A DNA stretch of 64,000 bases from Adineta vaga. Taxonomy: Eukaryota; Animalia; Rotifera. Of the stretch, positions 1-64,000 are shown in pieces. The notes beneath the pieces were generated by a model. The model saw only the letters and a list, made by a program, of their open reading frames with translations. It had not been told where the DNA came from and made no database searches. Positions within the stretch are counted from its first letter, which is position 1, and each line of letters begins with the position of its first letter. The stretch is from assembly GCA_021613535.1 (NCBI GenBank), contig CP075493.1:6572001-6636000 (forward strand). The letters run 5' to 3'. Made by a program: the position numbers and the translations under genes.

Positions 1-3
1 TAG

Positions 4-3000
4 AAGACAGATGATCAGAGTTATTTATATGCAAATATACCTAGTACATAGATTAGTTTGGGAATTCAAATCTCAATACATTACAAGGTCGTTGATCAAA
101 GAGAATATCTACCATCAATATAGAAATAGATTAATAAAATGTTCTTAAGAAATTTAACTCTTTCTCTCTCACTCTCTCTCTCTCTCCTAACAATAGGTTT
201 CACTTAGGATTATTTGAATATATAAAAAAAAGAAGCTGAATTCATATTTTGAACAATATTTATCTTTTCAATAGCTCTATCAACCAAAATCTCATATAAA
301 ATATGCACCCATTAATCAAATACCATCCAACATCGAAGATGAAACAACCAGTATTCGTTCAAAAAGTAAGTTTCATTCATGTTATATGAATGGATTTTGT
401 CTTTCAACTAGGAATATCTCACATAGATACATACATTACAAAACTTTGTCACCTAGTTTAAATAGATATTCTATAATTTTCTACGCACATACCCATTTAC
501 ATGTTAGAGTAAGACAAACAAAAAAATTCGTTCATATTATTTTCTTTCATATCTAATCTTAATATCCCTATTGAACCTTATTTATTCTTTCTTTTGTTTT
601 TGCACAACGTCGAAAAGGCATTTATATAGTTTGATTTGATTTCTTATATAAATGCATGTTTGTAGTTTAGTATATGTTTGTTTTCCATTTCGTTACTTAT
701 CTAGAAAAACATACTGTACTGTACAAGGTCAATCATCATATCGATGACCGTGACAGTTCACGTGTTCAGTGTCGTCTACTTTTAACTGCAAATGAGCATG
801 CAAGACAGTTGCAACATCATCCTAAGAAACGTTTGAACATCGTCATTTCAGATATGGATACAAGCAATACATGCGATCGGCCAATGATGAAATTCCTTTT
901 GAATACTTGTTTTGAATGGAATTTTTCTTCACCTTCCTTTCAAAAATTTCAAGTAAGATTCATTCGTAAAGATAGAATTCAATTCTAGAATGTTTGAATT
1001 TTCTAGGCTCTCGTAGCATTTTTCATCTTAGATGCATTTGTTGATTTATTTATCACAATATGTATTATATTGAATACATTTTTTATGGCTCTTGATCAAC
1101 CAGGTCAAAGTGAAAAGATGACATCATTATTGGCGGCGGGAAATTATATTTTCACGGGAATATTTACTACGGAAGCCATTTTGAAAATTATTGCCAAATC
1201 ACCGGCAAAATATTTAAAAGATGGATGGAATGTTTTCGATTTATTTATTGTTACATTAAGTCTTGTAGAATTAGGTTTGGCAAATATCAAAGGTCTTAGT
1301 GTTTTACGATCATTTCGTTTAGTAAGTTTTGAAATTCGTTTTTTATTTGATTTATTAATTTTCTCGATGTAAGTTACGAGTATTTAAACTGGCAAAATCA
1401 TGGCCAACTTTAAATCGTCTTATGTCAATTATTGGAAAAACTATTGGAGCTTTAGGAAATTTAACATTAGTACTTGTTATCATTATTTTCATTTTTGCTG
1501 TTATGGGCATGCAAGTAAGTTTGAAAGAATACGTTTCTTCTTTATTAAATTCTATAATATTAAAGTTGTTTGGTCCACATTATGCAAAAGAATTTTCAAA
1601 AGATATGCCACGATGGAATTTTGTGGATTTCTTTCATGCATTTATGTAAGTTGTATTGATATAGATATATCATTTGCAGAAGAAAAATGAAATTATTTTT
1701 TCAAAGGATTGTATTTCGTGTATTATGTGGTGAGTGGATTGAATCAATGTGGACATGTTTAGCCTGTGCTGGTTGGCCTTGTGTACCATTTTTTCTTTTC
1801 ACATTTGTTATTGGTAATCTTGTGGTATGTAGATATCATTTTTTCCATTGATGAACAATGAGCTTTTGAATTGTGTTGAATGGATGTATTCTTCTTAGGT
1901 CTTGAATTTATTTTTGGCTCTTCTACTTGCATCATTTGGTTCAAATGTTCTTGCTGAGCGAGAAAAAGAAGATGATGATAATAAAATTGGTGAAGCTATT
2001 GATCGTATTCAACGATGTTTTCGGTTTTTACTTCGTTTCATAATACAATTGTTTTTTGGAAGAAGACAAGAGAAGTCCACCATGATCGAAAGTAACACTA
2101 CGGAAACGATTTATATTAATCAAGTTTGTTAACAAACTACAACTGTTTTTCTTCCGTTCATCTCCTTACATATTCATTTTTTAGTCTCTGGCTGGTACAG
2201 ATCACTCAATAAATCATCTTTCTTTATCAACATCCATCGATATTGACAATTCAAAGAATAATCTAAATGGTTTATCAATTCTAACTCGACAAAGCGAAGA
2301 TATAGAAATGACATCTTTAAATAGAAGAACAACAGCTAATCCTACGTCAATGAGTCCTTTAACCTACCAAAATCTTCATATGCCACCAGAATGTTGTCCA
2401 AGAATGATTTCGAAATATTTTGATGCTTGTAAATATATCATACCAGAAAATATTCAACGGCGTTGGACTTTTCTTCGAAGTCGAGCACATCGTTTAGTTG
2501 AACATCGATTTTTTGAATGGTTGATTATTGGTAGTATTTTAGCAAGTAGTACTACTCTTGTAAGTCACTCAATCTGTTAATAATGAGCGAAACTTAATTG
2601 GTTTTTTTTTAATCTCTCATAGGCATTAGAAGATATTAATACGCGACAACAACCGACATTTTCAGCAATATTACATTTTTTTGATAAAGTTTTTACGATT
2701 ATATTTACAGCTGAGTTAGTTTTAAAATGGTTTGCATACGGAATAAAAAATTATTTTACAAATGGTTGGAATTGGTTAGATTTTCTTATTGTTGTTGTTA
2801 GTGTTCTTGGAACATTACTTGATGCATTAGGTGTAGCTGATATTCCTGCATTTAAATCAATGAGAACATTACGAGCTTTAAGACCTTTAAAGGCACTTTC
2901 AAGATTTGAAGGAATTCGAGTATGACAATTTCGAATTATTGATTTTATTTTTCATATACTTCTTTATCAATCTAGGTTGTTGTCAATGCATTAATTGGTG

Positions 3001-5686
3001 CCATTCCGTCCATATTTAATGTTTTATTAGTATGTCTTGTCTTTTGGTTGATTTTTTCTATCATGGGTGTACAATTATTTGGTGGAAAATTCTATAAATG
3101 TGTCTATGTTGATACACATGATCGAGTTGCTCTATCGGAAAATGTAACGAATAAAGTCGATTGTATACAAAAAAATTTTACATGGGAAAATTCTCGAGTC
3201 AATTTCGATAATGTTATCAATGGTTATTTAGCTTTATTTCAAGTTGTAAGTGAAAAATTTGCATTGTTTTTTGTTTTTGTTTAACAAAACTGATACAATA
3301 ATCATTTGAATATAAAATTCTAGTGAATAATTGATTTTGTGTTCTTTTTAGGCAACATTTAAAGGATGGATTGAAATAATGGCTGATGCAGCCGATTCAA
3401 AAGACGTATATTTCTCCTCTCTCTCTCTCAACATGTACAAAGTTCTTTTCTTTAGCCTGATGTTCAACCAGAACATGAAGCTAGTGTTTATCTTCTTGTC
3501 TATTTCGTTTTCTTCATTATATTTGGCTCATTTTTTACATTGAATCTTTTCATTGGTGTTGTTATCGATAATTTTAATCAGCAGAAACGAAAAGTAATCA
3601 GACGATATATTCTAAATTAAATCAAAATAACAACAACAACAACAAAAAATCTTTTTTTATCTATTTCAGTTAGGTACTGGTGGTTCAATAGAAATGTTTA
3701 TGACGGATGATCAAAAGAAATATTATAATGCAATGAAAAAAATGGGAAATAAAAAGCCAACAAAAGCATTACCAAGACCACGAGTACGAAATCTTGAAAA
3801 TCAACATTTAATCGTTTGATCTTGAATTTCTTTTCAGATTACTATTGCAAGATTTTTTTTTGATTTAACAACCAATCAAAAATTTGATATATTCATTATG
3901 ATATGTATTTTTCTCAATATGATTTGTATGTGTTTGGAATATGATGGACAAAGTGATGCATATGGACGAGTTTTAGGTTATATCAATAATTTTTTTGTTG
4001 CAATGTAAAGAAGAAGAATTTTCTAACGATTTTGTCATTTTTTTCTCTTCATTTTTTCAATTAGATTTACAATTGAATGTGGAATGAAATTATTTGCATT
4101 ACATTATAAGTATTTTACAATCCCCTGGAATGTTTTTGATTTTATCATTGTTATTGCATCAATTCTTGGTATGATTTTCTTGTTCTCTTTCTTAATTGAA
4201 GTACTCGAGTACTAATTTAGTCATGATATTTGAAAAAGGTTTGATTCTGTTTTTGATTGAAGCATTCTTTCTTGCATAATTGTAGTTTTATATGTACTTC
4301 TTGTTTATTCATTTTCTTTTATACCATTTTTGATCTAATTGAAGAATAGAAGTAAGCTTGAGAAAGATTTTTGTTTAGGTCAAGCATTGGGAAAATTAAT
4401 GGAAAATTTCTTAGTTCAACCAACTGTATTACGTGTGGTACGAGTTGCACGTGTTGGTCGAGTTTTACGTTTAGTTAAAGGTATGCAATTTTCTTCATTA
4501 GAAAGTTTACATCATTTCAATATTTGCATTTTAAGGAGCCAAAGGAATTCGTACATTACTTTTTGCTTTAGCTGTTTCTATGCCAGCTTTATTCAATATC
4601 GGTCTTCTTCTTTTTCTCGTCATGTTTATTTATTCAATATTTGGTATGTCATTTTTTGCGTATGTAAGAAAATCTGCAGGTGTTACAGAAATATTCAATT
4701 TTGAAACATTTCCCAATTCTTTAATTATCCTTTTTCAAATGTGTACAACTGCTGGATGGTCCGGCGTTTTACAAGCATTAACAAATGATAAACCACCGGA
4801 CTGTGATCCGACACTTAAACTACCATCACATCGAGGTGATTGTGGAAGTACTGCAATTGCTATTCCATTTCTAGTGACATATCTAATCATTAGTTCTCTT
4901 GTTGTGGTAAGATATTGACGAATTTTATTCATTTTATTCTTCTCTAATGATTTAGGTTAATATGTATATCGCGGTTATACTTGAAAATTTCTCTCAAGCT
5001 CAAGAAGATGTACAACAAGTGAGTACTTCATATTGATGTCATTACTTCAATGTATTGTACAATAAATTTATGTCTAGGGATTAACCGATGATGATTATGA
5101 TATGTATTATGAAAAATGGCAATATTTGGATCCATCAGGTTCACAATTTATTCGTTATGATCAATTATCTGATTTTGTCGATGGATTAGAACCACCATTA
5201 CGTATACCTAAACCAAATCAATTATTACTTGTTGCAATGGATTTACCTATCTCTGAAGATGATCGAATGCATTGCGTTGATATTCTTGATGGTTTAACAA
5301 AATATTTTCTCGGCACATTAAGTGTTTCTGAACTAGGTACAGAAGCCAATGCTTCGATTAATATCAAGAAAGATCGTCCCAAAGATTATCGACCTACGAC
5401 AACAACATTACAACGTCAACGAGAAACCTATTTAAGTCGACTTGGTTTACGAGGATTTCGAGCAAATGTTACACAATGTCGAGTAAAACGACAAAGTCGT
5501 GAACCAATTCTTGAACGAGTGACTATCGATGAACTCATTGATCTAGATGATTTAGGAACACCAACATCAATTGTATCGCGTCGAAGTAAAAATTCAATAA
5601 GAGATTCAACATCGAATATCGTTACTAAACAAGAACATGAAAGGACTCTTTCCAATGCATCATCAATAAGTTCACTTGATAGATAA
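4..5686 (+). CDS. Voltage-gated sodium channel alpha subunit (Nav1-type), 3' portion: DI-II linker, DII, DIII, DIV, C-terminus; multi-exon, 5' end outside window
   Basis: S4 segments [32 protein letters not shown] and [19 protein letters not shown]-loops LCGEW (DII), TFKGW (DIII) and TTAGW (DIV) give x-E-K-A. Inactivation linker [17 protein letters not shown] (~3691). C-terminal EF-like [10 protein letters not shown]. Small exons before ~705 are tentative. Confidence 0.95.
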
Positions 5687-8393
5687 TCATTTTGTTGATG
5701 CAATTATTTATACAAAATATTTATTGAATATTTTTTTTCTCTCTCTCTCTCGTTCTCTTTTAGACTAGGCTTGTTTGTGATATAATAAATTATCGTCTAA
5801 GCAAAATACTTATATAACTAGTTAACTTTCGTATCTGATGATTGTTGGGAAAAGACTGGAAATCTGGCAAATAATAAATATGTTCATATTGTTTTATTGA
5901 TGATAGCGTTCTTGAATTAACATTTATCGTTCTCCAGAGGATTCTGATCAATGAATTTGTTGATGCAAAAAATTAGTTTCCATGTTATAAAACAGCTCAA
6001 TAAGACAGATTCTTTCGTAGACATCCATTGTGTTGATCAAGGTTATGTAATGCAGACATCGATGAAAAACGAATCCCTTCGAGGCATAGTCTGTTAATCT
6101 ACTTCAGTGAAATAGTTATATCGCAGAAATATGTATTAAATCTAAAAACAACTTAGTTTTTTCATATAATCTTTATGATAATGTATGAGAACTACCAAAC
6201 ATTGTCATTATAAGATATGCTTTGATATTCACGGGTAAAGCGAATGGTCAAGAACTTTTGATTCGATTTTCTACATATCGTTCTGCTCGATCAAATGAGA
6301 TTAAATGAATCGAAACGAATAGATATTCTCATTAGAATACTTAATCTTCCATAGAAGAGAATTATTAATATAGATATCGACTGTTGAACAGTATTTTCGT
6401 GAATAAATGCTATAAAAGTTAATCTATTCAATTAATTTAAACTTTTGATGTTTTCTTAACACGCACATTTCCTATTCAAAAGTTGTCATCAACAATCATA
6501 GTCACTTTTTTTCTCTCTTCATATTACCATTGCATGTATGTATAGGATGATAAATGATTTCTCTATTTAACTTGATATTATCCATAAGTGATCCACCTAC
6601 ATTTCAAAGTGTAATAATTCACTTTTCGATTATGTGTGAAAAATATGCTTTTCTCTTCTAACAAAATTCAACTGACAGCCGACATATAATCATTAGACAA
6701 TGTGAGAAGATGAAAAGAGCGCACACTATTTTTCAGGTGTGTAATCGTCATTATCATCATTTGATGGTGGTGGTGGTGGTGGTGATGATGATCAGACATA
6801 CATATGTGTATGTCTATAAATGAGAACGATATGCATCATTTTCAGTTAACTTCATATCGTATTGATGTAAGTTGATATCTGTATACATTTGTAAACATTC
6901 ATTTTAAATCGACGAAAAGGTTGGATTAAGAAGAGAAAATAAACGTTCGTTTGTAATGATTGAAAGTAATATGAAACATATTCAAAGTAGTTTTTTTTCT
7001 TCTTTCTCATCAAATGTCTGTATACATATAGAAATGGTATTAGTGAAGGTAAATTGAACCATAAGCACATCGAATGATTTGTATCTGTCTTACCTTTTTC
7101 TAGATGTCATGTATGTAAATTTTGTCGTATATTTCGTATACACATCCTTCATGCATTGTTTGACACATAGTGTTTTAATAATATTAGTTTTTCTTTTGCT
7201 TTTCATTTATGGGTGTGAAAGAAAAATGAAAATGAATAATAATATCAATACTCACTAATTGTTATTCTTGATATATGTATTTATAAAATTCAATTTATGA
7301 TCTCATTAGATAAAGAGATTCTATCGCAAAAGAAATGGGAGTTTTTTTTCTCTCTCTCTCTCTCGATTTCTTTTCGTAAGAATAATAATGAATAACAAGC
7401 ACATCCACACGTTTTCTATGATGTAATAACTATGATTCTTGCCTTTTCAATATGCACGCATGTTCTATCAGACAAGAGTATCAAAATTCTCGAGAGAATT
7501 GATAAGAAATATTTTGTCTGTTTGTTTATTTATTGACAATAAACGGCTTTTTCTTCTTCTCCATCTTATCAAAAATCGACTTCACACGATATGAAGAGAA
7601 AAAAAGACGAGAAGATAATTATCCGGTCATGACCCTGTAACTTGAAAGAGGAGACTTATTCCGATTTCATTATACTCATAGAATAATGATGACACTAATG
7701 ACGATTAACATTTTAAAGAAGACAGGTATTTGATTGAAATCGATGGAGTTATGAAACACGCATCATCATCATCATAAATGATGACTAGCCTAAATGTATA
7801 TGTTCTCTTTTTGCTCTCTCTTCCTCTTGAGAGCCATTTGTCTGACGGACAACAATCATGCCGAGATTTCGCCCGATAGAATGATAGTTCATCTATTTAT
7901 CCATTCACACTTTTTTGCATGAATTCATACAATTATTAATGAATACTAACAAGGCGTTTCCCATGAATAGGTTTTCTTTTCTCTTTCTCGCTCTTGTTTC
8001 CATATGCAGGTGTAATCGCGTGTTCTACTTTATGAACATATGCACATACACACATCTATTGTGTCGTCGAAATGAACGGCTAAGATTGATCTAATTGATC
8101 GTATATACATTTTCTCATTAGGACATCATACTGTGCCAAGATAATTATGCTTTCTTCTTTCTTTCTTAAAGACAGATGAGATTCGACAATTTGACTGTCA
8201 ATGATGGTGCTAGTGATTGTAGTTGAAGAAAGAAGGTAATCTATCACTCTCCGTCTCTCGTTCTATTGCTGTCAACCATTGGGCGTTAACGAGAAAGAGA
8301 AAAGAGAATGAGAGAGAACGAGAGACATAGAGAAGAATACATATAATTCTTTCTCATTCTTCTTGTTGTCTGTTCATTCACCATCATTTCTCG

Positions 8394-10559
8394 ATGATCA
8401 TGCATCTATTCAACATATTCTTTCTACTTCTACCAGCATTGATTCAATCTCGTCAACATGAAATCTCTTTAAATGAAGAAACACCACTTGGAACTATCAT
8501 ATTTGATTTAAATACTCTCTCATCATCATCATCTATTACCTATCAATTACTAGAAAGTTCATCTTTACTTGCATTTAATTCTTCAACAAATCTTATTTCA
8601 ATAGCAAAACGTATCGATCGTGATACTCTATGTCCAAATGATGATACATGTTCAAAATGTCAATTAACAATTAAATTCTATGATATGTTTTATTATGACA
8701 TACTTTTACTTATATTTAATATCAATGATATTAATGATAATCCACCAATCTTTAGTTCAAATACTTATTCCATATCTTTAACAGAAAATAATATTCCAGG
8801 TATAAAAATTCGTTTATCTAAAGCTGAAGATATTGATTGTTCAATGAATGGTGTACAATTATATGAACTAACGTATGTTCTTCATGGTCATGTCATGATT
8901 TCATCAATAAATCTACTTTTAAAACATCAAAATCAAACAAAATATCAACCATTTTATTTATCCTATGATTCCAATACGGATCTATATCTGATTATCAATC
9001 AAACACTTGATCGAGAATTACAAAATGAATATATATTTACTATAACAGCAAATGATTATTCTCATACAATATCATCAAAATTAACGTTAACAGTTTTAGA
9101 TGTTAATGATCATATTGCACGATTTTCTCAATCAATCTATTCTGTTAATATGTCTTATTCAACAAGTCCGGGAACGATTCTCTTGAAATTAACTGCATAT
9201 GATCCTGATCTAGAACAAAATGCTCGAATTTTTTATTCGTTATTAAGTATTGATGGTACAACAAATAAGAATGATCTCTTTCAAATTAATTCTCATACAG
9301 GTGAATTACGTTTAATTTCGAATTTAACTCATCTGGAATCGAAACGTATTTTTAAATTAATTATTGGCGCATCGGATGGTTCTAATCATGCCATACCAGC
9401 ATTAACAACTGTATATATAAACATTATTCAACAATCGATTATAACAATAACATTCGGTTCAAATCGAATCTCTTCAAATGGTTCAGAAGTTTTTATTGAA
9501 GAAAATTTACCTAATTCAACATTTATTGCTTATATAACATCTGATAAAACTCTTCAAGTATTACCTGAAGGTAATTCTCAAGGTTTTTACATACAAAAAT
9601 TATCGGATAATTCAATTACATTATTAACTGATCGAAATTATGATCGAGAATTACATTCATTCTACAATGTTTCAATACGTAGTGGAGATAATGAACGAAA
9701 TTTTCGAATTATTGTGACGGATATTAATGATTGTCGACCGACATGGAATACTTCATTATTGAATATTAATGTTGAATCATATTTGATGATTTTGACATTG
9801 AATGCGACTGATAATGATGAAGGTCAAAATGGTAAAGTTGGATATCGTAAAAAAGGTTCTTTTTGGCCTGAATGGATTGATTTAATTGATAACCAATTAA
9901 TAATTAATTGTACAAATCAAACAGATAATCATTGTTGGAATCATTTATTAAATGAAGAAGTTTATATTGATGTTGAAGCTTTTGATTATGGTCAACCAGC
10001 ATTATCTTCACTAATGAAAATACGTTTATATCGAAGTTCAACTCGATTAATGTTTATGAAATATGAATATATGATTGTTAGTATTGCAAGTTTATTAGGT
10101 ATTCTATTTGTTTTATCGATGATATGTATTTGCATCTGTTGTCGACGAAGACAAACGAAAAAAAATATTGAAATCATGGATGATAATAGTACGAAACAAA
10201 AAATCATTCAGACATCATCGTCCGAACAAAGTTCATCGGCTGGTTCACTTTACGGATCAGAAAAATCGGATAATATTACACTCGAAACAGCAACGAGTTG
10301 TCATTTAGTAAGTGAAATCAATCATGACCGAAAAAAAAACTAATCAATTTCTTTTCTTTTCTATTAGGATATGTTTTTATTTTCTCCAAAACGTGCAGCA
10401 ACAATGACAGATTCACCATATCCATATACATTTCTGAATAAATCACTAAATCCAACAGATACTTTAACCAATAAATTATTTCATTCAATTCAAACTGATC
10501 TTTCATTATTAACTGATTCGAAACCAGATGTTTTGACTAATCGTGGTACTTATGTTTAA
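8394..10559 (+). CDS. Protocadherin-like type I membrane protein (~5 cadherin repeats); exons 8394-10307 and 10368-10559
   Basis: Signal peptide; cadherin motifs xEE/EN, DRD/DRE, DINDN/DVNDH/DINDC and AxDxD; TM helix followed by ICICICCRRR. Phase-0 intron gtaagt(10308)..ag(10367) joins the last exon in frame. Confidence 0.9.
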
Positions 10560-13413
10560 TTGTTATTTTTTTCTGTTCCTTTTTATTTATTTGATGTTGT
10601 AAGATCTGTGCTCTTTTCGATTTCTTAATGTAATAAGGCTTGATATGGTGATAATTTCAACAAGAACTGCCTCTGTATACTTATATAAATATTTATAAGA
10701 AAAGAAATTACATCAGTTAGTTTAAGAAAGGGTCAAGGCATCTGTTTGGCATTCAATATATTTTCGTTTCTCTACTTGTTCTTTTTGATTTCTTTCTCAA
10801 CTTGATGAAATTTGTGTGAAGTTGTCTGTCTATGTTCATTTGACTGTATATATGGCTTATCCCTGAAAATGACGGATGAGCATTGAACGACAGACATCAA
10901 TTCTGCTCTATCGATTATCTTGACATAGTCTGGCTAACAATAATAGATATAACTTGCGAAGAAGAAGAAGAAGAAAAAGAAGAAAGTGTTATTGCGTAAA
11001 GAAAATATATAGATTTTCTTTTGGTAAACCAACTGATTGCATAAGATATACACATGTATATCTGACATTCTTTGTCTTTCGTTGTCTTCTTAGGTCAAAG
11101 GAAATCATTTTCTATTCATGCTGAGTTTTCTTCTTAGAACGATAACCGATCGTTATTGTTGATGATAAATTTCATGAATCACAAACTATTTATTTTCCGC
11201 ATCATGCTTGAATGGCAAAGTGTATATATTTCATGTCATGGGAAGATATGCCCCATGCTGTTCCTAATTGTAGAATTTGAAAAATCTTTGACAACGATAT
11301 ATCAATGTTTCATCCTTTTCTTTTTTTTTGGTCATAGCGGCAACTTCGCACGCATCATTATCTCATCAGACTGACCATTCATTCACGTGCTTGGACACTT
11401 TCTTCCGATTAGATTCACCCTATAGCATTCTTTTCAATAGACATCAAGTGAATGCTGATCTTATTGGCATCTGTCCGCACTTTTTTCTATGTGTTGTTAT
11501 TTCGAGAAACTTCCAACTGAGATCTGATTAAATGAGCATACCAACAGCTGCACAATCAAATGTTGTTAATAGGAATCTACAATTTGATTATATATCTCAT
11601 GAAACGAAAGGATAATAAAATAGAGAACTAACATGCGTTTCGATATACACATGAGACCATAGAAATATTTCCTATGATGATCAATTAGACAGACAAGACG
11701 AAAGAATGTGCTTCCTTTTTAATGGACAGCAAGTATTGTATAGTTGGAGGGCAACAAATGTTGTCTTGAGATATGATCATTGAGAAAGAAAAAGAAAGTA
11801 AGATTAAATTGTCGTTAGTTAAACTTTCATGATCGCCTTCAGGCTAATCAAACTTCACCGGAACTATAATCTTCTTTCGACTCGAGTGATGTCTATAGGA
11901 TAGTATGAACTAGAAGAAGAAGGCGATAGTAATTAGTTATAATTAGCTGAAAATGTTATTTGTTGAATCAGTTGTTCGATTCGATGATGTACATCTGTTT
12001 CATAAAAGAATGTTCACTTGTTCAGTAATATCATTGTCATATTCAGGGTAATCCATAGGACAACAGTTGTTCAATATTCGTCAATCGACAAATGAAGATA
12101 TAAGTTCAAAGACAGCTGATGATGTAATAGAAAAATTCAATTATTTATACTTCACGGCGTCGATATTGGAGTATCGATGTCTTGAAGAGAATGACAAGTA
12201 ATTTGAATAATCAACAATGTATATATCTGTCGATTGATGATTAAAGAAACGACAACTTGTTTAATCCACTTTGAAATCTGAAAGCGACATAGAAGATGTG
12301 AGAGAAACGGAAAGCAAAGAAGAAAAAGAATCTCATCAAACATAATCTGATATGATTGCATGTTTATAATGAATTTTCTAACGAATTGAATCGTGTCTAT
12401 TATCAGTAAATCAATCTCGATAAACAAATGAGATCATTTGAATATTTTTTCGATCGTGAATTGACCGATTAGGAAAAAAAATGGTATGTAATAAAAATGT
12501 TGATTATCTGATCGAATCATTTATTATTCTCTCGATGTAACACTTCAATTGATGAAGTGAGTAACGGTCAAGCGAGTGTGAAAATTATCGTTGAATAATT
12601 GTTGATGAGATGAAGTTTGTTGAAGAGTTTAATCGATGGTACTCACAATGTGATCTCCTAGAGAGAGAATCGAACATAGTTATGATAAAAACAAATCTAC
12701 TTAAGTCTATCAAATATGGAAAGAATTGACCACATATTGTGATAAGATTTTCTTTGATCTGAATATTGAAATAAGTGGTAAATTTTTTAGAAAATATCAC
12801 CTTAGATTATCAAAGTAGATTCTACTGATTGCTTCGTCATAACATTGATAAATATGGATATGAAATGAAAGAATAATAAAATATATATGATGTTCAACAT
12901 ATTTTTCAAGTACGTAAATTATATAACAGTATCAACAAAATAATTGAAATGTAACATTATTTTGTCAGTATTCGACACGTCAATCATCGGTAAAAACGTT
13001 TGTTCACAATCAACTGTCAGTATTCGTTTGTGTTGCTATCATCACCTTCTGTTTGATCACATTTTCGAATTCATCAGTGAAGATTACGCAAAGAAAAACA
13101 GAATGCTCAATTAAATAGAAAAGATATCAATAACATATGTCTACTGTACTATAGTATAGGTATCAGAAGAGAATTCACATTTGTTTAATGAGTTTTCGTT
13201 CAAGTAGAATATTCTTGAGAGTCTGCATATATATAGAAAAGAAGGATGATTTCGATCATTGAATGTAATGCCGTCAGCTGGACAGAAGTCATCATTACTT
13301 TGGTCGATTCACTTTTGTAAAATTACACAGATGGTTCGCTCACGGTGCATTTTATATTAAGAAAATGTTCTGATTTATTTATGTTAAAAAAGATCTCACA
13401 CATTGAATATATT

Positions 13414-14391
13414 CTATATTTTATAAACAGTTCCTTGTATACCAATATTGATTCCTGCTTGTTGACAATGTTCTCGTTGTTTACTTTGTAAATCGTACAA
13501 AGGATTGGAATGATTTAAATGTATTAAAGTAATTTTATGTTCGAATCCTCGAAATTTTTCTAATGTTTGCATAACAGTTGGATGTGGAATTTCATCAATT
13601 TTTCGATTCGGTAGTTCATCAGCACTGAAAAATGTTGCATCAAGAAATGCTTGATCTACAGATTGAACAATATCGAGAGGTAATAAACCATTTTCATTTA
13701 ACCAACCACGATCCCAACTATCAACATCTGGACAAAAGAAAAATGTTCGTAATGATCCACGAATAAAATAACCAACGGCATCACTAAATTCTGCTCGATG
13801 TGGAATAAGTTGTGATTTAAGAAATAGATCTGATGATAGTTGAATTTCAGTTTGCGGTACTAGAGGATTGAGCACAAAATTTCCTATTTGAATATATGTC
13901 GACCATGGTTGATTAGTTTGAAAAAATTGACAGACACTTTCAGTTCCATAAATCTATGTAATGTATCAAGAGATTATCGTTGAGTATGAAAGTTTAGCAT
14001 ACTTTTAAACCTTTCCAATCCATTGTTTCACGTCCGAATTGAAAGAGACCAGTATAATGTCTACAAAAAAACATAGAAAGATCAATAATACCATCATGAT
14101 CTATTCATACCCCATATGTAAATGAGTTAAAAAGATTCCTTCTAATGTAAATGATTTATCTAATCCAAAATGCTTCTGTAACATTGTATATTGATTTCGA
14201 AAATCTGGCGAACAATCTATAAGCCATACTTGATTTGTTGTTTGATTAATAATGGCTAAACTAACAGTATATTGTTGAGGTAAAATTCCTTGATGAACTG
14301 AACTACAGTTTTTGCATTGACAACGAATTTGTGGCATACCACCATCTTGAGCAATACCTAATAGAAGTATTTCCGTAGTATTTGCTGTCAT
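13414..14391 (-). CDS. PqqB-like metallo-beta-lactamase-fold hydrolase (bacterial-type), 3 exons
   Basis: LLGIAQDGGMPQIRCQCKNC, LIDCSPD, spliced THLHMG|HYTGLFQFGRE, PHRAEFSD, PDVDSW, FLDATFFS, IPHP and LIHLNHSNP. Introns 14110-14061 and ~14002-13954 restore the frame. Confidence 0.85.
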
Positions 14392-14686
14392 TGATAACTC
14401 AGAAAAACGAATATATGTATGACCGATTTCTTGCTTCAAAATATGAATTATGACTAAGAACAGCGGTTATAAAATTTCAAATTCACTAGAGGTCGTTAGT
14501 TTTGAAGTGTTTACAATTGGTTAAATGTGTAACTTATCATCTCAACCTGGACTCTCAACAACACCATCATCATCAACAAAGATTTAAATAAGATAATGAG
14601 AACTTCAGATCTTCTTCTTTTCTTAAATTGATTCAATTACGTTTTCATCTCTGTAGATAATTCTGGATTATTTAGATTTTCTGGCA
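14392..14686. promoter_or_regulatory. Probable bidirectional promoter between the PqqB-like gene and Sec24
   Basis: Divergent start codons ~295 bp apart; the interval also appears to contain a Sec24 5'UTR splice acceptor. Confidence 0.5.
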
Positions 14687-17600
14687 ATGACAGCGATACG
14701 TCCACCAAGTAGTCCACAATTTCCTGATAGAATGACCAACCCAGTATGTTTTTGAGAAACGTTTTCATATATCTTTATAATTCTTGTCTGTAATTAGAGT
14801 TTCCTCAAACTACTCATCCAACACAAAATGGATTTCCTCCTCCAGCTTTTCCACCAAATTCTAGCTTACCACCTGTTCAGTTTCCTCCAAATACATATCA
14901 ACCAAATTCGTCAGTTTTTCCTTCGGTACCACAGTATCAACCAACTTTAATGAATCAACATACTTCAAGTCCAACTCCACCATTACCACCATCGAATTTC
15001 TATCCGACAACGGCAAATCCATCACCACTACCGCCAACAAATCTATATTCTACAATACCACCTAGTACATCATCACAACCAACTATTCGTCCAATGTATC
15101 CTTCACCGGCATCTGCCTATCGTCCTCAAACACAACCATCACAACTTCCTTCACAGATGCCAAACCAATATTCTCAGCAACCTTCCTCAGTCTATCCCTA
15201 TTCACAATACGGTAACAATTCGAATTCGATTGCTACTACTTCTCCTGCGATGACAACACAACCAGTTTATTCTGGTCAACAACCACAATCTATGCCTTAT
15301 GGTATGGGTGGTAATATCAATGGTGCATCGAATCAAGTAGTGAATAATATTAATGGTCCTTTTCCTGTAAGAATGAACGTTATTTAGTTAATTTCAAGTA
15401 ATTCATTTTTCTTTTAGAATAATAATAATAATAATTATCTGGTTGATTTGCTCAAAGAGAAAACAGTTCTTAGTCCATTCGCTGATGATCCACCAATATC
15501 ACCATTATTAAATGAAGACAGTCAACAAATGAATTGTAGTCCAGAGTATGTTATATTCAATTTCTTTTTATTTAATGAAGTCAAAAAAAACCGCATTATC
15601 TATGGTGTTGTTTTTAGAGTTATGCGATGTAGTCTTAATGTTATTCCTCAAACAAAAGATTTACTTAACAAAAGTCGTCTGCCACTTGGTGTTCTAATTC
15701 ATCCATTCAAAGATCTTGAAGTATAACGATTCATTCGATATCAATTTTAATTTATTTATCTTTGTTTTTTCTTCGTCATTTTCAAAGAGTCTAAGTGTCA
15801 TTCAAGGTACAAAAATAGTGCGATGCGATGGATGTAAAAGTTATATTAATCCATTTGTGACGTTTCTTGATAATACACGATGGCGTTGTAGTATCTGTTT
15901 TCGTATGAATGATTGTAAGATTTGATCTCTCAATTTCTTATTATCTGATATATTTTTTATTATTTTATAGTACCACAAGAATTTCTATTTGATCCAGTTA
16001 CAAAAACATTTGGTGATCCAAGTCGACGACCAGAAGTTCGTTTTGGTACTGTTGAATATACGGCTACATCTGATTATATGGTTCGATACATACACACATG
16101 ATTATCTTTATTTCTAATTTCAATTTTAGGCTCGACCACCTCAATCAGCAATGTATTTATTTCTACTTGATGTATCCCATAATGCTGTGCAGACAGGTAA
16201 CTATAATATAATTCTTTTGATATAAACTTAAGAAGAACTATCTAGGCTATCTTCAATCATTTTGTGATATCTTATTTGAAAATTTAAGTACTTTACCTGG
16301 TGATGCACGTACAAAAATAGGTTTTATAACGTATGATAGTCGAATTCATTTTTATGATCTATCTGATCGACAAAATGGTACATTTCGTATTATGGTAGTG
16401 CCAGATTTAGAAAATATTGAAAATAAATTAGATGAAGTTTTTCCTGTACCTGATGGTATAATGGTAAATTTAACTGAATGTCGAACAATAATTGAATCAT
16501 TTCTTAATGAATTGCCAAAAGTGTATCAGAATAATTATGAAACAGATTCTGCATTGGGTTCAACACTTTTAATAGCAGGAAAATTACTTCAACAAACAGG
16601 TGGTCGAATTACTGTTCTTCAAACACGCATTCCTAATGTTAATCCTGGTGCTTTGAATGGACAGACAAGCAAAGAACCAACGATTATTACGCCAACATCA
16701 GATTTTTACAAGAAACTTTCATTGGATTTTGCTTCACAACAAATTGCTTGTGATTTATTTCTTCTCAATAGTCATTACATTGATTTAACGACATTGAGTA
16801 TGTTCTATCTATTTTATTGAACTGATGAAGAAATTAAAAGATTTTTTATAGGTTGTATTTCGAAATATTCCGGTGGTGAAGTAAAATATTATCCAAATTT
16901 TCATTCGATACAAACGCCAGATCAAGTCGAACGTTTTGAAAATGATTTTAGACGTTATTTACAACGGAAAATTGGATTCGAAGCAGTTATGCGTTTACGA
17001 TCACCACCAGGTTAATATTTTTTCTAATTTTATAAAATATAAACTAAAGAGAATATATGATGCATTGTTAATCCTATAACTAATCTTTAAATTTATTAAT
17101 TTTTAGCTCTCTCAATTCAAACATTTCATGGTAATGGTTTTGTTCGTTCTGTTGATTTACTTGTTTTACCAAATATAAATCCTGATGCTGCATTTGGTAT
17201 GCAAGTTGCTATTGAAGATTCTTTAGCACAATATAAAGCAGTCACATTTCAAATTGCACTTCTCTATACGTCAAGCAAAGGTACTTGAATATTATTATAA
17301 AACATAGATTTATTTCTAGTTAATTAGGTGAAAGACGTATTCGAGTACATACACTTTCGTTACCAGTTAGTGCCACTTTGAAAGATATCTGTTCGAATGC
17401 TGATCAAGAAGCAATGGTTGCATTGATTGCTAAAATGGGTAAGTGAAAATTTAGTTTTTACTTGTAAATCATTTGCATTTGATTTAGCTGCTGATCGATC
17501 GACAACATCATCGATTCAAGAAGCACGTGAAGGATTATGTAATGTTGCGTGTGATGTTATCAAAGCAACAATGTCCAATGATTCATCGAATCGAGGAGTT

Positions 17601-18471
17601 TCACTCTATGTACCTCATGCAATACGTCTTCTACCATTATATATGCTTAGCATGATAAAATCAGTAGGAGAAAATGAAAATTGAAATCATTTTAATCATC
17701 CAGTTATCTTTTTTCATTTAGACGGCATTTCGAGCTGGAAGTTCAGTCAAAATAGATGAACGAGCTTATTATCTAGATTTATGTAAAACATTACCAACAC
17801 AATATTTAATACAAATGTTCTATCCAGATCTTTATCCAATTCATACCATTGAAGATAAGGTAATCTTCAAGAATATTTTTATTCTTTAAATCAATTGATA
17901 GATATTTGTACAGTCTTTTATTTATTTCTAATCCTACTTTTAGAGTCGGATCATTCAAGATGGTGAAGATCAATTGTATGTACCGGCACGTGTGCAGTTA
18001 TCTTTTCAACATATTGATGCACATGGTGTTTATATATTGGATACAAGCGAATGTATTTACATGTATGTTGGCAGAGCAATAAGTGATCATTTCGTCCAAA
18101 ATGTTTTCAATCAACCTACATTCTCAGTATTACCTTTCGATTCAGTAAATAAGATAAACAAAAACAAAAAAAGTGATTCTTGTATTTAATCTTTTTCTTT
18201 CTAGTACTCACTACCAGAACTTGACAATCCATTATCAATTAAAATTCATAATTTTTTGACTTATCTAATACAGAATCGATCCAATGGTGTAGCAGTACAT
18301 ATCATAAGGTTTGTTTCTTTAGAAGAACGAAAATTTGACTACGTTAGTTTTTCTAGAGAAGATTCACCGAATCGATATTTATTTACACGTTATATGGTGG
18401 ATGATAGGTCAGAATCAAGCATGTCTTATGTGGAATTTTTACGTTACATTCAAGAACAGATTAAAAAATGA
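14687..18471 (+). CDS. SEC24: COPII coat subunit Sec24 (Sec24A/B-like), multi-exon
   Basis: Pro/Gln-rich N-terminus; [14 protein letters not shown]; zinc finger [22 protein letters not shown]; trunk domain GGRITVLQT; [11 protein letters not shown]; GERRIRVHT; gelsolin repeat; C-terminal [15 protein letters not shown]. Confidence 0.95.
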
Positions 18472-21450
18472 ATTGGTGTTTAGTTCTATTTATTAGTTGT
18501 CTTTTTACTTTCCTCTCTTCCTATTTAGTCGTTTTTATTTCCGTTGTTGTTTCTTGCTCAAGATGTATGTTGTTGATCAGACTTTTCTAGACAATAAAAA
18601 GTCACTTTTTGCCAGTTTTGAACAAGGAAATTACTTTATACAAAAAGTAGAAATTTAAGTAATTCATCAACAATTAAATAATCAATACAAGAATGTTCAT
18701 TTTTTGAAATGATCAAGAACGCAAACAAATTTTGTAACTCTTTTCGTTGCATTTTAATCTATCTAAATTGTTAAAAGCATTCTTTCTTTCACATATAAAT
18801 TCAATGAATAATGTTATCTTCACACAAACAATACTATTATTCATTTTCTTCTTTTATTCGAACTAAATCTTCATACACAATCGTATCACACAATATAACA
18901 TTACTAATAAATAAGAATTATCAGAGATCTATTCAAATTTTACTTTCATTTCAAACAATAACTTCGTATGAATTCATCATATTCACTTACATCTCAATCA
19001 TAAATAAGTTCTATAATATGGATATTCATTAATTCTTATCAATTCAAATAGAATATGGATATTTACAGTTATTAGAAACTACTACATGATTAACAGATAT
19101 ACTTCATAATAAATTTGTTCATTTTTCACTATGATTCTACAACAAATCTATTTCATTAGTTCATTTTTCAATATTTCATGATAAATAAATTCTATTGAAG
19201 ACAAATGTATTCACTATTGCTCTTCTTTGCAAATTAACCTATCAAATAAAATATTGCGTTCGATATTACATCAAGCACGGACGTATGTAACGATGATAAA
19301 ATTCAACTATTTTTATTACTCAAGACTTACTCATAACGCTAAGGATTTCTTTCGAAGATTATATTAATAATGAATATTATTTATCACATTTTTGTTCACC
19401 TCTTTTACTCATATTAGTCCACACTTTCACAACTATTTAATAAATTAAGAATCACATCAATTTTGAACACCTAGTAAAACAATTCTATTCGAATTTCGGT
19501 TGTACTTCAATTAGAATCATTGCACATATTTTCTGCATACACTATCTCATCACATACGAATATTCATGACGATACTGCTATCTATTTATCTGTCTCATTT
19601 CAGTTCATACTTTACAAAATTTCATTCTTTATCGTATCATCATGCAAACGAACATACCAAAATATCAGAGTTGCATTCATTACTTTTACTTCTCATGACT
19701 CAAATCTTTATATGCATTCCTTTTATACAATATTATGAATATTACGAACCTCGATGAAGATATGTCTATTCATTTATCTTAACTATTTTGGACGAGAAAT
19801 TTCATGTTTGATCATGTTCTTGACAATCACATCATGGCTGAACTTCAAAAACATGTCGCGCCAACTCGATATTTATCAATTAGAATAGCTTTAGAATGAC
19901 ATTTATGTACAGTTACATGAATAAAAAACAAATAGTAAACGAATAATCATAATTACGAAAGTTTCGTTCGCTTATATGATGCACCTTTCAACAAATTCTG
20001 CATATCAAACTGACTTTGTAAGTCAATACATTAGTTAGGAATGATTAAAACGTTTGAAGCTCTTAGAAAGTATAAATTCATTTATAATTTGGATTTCATT
20101 CTTTAACTTTTGAATTAACTTTTGATCAATAGAATTCCAATAGATGATTAACACTAAATACACTCATTGATCCATTCATCTATGAGTATGTTGTAGAGCG
20201 TAAAAGATATACTATTGGTGTTCGAGTGATTACATTGTTAATGAACAAATATCATCATAAGTTTGTTCAAAAATCTTATTCATTATGAATTCCATCAATT
20301 ATGTGTTCATTGTTGTGAAAAGATCGTATGATATTCAAATGTCCATTTTCCAATGATTTTGTTCAGTTACTTTTGATAACGCATGAATAGACTTTAAAAA
20401 TTCATCGGTTACTTAGAAGTAACAAGATATATGAATATACATAACGCTTCCAATCCTCGTCTTGCCAATGTTTCTATTCAAGAACTTTAGAAATATTAGA
20501 ACAAAAGCTGTGGATGAATACATATTTTAATAATGGTGTAAGAGGAGATTGTTAATAACTCTTACAATAATCTTGTTCACTTTGTTCATTCATTCCAACT
20601 ATCTGCTTATTTGAAATCGAAAGCGAGCTATGCTCACGTCAGTAGAGAAGGATTTCTATTACGGACAGCTTATTCATCTATTTTAGCCAACTCTATACCG
20701 TATTTTCGTAAGACGAACGCCTTTGACTTTTTATCATAATCAAATCACTATTATCCATTGCCAAGTAATTGGAAGATTCTGTTCATTTATTTGATAGATC
20801 TACCAAGTGATATAAACAAGCCATAGATTTGTTGAATATCAGCGTATAGAAGAATAAACTTTATTACCGTTAACTGTTATGTATATATTTTCTTCATATC
20901 GTATTTCATCTATAAGTTCAATCTTTCATTGAGGTACGTATGAAAGATGAATAATTTCAAAAGTATATTTAATCGAATACTATGGCCTTTACATACGCCA
21001 TAAATTCCTACGAATTGTGCGCTGTTGATTATGAAATACAGGAATATCTGTATACCAATCACGACATTTACCACATTTGATACAAAGATCCAGTTCAAAA
21101 ATCTTTTCTATGAACAGTTAACTAATCTCAATTGATGCAATGTATGAAACTTGATGATAATAGAATATGTTCCAGGCCGACCTTCATTGATCTCTTCATC
21201 TACATTTTTGTCAAACAAATAAATACTTTAGAATTATTCCTAGAACAGAAGTGGCAGAATATCTGAATATCTAAAACAAGTATTCTATTCACTTATTTTG
21301 CTTTGCGTCATCGAAATATTTTTAGAAAGAGCAATAATCAATGATTATATGACATAGGACTTATTTGAATTAAGAGTCTTACCATATACAGCAAATTGGT
21401 GACTATCTAAACAAAATCAACGAAACTTTCGATACTGTTCAGTCACGACA

Positions 21451-22312
21451 TCAAATGTGACATGTATTTTGAAGGATAAACAAGTACTTACCTTTTGATT
21501 CTGCCGTCCTTGATGTTGGGGCACTGCGCGACTCTCCTGTTTCTGGCGTACTAAAAGTTGGCGAAGAATCAACGGACACAGACGATTTTTGTAGTATTGA
21601 GGCGAAAGGTGGTTCTAGGTATGGGTGTTCGGCAGCAGTTTCACGTAAATGAATGATATACAAATCTTTGGCAGGACTCCATTTACTTATGACACGGAAG
21701 TATGTACCAGGCATGAGAAGGATTTCATTTTCTTTCTTGTAAAATGAATGTTCTCGAATAGCTTTAATTAATACACTCTATATTAAATATTGTTCGCACT
21801 CCAGATGTACCAATGAATTGTTCCAACACATCTACACTTTCGGTGCACGAACTAAATCCCCACCATATATGATCGTCTTCATATTGATCACTTACATTTC
21901 CACGAACTCCTCGCCAAATTGTTCCTCTTAAAGATGGTAGTTTGTATAATGCTGTTAGAAAAAGTTTAAGATAGCGAAACCATGGTTTAAGTGGCTCTCG
22001 TCGTTCAGAACGAAGTGTCTGATTTAGTGTTGTATAAAGACTTCCATTTGATTTCTCCCATTGCATTGTGTAGAGATGAATAGAAGCTGATTCGTGTATA
22101 GAAAGGCCATCTTTCGGTTTTTTACAGTTACGTTTAGCGATATCTACCATTATATCGAGTTCCTCAAAGAACTCATGAATTGGTTGAACAGCTTCTTCCA
22201 AAGGTAGCAATTGTTCCTTAGCATATCCTTTGATAGGTAACAGAACCTGATCAGGTTCTTCTCCAGCATCAAGAAATCGAGAATTGACATTTGTACCTGC
22301 ATCTGCAGCCAT
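21451..22312 (-). pseudogene. NAD:arginine-type (R-S-E) ADP-ribosyltransferase with an apparent 2-nt deletion frameshift at ~21766
   Basis: SIHLYTMQW, LYTTLNQTLR, IWRG and WWGFSSCT, then IECIN-stop. KAIREHSFYKKENEILLMPGTYF continues in another frame, with no room for an intron. 3' exons beyond the donor at ~21491 are uncertain. Confidence 0.8.
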
Positions 22313-23129
22313 TATGTATGCTTTCTATTTGAAAATGACGACATTATAGTGTTGCTTTCATTTGTACGTTTACTTCGATCGTATCGTAGCAACATCGGTA
22401 CGAGAATTTTGAAGAATGAAAAAGTAAGACGAATACACGCGTGCAACAGAAACGAAAAAAAACAACAGTCATCATACACTGTAATAAACACGAGCCTTCA
22501 TGTAGGAGAATACTTGGAATAATAAAGGATATATATGTTTGATTTCGAAGATCATATTGTATTTCAGTCGAATCATCCGTTCATGAATTGATATTTAAAT
22601 CAATTGAAAAAATAATAAAACACATTTAGATAGCATATAGAATAATTATATGTGTGGCGATACAACTGGAAGTAGTTTCTATTATTTGTTTCATCAAATA
22701 AGTCAAAAAGATTCTCTGATTGGTGCGAAATCATTTTGTTATAATATATTCACATATTTGCTCTTACTTCACCAAGTTCCAAAAACTCTATTTGTCATAA
22801 ACTGTTATAAAGAAGTTTAACTTTCTCCATCAATAACGACGAAAGAATCTGATTCGAATAATGTGTATTAATAATAAAAAAACTGCAATAATGCTCTATA
22901 CATTTTTATGAAATCAGTATATACTACATGCCCCGAAAAATAAACGAGAAAGAACAGAAGAGATAAAATATATCTTACTTCAGCATATAACTGAAAATAT
23001 CAATATCATTGTTTTTCTTAATCAATGCTATATGGTGTGTTTATCTTGTGAAAATATACAGATGGTATGCAGATATAAAATACGTATAATTTATATAATC
23101 TACTTTTTTCATTTTCAAGTGCAAAAAAC

Positions 23130-24526
23130 ATGATTTCTACTCTAATAATCACTTGTCTCTTCTATTTACTAAACCCATTTATATTCAATGTAAACGGAGA
23201 TACATGTAATACTTACAATCATCCTCAATATGGTATTGGCCAATGTATGAACCAAACTTTATGTCCTAATGCTTTGTATCAAAATGGTTTATGTGAATCA
23301 AAACCATTGGATATAAAATGTTGTTTTTCATCAGCACCATTAAAAGAAGAATTTCGTGCTGCTTGGATTGCTACCGTCACTAATATTGATTGGCCATCAT
23401 CAAGAACTGCCACGCCAGCACAACAACAAACTGAATTAATCAATATTCTCAATACAATTCAAAATTTGAATATGAATGCTGTTGTCTTTCAAGTAATATA
23501 CGAAATAAACTCGATCATATTTTCTATTTCAATCATATTTCTTTTCGAAAGGTACGTCCTGTTGGAGACACCATGTATGCTTCCACATTGGAACCATGGA
23601 GTATGTATTTGACAGGTACTCATGGTAAAGCACCATCGCCATTATGGGATCCATTAACATTTATTGTGAATGAAGCACATAAACGTAATATTGAAGTACA
23701 TGCTTGGCTTAATCCATATCGTGGTCGAATGTCGGGCGCAACCTATGAGTTAGCATCGAATCATATGGCTAAACGATTTCCAAAATATGCCTATACATAT
23801 AATAAATACATATGGATGGATCCAGGTTCCGTTGAAGTTCAACAATTTATTGTTAATGTAACCGAAGATATTGTTCGTCGATATGCAGTTGATGGTATTC
23901 ATATGGATGATTATTTCTATCCATATGGTGATGGAACCGATTTTCCTGATGCTGCAACATACAGTGCATATCAACAATCAGGTGGTAAATTAAATAAAAA
24001 TGATTGGCGTCGTTTAAATGTAAATACATTAGTTCAAGTCATGTACGCAAGAATGCATGCCATTCGGCCAAAAGTTAAATTTGGTATTTCACCATTTGGT
24101 ATTTATAAAAATGGTGTGCCAACCGGTATAACTGGCCTTTCATCCTATGATAGTTTATATTGTGATACTAAAATGTGGTTAGAACAAGGATATGTTGATT
24201 ATATGACACCACAACTCTACTGGCAAATTGATCCGCCAGCACAATCTTATCCTGTTCTTTTGAATTGGTGGATACAACAGTCAACTAAAGGTCGTCATGT
24301 CTATCCTGGTAATGCAGTTTATCGAATCCTTCCAACTGGTCTCAATTGGCCCGTTAACGAAATTGTTCGTCAAGTTAATATTACTCGTTCAATGCGTGAT
24401 CGTTTGGCACTTGGAAATGTTTTTTATTCGGTAAAACAAATTATGCAAAATGTGAAAGGCATTCAAAACGAACTTGCAACACTTTATAAACAAAAGGCTA
24501 TCATACCAAAGATGAGCTGGCTTTAA
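23130..24526 (+). CDS. Secreted glycosyl hydrolase-like 10 (GHL10/DUF187, YddW/DigH-like) with N-terminal 6-Cys module; exons 23130-23492 and 23552-24526
   Basis: Signal peptide; EFRAAWIATVTNIDWPS; spliced FQ|VRPVGD; HAWLNPYR; DGIHMDDYFYPY; FGISPFGI; DYMTPQLYW. A 59-nt phase-0 intron. Confidence 0.9.
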
Positions 24527-26426
24527 TATATAATGCATGTTGATTCCATACGAAAGAAAACATTGAATACTGTATTCATATCAATATTAATATAATCGAA
24601 TCGTTTCTGAATAGGATATCATTTTTCATCAATAAAATCGATACTCTAGATACTTTTTTGACATCAGAAGATTGAAGTATAATCAGGACCACATTTAATT
24701 CATCAAACTATTTACTAATATCATATTAAATCTTGTCCGTCTAAGAACGAGCATGCAATGGAATCTCTCAGATGTCGGAACAATTTTACAAACAAAATTA
24801 GTACTTTTACTGTCGACATCTATTTATTTAGGCTCTTTAGTTTTCAAATAAGTATGCTGAACTAATCAACTGTGTTTTTGTTTTTGCGTGTGACGTCGTA
24901 CAGGTAAAATTACCTAGATCAGAGACCACTCTGAGTATGTTCTACTTCGTTTTGCGAAATATCATCATCTATCTTCGTATTTAATAGTGCGTAGAAGTAA
25001 GCATTCTTCAATTCTGACTCCTTGAACACGCTAGTATTCATTAGATACAGGAGAGCACATGATAGGAAAATTAAATGTTTATTTTTGTGTTTCTCTAGAT
25101 TGAAACAACTTGGAAGTATTCGAATCTTAATTTGTGTTGTAGTAATCATGGTTTTGGTATCGAAATGTAATGGTTAGAGACATTGTGTTAGAAATTCCAT
25201 GAATGCTGATGATAAACATCATATATTTGATTTAGATGTAGAGCAATTTGAAAAACGTTTAAAACATGAAGGACATCAGGATGAAAATACTGCTGTGATA
25301 AAAAGTAAAGATTTACCTCTCATCTATTGTTCGTAGATTTTTACATTGTTTACAATGTAAAATTGTATGAGTCTTTGTGATTTAGAGCTAATGTGCTTGG
25401 GTTGAAATTAGAACAAGTTCAGATCTTGCCGGTGGATCTTGTCTTAGGAAGCCATCGCCAAAGTTTACTTACTGCTGTTTAACATCTCATATAGTTTTAG
25501 AAAAACAATATTACTTATTGAAACTTTTCAACAACAAGCATTGTGTACCTGCATCAACATTAAACGTTGATCTGAGTGCCTTAGCGTATACTGGTTCAAA
25601 AAAATTAATTTGGACATCATTTAAAGACGTTTAGTTCTGATAAATATAAAAAAGGCTTTGCACAAGTGAATTATTGGTGGAAAAGTTCCACATCTTCTCT
25701 GAAAAATGTCAAAGGTAAACAATAAGGTAGTTTTCATTTTCTTATTTGTCATGGTTTTTCTTCTGTTAAGGTTCAGAATTCGTTTCCTTATGGTATGACA
25801 GTATGAATGGAAAATATACCGATAATGCCCTCAATTTATGTTAAACAATATACATTCAGCAGTTCGTGATTTCTCTTCTACAACGGAAGTCGATGAAATA
25901 ATCTCTTTTTCTCGACAAATTTTAAAAATTTTCTTTTCAACTAATTATTAACAAGTATTTTATTGTTTTCATCTTAAATAGAATAAAATAACACGATTTT
26001 TTTTTCAAATAAGAATTCAGTCAACATATCAATTTGTTCTGTTCACGTTTTTAAAGGTATACAATAGGTTGATATTGAGCGCCCTCTTTCCTTTGGCAGA
26101 GGTTAGGTATCATTTCAATACAATGGCGAAAAAAGTCTGTGTAACTTATCTGAACCCGACGTGTCGCATTCTTTCGAGTGTCGTGAGTAATCAACAAATT
26201 TTATACCTTAATACTCATCGGAGAAAAGAAAAGGTATATGAACTTATAAGAAGGAATAAACAATTGAAAATAAAAGAAAGAAAGTGAAGCAACACAAATC
26301 ATGAACAACAGCCAAAACTGGGTTAATGTTCTGTTTGTCATGCTGCCCTTTCAAATCGAAGAGAAAAAATATATATAAAATGTTCATTTTGATTGTTTGT
26401 TTTTCTTCTTTCTTTCAGATTTTGAA

Positions 26427-36587
<10,161 letters not shown>

Positions 36588-37185
36588 GTGACGTTCTCAT
36601 ATCTCTATTTATTGTAGTGTAATTCTTCTTCTTCTTCTTTTATTATTTCTTTCGTCGTTAAAATGTATGGATTAACATAACATATACTCTTCTAGTTGCT
36701 TCTATTTGTAACTTCTTTTTATTTACCTTTCTTCGACATTCCATTAATGTATGTGTATATGAGTTTCAATGAGAAAAAAAAGAATTATAAAACAAGAATT
36801 TAAAATTTGCTGTTAAGCAAATAACAGCTCTACCCGTGATATTCAATTCTTTCCTTCTTTTTCTGTGTATGCGTCGTATTTCTATAGGTTAATTTGTAAC
36901 GTGAAAAAATGCAACTTTCGATTCTGTCCAATTTTGCTTATCTGTGTATTTCTTTTGTGACTTATTCATTCTCAAAACTAAACCAATGGTTCTTCTTTTC
37001 TTTCTTTCTTTTTGTTTTGCTTATTGACACAACTTACTGCATTCCTAACATTTTCTTACTTTTACCGCTCTGTGTTTGTTTTTTTTTCTTTAAATCAAAT
37101 AAAATAATATTTACAATATCAACAGATTCAACTCTTCATTATATATAAAATAAAAATATTTATAGATTATTTGAAAACATAAGAC

Positions 37186-38682
<1,497 letters not shown>

Positions 38683-38981
38683 AATCTCATTTATTTTTCA
38701 AATATTATAACAATCATGGATATTCCTCCTTTTTTTTTGTTCTCGCTTATTCTCATGCTTTTTGCTAATTATTCATTTATTGTATTGGTTTATTCGTACT
38801 AATGATATTCAATATTTGGTGGAATTGTTCAATTTCTGTTTTGAATAGTATACATGATTGTAAAACGTTAATAATATTATTATTCGGATTATAAATATAT
38901 GGTTTACACAGATATTAGATGAAATAATTCTGTACATATTTAATTTTATATTTATACGATACATGCACTCCTTAGTAAAAC

Positions 38982-39995
38982 TTAGAAATGATTTACAGAG
39001 GGAATGGCAGATCTGTTTCTTCTTCTTCTTGTAACATGTGGTTGTTGATGAGCTTGACTTGCAATATATCTCCTCGACATGACAACTGGTTGAGTAAATT
39101 TCTGTTGAAAATAATTGAGTTGTAATGGAAATATGTTCGAAAGATATGGTGTTGATGACGATTGATAATCTCTGACTCCTAAATATATTTTATTCCATAA
39201 CAATTTGTCGAAATTTCATCAAATTAACTTACCAAATGGTTGCTTTAGTTGCATACCATAATTCCACATCGGATTGTTTTGAAATGAACCAGTCGGGACC
39301 AAACAAACATTTTCATAAACATTACTATATCGAATAGGTATTTGTCTATTGCGAGTTTCTTGTTGAACATTCGAAGATACACGTCTTAGCATTGTATCAA
39401 CATCAACATTCGGTGTCGTTATATGTCGAAGTAAATGATGAGTAAATATACTATTTCGTCCTTTGATGATCAAACTCGTAATTGGTGCTCCTTCTGCACC
39501 AGAATAAGCGATGATTGTCGATGGAGGTGGACGGACAGGTGCAAGACCTTGGAGCAAGCCCAACGTTTGTCGATCGAAAAAGGGCATTTGGCGTCCTAAT
39601 TCTCGATGAGGTCGACAACAATCAAGAATAACGATGATTGCTCTAGGAGCTTTACTTCTCATAGTATCTATAAAGTTTTCAACATTGATAGCATCTTCTT
39701 TTATATTTCCTGAATTGATTTGTGCATTATCTGTTGGAATTAAATAATTGAAATCATTATACTGTACACCAAGACCAGAAAAATAGAATATTACTAAAGA
39801 ATTTGGTTCAATAGATTGTGCAAATCTATTGGTACGTTTTCCCATTTGATAACTATCCAAATCTGTTGCACAATGTGTAAGAAATCCAATTGAACGTAAT
39901 GCCAAACACATATCATTTGCATCGTTAACACATGGTTTTCGTGGTATTGCTTCATAATTACTATTACCAATGACTAATGCTTGTCTTTGGAACAT
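38982..39995 (-). CDS. Peptidase C14 caspase-like protein (paracaspase/bacterial-type, no prodomain) with catalytic His replaced by Leu; exons 39995-39233 and 39178-38982
   Basis: ALVIGNSNY, PCVNDA, IFYFSGLG (expected SGHG), NYLIPTD, VILDCCR, IIAYS, NSIFTHHLL and QIP; Arg-rich tail exon. Confidence 0.85.
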
Positions 39996-41305
39996 AATTG
40001 TAGTCGACTAGATTGAATATATGCCGTGCAGATTTCTATTGATTGTCGATAATTAAACAATATTTTTATCTAATTAAATGAAGCTTCTGTGTATGATAAA
40101 GTTATTTAATATATTCTTGTTTTCTACTAAATCCGACATTCGTAAGATTATCGAAAAAAATGTTTTAAAATAGAATTTTTTTCATTCGAATACACGTATG
40201 AGTTAAGAGAAATTTCCAACCTAAAATTTCGGTTACTCACTTTAACTATTGTTTATTTTTATGATAAAATGTGATATTTGTTGTTGATTGCTTACATTCT
40301 ATCGCGATGAATGAATAATCGCTTGGTGTATAAGAATATTATTTCTTTTCCCCAACATAATAGCGTGTCTCTTATGTTATGAAAAAAATGGTTCAGGTCC
40401 AATAATTCTTACTGATAAATAGTGTCCTATAACCACCATATATCAAATAGATATGCTTGCATTTTTCTTTCAAAATAACAGGCAATATATACTCATTAGA
40501 GAATATTCTGGGTTTAATTGGGCTTCTGTAAAATAAAATCAACAGGTGTAATGTTTCAGATAAATTTTTCAGTAGAAAAATGTTGTATCAATCAAGATGC
40601 TTATCACTTAACAGTAAAAATTATATTAAAACCATGAGTATATCTCTAAGATGCAAAAAGAAGTCGTCTACTATATCTATAGAAGTTCTCGTTGAAGAAT
40701 TTTGCTTCTTAGGTCATCATAATGAAGCATAGAATGCAAAAAGGAAAATAAGAAGAACACTTTGCTTAGTAACTATATAACTAATAATGTGACAGAACTG
40801 AAAAATCAAACATAAAACAAAATCGACCATGCGACAAAGAAAAATAAATAAACATTTCGTGCACTGAGTATGGGAATAGTTTCATTAGTTGCTACTATCT
40901 GATCAATGATCCAGTGCATCCTTCACCTTTTTTTCTCTCGAATAAACAGAAAAATAGAAAAATAACTGAAATATTTCAGCTGATGTAGAAAGTAAGAAGT
41001 GAGTACGATGGAAAAAGCTTTTTTCGTTTGTGCATTACTAGGATGTCTTATTCATCATATTACAACTTCCTTTTTATTACATAATCATCGATGAGAAATT
41101 TAATTGCTTTTGTCACTCAAGAATCCTCACGTAATTATTATGACTAATTTTGATGAAATGACGCGTTTTGTTCTATACAAACACAACCTATTATGTAGAG
41201 AAAATTTGTTTTAATTCTTTTTTTTCTGTAAATTTATTGATATCTAGAGCGTTTTTTTTTCAAATAGATGTTTTCACTTTTAGATTAGTATCGTACATTA
41301 TCAAC

Positions 41306-42277
41306 ATGTACAAGAAACAAGCACTGCTTATTGGTAATGTTAAATATGCAGAAGGAGATCTAGTACCTTGTGCAAAAGATGCTAAAGATACAGCTGCATC
41401 TCTACAATCGATTGGTTTTCAAGTGCGAGTTGGATTGGATCTTGGTAACGATCAGATGAAATCGACGATTCAGCAATTTGCACGGTCTGTTCGACCAGGT
41501 GCTGTAGTTATCTTTTACTATTCTGGTCATGGTGCTCAGTTTGATGGGAAAAATATTTTGTTACCCATAGATTTTTCCGATCTCAATTGTACTAATGCTC
41601 AAAATGTAATTCAACAGCTACATCAAAATCGACCACGAGCTGTTATCGTCATTCTAGATTGTTGTCGTACCCGTTTGAACATATTGGATGAAGCGAAAAG
41701 AGCTTTGTTCTTCGATCGACGTCCAAGACTAAGAGATGGTCTTACACCTATGGGAGGTCCACCATCAACGATCATTGCTTATGGATGTGCAGCTGGAGAA
41801 TCATCCATAGCGAGATCTAATCTCCGAAATAGTGTTTATACACATCATTTACGTCCTCGTATTACTACACCCGATGTTGATCTTGAAACTATATTGAAAT
41901 ATGTTGCTATAGATGTTCAACGAGACTCAGATAACGAACAATTACCTTTTATCTTTAGTAATTGCAATGAACCTATCTATCTTAATAGTAATTCGTGGTC
42001 AAATAGTCCGGCTTGGCCACGAGCTGTACATTTCAATCCAGTAGTGAGTGAGTGATTGATTATGAAAATAGTCTGTTTACATTTAATATTGCAAATATTT
42101 TTAGTGATGTCTGATAATCGTCTACGTCGTAAACATCATGCTACTTTCAATCTTCGACCAGAAATGACTGATTTCTCACATGGTTTTCGTGATTATTCTC
42201 GTATACCAACTAATAGATATCCATTGCGAAACCATTTATGGTCAGGTGCGATGGAATCACCACATAGACACTGGTAA
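41306..42277 (+). CDS. Peptidase C14 caspase-like protein with intact His-Cys dyad; exons 41306-42047 and 42105-42277
   Basis: ALLIGNVKY, PCAKDA, IFYYSGHG, ILLPID, VILDCCR, PPSTIIAY, NSVYTHHL and EQLP; clear paralog of the upstream divergent gene. Confidence 0.88.
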
Positions 42278-42597
42278 CTAGGAATTTATAAGAAGGCAAC
42301 AAAAGAAATTTTTTATCAAACCAGATTTCATTTCTTTTTTTGTAAACTAAACCAGTTTTGAGAATCATGTCATTGTTATCATAAACGGCTCTGAATCTTT
42401 GATTCTTCATAAAATGTTTGCATGCAATTGCCACCACGTGCTTTGATACAATCGTATGAATCATTGGCGGAATTACATCTAAGTTGTGTAATTTTGATCC
42501 CGTTAATAAAAGATACAATCTAAAGTTTTTTGTCATCTACTAGCTCACAGTAAACTAGTAACGATAAAAATAATAATAATAATAGCAGTTTACAAAA

Positions 42598-43326
42598 ATG
42601 AAAATATCAAATGAAAATTCAGCTGATGCTAATCGTAAACAAAACAAACCATTCTTAGTTTTCATAGCTGGACTTCATTCAGCTGGTAACTATTTACTCC
42701 TTATTTTTTATTCTACTCACCCTCAAGTTTCATTCTATTCAGGCAAAACAAGTGTACTCTACTACGCAAAACCTAAAGAACAAATATCTGGATTATTCAC
42801 CATGGGCCTATAATTGGAAATCATTTCAATTGGTAACAACTCTATAAATTTGCTAGATGAAGGTGGACGTTCATCAAGTCGTGCTTTTTTTCGAGCTTAC
42901 TATCGAAGCCTTTCAGGACTTATCTTTGTAGTTGATTCAAATGATCAAAGTAATATTGACGCTGCATGTGAAGAACTTCATCAAATAGGTATTGAAGCCG
43001 AACTACAAAATAAACCTTTCCTTATTCTTGCTAATAAACAAGATTTATCTACTGCAATGCCAGTAGATGAATTAGAAATGAAACTCAATCTAGCGAAATT
43101 CAATGGAACTAGAAAGTGGCATTTACAACCAACGTGTGCTGTTCGTAGTGAAGGTGTTCAAGAAGTCTTAACATGGCTACTAAACGCAATAATGGAAAAA
43201 CAAGCTTTGATAAAACCAGCAATAGAGACAGTAAAAGACACAAAATCAATACAAACTTTTCTCAACTCTCTTCTAAATATGAATGATGTAAAAACATTTT
43301 TTAACAGACGTTTTAGTTTCACATAG
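42598..43326 (+). pseudogene. ARF/ARL-family small GTPase with in-frame TAA at 42811-42813
   Basis: G1 GLHSAG|KT (intron 42686-42742); switch I reads TMGL*LE; G3 DEGGR; IFVVDSND; G4 NKQD; G5 TCA. Confidence 0.8.
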
Positions 43327-43777
43327 GCATCTATTTATATTCGTACATTTTATTTCGGATTATCGATTATGATTGAGGTCATAAAAAGGTCTTCTATTGC
43401 GTTTAGATTTTCATCTGCACTGTTTTTTTTCTATTGATAAGAAATGACCATCTTAGTTGTATTTGCCGAAGAATAAGAAAATAAACTCATAGTCTGTTTC
43501 AAAATAAGCAACGCTTTTGACATTCTTTTCTTCCTTTCTCAACCGAAAAGAAACATGAAAAACAGAGTTTTTTTTTCTTCCTATTAAATACGACTAAAGA
43601 AGTTTCTTTCAGTTCACATGTGTCTGTAATATAATAGCTTAAAAAAAACCCTATTTCTGCGAATTCTTTTTTCCCTTATAATTTTTCCAACAATTCCGCC
43701 GCCGAATAAAGGTATAATTCTTTGCATTTAAACTAAGCTTCACATAAAAGAATTTTTATCGATTGAATCAGCGTAGT

Positions 43778-46700
43778 ATGTCAAATTGTTCTTCATGTAA
43801 CCAACCATTGTGTGATGACGATGACGAGGAAGTAACTACAAAGTCGGGTGTTAGATTTCATCGCACATGTTTGGAACAATTACTCAAACCAAAATCGAAA
43901 ACTACTCCTAAGGTAACGAAAGAAAATACATATATGAGATTAAGATCATTTCTGAAAAGTAAACTGGAAATTTTCCAATCAAAATTCTCTTTTTGAGCGT
44001 AGCAATATAGATAAATATATTCGTTCAGTTACTCTTTGTACTGAAATAATCAATATCGGTAAATATAAGGTCGTAGATGATGGAATGCACGAAACGTCAT
44101 CGTCACAAGGAACACCCTGTCGATATGGTGGTGAATGTCCACAGATCAATGATAAAAGTCATTGTCGTGATTATGCACATCCAGACTATTGTCAAGATGG
44201 TGGTCATTGTATGAATCAAACAGAAGATCATTTGAAAAAATATCGTCATTTACCGCTTTGTCCACGAGCGAGTAAATGTATCGATTATCTAAAAGAAGTC
44301 AAAGAACATTGTAATAGATATCGTCATTTTGCTCCACGTTGTCCATATGGGAATAATTGTGCGTTGTTTCATGATAAAACTCATTTCGAAGATTTTCAAC
44401 ATCCATTTCCGACTCCTTGTCCACGTACTCCATTCGATTGTCCACTCTATAGTGCTTTATGTGAATCAAAGAATAATCAAACTTTACCAAAATCAACTCA
44501 TCAACATTGTTTGAGTTTTGCTCATGTATGTAAATTCGGTCGAAACTGTACCGATACAACACAATTACATCGATCCAAATCGATTCATATTGCTCGTCAA
44601 GTATGTCCATATCGTGAAAGGTGTTATAAAGTATCCGATGAAGATCATATAAATTCATTTACACATCCGAATATTCCCGATATTCGACCATTATGTCCCT
44701 ATCGTGATAATTGTCGTGAACCTGAAAAACTTGAACATAAAGTTAATTTTCGTCATCCTATTACTCATGAAGCTGGTGTCGTACATTATTATGGTTCTAA
44801 TAAAAGAACAAATTTTGTTAAAAATCATAAGAATAATGTAGCTTGTGTCAATCGTTTTATTACTAAACATCAATGGAAACCCTTACCAACAGGAACTATA
44901 CCTGATGAAATCATTAATTGGATACGTACAGTTCAACCTATTCATCGATGCAGTGCAGTTATATTTGAATCGATACTTCTCCATGGATATGTGATGAGTC
45001 GTCTTTATATGGAACGTTTAAACGATCCAACATTTGTAGCTGATTCTGTCTTACATCATAGTCGTATACGACGTATAGAAGCTATGAAAATGAAAACATG
45101 TGAAGATGATGCAAGACAATATGTTACTGCATTAGTTTGTCGCGAATTTGAAAGAACTGGATTTCTATCAAAATCAACCAATCCTGCTCCATATGCGACA
45201 ACTTCCTTTGAAGAAACAATGAGAAAGAAAGAGAATAAGTTATCCGGAATAGTTTCAGTAAATGATATCAATGCACTACGTACAAAAGCTATTGAAATAG
45301 CACGAGCATCTATTAAACTTCATTCCGATCCAGCTGGTATCGGATATGCACCTGATAAAGCATTGGGTACGGATAAACTTGTTTTTAGTATACTTGGACC
45401 ACATTTAGGTCATTATTATGATGATATTATTATTATATTTAAACGAGATATTTTAAATCATCCTGATTCGAATTTTTCTATGCAAGCAGCTACTTCTTTT
45501 ATTAGTGGCAAAGCTTATAACCAGCGACCCTGGTTAGATGACGATCGTGGTTCTACACATGAACGAGCAAATCATTATCACACAACTAAATTGCATGCTT
45601 CAGTACCAGGTTATGAATATGCTGCGGCACTGGAATTGATGGCAATGACTAGTTTACATTTCAATTTGAAAACAATGGATATTAATCTTAAACAAATATT
45701 TGATCGATGGACAACAGTTGATTCTCATCAAAATATCGAAGCTCATTTACCTCAGTTGATTCCTCTCGATTATATAGATCATATTTATATACCAAGAAAT
45801 ATTTTTGATAATCTTAGTGATGATGCTAAAAGAGCTATCGAAGCTGTTTTTAATAATCGTATTACTATTACAGATCATATAGTTGAAAAGATATTGGATA
45901 AAAGATCCTTTGGTCCATCACCTAATTCACCAATACGAGCGGATTATCAGAATACAGTGATCAAAACATTACTGGCACGATATAAAAGATATACTTCTAT
46001 TCTAGCATTAAATTATCTCAAAGGCACAATAATAACAGTACCATCGACAAACCTCGACGATCATTATGTTTTACCTCTAACAATTTCTCAAGCATATGAA
46101 CAATATAGTTTTGAACGATCGAATCCATCTAGAAATAATATAACATATATCTATTGGAAAGCTCTACATGGAGATATGATGTTAACATTATCAAGTGAAA
46201 AAATTGATCCAATGGAGAAACAAACCCATCTTCGTTGTTTAATTTGTTATGTTGCTACAAAATCTGCATCAATTGATGATCATTACCATGAACCAACGTC
46301 CTATCTAGCAGCTGGACATCCATTTCAACATGCAATGATTACTAGTGAAAAGAAATATGCAGTGAAATCTAATACATTATATGTCGGTTGTAATAGTGCA
46401 GATTTTTTCACTTACTGCTTAGAAATTCATTGCTCAACTGGTCAAGTCATTCTAACACATGCTGGACCTAATGCTATTTACAGTCGAGGACAAATGTTTT
46501 GTAGTTTCAATCGATCACAACTCGATTTGACAAAATTGGAATTTGTTCATATTAGTGCTGGTACTCATAAAGTACCTGTACGAGAATTAATCATATGTTT
46601 CGAGAAACAATCTCATTTACATCCGACATTTGATAAAGATTTTACAGCGAATACACCATCAAAAAGTAAGTAATAATAATTGTCATCTTTGAGAATAATT

Positions 46701-46963
46701 GATCTATGGATTCTTGTTTTAATAGCAACAAAACCATACATCAATCCATCTACGCTTAAAATAACGGTGATAATGATAAACGAACACTATGTAAATGGGG
46801 AGTCGATTGCTACGATCATTCGAAAGATCATCGATCGGAATATTTTCATCCTTCAACTTCAAACTCGAAAAAACAAGAAGATGAATATCGAAGACAATGT
46901 AGATGGGGAGCGAATTGCTATGATCATTCCAAAGATCATCGATCAGAATTTTCACATCCATAA
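43778..46963 (+). CDS. Multi-PBZ (CCHH) zinc-finger protein with central putative ADP-ribosyltransferase (DarT-like) domain; exons 43778-43912, 44070-46665 and 46726-~46963 (last exon needs one more A near 46760)
   Basis: Exon 1 CxxC..HxxC splices in frame. Eight C-x5/6-C-x(6-9; one longer)-H-x5-H repeats. Central motifs PIHRC..FESILLHGYVMS, DKLVFSIL and HQNIEAHLPQLIPLDYIDHIYI. Two more CKWGVDC/CRWGANC..H..HP fingers at the 3' end. Confidence 0.75.
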
Positions 46964-47895
46964 AAAGAGTACTATGATTATATAAAATATTTGAAATCAA
47001 ACGTTTCCTTATTTTACTGTGTGTTTAATTCAATTAAGAATAAAATACGTTGAATGAAAAATCATACAATTGCTTATGAATGAGCACAACTAATGTCTCT
47101 AACATAGCGTAATATCTTTACAATAGATTTCAACTTTAAAAAAGTTTGTTTTTCATCTGATCATTTCACTTTATTATTAGTACAAGTAGAAAAAAAAGAG
47201 AAAGAGATAAAGATTTTTGACGGCAATAGCGCGCGCTCGGACTTCTAGAAAGAAGCGACAGAAAAGAAAAGCATATATTGTCTGAAAGAAAGACAGACAA
47301 ATCTTAGAGAGAAGGAAAAAAAGCATGTGATACATACACATCAATTGACTCATACTCCTTGTGGAAATCAAGAAGAAATAAGGAAACGAAAATTCAATAC
47401 AATACAACAACGAAAGAGAAAGAAAAACTTAATGCACGTGGCGAATAACAACAACAACAAAATTTGTTATGAAAAATATTGAGAAAAAAAGAGAATTCCA
47501 TTGTTTTGTTTTGTTTTGTTCCACAGCAAACAGACATCAGTACATACGAGCGATGTAAAAAAAGAAAGAAATGACAAACCTACTATAGTTGAACGATGCG
47601 CATATTTTTTCATATTGAAGCGAAAAACGAAAGATTCAATTATTTACACATACACACACGCACAACCTCAAAAAACAAACGAAACCAACTGAATGAGATG
47701 TTTTTCATATATTTATGAGAGATATATGAATGTATAGATCAGTGTATATAAAAAGAAAAGAAAATGAAATAAGAAAAAGAGACCGTTACCGATAATTTAA
47801 GAGAAGAATAAAATCAGTCGGCCGAAAAATAGAGTGCAAGAGACACACACACAAAGATAATAAATAGAAATAGAGAAAGAAAATAGTTCTTATTT

Positions 47896-50800
47896 TTAAC
47901 GAGGAGTAACAGAAGGTGGAGGTGGCGTTGATTGAAGTCCCATCGGATTTGTATTCATACCCGTTGATGGATCATTTGTCACAGACGATAGTGATGACGC
48001 AAGTGGAGTTCGAATACGTTGTTGAATCGGTAGAGTTCCATAAGCAGCATTTGGTGGTCGAATACCACGTGCTGTTGCCATATTATAATCCGGTGTTGGT
48101 GTCATTGAACGTTGAGGAGGAGGATAGTAAGAAGCGTTTGTTGGTGGCATATTTGAATAAAAAGGAGTTTGTGGACGTGAACGAGATTGAATAAGAGAAT
48201 GAAACATTTGTTGTTGTTGTTGTTGTGGCTGTTGAAGTTGCTGTTGAAGTTGCTGTTGTTGTTGTTGTTGTTGAAGTTGCTGCTGCTGTTGTTGTTGTTG
48301 TTGTTGTTGTTGAAGTTGCTGCTGCTGCTGCTGTTGTTGTTGTTGTTGTTTTAATGGATCATCTAAGAGATCATCAGGTTTTATCTCGATTGAATCGAGA
48401 AGAATTGGTTTACAACTAGCACCGTTTGACGATGTTGGTGTAGATGGCATTGAGTATGTAGGTGTTGGACCTTGTGAAAGAGATCGATGTGTTGGTTGTG
48501 GTGGTACTTGAGATTGCTGTTGATACGGCATCGTTGAAGGATGACTATAATACGAGTTAAGTGGATAGCGAGTTGGTACTTGCTGTTGCTGTGGTGTTTG
48601 TTGAGGTAGCATAGGTTTACCAGCACGTGCTGCTGCTAATGCATTAGGATCCATTTGTTGAGAATGAGGATAACCTGGCGGAGCTGAAAATGCATTCATT
48701 CTTTTGTTTTGCAAAATCACATATTATTTTAATTAAATTATTTACCTATATTTGATGGATACGGATAAGAACTTGATGGCACTTGTGGAGTTTGTTGTCG
48801 CATCATATACGGATCTGCACCATATGGCATTCTTTGTTGAGTATAAGCCATTGGTTTACCACCGCTGGCCATATGTGATCCATATCGATGTTGTTGTTGC
48901 TGCTGAGACATCCATGGTTGTGATGATTGTTGAGGATGAGACATCATCATTGGATATCCGCCACCTGCTGGATTACCTTTACCACCATTATAATAAACTG
49001 CATGTTGTGAAGATGATTGTTGAGAAGGTAGACTTGCGCGTACTAATCCACTCATAGATGTAGGTTTACCACCTTTGCCACCTGATGGCATCATTTTACC
49101 AGATGAACTTGGTGAAGCAGATTCCATTGGATGATGATACTGTGCTGGTGTAGATTCAGTAGTTTGTGAACTAAGTGGAGATGGTCCTAAATAATAGAAG
49201 AATTAACATGATATTTTTTCTATCAATTATAGTTGATAATAATCAATCAATGTAAATACTGTTTACAACATTATAGATGTTATTCTTCGAAATCAGATTA
49301 CTCTAAGATATTCTGATTATCAGTAAGTTGATAACAATCTCTGTTCAAATCATAACCTACCTGGTGCCATTTTTGCTCGATGCATTGCTTTGATACGTCG
49401 TCGATCTGCTTGCATAGTTGCTGCACGTTGCCGTTGAAGTTTATTTTTAAAGCTTGCACAATAAGGTAACTAAATCAAAAGAAGTATTGCACATGATATC
49501 GAACAAAAAAGAAAAACAATGAAACATACGGGACAATTTTGATCATTACATGTTTTTGCATGATACCAAATCGGTGATATAAGTTTATTACACAATGGAC
49601 ATTGATTTCTTGAAGGTTTAGTGCATTCTTTCGCATGTTGAAGTAATCTTTGGCATGGTGCACAATTTTTAAATATACAATTTGCATTTCGACATTGTGC
49701 TGCATGACGTATGACATCTAATTGTCGTTGCATCATGACTTGTCGTTGTTGTTGGCTAGTTAATGGTGTATCCGAATTGGCTGGTGTTTCACTTGTATCA
49801 TCTGAACGTTCCATACGATGTTCATGTTTAACTGTTGTATAACATTTACTGCAAAGATCATAATCATCACAGACAGTACAATGATATCGAATATCACATA
49901 ATTGTCGACATGAATTACAAGTATATGAGACTTTATCTGCTGTTGATGAATGTAATTCAATTAATGAAGCCATGGTAGAATATTTGGCACGACGTAACGA
50001 CGAAAATTCACAATGTTTATCACGAGCAAAACTTAGAAAAGCATCACGAGATTCCATTAAGTCACATTGTATTAATGGATCTGTATCGGTTAATGTTGCT
50101 GGATTCGACATTGGATTACGTAGACGAACAACAAAGAATGACTAAATAGATGAATTTGATGTATTTCAAATCATGCTAAAAAGAAAGTTTTCTCCTACTT
50201 CTTTATGTTTTTCCATCATTGCATAGATTTTTGTAATTAGATCTGAACCATTGGACATATTTTTTCGTGCTACTCGACGTTGACCAGTTGTTTTCTTGAA
50301 ATTTTTCTTCTTATGTGTTGTTCCACCACCTGATTTACGCTTATCAGATATCTATAGATTGAAATAGATAAATCAAAATGATAATTTTCTCTCATTAATT
50401 CGTAATTTTACTTCAGTTGGTTCTTCAGGTTCAATAGGATCATCGAAACAACCATCATCCGATGCTTTGACAGCTTCAAGTTCTTCAAATTTTCTTCTAT
50501 CTTCTTCTTCAGTATCAAGTTCTTTCAATAAATCTTCAATTGTACTTGACCAAAAATCACCTTCAAAATATGGAAGATCCGATGCTTTTGTTATGCCACT
50601 ATCAGTACAATCCTTCATTACATCCTAAACATAACATAACGAAAATGTCAGTCGAAAAAGAAAACAATGAGTCGAATAAGAAACAAACTTTATAATCGAC
50701 GACAACTCGTTGATTAACAGCAATATCTAACATTGTTTTATACCATTCTTGCAGGCGTTTTGGTTTAGGTACACGTTGTTCAAATGGATGACAATGAAAT

Positions 50801-53800
50801 ATATAATCATCACCTTCACTTGGTGGACATGCCCAAATATGTGCATAGGCAAATCCGAGTTGTTTAGCATATTCCAGATAACCAATGAGAATTTCAAAAT
50901 AAAGTGCTGTTCGCTTTTCTTTCGGTCGAAAATAATGTACAGAATCAAGATAGGAGATATAGACACGTCTAAATAAAACGAGAATAAATTTAAGAGAAAT
51001 TTAAAATACGACACTTTTGTAAACACTATTCTCAGTGTAAACTACAGAAACTATGCGAAAGAAAAATAAACTATAGATCTTACCTAGTATTCGGTGCTGG
51101 ACATCGACTATCATATTCTTGAACGTGCATTCCAAAGAGAACAACATCAGCACCATCGATTTCTTGAAAGGCAAATATTGCCTTTGTTCTATATGGATAA
51201 CCATCTGGTACTTGAGAACCGAAATGTTTCTTCAATCTTGGTTTTACTTCACATATACGATCACTTGCAGCTAAAATTCGTATAGTAACACGACCTGTAT
51301 CAGGCTCACAATCTTTTCGAAGGAATTCATTCACACGTTTTTCTAATGCATTTGCTAAATCAGTCATTGTTAATTTATGTGCCATATAACGATTTTCTTT
51401 TCGTTTAATATTGTATTGATTAACACATGTTTGACAAACATAACCTTCAGGCCAAATATGTTCATGATAAAGAACACAGATATTATGGAAACGTCGTGAA
51501 CAAACGATACAATCGGTCATTGCTTCTTGTTCTTGATGATCATTTTTAGCTTGCTGAAATTCTGCTTTGGGTAATTCAACTAATGTTTGTGCAGTATCAT
51601 CACCAACTAATATATATTCTGATTTAACAGAATCAAAACATTTCTTACAAAATGTATATTTATCACCGGATAAATTATTTCTTGATGAATCCGGATTATT
51701 ATAAACGAAATAATCACCATCACGTGGAATAGTACAACACATTCCATTGACACCATAACAAAACATTGCTGATGGTAAAAAAACATATTGACGTCCACAA
51801 CAATAACCATAATCTTTCATAATAGGATCAACTAATTCCATAAACATTTCAGAAATCTAATAAAAAGAAGATGTGAATTTCATTTCTTATGTTCAAATTC
51901 ATTTACCTTTAGACCAGCTTTATAAACTTTTTGAGTTTTCTTATTAAATGTCCATGTATTACTAAATACAAGCCAAACATCTTCACAAAATTCAAATGGT
52001 GTTGTATATTTATTTTCATCTAATTTTGTAAAGATTGTCGAAAAATCCATAGGACATTTGATTATATCAAAATATCCCGGTGCAATAGCTTCAGTTACTG
52101 GTTGCCGAAACCAAACACCTTCTTCTTGATCATATAAATGACGAAGTATGGGTGACATTTTCTCTCGAATATCTTCCGAAGAAAATTCAGCTGGATGTTT
52201 TTGTAATAATTTACTTGCAGCATCGATTAGTGGTGTACGATTCGATTTAGTTGTTTCAATATCAGTTTTTTCTGTTTTTATCAATTCAACAGTAGTTGTA
52301 GTGATATTATTACCATTGACCGATGTTTCATTTGTTGTAATTGTTTCTTCTTTTTTAATGATTGTAGTTGTTGTAGTTGCCTAGAAATAAATGAAATTTA
52401 TATTTTTGTAATATTCTCTCGTTCATTTCAATCATAAGTAAATGTTGCTGCAAATTCAATAAAGGTCAACAAGTGCGAAGTCTTCAAGGTTGAAATTCGC
52501 TTAACGTCGTTTTCTTTGCAAAAATTCGTTGACAACTAGTTTGTTCTAAGAAATTGTTATCCCTATAGGTATTGTCTTCGAATGACTCACTTGAATTTTT
52601 GTATCATGATTGGGTGATATCTGTTCTGTTTTAATTGGTTTTATATCAGCATGTGTTCCATTTGTATCTGCATGTGAAATCATATTTGAATTATTGTTAT
52701 TAATAGTCATTCGATTGAGACTATCAGTTGAAATGCGATGATTATCAAAAGATATTGTTTGGGTTGGATTGGGAGTATGATTTTCTGACTTAATTTGTGT
52801 TGTAGTAGTTGTTGTTGTTGAAGATGATAGAAATGAGGATGGGAAATCTGATTGTGGTGCAATACGATTCGGTGGACCTTGTTCACCAGCTGATTTATCA
52901 ATTGACGTTAACGTCGTAGTCAAAATTTGTTGTTTCTTTGACATTTGTTTTTCTTCGTAATCTTTTTGTATTTTATAAATACGTTCAGCTAAGCGATGAA
53001 AATAATCTTCATGACTTATAGCTGTATTGAATGTTTCTGCCTCAGTTTGTTGAGCATAAGATGTTACTGCTGACAAACGATCAGGTGGCAAAGAACGGCC
53101 ATCTTGTTGAACGGTATTTAATAGTGCTGCAACAATCTTTTTGACTAAATGATTTCGTTGATCAGTATGTAGTTGCTGTTGCCATTCTTTAGCTAAAATA
53201 AAGATTCAATGAAATGTTTTGCAAGTCATAGACAGAAAGAAATGAACTTACGGATAGAATTTTGTGGACGAAGTGCAGATGGCTTTTTTAATGTACCACA
53301 TATGGAACAATTCGGCGTAGTACAATTTTTCCAATGGAGTATTATATGACGTGATTGAACACAGTGATTAACTAAAGAAATGAACAATGTATAAAATTTG
53401 ATAGAAGTGACAGTTTTTGAACGCTTTAACATTTATGAAAATAAATCTTCGTAATGAAGAGAATATGATCTAGTTTATCATTATTTGTGCTTAGTAGTCA
53501 CAGTTCAAGTGTCATATCCATTACTGCTGATATCTACGGGGAAAACATCGTTGCTGACCTTGTCTTATACGACACTATTCATTGTTATTCTTAGATAAAA
53601 TTCATGGTGAATCCATATCTTTCTAGATTGATATACAATATGATTATTGCAGATTTTTTTGTATGAGATTCAAAGAAAATCATGTCCATAACATAATCGC
53701 TTATTATAATTCACCTGTAGAATGTTCAACTAGAATCTATTCATTGATTGTAACTACTATTAGTTTCTTTCGCGGTTTTTATGGGAAATTCAAAATCTTG

Positions 53801-54289
53801 ATGAACTTACAAGAACAATTTTTAAAATCGGCACATTTAGTCATATGTTGAAGTACTGTCCTCATTGTTGCACAATGTGGTAATGTACAAAGATTTAATG
53901 ATGTCGTTGTTGATGCTGTTCCATGATTATCTCCATTGCAAACTTGTGCTTGTCGTTCACGTTGAAGACATTTATGTGCATGTAATAAAAGTGCAAGTTG
54001 TTGAATAATATTTCTTCGTGGATCATTTTGTTGTATAGATGTGAGATTCGATGTATCAATATCTGAACTAACAGATCCTGGTGTTGGTGGAATAAATGTC
54101 CGATGTGATAAATAATTATTTCCAGGAGGTGCGGGAGTTGATGGATACATCGAAGGAAGGATCGATCCCGAATCAATGCCATCGGACTATACACATGAAC
54201 AAAAAAATGAATGTTCATTTTTATTTGTTTAAACAAAAAAAAATACATACCCGATTTGACAATGGAGTATTGATATTATTGGTATTCAT
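47896..54289 (-). CDS. CBP: CREB-binding protein/p300 histone acetyltransferase, multi-exon
   Basis: TAZ1 [12 protein letters not shown]; [17 protein letters not shown]; bromodomain; [15 protein letters not shown]; [38 protein letters not shown] and LPYFEGDFW; ZZ; TAZ2; Q-rich tail. Confidence 0.96.
48208..48348 (-). repeat. Coding CAA/CAG polyglutamine tract (47 codons with Leu/Pro interruptions) in the CBP C-terminus
   Basis: (TTG/CTG)n on + strand, interrupted periodically by AAG. Confidence 0.95.
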
Positions 54290-54702
54290 ATCTGCATTGT
54301 TGGTGTAAATGTAACTAAATTCAGAAAATTTTAATTGAAATTCTTGTGAAGGAAGAAACAACAAAAAAAACAATTTGACCGATGGTCGTTCACTATCTAC
54401 CTATCAATCAATCAACTCTTTCCTTTCGCTCTATTTGACTGACTTAGTTGCTTGTGATCTAATTGGTGAATAGAGAAAGAGAGAGAGAGAGAAAAAAAAC
54501 ATCTAGGCTGACAGAAAGAGGTCGCTGTAAAATTGAATAAATACATTTTCTTTTTCTTATTTGTTAACATGGTTCGAATCGACATTTTTTTTCTTCTCTT
54601 TCTTCTATCATTGAAATAAATAAATAAATAAACAACAGTACCAAAGAGAGAAATCAAATCTGTAGAAGTCTTTGTTTATTTTTTTTCGATTCATTCAATT
54701 CA
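54290..54702. promoter_or_regulatory. Probable bidirectional promoter between CBP and the CDK7-like gene
   Basis: Divergent start codons ~410 bp apart, with a GA-repeat tract at ~54472-54492. Confidence 0.45.
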
Positions 54703-56168
54703 ATGGCGTCTGCAAAACCCGAAGATTATGTGATCGATGAAGTGATTGTCGAGGATTCAGTATGGTTCACTAGAGATTTAGTGACATTTCATCAGAAAAA
54801 TCATTCCTATTCTTTTAGCTTGTCGGAATCTATAAAGCTCGATATCTTCCAACAAGCGCAGAAGTTGCTATTAAAAAAGTAGATATTTTCGCAGCAATGT
54901 GGAATAAAAGAATAGATGAATTATGTTTCTATAGATCAAAGTTGGCCGCCATGGTGAATATACCGATTGGGCTGAACCGGCTGCAGAGAATGAAATGCAA
55001 ATGTTACGAAAATTAGATCATCCCAATATTATTAAAGTATAATTCGTTGTCGAGAATTCTGATTATGAATGTCTATGTTCTTCTTTTTCTTAGCTACTTG
55101 ATTCATTTTATACACCTGATTCTAAAGTTGCTGTATTAGTTTTTGAATTGATGTTTGCTGATCTAGGTGTAAGTTCAGATCTTTAAACAAAATCTTTCTT
55201 TCTAATTCTTTTCAATTATTTTAGCGTTTAATTCATTGTACAGACAATCGTTATTCTCATAGTCATATCAAATCCATGGTTCATATGATGCTTTCTGGTC
55301 TTGAATATATTCATTCATCTGGTATCATGCATCAAGTATGATCTTTTCTTTACATTCGATTCTTGAAAATATTGATTTTCTAATTGCATAGGATATCAAA
55401 CCAGGCAATATTATGATCGATACGAATGGTGTTATCAAAATTGCTGATTTTGGTATTTCAATCTATGTTGATGATGCAATTCGAAAACTTCATCGTCTAC
55501 CACCAGCTTGGTATCGATCGCCAGAATTTCTTCTCGGTGATCGTCAATATGGAACATCGACGGATATGTGGTCATTAGGTATTGTAATTGGTGAATTAAT
55601 CAATCGTCATATTGTCTTTCCAAGTAAAAGTGAAATCGAACAAATTCTTATGATCTATCGTTTACTTGGTGCACCCAATGATCAAACATGGCCAGAAGCA
55701 AAAAATTTCAAACATTTTCTTCAATTCAATGATGATAGTATGGTGAATAATGGCGAAACATTTGAAAAGAAATTTTCCAAAGCAAATGAACAAGAATTAA
55801 TATTATTAAAGAGTTTATTAGTTATGAATCCGAAATATCGAGCTACAGCTAAACAAGTATGAAATGAAAATAGTCTTTGTAAAAAAGGAATATATAATGT
55901 TTGTCTTTTTTTGCTAGGCTTTGGAATCTTCCTATTTTACAACTAATCCTCCGCCATCGAAACCTGAAGACATTCCACGTTCAGCAGCTCCACGTCATCG
56001 TCATAGTCGAGATCCATTTCATATGAATGATTTAAATGCGAATGATGAAAATCTTCCTAGTGATTACAGTCATTTGAATAGTAAATAGAATGAATTTGAT
56101 AATTTTAATCATCACTTTTGATTTTCATTTCTTTAGATGACACAAAACGACAACTTTTCTCTCCATAA
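54703..56168 (+). CDS. Atypical cyclin-dependent kinase (CDK7-like), multi-exon
   Basis: VAIKK|IKVGRHGEYTD..LDHPNIIK, LVFELM, HQ|DIKPGN, IKIADFG, WYRSPEFLLGDRQYG and DMWSLG, with a CDK-type insert. The Gly-loop and RD motif are altered. Confidence 0.8.
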
Positions 56169-56371
56169 ATTTTATTCGTCAGATAGTGATACATTTTTTT
56201 ATATAGATTTTTTTTTCTCTAATCATGTCAGATTGGTACAAATAAAAATACTTGCGTGTGTGTGTGTGCGATATTAAAAAATAGATATTTGAATGATTCA
56301 TTCATAACTTTTACTATTCTTGCATCATCTACTTTTTGTAGAAATCATTTTGTTTTCTCTCACGGAACGAT

Positions 56372-57951
56372 ATGGCATTTGTATTGAATCGAACATTGGG
56401 TCCGATTGTATCTGTAAGTGTATAGAATATTGTCTTTGATCATTGTACTATCTCTTCTAATTAGCGTCGTCTTTTACAACGAGCGATAACTACCGCAACG
56501 AGTGAACAACAATATCGTTTTCGTTCTCGTTTGCCATTTAATACAGTTGTTTTATTTGTACCACAACAAGAAGCATGGGTTGTAGAACGTATGGGTAAAT
56601 TTTATAAAACATTATCGCCTGTGAGTTAAGCTGAAAATATATATTTCAAGAATAATATAATCTGATATTTTCAAGGGTTTGAATATACTTCTACCGATTA
56701 TCGATAATATCCGTTATGTGCAAAGTTTGAAAGAAATTGCAATTGAAATTCCAAGTCAAACAGCTATATCAAAAGGTATTGAGATAGTTTGGTTTTTTTT
56801 TCTATATTATCTGTTCGTTCTATTTCTTTCTAGACAATGTTACACTGAGTATTGATGGTGTTCTATACCTTAAAGTTTTTGATCCTTATCTGGTAAATAG
56901 TAATTAATAAGTGAAATAGTATATACTTTTGTTATTAGGCTAGTTATGGTGTTGAAGATGCTGAATTTGCTGTCACACAACTTGCACAAACAACAATGCG
57001 TTCTGAAATTGGTAAAATCGCGCTGGATACAGTATTTCAGAGAGAGAATCACTCAATGCTGGTATTGTTGGTATGCCATTTTGTTTCTTTTCTTCTCCTA
57101 TTTATTATTGATGATATGATTTTGATTCTTGTCAGAGGCAATTAATAAAGCTTCCAAAGCTTGGGGCATCAATTGCCTTCGGTTAGTTTTTTTTTGTCTT
57201 TATAATTCAATAATATTCTATGTTGAATTAAATAGATATGAAATTCGTGATATTCGTCTTCCTCCGAGAGTTCAAGAAGCTATGCAAATGCAAGTTGAAG
57301 CTGAAGTAAATTGTTACGAGTAGTGAAAGACTAGATTCAATAAATCAATCTTTACTTTTAGCGACGTAAACGAGCCACTATTCTTGAGAGTGAAGGTGTT
57401 CGTGAAGCTCAAATCAATAAAGCAGAAGGTACAAAACAAGCTTCTATCTTAGCTAGTGAAGGTTTTAAACTTGAACAAATCAATAATGCAACCGGTGAAG
57501 CTGAAGCAATACGTGCAAAAGCCAATGCACGTGCCGAAGCACTTAAAATTATTTCTGATCAACTTCAAGCTGAAGTAAAATTTTAGTCCTTTTGTTCACT
57601 AAAAAAATTCATTTTATATTCCACCTTTAGGAAGGTCGCAATGCTGCTTCCTTACAAATTGCTGAACAATATGTTCATGCTTTTGGTAATCTTGCTCGAA
57701 CGAATAATACTATACTTTTACCAAGCAATACCGGTGACATGGCTTCAATGGTTGCATCTGCATTATCTATTTATAGTAATCTTCAAACAAAAGATCGACA
57801 AGGTTTTCTTTCTCAATCAACATCATCTTCTTCTTCATCATCAGCTCCTACAAACCAATCAATTTCTCCACCTATCGATGCCAAAGTAACCGATGACACA
57901 TCAACAGTACGGCGTGCTAAAAAAGCAATCAATGAAAAGGATACCCCATAG
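56372..57951 (+). CDS. STOML2: Stomatin-like protein 2 (SPFH/Band 7), multi-exon
   Basis: NTVVLFVPQQEAWVVERMGKF, QSLKEIAIEIP, YGVEDAEFAVTQLAQTTMRSEIGK, RYEIRDIRLP, AMQMQVEAERRKRA and AEQYVHAFGNLA. Confidence 0.95.
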
Positions 57952-58085
57952 GAATTTTTTGTTATAGAGTGTTTTTTTTAAAGAAACAAATAAAACAAGA
58001 ATCGAATGTGTTTAGTAAAAATGAAATATTTCTTTTTTTCTTCTACACGTTATTTGACTTTCCAAAACTTATCTTCTAGAAAGAT

Positions 58086-58819
58086 ATGTTTGTTGTGGCA
58101 ACATTGGATGATACAGTTTCGATTGCACCACATCTATTCAATGAACAATTGAGTACTATTGTTGCTGAAGAACTCGATCGAAAATTAGCCAATACAATAT
58201 TTCAAGAATTAGGATTATGTATATGCTTGTATGATATTATATCAATGGGTGATTGTATTCTATTACCGTCCGATGCAAATTTTCATATTAAAGTTAAATT
58301 TCGTTATGTCGTCTTCCGTCCAAATATTGATGAGATACTTGTTGGTAAGAATATTCTTGAATTTATACAAATGACTTTACTACTTGTTGTATATTTCACA
58401 CTTGTTAAAGGTAAAATTCGATCATCGAGTAAAGATGGTATTACAGTAACATTAGGCTTTTTTGATGATATTCTCATTCCATCGACTAAACTTCAACATC
58501 CATCACGATTTATTGAAGCCGAACAAACATGGGCATGGCAATACGAAACTGATAATGAAACACATGATCTTGTTATGGATATCGGAGAAGAAATTCGGTA
58601 AAGAAAATTCATTTCTTTTCATTTAATTATTTCTTCTCTTCTAGTTTTCGAGTTGTACAAGAAATCTTTGAAGATACAGCACCAAAAGAAATGCCGAATA
58701 ATAATACATCCGTAACACAAACTGGTAATGATGATGATAAGAAAGTACCTTATACAATCATTGGTTCAATATCTGAACCTGGTTTAGGATTAAAATCATG
58801 GTGGATCGAAACATCTTGA
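58086..58819 (+). CDS. POLR3H: RNA polymerase III subunit RPC8/RPC25, 3 exons
   Basis: LANTIFQELGLCICLYDI, VKFRYVVFRPNIDEILVGKI, LGFFDDILIP, GEEIRFRV and GSISEPGLGLKSWW. Confidence 0.95.
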
Positions 58820-59239
58820 TCAAAAGAATAGCGATGTAATAATGATGTTTTGTTTTGTGTTTAATTATCATCGCACGGCGAACATCAATTTTGTTATTAA
58901 ATAAATATTTGTTCTCTTTCACTCACTCTCTCTCTCTCTGAATCTCATAACTTTGCTTCAACAAAGCTTGTATTCTTTGTTTAATGAGAAAATGTCAACG
59001 ATTACTCGTCCATAAGTTTATTGGTATTTTTCGTTGATGCAACGACAGATCGATCGTACAACGAGAAAGTTTCGTATTTTGTGCGTGTATGATCTCTTTT
59101 ATTTCTTGTTTATTCAAACCTGTTAACAACATCCCTTCTGTAATCTCATATTGAACGAAAAGGTGACAATAATAACATCGTAAAACATTAATGTCGTTTT
59201 ATTTCAGTTTATAATCATTTGATGTTTCGATGAGACGCA

Positions 59240-60119
59240 ATGAAATACGGTTATTTCATGTATTGTTCTTACTTTTTCATAATTATAATGCTATCAACTA
59301 TCAATGCATGTGATGTCATGGGTTCACGTGCATGTGGTCAAAAACCAGAAAAAGAAGATCGTGAAACAGATCCAATTAAATATTGTATCGCATCACGAGT
59401 TTATTTTGAATGTGTTCATAAAAAATATCGTGGTTGTGAAAATAAAGAAAAATATGAAACAGCTATGGAATCAATTATGAAAGGTAAACATTAAAGAAAA
59501 TATATATTACAGTAGAATTAATAATACTTTCTGTGTTTTAGGCATTCGAAAACGTGTCGATGAATTGTTAGGTTTTTGTAGTAGTAAAATTGAAGATTAT
59601 AAATTTAATATTGTTTGGGATACTCCAAAACAACCTGAACCTTCGGATTCTGTTCGTAGTGGTGGTGGTGGTTCTCGTGGACTAAATTCACCAACAAGAA
59701 TTGATATTCTTGGTTCATCACCTGTTCAAACGCCAGGTTTCAATGATATTTGTCAAGTAAAAGTAATCAATGATTTATGTCAACCATTAATGATCAATGT
59801 TAAATTCAATCCATCATGGAATACAGTGAATAAACGTGGATGGTGTCAACAAGCAACAACATATTTTCGTTGTTTGAAATCTCGTTTGGATAAATGTCCA
59901 CAAGCAGAAGTTCAAAATCAATTTCAACAACTTGAACATTATCTTCAATCACAAATCAATATTAATTGTCCAGGTGGTGTAGATGGTTGTACACGTCATT
60001 CGGCTGATGCACGTTGTAAAATAGGTTCACCTCAAACGAATTCTGGTTCATCAAAATTTGTTCTTTGGCAGTTTTTTCTTCAATCGGTATTACAGATTCT
60101 ACTACTCTTGATATTTTAA
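59240..60119 (+). CDS. Secreted, probably GPI-anchored Cys-rich protein with two helical Cys repeats, 2 exons
   Basis: Signal peptide; repeats C..C..YC..YFECV...GC and C..C..WC..YFRCL...KC; small-residue omega-like NSGSS followed by a terminal hydrophobic tail. Confidence 0.7.
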
Positions 60120-61023
60120 ATAAAAAGAATTGATTTCTGTTTAATAATCGTATGTAACGATAAATGAAATTTAGTTCAATTTTAGTCGCTAATCTAAACA
60201 CTGCTCGTATAATTGATTATTAAAAAAGTTAACCGCGAAGCTTTTGTAAATGAAAGTCCTGGACGTGATGACGTATCAAATTTAGCTTCACATACTTCCA
60301 TTGTACTTTTGAAAAGAAATTAGCATAGATCATAACTGTTGTATTTCAGCATAGCACTTAAATTAATAAACTTTGCCAGTCGTAACATTAACTAGAGGAT
60401 TATCACTAGCTGAATTAAATACAAGTTCTAATGTTCGAATAATAGCAAGTAACATCTCGAGAACCGAACTTGAGGATTGTGGCAAACATCAAATTGAATG
60501 TCGATCTTGAATTAGATGAACAGTACTTTATTCTTCTAGTTCGCCATTCAAATTATCATTGGTATGATAACAAACTACGGATACAACGTCTTCCAAAGTT
60601 ACATTCTTATGAGTCATAAATATTCTATATATATATAGAAACATATTCAGCAAAATGATATCTTATCATTGACTCGAGAGATAAAAATAAACATTTCTTT
60701 TGACCTAACTGTATTGTATTGAAAAGTTATTTCAATGAACTTCGAGTTTAGTGAAACAAAGTCACCAATTGAAGTCATTTATCTCAGCATCTGGAGAGTT
60801 TTCAGATCTCTTGAGATTTATATTTTATTTCACTGAGCAGAGCACTGTCAGTATTTTCAAGATCGAATATATTTGTTTGATCATTTGACAAACTTTTATA
60901 CTTAGTAAATAAAAAAATAACAAAACAAATTTCTATTACAATTCGATATCACAGTAATGCTATAAAGATTTACTGTTAACTGTGTTTTATAAAACACGGA
61001 TTACACTGTTCTAAACTATTCTT

Positions 61024-62543
61024 TCAATTTTTTCGCATAGTAAAATACGTTGGATCGCCTTCAGCACGTCGAACATCTGCTAATTTTGCTTGTATTGATG
61101 TATACATATCGTATGGAGCTGGATCACTAGAATCACCGTGTTGTAAACTTGGAAAGAAATAAAATGAGAGTACAGCTACCATTGCTGATTGATCATAACG
61201 ATGTACATTGACTGAACCAGCTCGACGTTTACATTCTGTTTTTGATTGTATCGGCGCAATACAATTTGCATCAAGGGCACATGTTACCCATGTTTTAAGC
61301 ACAAGACGTGATAGAAAATTATCTGTGACTGCAACGAAACCTGCTTCAGCAATGTAGATATCATCAAATGTTGAGCCTATTTCATTAAACCATGTAAATG
61401 TTTTCTCTAATGTAAAACATGGCAAATAATGGCCAGGTAATTCTCGACATGAAAACCCACGAATTTCATTATCAATAAGTAAACGATTAAAATCTGAAGT
61501 ATTATAACGAACAGATGTATCACCATAAATAATAGAACCAAAACGTCGTACAGCGTCCTAGAAGAAAGACATTTTTCTTTTCTTTTTTCTTCTATCAGTA
61601 AATGTTTACCTGAATAACAATTGGTTTCCATGCAAAATTACCTAACATTCGAATATGACTGGCGACAGATTCGAATTCAGCAAATGGAAATTCAATTACT
61701 GCACAACGTTTACAATTGTCTTTGATCTATAAAAACGAATTGAAATGACTCTTTTCCTATGTTCATTAATTCAAATCTTACCATGTTAATTTGGCCTGGA
61801 TTAAATCCAAGATCATAAATAACAACTTTGTGATCTTTGAAAAATTGATCAACTGTTCGCATTGATGCTTGTAACATATTATAAAAATGTGTGTTTGACG
61901 CAAGAATAATAACCGGCTTTGGAAGTTCATCGACTGAAGTTTTTGTCCAACTTAAATGTTGATTATCAAAACCATCTGCTAAATAACTGGAAACTTGAGA
62001 TAAATAATGTATCAAGTTCGGTCTTATATCAATATGACCATTATCAGATACGGTAATATATCGTTGTAATAGACAATGAATATTGTATAAACGTTGCGTA
62101 TCATTAGCAAATGGACGTAATGTATTGTATAAATTAGTAAAACGAAATATCTGCAGATAATTGAAAGCATTACGAAATTTATCTTCATAAGCAATAAGAA
62201 TTTGAAAAAGTTTTTGTAATCGTTCGATCGTAGGTCGTGGTCGACTATCATTTTTCGGAGTTTTTGGTGATTTATAACGAAGTAAAGATTCAGTTTCATC
62301 AAAATTACATTTAATTGAACTGAATTTCTCGAGAAAAGATTCCTGTTCTTGTTTGACAGGTGTTGATTCATCTAATAATACTGGGTCGATAGGAGCATGA
62401 TTAATAAGCCGTAAATATGTTAAAAGAATGAGAATCATTAATATTACCAGTAGAAATCGAAGTCGAAAACATTTGCGTACACGAAGCATGAATAAAAGCC
62501 CTAAATTGGTCGGTTGCCCGACTCTGCTAGCCGGGCGTGTCAT
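61024..62543 (-). CDS. DUF1647-family type II membrane protein (putative glycosyltransferase-like), 3 exons
   Basis: N-terminal TM; IILASNTHFYNML; VVIYDLG; FAWKPIVI; ILFMVIHL region reading YGDTS in the spliced frame; WVTCALDANCIAP; HRYDQSA. Confidence 0.75.
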
Positions 62544-64000
62544 TGATAATTATCGATCACTATTCATAGTTTCTTCACATTGGTTATATTTGTTCTAAAT
62601 AAATGAAGCACAAAAAATTTCAAAAAGAAAAGTAATTTTAACGTCTAGCAGAATTCAATCATACAACTTAGTTACACAGAACGACAAAGAAAAACATTTA
62701 ACCGTCTCTCGCATGCTCATAGTATTGACAGAATGTACATACAAGAGTAGAATGAAAAGAAGTATACTTATACAGTAAAAGAATTCAAACTGTAATCTAT
62801 TTTTTTTTCTTTTAAATAATTTTCAAATGTAACATTGAAACAATGCTTACAATTGATAAGAACGTGACAAAATAAATTACATGTGCAAAAATAGAACGAA
62901 AGACACCGAATGAATGTCTATGTTTACTAATTGTCATACGATTGAATTTCAAATTAATTATCGTTTGAATTATGATAAAGTTCAGGTCATTGCAATTTCG
63001 TTCGATTTCTCTGCCAATCATGCGTAAGTGAAAGATCTAACTGTTAGTAAACTAAAAGAAAAGTGTCATACTTGTAACGAACAGAGAACTTCAATTTGAT
63101 GACTTTAATTTTTCATATGAATGATCGAAAGGTATGTACTGACTTCTAATAATGATTTTTTTTCTTGTATCGACGATGAAAAGAAATACACACGTAATTT
63201 TATGATTGATAGTATTGATGAGCTAATAGAGCAAAATAGTTGCTTTTATCGCTTGCCTGAGCAAGTTAAATAGGTATATGTCAACGAATGATATACATCA
63301 CACATGACATCATGCGAAACGTGACGATACAAAGATTTCGAGTTACAAAGAAAGCACTGCCTTTGATATATAATGATCAAATGACATACATACATTTCCT
63401 TGGCTCGTTAATAAATCAGACAATAGTAATTACTTTCATTAGAAGTTACCTCTACAGTTTTATCAAGTCAACAAGTCATATGGTGATGTATATGAACGAC
63501 AAGGACATGGAAACAATAACTTGCTAACATCTTCTTTCAATTATCGATCTATACCATTCCTACAGGTTCTATGTAATTTGATGTAAGTCTCAAACGACGA
63601 TAATCACCGAACTAAGTACACCGAAAAAACGATGAGAACATTCTGTTTAGTCTTTTTTTTATTATATCTGATAAGAAGAGAAGATGATGAAATAGAGATG
63701 TTAAGCTAAGAAGAAGAAAAAAAATAACCTTGTCGCATGCAATGAGAATCTATTCCCTTTGGGCTAATAGTCAAAATAATCGTCGATGACTTATTAATGT
63801 TTTAATACAGAACTATTTACATGTCTCTTGATATATTGATTTTACTTGATAAAAGTAATTGACAAGTAGAAATAGCGGAAAAAAATCGATATATATGTAA
63901 AAAATACTTGTACTCACAAGTTTTTCTTATACTGAATGAGAAAAACAAATACAAGCATTTATTTACCCACGAAACCATGTGGTTATTTTTCATGTTTATG

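Follow-up and report, generated by a model that had tools for sequence, protein, structure and literature searches.

A predicted ADP-ribosyltransferase of an unnamed eukaryotic family, with caspase-like and Arf-like neighbors that likely arrived later, in the bdelloid rotifer Adineta vaga

Between GALE and CBP, the window analyzed here (the whole stretch of 64,000 nucleotides, positions 6,572,001 to 6,636,000 of Adineta vaga contig CP075493.1) carries the block of four genes at 38982-46963 that the initial annotation had described, and the three that it took to be co-oriented, namely caspase 2, the Arf-like gene and the ADP-ribosyltransferase (ART) gene, do lie together on the forward strand, with caspase 1 on the reverse strand. 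The features, in window coordinates, are:

37186..38682, forward strand: GALE, the left flank, its 8 GT-AG introns spliced out in RNA-like contigs; also the left flank at loci L002-L004
38982..39995, reverse strand: caspase-like gene 1 (C14, 320 aa), exons 39995-39233 and 39178-38982, 1 intron, PF00656 at E 7e-32, transcribed
41306..42277, forward strand: caspase-like gene 2 (C14, 304 aa, I4U23_002104), intron 42048-42104, PF00656 at E 3e-33
42598..43326, forward strand: divergent Arf-like gene, likely a pseudogene, intron 42686-42742, PF00025 at E 2e-31
43778-46963, forward strand: ART (large zinc-finger) gene, 2 introns
43778..43912, forward strand: its exon 1, which encodes a degenerate RING-like stub and corresponds to the N-terminus of relatives with a PARG (P0159)
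44118..44756, forward strand: eight tandem CCHH (PBZ-like) zinc-finger repeats, with a weak Pfam match and a profile match to the APLF PBZ
44778..45878, forward strand: ADP-ribosyltransferase core (367 aa), predicted from its fold
46020..46640, forward strand: ConA/galectin-like beta-sandwich resembling the Methyltransf_FA (PF12248) domain
46760..46963 (exon 3 from 46726), forward strand: two canonical PBZ fingers and the stop codon, 54.8 bits against a cut-off of 22.7
47899..54186, reverse strand: CBP/p300, the right flank (part seen), as also for the L003 orthologue

The caspase and Arf-like genes have one intron each and the ART gene two, and the GC content of the block (0.28-0.35) is similar to that of the remainder of the window. 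No framing repeats were found around the block within the window, and with neither terminal repeats nor a shift in GC a mobile-element origin was rejected. Repeat D1 corresponds to the ART gene's two PBZ fingers. No run is recorded as RNA; the three called RNA-like here were classed as such because GT-AG introns are missing from their contigs. Defence-system calls (PADLOC) comprised generic caspase matches and a weak restriction-enzyme row, and were rejected.

Caspase 2 retains the His-Cys dyad of peptidase C14 intact, in its His-Gly and Asp-Cys motifs, and is spliced in the 3 RNA-like runs. In caspase 1 the catalytic His is replaced by Leu while the Cys is kept, so the dyad is incomplete and the earlier label of pseudo-caspase was apt; the His is present in 18/18 other aligned C14 proteins, and an assembly error does not explain the Leu, since two contigs from different runs have their differences elsewhere. 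By gene order, caspase 1 is likely FUN_003124, which is flagged as horizontally transferred and has bacterial best matches; I4U23 and FUN numbers do not map onto each other. A. vaga encodes 101 C14 proteins, and both genes fit the bdelloid expansion of bacterial- or fungal-like divergent Peptidase_C14 proteins (PMC11258130), from which caspase 1 differs in having lost its catalytic His.

The ARF named in the initial annotation is present as a frame with a PF00025 match, but that frame is broken, which had been missed: an in-frame TAA occupies 42811-42813 of the assembly, a codon that reads Glu in A. ricciae, and at 42885 one base is missing from the sole DNA-run contig across the gene. Canonical Arf proteins have an open frame, a Gly2 myristoylation site and a switch-II Gln. 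Here Gly2 is also absent and Arg stands in place of the switch-II Gln (reference P0317), a replacement that could favor the GTP state and that characterizes this particular Arf subfamily. Genome annotation passes over the gene, running from locus tag 002104 to 002105; in A. ricciae, the visible part of the ARF reads intact. A further 13 tailed variants of Arf turned up, the family having many bdelloid copies. Judged from its sequence, the A. vaga gene is likely a pseudogene.

The ART gene is transcribed, and the PBZ domain claimed for it earlier is confirmed by the two fingers in its last exon; APLF-type PBZ proteins have two such canonical fingers in common with it, and a PDB sequence search with the gene returned the APLF PBZ as its sole match. 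All four runs show that the assembly lacks one base at 46763, which offsets the PBZ frame there. The A. ricciae gene has more C-terminal fingers. Among the read differences listed (40 of 173), 10 of the 16 in the ART gene are silent and none hits any of the four predicted catalytic residues.

The ADP-ribosyltransferase assignment holds by predicted fold, with no Pfam or NCBIfam profile matching the core, and its type is that of SopF, OspC and DarT rather than cholera toxin. The core model (pLDDT 93) has the split beta-sheet NAD+-binding fold of the ART superfamily, and in a VIA search of 48,161 chains the top 9 matches were all of ART fold (Z 7.9-12.1), the first unrelated row scoring 7.4. The closest fold is that of Salmonella SopF (PDB 7dn9), an ARF-activated ADP-ribosyltransferase that ranked first in repeated structure searches (Z 12.1, rmsd 4.0, 212 aligned residues, 10-12% identity). 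The other matches were CopC (11.7), OspC3 (11.4 and 11.3), DarT (10.7, 10.7 and 9.8) and DarT1 (10.0), with DarT and DarTG at ranks 5-8, and Tpt1 (7.9). Foldseek ranked the same families first with weak E-values, all those against the PDB exceeding 0.001; OspC and DUF3626 clusters appeared in the Atlas at 0.88-0.90 (DUF3626 lead 0.88) and a DUF3626 row in BFVD at E 0.027, and the SopF/DUF3626 profile PF12294 gave no Pfam match in 51 family members at E <= 1.

Four positions in the core are predicted to be catalytic: His56 (at 44943, kept in 148/155 aligned cores), Phe203 (45384, 144/155), Glu321 (45738, 150/155) and His323 (45744, 145/155). The first three are located on predicted strands, and the H-F-E-x-H set is present in 139 of the 154 full-core proteins. 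Glu321 and His323 form an OspC-type E-x-H pair, and the arginine ADP-riboxanases OspC3/CopC (PF06128; Z 11.3-11.7) likewise have an H-F-E triad with a His two residues past the Glu, CopC using H137-F183-E325 plus H327 (PMC9239266), an equivalence that we draw from the order of the motifs and the strands on which they lie, not from a superposition. The ART gene differs from them in having no C-terminal ankyrin domain, an all-beta sandwich following the core, and no PF06128 match. On the model, the core is predicted to bind NAD+ through these four residues. A cholera-toxin-like ART (R-S-E, PF01129) was rejected, as the first strand bears a His, H-F-E makes up the conserved set and PF01129 does not match; that domain occurs as a separate extra domain in 5/98 relatives. 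The earlier idea of an ARF-activated ART therefore fails as regards the cholera type, but the best structural match, SopF, does need GTP-ARF1. Gly215, kept in 147/155 aligned cores, is Asp in A. vaga, so this copy may be weakened.

Our main find is the family itself. The ART gene belongs to an unnamed eukaryotic family missed by Pfam, spread over bdelloids, Diphylleia and Euglena, whose long members hold a microbial PARG, zinc-finger arrays, the ART core and a lectin-like sandwich in one chain. The PARG lies upstream of the core in 54/154 proteins and at 29/44 loci, carries the GG..QEE motif in 49/154 relatives and is of the microbial class (DUF2263; PF10021, TIGR02452), not a DarG macrodomain. 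Neither a PARG nor a macrodomain is found in the A. vaga ART gene, which thus has no cognate hydrolase of the DarTG kind; the PARG loss is shared with its sister paralogue (P0003, P0004). SopF is an effector that bacteria secrete; the ART gene, by contrast, belongs to an animal, has introns and also encodes zinc-finger arrays and a beta-sandwich. The DNA ADP-ribosylation toxin-antitoxin systems DarTG/DarT1 (Z 9.8-10.7) resemble the family in fold and in pairing, sometimes fusing, a writer with a hydrolase, but the family is eukaryotic, uses microbial PARG as hydrolase and has a large helical insert and many zinc fingers. Two short patterns, which remote prokaryotic kin could escape, gave 20 matches in GTDB genomes and 9 in viral contigs, with 0 confirmed relatives in either, and in the literature we found no description of PBZ or PARG domains joined to such an ART core.

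Gene order separates the ART gene from its neighbors. In L003, a locus from another bdelloid-like genome, the core groups with the Adineta clade (FastTree support 0.986) and neurobeachin, GALE, one 1910-codon PARG-PBZ-ART frame, CBP and a kinase follow one another as in the window, with the PARG-bearing orthologue alone between GALE and CBP; in L002-L004 the orthologous interval between GALE and CBP holds neither caspases nor ARF, and the direction of change, insertion, is read from one outgroup locus group (L002-L005). Since its orthologue occupies the same interval there, the ART gene is not part of an island, and the rapidly turning-over island suggested earlier keeps its support where both caspases and the ARF are concerned, these being absent from L002-L004 and drawn from many-copy families, but not for the ART gene. 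Recurrence of the caspase-ARF-PBZ/ART linkage at other loci had been proposed as a check: neither C14 nor Arf was found at any of the 44 loci of the family, which fall into 19 non-redundant groups and of which 28 span at least 10 kb, Arf is found in 2/255 and C14 in 0/255 family proteins, and the linkage recurs only in the congener A. ricciae, in which caspase 2, ARF and the ART gene are still neighbors (caspase 2 with the ART gene on 3/4 ART-cluster contigs, ARF seen on 2). The genes are thus unlinked at all 44 loci, an outcome that the initial annotation had, together with a lack of co-expression, set against a module, but not in A. ricciae, whose order speaks weakly for one because congeners are expected to share gene order without shared function. 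As for co-expression, the expression table consulted treats three of the genes as a single model. With the A. vaga ARF broken as well, the linked immune module is poorly supported, and the block is likely not one defence module.

We consider it probable, with some reserve, that the block unites an old resident gene for a predicted ART with three likely later arrivals that likely share no pathway with it. The neighbors were likely gained from expanded families, and the caspase-ARF-ART cassette looks like ordinary gene accretion; that ARF or caspases are the partners of SopF/OspC-type enzymes would, by analogy, be a teasing coincidence. The encoded chain runs from the RING-like stub through eight CCHH repeats, the core and the beta-sandwich to the two PBZ fingers. 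Its core, of SopF/OspC/DarT fold and predicted to bind NAD+ through His56, Phe203, Glu321 and His323, may transfer single ADP-ribose units to a protein target, and the PBZ fingers may dock the enzyme on ADP-ribosylated material. DNA is also conceivable as a target, DarT lying within about 1.5 Z of the top match. The PARG-bearing long relatives would be self-contained write-read-erase switches in stress or defence signaling, from which the Adineta copy would have lost its eraser by internal deletion and act solely as a writer, paralogues such as I4U23_011018 taking over the erasing.

The alternative that survives best, though unlikely, is that the core modifies DNA as DarT does, with the fused PARG in the role of DarG, in genome defence or a damage response of desiccation-tolerant animals. 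DarT and DarTG rank 5-8 (Z 9.8-10.7), an ART-hydrolase toxin-antitoxin fusion is known (PDB 7omu; PMC8883491) and PBZ domains accompany bdelloid DNA-repair proteins (PMC6264785). Against this, the protein-targeting SopF, CopC and OspC3 align over 196-220 residues and DarT over 165-176, the E-x-H motif is of OspC type, and the eraser is a PARG. We give less weight still to the idea that the A. vaga copy reads ADP-ribose with weakened catalysis or none, in an interval where decaying genes collect. Its lost PARG, reduced RING, Gly215-to-Asp change and fewer C-terminal fingers than in A. ricciae would fit, as would a His-less caspase and a broken ARF next door, but the core is 74-75% identical to that of A. 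ricciae, none of the four predicted catalytic residues is changed, and the differences listed (40 of 173) are mostly silent.

It is improbable that the genes form a young functional Adineta cassette in which the PARG-less ART is switched on by Arf and acts on the caspase, the A. vaga ARF now decaying. The top two structural kin use just these partners (ARF1 for SopF, a caspase for OspC3/CopC), the caspase 2-ARF-ART order is kept in A. ricciae, and the Arf subfamily's Arg could favor the GTP state. But besides the 44 loci free of C14 and Arf, the A. vaga ARF is broken while the ART gene is still transcribed, the sister paralogue (P0003, P0004) also lacks PARG with no caspase orthologue surfacing for it, and both families are so large (101 C14 proteins; 431 genes in one ART GO class) that chance neighbors come cheap. 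The core also lacks an ankyrin caspase-binding domain of the OspC kind (PMC9239266). The stronger version, in which a SopF/OspC-fold ART of Adineta shed its PARG and gained a GTP-locked Arf activator and a caspase substrate to become an irreversible cell-death switch, is a shade more improbable. Least credible is a single real fusion transcript of ARF and ART, or of caspase, ARF and ART: 2/5 A. ricciae models are Arf-ART fusions (P0002, P0145) and an older A. vaga model, FUN_003123, mapped by gene order only, has Arf, caspase and PBZ domains, but the two fused models are near-identical in core (branch 0.00) with differing junctions, a sign that the fusion reflects a choice of the predictor, the 3 remaining models begin at the RING stub, coverage in the RNA-like runs falls to 0-1.4 at 43144-43527, and caspase 2, among the joints listed, splices to its own stop exon.

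Known members of the SopF/OspC/DarT branch of ARTs are bacterial effectors or belong to toxin-antitoxin pairs. Here a core predicted to have that fold is encoded in a single exon of an animal noted for capturing genes and for tolerating desiccation and radiation. If our reading is right, the wider family would be the first lineage of SopF/OspC/DarT-fold enzymes in eukaryotes to have its own eraser fused on, and a multi-copy eukaryotic family that combines such a core with PBZ readers and a PARG eraser in a single chain would constitute a new ADP-ribose signaling system.

Between GALE and CBP the window holds four genes:

38982–39995, minus strand: caspase 1 (Peptidase_C14), 320 aa, Leu at the catalytic His position
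41306–42277, plus strand: caspase 2 (Peptidase_C14), catalytic dyad retained
42598–43326, plus strand: Arf-like gene (ARF), in-frame TAA at codon 53
43778–46963, plus strand: large zinc-finger gene with a predicted ADP-ribosyltransferase (ART) core, three exons

A metagenome scan returned 44 loci of the ART gene family (19 non-redundant groups, 557 kb), and one of the 19 groups is the orthologous GALE–CBP locus. Its member L003 reads neurobeachin, GALE, a single 1910-codon PARG–PBZ–ART frame, CBP and a kinase; its GALE–CBP interval contains neither caspase nor ARF and has space for no genes beside that frame. In a midpoint-rooted tree of 79 cores (357 columns; P0007 and P0174, which have no full core, excluded), the cores of L003 and a second metagenome locus, L001, are sister to the Adineta clade with support 0.986. 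Because the orthologue is in place and its core is sister to the Adineta clade, the ART gene is, judged from sequence, an old resident of the interval. Adineta copies retain the RING-like N-terminus yet lack PARG, which suggests loss by internal deletion; A. steineri and A. ricciae have a sister paralogue that likewise lacks it. The L003 genome is far poorer in introns than A. vaga: neurobeachin and CBP are open frames of 1043 and 1597 codons there (1248–4376 and 13151–17941), and many short exons in the window.

The pseudo-caspase proposed in the initial annotation is borne out, with Leu in caspase 1 where the other aligned C14 proteins have the catalytic His (18/18). Caspase 2 and the large frame are identical to I4U23_002104 and I4U23_002105, respectively, of the bdelloid rotifer Adineta vaga. 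Contigs from three runs, read as RNA since they skip GT–AG introns, cover the large gene and both caspases, whose introns are spliced out there. Codon 53 of the Arf-like gene is TAA in the window versus Glu in the A. ricciae orthologue; base 42885 is absent from the sole DNA-run contig spanning the gene, which would shift its frame, and present in an RNA-like contig at depth 2.1. Pfam finds weak RING and PBZ matches in the large gene and nothing else. At 46763, 4/4 runs carry one extra base relative to the window at full depth, and two PBZ fingers exceed the Pfam cut-off in the frame downstream, upholding the PBZ assignment; the last ~75 residues of the deposited protein are therefore likely misread in the wrong frame, missing both fingers. 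CBP itself contains a long CAG/CAA glutamine repeat (48190–48360), near which three runs show a 3-base insertion (48155).

AlphaFold2 models are confident for 862 aa (pLDDT 90) and for the 367-aa core (pLDDT 93). Foldseek gave zero PDB matches at E ≤ 0.001, its top ranks, SopF, OspC3, CopC and DarT, all lying above that value. In a full structural alignment of the core against 48,161 chains, the top nine were ART-fold chains: SopF (Z 12.1), CopC (11.7), OspC3 (11.4 and 11.3), DarT or DarTG (10.7, 10.7 and 9.8), DarT1 (10.0) and Tpt1 (7.9), where rows ≤1 Z apart count as ties. The conserved core residues His56, Phe203, Glu321 and His323 match in order the H137-F183-E325 plus H327 that PMC9239266 gives for CopC. 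A cholera-type R-S-E enzyme was rejected for this H-F-E-H set. C-terminal of the core lies a ConA/galectin-like sandwich (Foldseek), near PF12248 (0.96, Atlas). The window copy carries Asp at a Gly position kept in 147/155 cores, as one RNA-like contig confirms.

A word search yielded 98 relatives, every one with an organism assigned being bdelloid. A profile of the core plus flanking domains (E ≤ 0.001) matched 759 cluster representatives, 150 of them listed; among ten distant members checked for organism, two were Diphylleia rotans and one Euglena gracilis. H-F-E-H is kept in 139 of 154 full-core proteins (not de-duplicated), 54 of which have an upstream PARG-like domain and 49 its GG..QEE motif, many of those without the domain being short or partial. 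PF10021 occurs in 22/24 hand-picked long proteins and 14/39 additional ones. With further fusions to classical ART, ADP-ribosylglycohydrolase, WWE, RING, GBP, Roc-COR and VWA domains, the family thus centres on ADP-ribose metabolism. Distant members fused to LRR-Roc-COR, guanylate-binding-protein, WWE or VWA domains (P0242, P0252, P0216, P0230) hint at immune-type use beyond rotifers. Five proteins (P0032, P0175, P0178, P0179, P0182) mirror the window copy, with a degenerate ART motif and an intact PARG motif. Family genes form tandem pairs at L017, L018, L020 (about 2000–11800) and L030; in the first three a PARG match precedes the second copy, and none precedes the first within the stretch covered. 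Our search of the open-access literature found the family described nowhere, and the supplements of PMC10665377 yielded no matching ids.

Three other genes were noted in the window:

13417–14466, minus strand: metallo-beta-lactamase-fold gene (PF12706, E 5e-5), a possible horizontal gain, its N-terminus presumably resembling bacterial PqqB-like proteins
21454–22324, minus strand: second, unrelated ART-like gene, sharing 50% identity in tblastn with the classical ART region that follows the family gene in L009–L011 and L016; zero Pfam matches at E 0.001 in two frames
23079–24523, plus strand: glycosyl hydrolase-like 10 (PF02638, E 7e-61), N-terminal part cysteine-rich

Domain order and transcription of the ART gene are observed directly; the fold of its core is predicted, and we infer activity, target and role. 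The zinc fingers likely anchor the protein to ADP-ribose, and the core likely transfers single ADP-ribose units from NAD+ onto a protein target. The PARG fused to it in full-length relatives would strip these units off again. PMC7050489 describes microbial PARGs as exo-acting ADP-ribose hydrolases. The A. vaga copy would be a writer only; a PARG-bearing paralogue, I4U23_011018, exists in A. vaga. By analogy with DarT, for which PMC8883491 reports DNA as target, the core may possibly act on DNA instead. Two further papers describe PBZ domains as a mark of bdelloid repair proteins (PMC6264785) and PARP genes as up after irradiation (PMC10809525).

That caspase, ARF and ART gene form one linked defence/cell-death module, as first proposed, we consider very unlikely. 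In its favour, SopF, the best structural kin, partners with ARF (PMC12560355) and OspC3 and CopC with caspases, exactly the window neighbours; the gene order has been maintained since the A. ricciae split, and the A. ricciae ARF is intact across the part seen. Of the four contigs bearing the ART cluster there, three (45,371, 283,762 and 420,637 bp; contig identity inferred from length) also carry caspase 2, with neighbouring accession numbers. Yet C14 and Arf profiles, both of which detect their genes in the window, found neither at any of the 44 loci, and among 255 family proteins Arf occurs in two and C14 in none. PMC11258130 counts 101 C14 proteins in A. vaga, a bdelloid expansion with few members that react to a fungal pathogen, and assigns 431 genes to a single ART GO class. 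With numbers this large, such genes should end up side by side by chance. Of the competing proposal, a rapidly turning-over island, the ART gene drops out as an old resident, as L003 attests, while the cassette is likely ordinary accretion. A divergent Arf subfamily (P0304–P0316, n = 13) has a C-terminal helical tail and, in 11/13, Arg at the switch-II Gln position; the N-terminus of P0314 is otherwise canonical.

A true ARF–ART fusion is hardly credible: two of five A. ricciae gene models join them, but with differing junctions despite near-identical cores, and RNA-like cover between the two genes is near zero among the contig joints listed. A table in PMC12220480, mapped by order, shows the window gene order with one merged Arf–caspase–PBZ model, which drops by 0.38 log2 in spaceflight (FDR 8e-7), and an unmerged, HGT-flagged caspase that does not change; the merged model pools three genes' signals and says nothing on co-expression. 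It is the resident ART gene, not the cassette, that deserves biochemical study, as a variant within a known kind of enzyme.

Follow-up and report, generated by a model that had tools for sequence, protein, structure and literature searches.

Apoptotic caspases of family C14A carry a QACxG motif. Their S1 pocket, which takes Asp substrates, is basic (Arg-Gln-Arg; PMC4357240), and pseudo-caspase control is known from such animal Asp-specific enzymes, namely cFLIP and coral caspase-X. The Asp-specific C14A pair cFLIP-L/caspase-8, which has DED prodomains and is recruited to a platform, forms an active heterodimer; cFLIP lacks the catalytic Cys (PMC7586951). MALT1 binds Arg through Asp365, Asp462 and Glu500 and requires a dimer along beta-6, and metacaspases, with two extra strands, are eight-strand monomers (PMC4357240). 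Type 1 paracaspases are defined by N-terminal death and Ig domains, type 2 by the catalytic domain alone (PMC5978004). Among bacterial orthocaspases, 8.6% lack the dyad, and regulation of active relatives by these pseudo-orthocaspases was judged unlikely (PMC6426788). The bdelloid rotifer Adineta vaga encodes 101 PF00656 proteins, many of them transfer candidates, in a bdelloid-specific expansion; the available text of that study makes no mention of dead members or pairs (PMC11258130).

Here we describe two neighbouring A. vaga C14 genes, one with an intact and one with a broken catalytic dyad. The pair resembles cFLIP-L/caspase-8 in that a dead paralog is encoded near a presumably active one and in its caspase-fold heterodimer with one active site, here predicted, but it is C14B-type and prodomain-less and lost the His first. 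As in coral caspase-X (PMC4715348), dead and active caspase domains of an invertebrate lineage-specific family are modelled as a beta-6 dimer; caspase-X, however, is one fused chain of animal type, whereas the rotifer proteins are bacterial-like and come from two divergent genes, with a fused form in Rotaria socialis (P0178). The pseudo-caspase concept and the bdelloid C14 expansion were thus already known, and the pair itself was not found in print: it is absent from 12 of the 16 supplementary files of PMC11258130, and neither it nor dead C14 genes of bdelloids appeared in a literature search that had most subscription journals outside its scope. In a family with the MALT1 fold and no prodomain, a conserved pairing of a dead with an intact member would mean that the same logic had arisen separately. 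It would also assign a role to the numerous dead domains of bacterial caspase homologs and offer a first foothold on the function of about 100 unexplained bdelloid C14 genes.

Anatomy of the locus

In the window (the whole 64-kb stretch of DNA that was analysed), which is AT-rich animal DNA with introns of 50–60 bp, the two C14 genes lie back to back (Table 1). The plus-strand protein (304 aa) is letter-for-letter identical to A. vaga UJR15139.1 (locus tag I4U23_002104) and the minus-strand protein (319 aa) to UJR15138.1 (adjacent tag I4U23_002103), and both are very likely among the 101 PF00656 proteins. PF00656 is covered over its whole length in each (116 bits for plus and 111 bits for minus, cut-off 21.4); it begins at residue 4–5 and is the sole Pfam domain found, with no N-terminal prodomain in either protein. 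The sole NCBIfam match, caspase_w_EACC1, fell far under its cut-off, and the nearest Atlas clusters are Rotifera C14. The proteins are 41% identical over 249 columns. The His-Cys dyad is complete in the plus copy (H75/C120, in SGHG and DCCR) and broken in the minus copy (L75/C127, in SGLG and DCCR). Both introns have GT..AG ends and lie at the same aligned position. The C-terminal tails do not align with each other and are mildly basic, with 10 K+R versus 5 D+E in the 57 aa of the plus tail and 9 versus 1 in the 65 aa of the minus tail. The original prediction, made from the sequence alone, had described this anatomy, and its coordinates, codons, introns, motifs and 1.3-kb spacer all proved accurate; the two-exon structure common to both genes also stood, while its basic tail is only mildly so.

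Table 1. Features of the two C14 genes, in positions of the window
Feature	Position	Strand	Remarks
His-less C14 gene, exon 1	39233..39995	-	ATG 39995; whole catalytic-fold domain, residues 1-254; UJR15138.1
His-less gene, intron (54 bp, phase 1)	39179..39232	-	joint 39177-39232 in 3 of 4 RNA-type runs
His-less gene, exon 2 (65-aa tail and stop)	38982..39178	-	stop 38982
Leu75 codon CTT at the catalytic His site	39771..39773	-	contigs spanning the codon without variant
Cys127 at the catalytic Cys site	39615..39617	-	retained in the window copy
Predicted dimer strand, His-less copy, residues 219-228	39312..39341	-	complex model
AT-rich spacer between start codons (1310 bp)	39996..41305	.	
Intact-dyad C14 gene, exon 1, residues 1-247	41306..42047	+	ATG 41306; UJR15139.1; model pLDDT 89
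Catalytic His75 codon CAT	41528..41530	+	
Catalytic Cys120 codon	41663..41665	+	aligned with the MALT1 Cys
Predicted dimer strand, intact copy, residues 213-219	41942..41962	+	complex model
Intact gene, intron (57 bp, phase 1)	42048..42104	+	joint 42047-42105 in 4 of 4 RNA-type runs
Intact gene, exon 2 (57-aa tail and stop)	42105..42277	+	stop 42277

No third C14 gene was found within the window, and the spacer holds no repeats beyond chance. A recent inverted duplication was ruled out by the divergence of the two genes, which are not sisters in the tree described below. The flanking genes are ordinary, with an NAD-dependent epimerase to the left, an Arf-family GTPase to the right, and neurobeachin and CBP/p300 farther out. 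The Arf-family gene (42586-43326, +) is unusual in its N-terminal part and is extended at the C-terminus. Beyond it, a 905-codon open frame (43956-46673, +) contains about 10 repeated Cys/His units and a long unassigned domain; a weak PBZ (zf-CCHH) match (E 0.025) suggests that its product is possibly a poly(ADP-ribose)-binding repeat protein. A 363-codon frame at 23435-24526 (+) resembles GHL10 glycosyl hydrolases (206 bits), a mainly bacterial family, and may be a transferred gene.

Enzyme type and substrate pocket

Both proteins are closer to bacterial C14 domains and MALT1 than to apoptotic caspases, as the original prediction had read from their motifs. The best solved sequence match was MALT1 (75 bits), with a metacaspase at 24.6 bits over 77 positions and caspase-1 at 24 bits; bacterial-like single domains reached about 180–190 bits with the same profile, and the named non-rotifer matches were bacterial, at about 30–37% identity, orthocaspases being the closest sequences outside rotifers. 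The model of the intact copy (pLDDT 89.2, pTM 0.88) has six core strands, as in MALT1 (PMC4357240), rather than the eight of a metacaspase. It matched the MALT1 fold at TM 0.74–0.76 and 24–25% identity, and the best 23 Foldseek rows listed were all MALT1. In a rough tree, all rotifer-like sequences sat on one long branch apart from the bacterial-like ones. These results agree with the published bdelloid expansion and its many transfer candidates (PMC11258130).

Apoptotic C14A features are absent, with Asp25 and Asp118 at two of the basic-pocket sites and DCCR as the motif. These aspartates, present in both copies, are the equivalents of MALT1 Asp365 and Asp462. The equivalent of Glu500 is Ala169 in the intact copy and Ser174 in the dead one, and this third pocket site is acidic in 2 of 51 subfamily rows versus 231 of 297 bacterial-like rows, so that bacterial orthocaspases retain an acid that the rotifer pair does not. 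Because only two of the three MALT1 pocket acids are present, cleavage after Arg/Lys, judged from these residues, is likely but less assured than the original prediction had assumed. The six-strand caspase-like fold is that of type 1 paracaspases. Unlike MALT1, however, the rotifer proteins have no death or Ig domains, PF00656 alone being found from residue 4; the available part of PMC4357240 describes no dead partner of MALT1. A MALT1-like catalytic domain standing alone corresponds to the C14B layout of type 2 paracaspases and orthocaspases.

Loss of the catalytic histidine

We found no His codon at 39773-39771 in any of four DNA runs from four studies, and contigs spanning the site were unchanged. 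Seven contigs span the Leu75 codon; on six of them every difference maps elsewhere, on the seventh 1 of 13 differences is unlisted, and contigs in general drop rare variants. Among 446 proteins, with alleles and isolates counted, the His is absent from 26 Adineta-clade sequences (20 Leu, 6 Arg). With Leu in all four DNA runs and common to three Adineta species, a sequencing error or private allele is ruled out. The Cys before Arg is also lost in 21 of the 26 (DCAR, DCYR, DGAR), and catalysis is therefore not the property that is conserved.

Spliced joints were found for the plus intron in all four RNA-type runs and for the minus intron in three; the His-less copy is spliced in runs of two studies. 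None of these runs is recorded as RNA; we took them as such because they contain spliced joints and do not cover the middle of the spacer, their contigs extending to 40113 and 41282 with none over 40215-41098. Contig depth cannot rank the genes by expression. The 3' ends of RNA-type contigs from the epimerase gene (+) and from the His-less gene (-) overlap by about 30 bases at 38848-38877, on the evidence of contigs, which cannot fix true transcript ends.

Over the first 232 residues, A. vaga and A. ricciae agree at 81.5% of positions in the dead copy and at 75.4% in the intact copy, and the dead copy was at least as conserved as the intact one in all five paired comparisons; the aligned tail of the intact gene is 35% identical. 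The substitution singled out by the original prediction is thus fixed and lies in a spliced gene no less conserved than its intact neighbour, and none of the three outcomes named as refuting that prediction was seen; the observation behind it is confirmed, its interpretation partly supported. Allelic variation counts against a reading based on constraint: the dead domain carries at least five non-synonymous changes, all conservative, and at least five synonymous ones (p 0.06 against neutrality), and the intact domain at least one and at least four, respectively. Separately, an allele at 42274 in two of the four DNA runs turns Trp304, the intact gene's final codon, into a stop, shortening the protein by one residue.

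Relationship between the two proteins

To place the two copies, we built a maximum-likelihood tree of 41 sequences, in which the His-less copies form one clade (support 80/80) with the His-bearing metagenome protein P0168 as sister (100/100), and the intact neighbours form another (98.6/99). The two clades are not sisters, deep support being low, and they branch alike: ((window locus, A. ricciae), ((second A. vaga locus, A. ricciae), A. steineri)). Two His losses, or a reversion, had been suggested by the unsupported placement of P0168 inside the His-less clade in a quick tree; the fuller tree puts it outside. The intact clade also has in common a deletion of about seven residues after residue 93, before helix 98-106 (within 41306-42047), which is absent from the dead clade and the outgroups.

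The mirrored branching goes with repeated adjacency. A second such pair in A. vaga lies on a different chromosome-scale contig, under the adjacent tags 016893 (Leu) and 016894 (His); the homoeologous pairs described for this species are 1-4, 2-5 and 3-6. Dead and intact proteins have near accessions in A. ricciae (matching longest contigs of 420637, 283762, 75969 and 3566 bases) and in A. steineri (27379, 25792 and 962076 bases); adjacency in these two species is deduced from accessions and matching contigs, and the head-to-head orientation was seen in the window only. The record is not uniform: among the matches listed, no intact neighbour was found for P0006, P0007, P0011, P0279, P0280 and P0282 or for the His-less sequences on contigs 228692 and 960267, and such sequences, several from A. 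steineri and one from A. ricciae, count against pairing. Four rotifer-like metagenome loci (L001-L004, 2.2–12.7 kb) each held one intact relative and no pair. Linkage of neighbouring paralogs is also explicable by history alone, which counts against our preferred reading.

Alignment-free modelling of the complex, which covered only the heterodimer and three controls, gave the heterodimer a score of 0.61 (0.61, 0.63 and 0.61 in separate runs), compared with 0.00 for the best control. Contacts agreed between runs at 90% or more, and partner pLDDT was 80–82. In a benchmark on microbial pairs, 51 of 78 solved and 2 of 108 mismatched ones attained this mark, and on eukaryote pairs 39 of 65 and 2 of 126, respectively; a pass was also obtained for 10 of 12 close relatives of true partners. 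The predicted interface consists of the last strand and the preceding helix, centred on the equivalent residues Phe217 and Tyr223. Because this is the standard caspase/MALT1 dimer, the high score may reflect mere family likeness or the model's familiarity with solved dimers.

In all 16 outgroup relatives, the dimer strand has the sequence P[YF]RY; its Arg is lost in all six intact-clade sequences and its aromatic in all six His-less ones. The interface change preceded the His loss, since the His-bearing sister P0168 already lacks the aromatic. Conservation at the interface does not clearly exceed that of the remaining positions (p 0.09 and 0.08). Changes specific to the dead clade fall at 4 of 16 interface positions versus 6 of 90 elsewhere (p 0.04), and those specific to the intact clade at 2 of 16 versus 5 of 90 (p 0.28; pooled p 0.027), modest figures obtained post hoc.

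Among 72 relatives with two well-covered C14 domains each (three redundant R. socialis rows collapsed), 52 combine an intact with a dead domain, 18 are intact+intact and 2 dead+dead, and only 7 have a close relative in the set. The dead domains are full length (median 103 bits versus 122). Dead single-domain proteins numbered 7 of 315, the Adineta dead clade left out. Searches ranked by score leave dead single domains and dead+dead proteins under-represented, whereas intact+intact ones are favoured, and the excess of mixed over intact+intact proteins is therefore the safer result; it could also arise if the two domains were simply redundant and one site was then lost.

Together, these observations make a conserved pseudo-enzyme beside an intact paralog well supported, and a regulatory complex is predicted from the model. 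Heterodimerisation, whether enabling or inhibitory, is somewhat more likely than not. As to its sense, we tentatively prefer a His-less protein that may be the enabling half of a heterodimer in which a single active site works. Four points favour this sense: the fold must dimerise, a recruitment domain is absent, both sides of the interface have changed and fusions fix a 1:1 ratio. Such a dimer would be analogous to the active cFLIP-L/caspase-8 heterodimer (PMC7586951). The minus copy shares with cFLIP a broken dyad in a conserved, expressed paralog, but because it lacks tandem DED prodomains it is not a cFLIP and at most cFLIP-like in its working.

A somewhat less probable alternative is that the His-less protein has a job of its own, as a substrate trap, scaffold or homodimer, and is tied to its neighbour only through an old local duplication. 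Consistent with this, all seven His-less sequences compared retain both pocket aspartates, additional His-less copies occur in A. steineri, with up to two around one intact gene (on the 962076-base contig), pseudo-orthocaspases occur alone in small cyanobacteria (PMC6426788), and about 101 A. vaga PF00656 proteins (PMC11258130) make other partners possible. The mirrored trees and repeated adjacency at two loci and in three species argue against it, as do the predicted complex with the intact protein and the concentration of relatives' dead domains beside intact ones.

The original prediction had proposed a co-regulated enzyme/decoy pair, in which the His-less protein would heterodimerise, displace active homodimers and dampen the intact enzyme. 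A heterodimer is predicted by the model as well, but the inhibitory sense found no support, an enabling subunit fitting at least as well; we consider the decoy unlikely. Co-regulation likewise found no support in the 1.3-kb spacer, where no repeat of note occurs. It draws on the same evidence of pairing (mirrored trees, predicted complex, mixed two-domain relatives) and on two precedents, the dead domain of coral caspase-X, which lowers killing activity (PMC4715348) and so counts against an enabling role, and high cFLIP-L, which blocks full caspase-8 activation (PMC7586951). However, the change of an otherwise invariant dimer-strand Arg in the intact clade fits loss of a self-interface, the interface changes of the dead clade are older than its His loss, and 1:1 fusions are hard to square with competing decoys. 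Very unlikely, finally, is a protein with no real function, either a redundant paralog drifting as selection relaxed or an enzyme that retains some activity independent of the His. In its favour, the dead domain is richer in non-synonymous allelic variation (5 of 10 among changes listed), and both the Cys and the Gly after the His site are present in the window copy and in its orthologs from A. ricciae. Against it stand open frames of full length in all three species, conservation equal to or higher than that of the intact copy, splicing, and the widespread Cys loss in the clade.

For the enabling heterodimer, a prodomain-less C14B-type gene would have duplicated before the Adineta species split, and the two copies would have diverged at the dimer strand; one would then have lost His75 once, with the Cys lost too in most descendants, and both genes would have been inherited and duplicated together. 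Because the fold depends on dimerisation and neither protein has a domain for recruitment, the amount of active protease would be governed by how much of the dead partner is available, perhaps in stress or anti-pathogen proteolysis. More broadly, it is possible, though doubtful, that bacterial-type (MALT1-fold) caspases commonly act as heterodimers with one active site, whose activation requires a dead paralog as the other half. Such a design would have evolved many times over, both by gene fusion and between neighbouring genes, in bacteria and again in a rotifer family that is probably of foreign origin. If so, this small soluble pair would be a direct test case, overturning the independence of pseudo-orthocaspases from active ones; in contrast to the judgement in PMC6426788, dead domains here lie beside or are fused to intact ones.

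Among metagenome loci, 7 of 80 held at least two C14 domains, and in four of these (three independent) a separate dead gene lies beside an intact one. Locus L077 (2071-3858, -, and 3722-5542, +), with the near-identical L074, contains a bacterial-looking head-to-head pair in which an intact C14 gene stands opposite a dead C14 domain (DAAR) fused to an FGE-sulfatase domain; this pair is an independent copy of the arrangement in the window. Tandem C14 clusters of one intact with one or two dead members occur in L040 (1591-4954) and L071 (1999-2826 and downstream). P0178 (Rotaria socialis, 561 aa) and P0312 are rotifer-clade intact+dead C14 fusions, of separate origin in the rough tree.

What the first reader, a model, noticed from the sequence alone, without database searches (positions are those of the whole stretch)
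43778..46963. Poly-PBZ protein with a cryptic DarT-like ADP-ribosyltransferase domain: candidate PAR-sensing ADP-ribose writer
Seen: an N-terminal CxxC..HxxC knuckle, eight tandem CCHH fingers (44118-44760), a ~300-aa globular region, a beta-rich unknown region and two further fingers at the 3' end. Established: C-x5-C-x6-H-x5-H with CxYG..HP is the PBZ poly(ADP-ribose)-binding finger, and known carriers such as APLF and CHFR have only one or two. Inference: the central motifs H(44943)RC..FESILLHGYVMS, DKLVFS and HQNIE(45738)AHLPQLIPLDYIDHIYI match, in order and character, the DarT/DUF4433 pattern (H..L.SIL..G.LS, YVxF, QAE.LV...VP...I..I) of bacterial DNA-modifying ART toxins. A protein recruited by PAR that writes ADP-ribose on DNA, RNA or protein would be an architecture I do not recognise from animals. 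It could act in DNA-break response or anti-pathogen defence.
Basis: partly seen in the sequence, partly recalled or inferred. Interest (0 to 1): 0.88.

Follow-up and report, generated by a model that had tools for sequence, protein, structure and literature searches.

The report
Hidden ADP-ribose writer family in rotifers
A rotifer gene encodes a protein with ten zinc-finger motifs and an unannotated core predicted to fold like bacterial ADP-ribose-transferring toxins; most long relatives, in rotifers and several single-celled eukaryotes, carry an ADP-ribose eraser domain in the same chain, so this is likely an overlooked reversible ADP-ribose tagging system whose target is untested.

Summary
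The gene is real, spliced and transcribed in the bdelloid Adineta vaga (I4U23_002105). It encodes a half-RING, eight CCHH fingers, a 415-aa core, a ConA/galectin-like sandwich and two more fingers; the last two are out of frame only because the assembly lacks one base. The core has no Pfam match, but its confident model (pLDDT 94) matches SopF (Z 11.8), OspC3/CopC (10.8) and DarT (10.6). H44943 and E45738 are near-invariant (218 and 226 of 230 relatives), within an H-F-E triad and an E-x-H-x-P motif. The larger finding is the family: it occurs in bdelloids and in amoebozoans, metamonads, discobans and other protists, and 128 of 136 long members carry a bacterial-type PARG eraser upstream. That is a DarTG-like writer and eraser in one chain. 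This copy belongs to an Adineta clade that lost the eraser and has Asp at a near-invariant Gly, so it may be impaired. PAR sensing is weakly supported: 0 of 10 fingers meet the PBZ consensus. It is not shown to be a DarT. Activity and substrate are untested.

The parts
43712..43776 (+). 5' UTR intron (GT..AG); the upstream exon has an in-frame stop just before it, so ATG 43778 is the start of this transcript form
   Evidence: joint in run X10; sequence
43778..43912 (+). Coding exon 1: half RING-H2 (CxxC...HxxC; second zinc site lost)
   Evidence: weak RING Pfam hits, E 1e-4 to 0.05; whole RING in paralogs P0247, P0236, P0083
43913..44069 (+). Intron, 157 nt, GT..AG
   Evidence: skipped in contigs of X8 and X10; NCBI model P0001
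44118..44756 (+). Eight tandem PBZ-like CCHH fingers; fingers 7 and 8 are closest to the PBZ consensus
   Evidence: PF10283 E 0.024, below cut-off; family profiles hit APLF at E 0.004-0.04
44766..46010 (+). ART-fold domain of the DarT/SopF/OspC group with a helical insert
   Evidence: AlphaFold pLDDT 93.9, pTM 0.91; VIA Z 11.8 SopF, 10.8 OspC3 and CopC, 10.6 DarT, 7.2 Tpt1
44943..44945 (+). His of the predicted H-F-E triad (first strand)
   Evidence: 218 of 230 relatives; on a predicted strand
45354..45386 (+). Conserved Asp (45354) and triad Phe (45384)
   Evidence: 222 and 220 of 230; spacing resembles CopC D172/F183 (PMC9239266)
45417..45422 (+). Family YG motif, here Tyr-Asp: a substitution specific to this copy
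   Evidence: Gly in 223 of 230 relatives; near-identical contigs keep the window's base, diverged paralogous contigs have the Gly codon
45738..45752 (+). E-x-H-x-P motif with the predicted catalytic Glu (45738)
   Evidence: E 226, H 219, P 227 of 230; the same motif is invariant in 56 of 56 OspC-family rows
46011..46655 (+). ConA/galectin-like beta-sandwich; ligand unknown
   Evidence: pLDDT 91.9; Foldseek E 4e-4; VIA Z about 11 to CBM66, galectins and L-type lectins
46666..46725 (+). Intron, 60 nt, GT..AG
   Evidence: skipped in contigs of X8 and X10
46760..46764 (+). One base missing in the assembly; it puts the last two fingers out of frame in the window only
   Evidence: 4 of 4 runs show an extra base at full depth
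46790..46963 (+). Two C-terminal PBZ-like fingers (CxWGxxCYD; Asp where APLF has Arg) and the stop codon
   Evidence: they align with C-terminal fingers of relatives

Best explanation
This expressed Adineta vaga gene belongs to a widespread, unannotated eukaryotic family whose core is predicted to be an ADP-ribosyltransferase of the DarT/SopF/OspC group, and it likely uses NAD+ to put ADP-ribose on a nucleic acid that the zinc-finger array would hold. Shown: gene structure, family, conserved H-F-E and E-x-H-x-P residues, fusion to a bacterial-type PARG in most long members, and loss of that PARG in this copy's clade. Predicted: ART fold (about 0.95 likely) and lectin-like fold. Inferred: catalysis; an O-linked product (2'-OH or terminal phosphate of RNA or DNA, or of ADP-ribose itself), because that is the kind of bond the fused eraser class removes; a defence or conflict role; and that this eraser-less copy is reversed in trans by paralogs and may be weakened by its Gly-to-Asp change.
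For: Fold: 8 of 48161 chains reach Z 8 or more, and all 8 top rows are SopF, OspC/CopC or DarT; Tpt1 follows, first unrelated row Z 6.9; Foldseek ranks SopF, DarT and OspC3 in its top 8. Residues: among the 48 most distant relatives (under 36% identity) H 45, D 45, F 44, G 45, E 47, H 46. Context: 128 of 136 members with 600 or more residues upstream carry PARG, 111 with the GG[GA]-x-QEE motif; other members carry ART (PF01129), ADP-ribosylglycohydrolase, WWE, RING, GBP or LRR-ROC-COR domains. Bacterial-type PARGs reverse RNA 2'-OH ADP-ribosylation (PMC11833690, passages); DarT is paired with a macrodomain eraser (PMC8883491, passages). The fingers lack the PAR-binding consensus, and the column that aligns with the OspC arginine-activating Asp is Ala/Ser. 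Gene is constrained: 11 non-synonymous and 19 synonymous among 30 listed variants, pN/pS 0.16.
Against: No activity was tested. Foldseek gave no match at E 0.001 or better (best 0.004), rmsd is 3.5-4.7 A over 170-220 residues, and no Pfam, PADLOC or PDB sequence match supports the ART. The best structural match (SopF) and the shared E-x-H-x-P motif (OspC) belong to protein-modifying enzymes. Nothing here shows that the fingers bind nucleic acid. The eraser argument assumes writer and eraser act on the same product, and this copy has no eraser. The Gly-to-Asp change may inactivate it. The variant list is incomplete (40 of 62 rows shown) and ignores mutation bias.
Confidence: 0.4

Rival explanations
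1. It is a protein-modifying mono-ART that works like SopF or OspC, perhaps switched on by a partner and aimed at a host or pathogen protein, with the lectin-like domain or fingers selecting the target.
For: SopF and OspC/CopC score highest; H-F-E triad, upstream Asp and E-x-H match CopC H137/F183/E325, D172, H327 (PMC9239266, section 12 and passages); fusions to GBP, ROC-COR, kinase and RING; an Arf-like gene and two caspase-like genes are neighbours.
Against: The OspC D231 column is Ala/Ser, so arginine riboxanation is unlikely; the profile alignment to OspC is not significant (10 of 100 shuffles as high); no Arf or C14 gene near 49 of 49 fetched loci, many of them short; A. vaga has 101 C14 proteins (PMC11258130, passage), so adjacency can be chance.
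Confidence: 0.25
2. This particular copy is a catalytically weak or dead paralog kept as a scaffold, decoy or regulator of the PARG-bearing copies.
For: Asp at a Gly kept in 223 of 230 relatives, with 2 of the 3 other exceptions lacking the motif's Tyr too; the Gly is also invariant in the OspC FG motif (56 of 56); eraser and half of the RING are lost; 8 members lack the His or Glu, so degenerate copies exist.
Against: H, D, F, Y, E and H are all intact; its PARG-less orthologs in A. ricciae and A. steineri keep the Gly; 5 deviations at 110 conserved columns against a median of 3; purifying selection.
Confidence: 0.15
3. One reading: the fingers read poly(ADP-ribose) at DNA breaks and recruit a DarT-like writer in the DNA-damage response.
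For: PBZ spacing and weak APLF/PF10283 matches; fusion to a PAR hydrolase; fingers 7, 9 and 10 keep both aromatic positions; ten weak sites could bind by avidity; bdelloids induce PARPs after radiation (PMC10809525, passages).
Against: 0 of 10 fingers and 4 of 2187 family fingers meet the consensus; none has the APLF aromatic-Cys-aromatic-Arg set; a PBZ lacking such residues is thought not to bind PAR (SNM1A; PMC4756826, passage); no DNA-repair domain (BRCT, FHA, WGR) among Pfam hits of 87 members scanned.
Confidence: 0.1
4. The domain binds and cleaves NAD+ (NADase or small-molecule ADP-ribose product) without transfer to a macromolecule, as a cell-death or signalling output.
For: ART folds can act as NAD+ hydrolases (established knowledge); immune-type fusions.
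Against: A fused PARG with an intact motif in 111 of 136 long members implies a removable conjugate.
Confidence: 0.1

Closest known systems
DarTG toxin-antitoxin (DarT, PF14487/DUF4433, with macrodomain DarG)
   Same: ART fold (Z 9.5-10.6), His and Glu in the same order, writer genetically tied to a macrodomain-class eraser
   Different: Eukaryotic, one polypeptide, PARG-type eraser rather than DarG, Phe in the triad, large helical insert, finger arrays and lectin-like domain; no Pfam DarT hit; thymidine or ssDNA activity untested
SopF (Salmonella effector ART, ARF-activated)
   Same: Best fold match (Z 11.8, rmsd 4.1 A, 217 aligned)
   Different: 9% identity; endogenous eukaryotic gene; no evidence for ARF dependence or a V-ATPase target
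OspC3/CopC ADP-riboxanases (PF06128)
   Same: Fold Z 10.8; H-F-E triad, [FY]G, upstream Asp and invariant E-x-H-x-P
   Different: Ala/Ser at the column of the arginine-activating Asp; no ankyrin domain; profile alignment not significant
A. vaga bacterial-type PARG with PBZ repeats (in print: PMC4245714; probably ACD54723/B3G4H5, my identification)
   Same: ACD54723 is a paralog with the same finger array, ART core and sandwich
   Different: In the passages read it is described as PARG plus PBZ only, with no ART domain; the window's copy lacks the PARG
APLF/CHFR PBZ fingers; zinc-finger PARPs such as PARP12/13 (recalled)
   Same: CCHH spacing; the logic of a finger array next to an ART domain
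   Different: PAR-binding residues mostly absent; the ART is not a PARP (PARP1 only at Foldseek rank 29, E 2.2)

Membership tests
ART superfamily | Split beta-sheet NAD+-binding fold | tested here: met
   Predicted model; top 9 VIA rows are ART-fold proteins
ART superfamily | Conserved His / aromatic / Glu on core strands | tested here: met
   H, F, E at 218, 220, 226 of 230, each on a predicted strand
ART superfamily | Triad residues line one pocket | not testable with these tools
   Model coordinates and residue-level superpositions are not returned
ART superfamily | NAD+-dependent transfer | not testable with these tools
   Needs biochemistry
DarT (PF14487) | Sequence match to the family profile | tested here: not met
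   No DarT hit for 28 of 28 members at E up to 5 in Pfam; none among the listed PADLOC families
DarT (PF14487) | Extra catalytic Arg for thymidine modification (PMC8883491) | not tested
   Conserved Arg at ORF 288 and 481 exist, but no DarT alignment was available
DarT (PF14487) | Linked macrodomain-class eraser | tested here: inconclusive
   Family: PARG fused in 128 of 136 long members; this gene: none, and no PARG remnant in the window
OspC/CopC (PF06128) | H-F-E triad and E-x-H | tested here: met
   hand-trimmed profile alignment puts YG on FG and ExHxP on ExHxP
OspC/CopC (PF06128) | Arginine-activating Asp (D231/D230) | tested here: inconclusive
   Aligned column is Ala 209, Ser 17 of 230, but the alignment is not significant
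OspC/CopC (PF06128) | Profile-level homology and C-terminal ankyrin domain | tested here: not met
   hhalign probability under 1%; the next domain is a beta-sandwich
SopF | ARF-GTPase binding and activation | not testable with these tools
   Needs a binding or activity assay
PBZ (PF10283) | C-x5-C-x6-8-H-x5-H zinc ligands | tested here: met
   8 of 10 fingers; two have longer loops
PBZ (PF10283) | Full consensus with basic PAR-contact residues (PMC4756826) | tested here: not met
   0 of 10 here; 4 of 2187 in the family
PBZ (PF10283) | Binds poly(ADP-ribose) | not testable with these tools
   Needs an overlay or binding assay
RING-H2 | Eight zinc ligands | tested here: not met
   Only CxxC and HxxC remain

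The most novel reading that the evidence does not exclude
Eukaryotes have a second, PARP-independent ADP-ribose system: a single-chain writer-reader-eraser related to bacterial DarT/SopF/OspC toxins, old in protists and acquired and expanded by bdelloid rotifers, which reversibly ADP-ribosylates RNA or DNA, or builds ADP-ribose chains; Adineta evolved eraser-free copies as committed effectors.
Probability: 0.3. Interest if true: 0.92.

Novelty: new variant of a known kind. Interest (0 to 1): 0.77.

Why it matters
Reversible nucleic-acid ADP-ribosylation by a paired writer and eraser is established for bacterial DarTG. An equivalent built into one eukaryotic protein, present in several supergroups and in an animal, would add a new ART family, explain why bacterial-type PARG sits in long finger-rich proteins of rotifers and protists, and give a direct test (one Glu, one cognate eraser) of whether eukaryotes use non-PARP ADP-ribosylation in defence or stress. 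Natural eraser-less and degenerate copies give built-in controls.

Tried and rejected
Pseudogene: rejected; the frameshift is an assembly error and variants are mostly synonymous. A complex prediction of the core with that Arf domain gave no answer (score 0.01, alignment not used). Bacterial or viral relatives: none confirmed among 141 pattern hits in GTDB genomes, 31 in viral contigs, none in plasmids, 4 chance-level hits in phages; these searches see close relatives only. Viral fold search: no match at E 0.001; weak rows include a granulovirus ORF, giant-virus proteins and a DUF3626 phage protein. Atlas leads (OspC, DUF3626, DUF3841) all scored under 0.9; a second Atlas look-up did not complete. 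Profile alignment to OspC: not significant. Donor of the bdelloid genes: unresolved in a quick tree. No run was on record as RNA; RNA status rests on spliced contigs. Expression under radiation or infection: not found; the one supplement held for PMC10809525 had no gene table, 12 of 16 files of PMC11258130 had no hit and 4 were not searched, the PMC12220480 table was cut. No whole genome was held. Earlier findings: none. A motif table was off by one residue and was redone.

Full report
Source and gene. The big ORF is identical to NCBI I4U23_002105 of the bdelloid rotifer Adineta vaga. Neighbours are eukaryotic (cadherin, Sec23/24, BEACH, CBP/p300, Arf-like and caspase-like genes). Contigs of two runs skip introns 43913-44069 and 46666-46725, and one skips a 5' UTR intron 43712-43776. 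The window and the NCBI model leave the last two fingers out of frame, but 4 of 4 runs carry one more base near 46763. The product is therefore about 989 aa: half-RING, eight CCHH fingers, core, beta-sandwich, two fingers. Of 30 listed coding variants 19 are synonymous (pN/pS 0.16; list incomplete), so the gene is constrained.

The core. No Pfam, PADLOC or PDB sequence match. AlphaFold with 79 rows gave pLDDT 93.9. VIA-align against 48161 chains: SopF Z 11.8 (rmsd 4.1, 217 aligned), OspC3 and CopC 10.8, Thermus DarT 10.6 (3.5, 178), other DarTs 9.5-10.1, Tpt1 7.2, first unrelated chain 6.9. Foldseek ranks the same proteins first, without reaching E 0.001. In 230 other full-length segments, many of them close kin, H(44943) is kept in 218, D(45354) 222, F(45384) 220, Y(45417) 219, E(45738) 226, H(45744) 219, P 227; among the 48 most distant, H 45 and E 47. 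CopC uses H137-F183-E325 with a second aromatic, D172, D230 and H327 (PMC9239266, section 12 and passages); OspC3 D231 activates the arginine (PMC11598138, passage). The family shares the triad, [FY]G and E-x-H-x-P, but the D231 column is Ala/Ser; this register comes from a hand-trimmed profile alignment that is not significant. So it is an ART-fold family of its own, not shown to be DarT, SopF or OspC.

The fingers. They are far beyond chance and PBZ-like, with weak APLF and PF10283 matches. Against the published consensus (PMC4756826, passage) 0 of 10 match fully, as do 4 of 2187 fingers in 231 family proteins. The APLF tyrosine-arginine contacts (PMC6264785, passages) are complete in none. 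PAR binding is possible by avidity but is not established. The knuckle is one zinc site of a RING that paralogs keep whole. The beta region is a ConA/galectin-like sandwich; its ligand is unknown.

The family. A profile search of 1.84 billion representatives gave 252 hits at E 1e-30 or better, 150 listed. I looked up 30 proteins: named ones include Diphylleia, Pelomyxa, Mastigamoeba, Kipferlia, Paratrimastix, Gefionella, Euglena, Pharyngomonas, two unclassified eukaryotes and a red-algal transcriptome (contamination possible); none was named as a bacterium and about half were unnamed or named only as TIGR02452 family. The only animals named are bdelloids. Nineteen bdelloid rows form one side of a branch (SH-aLRT 100, quick tree of 58 rows), with no resolved sister; transfer into bdelloids is a plausible inference, and six of seven rows matching ACD54723 are flagged HGT in a published table (PMC12220480 supplement, cut). 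The usual layout is PARG, about eight fingers, ART, sandwich, fingers: 128 of 136 members with room upstream carry a bacterial-type PARG, 111 with its catalytic motif, including Pelomyxa and Euglena. Others carry a second ART, an ADP-ribosylglycohydrolase, WWE, RING, GBP, LRR-ROC-COR or kinase domains; some may be gene-model artefacts. A. vaga has at least five other loci in the NCBI annotation, all with PARG.

This copy. It groups with three PARG-less proteins of A. ricciae and A. steineri inside a clade whose other 11 members have PARG (FastTree 0.98 and 1.0; 0.89-0.94 range), and the window holds no PARG remnant: a derived loss. It also has Asp where 223 of 230 relatives have Gly, next to the second aromatic; near-identical contigs in the runs laid keep this base while diverged paralogous contigs do not. 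It may be weakened.

Mechanism. Most likely the family transfers ADP-ribose from NAD+ using the invariant Glu and removes it with the fused PARG, as DarT and DarG do as two proteins (PMC8883491, passages). Bacterial-type PARGs cleave O-linked ADP-ribose, including on RNA 2'-OH (PMC11833690, passages), which points to RNA, DNA ends or ADP-ribose as acceptor, with the finger array as the grip. These steps are inferred. A protein target is the main rival, then a dead copy, PAR-guided repair and NADase activity. The immune-type fusions and the patchy spread suggest defence; no expression data tested this.

Prior art. PBZ repeats in an A. vaga PARG, and PBZ with PARP domains in Entamoeba, Capsaspora and lancelet, are in print (PMC4245714, passages). 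Ten full-text searches (listings only, apart from the papers cited) showed no description of this ART domain or of the writer-eraser fusion. The primary PARG, DarT and CHFR structure papers and a review of ART evolution were not held, and unseen supplements may bear on novelty.

Verdict. Observation confirmed; interpretation partly supported. New variant of a known kind: an unannotated eukaryotic ART family with a built-in eraser, of which this gene is an eraser-less member. Interest 0.77.

Noticed in passing
window 42598-43326 (+): Arf-like GTPase gene with a non-canonical switch II (DEGGR) and an in-frame stop at 42811-42813 where the A. ricciae counterpart reads through; pseudogene, allele or assembly error not resolved.
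   Followed up: partly
window 39219-39995 (-) and 41168-42055 (+): Two divergently oriented Peptidase_C14 (caspase-like) genes; the first has Leu at the catalytic His position (FSGLG), the second keeps His and Cys.
   Followed up: no
window 47896-53200 (-); L011 13704-14465: CBP/p300 lies downstream on the opposite strand here and beside a PARG-bearing family member in metagenome locus L011 (90% identity), suggesting old synteny.
   Followed up: partly
window 23079-24526 (+): Glycosyl hydrolase-like 10 gene (PF02638, E 7e-61), a possible horizontally acquired gene.
   Followed up: no
P0027, P0032, P0043, P0229 (Rotaria, Adineta steineri): Members in which an R-S-E type ART (PF01129) replaces the PARG, giving two predicted writers in one chain.
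   Followed up: no
P0176, P0161, P0155, P0224: Distant members fused to a guanylate-binding protein domain, LRR-ROC-COR, WWE or a kinase.
   Followed up: no
P0103, P0105, P0106, P0109, P0114: Degenerate members with Tyr for the triad His, most also lacking the loop motifs, four still carrying PARG: natural pseudo-enzyme controls.
   Followed up: partly
window 47896-48720 (-): Long polyglutamine tract in the C-terminal exon of the CBP/p300 gene.
   Followed up: no
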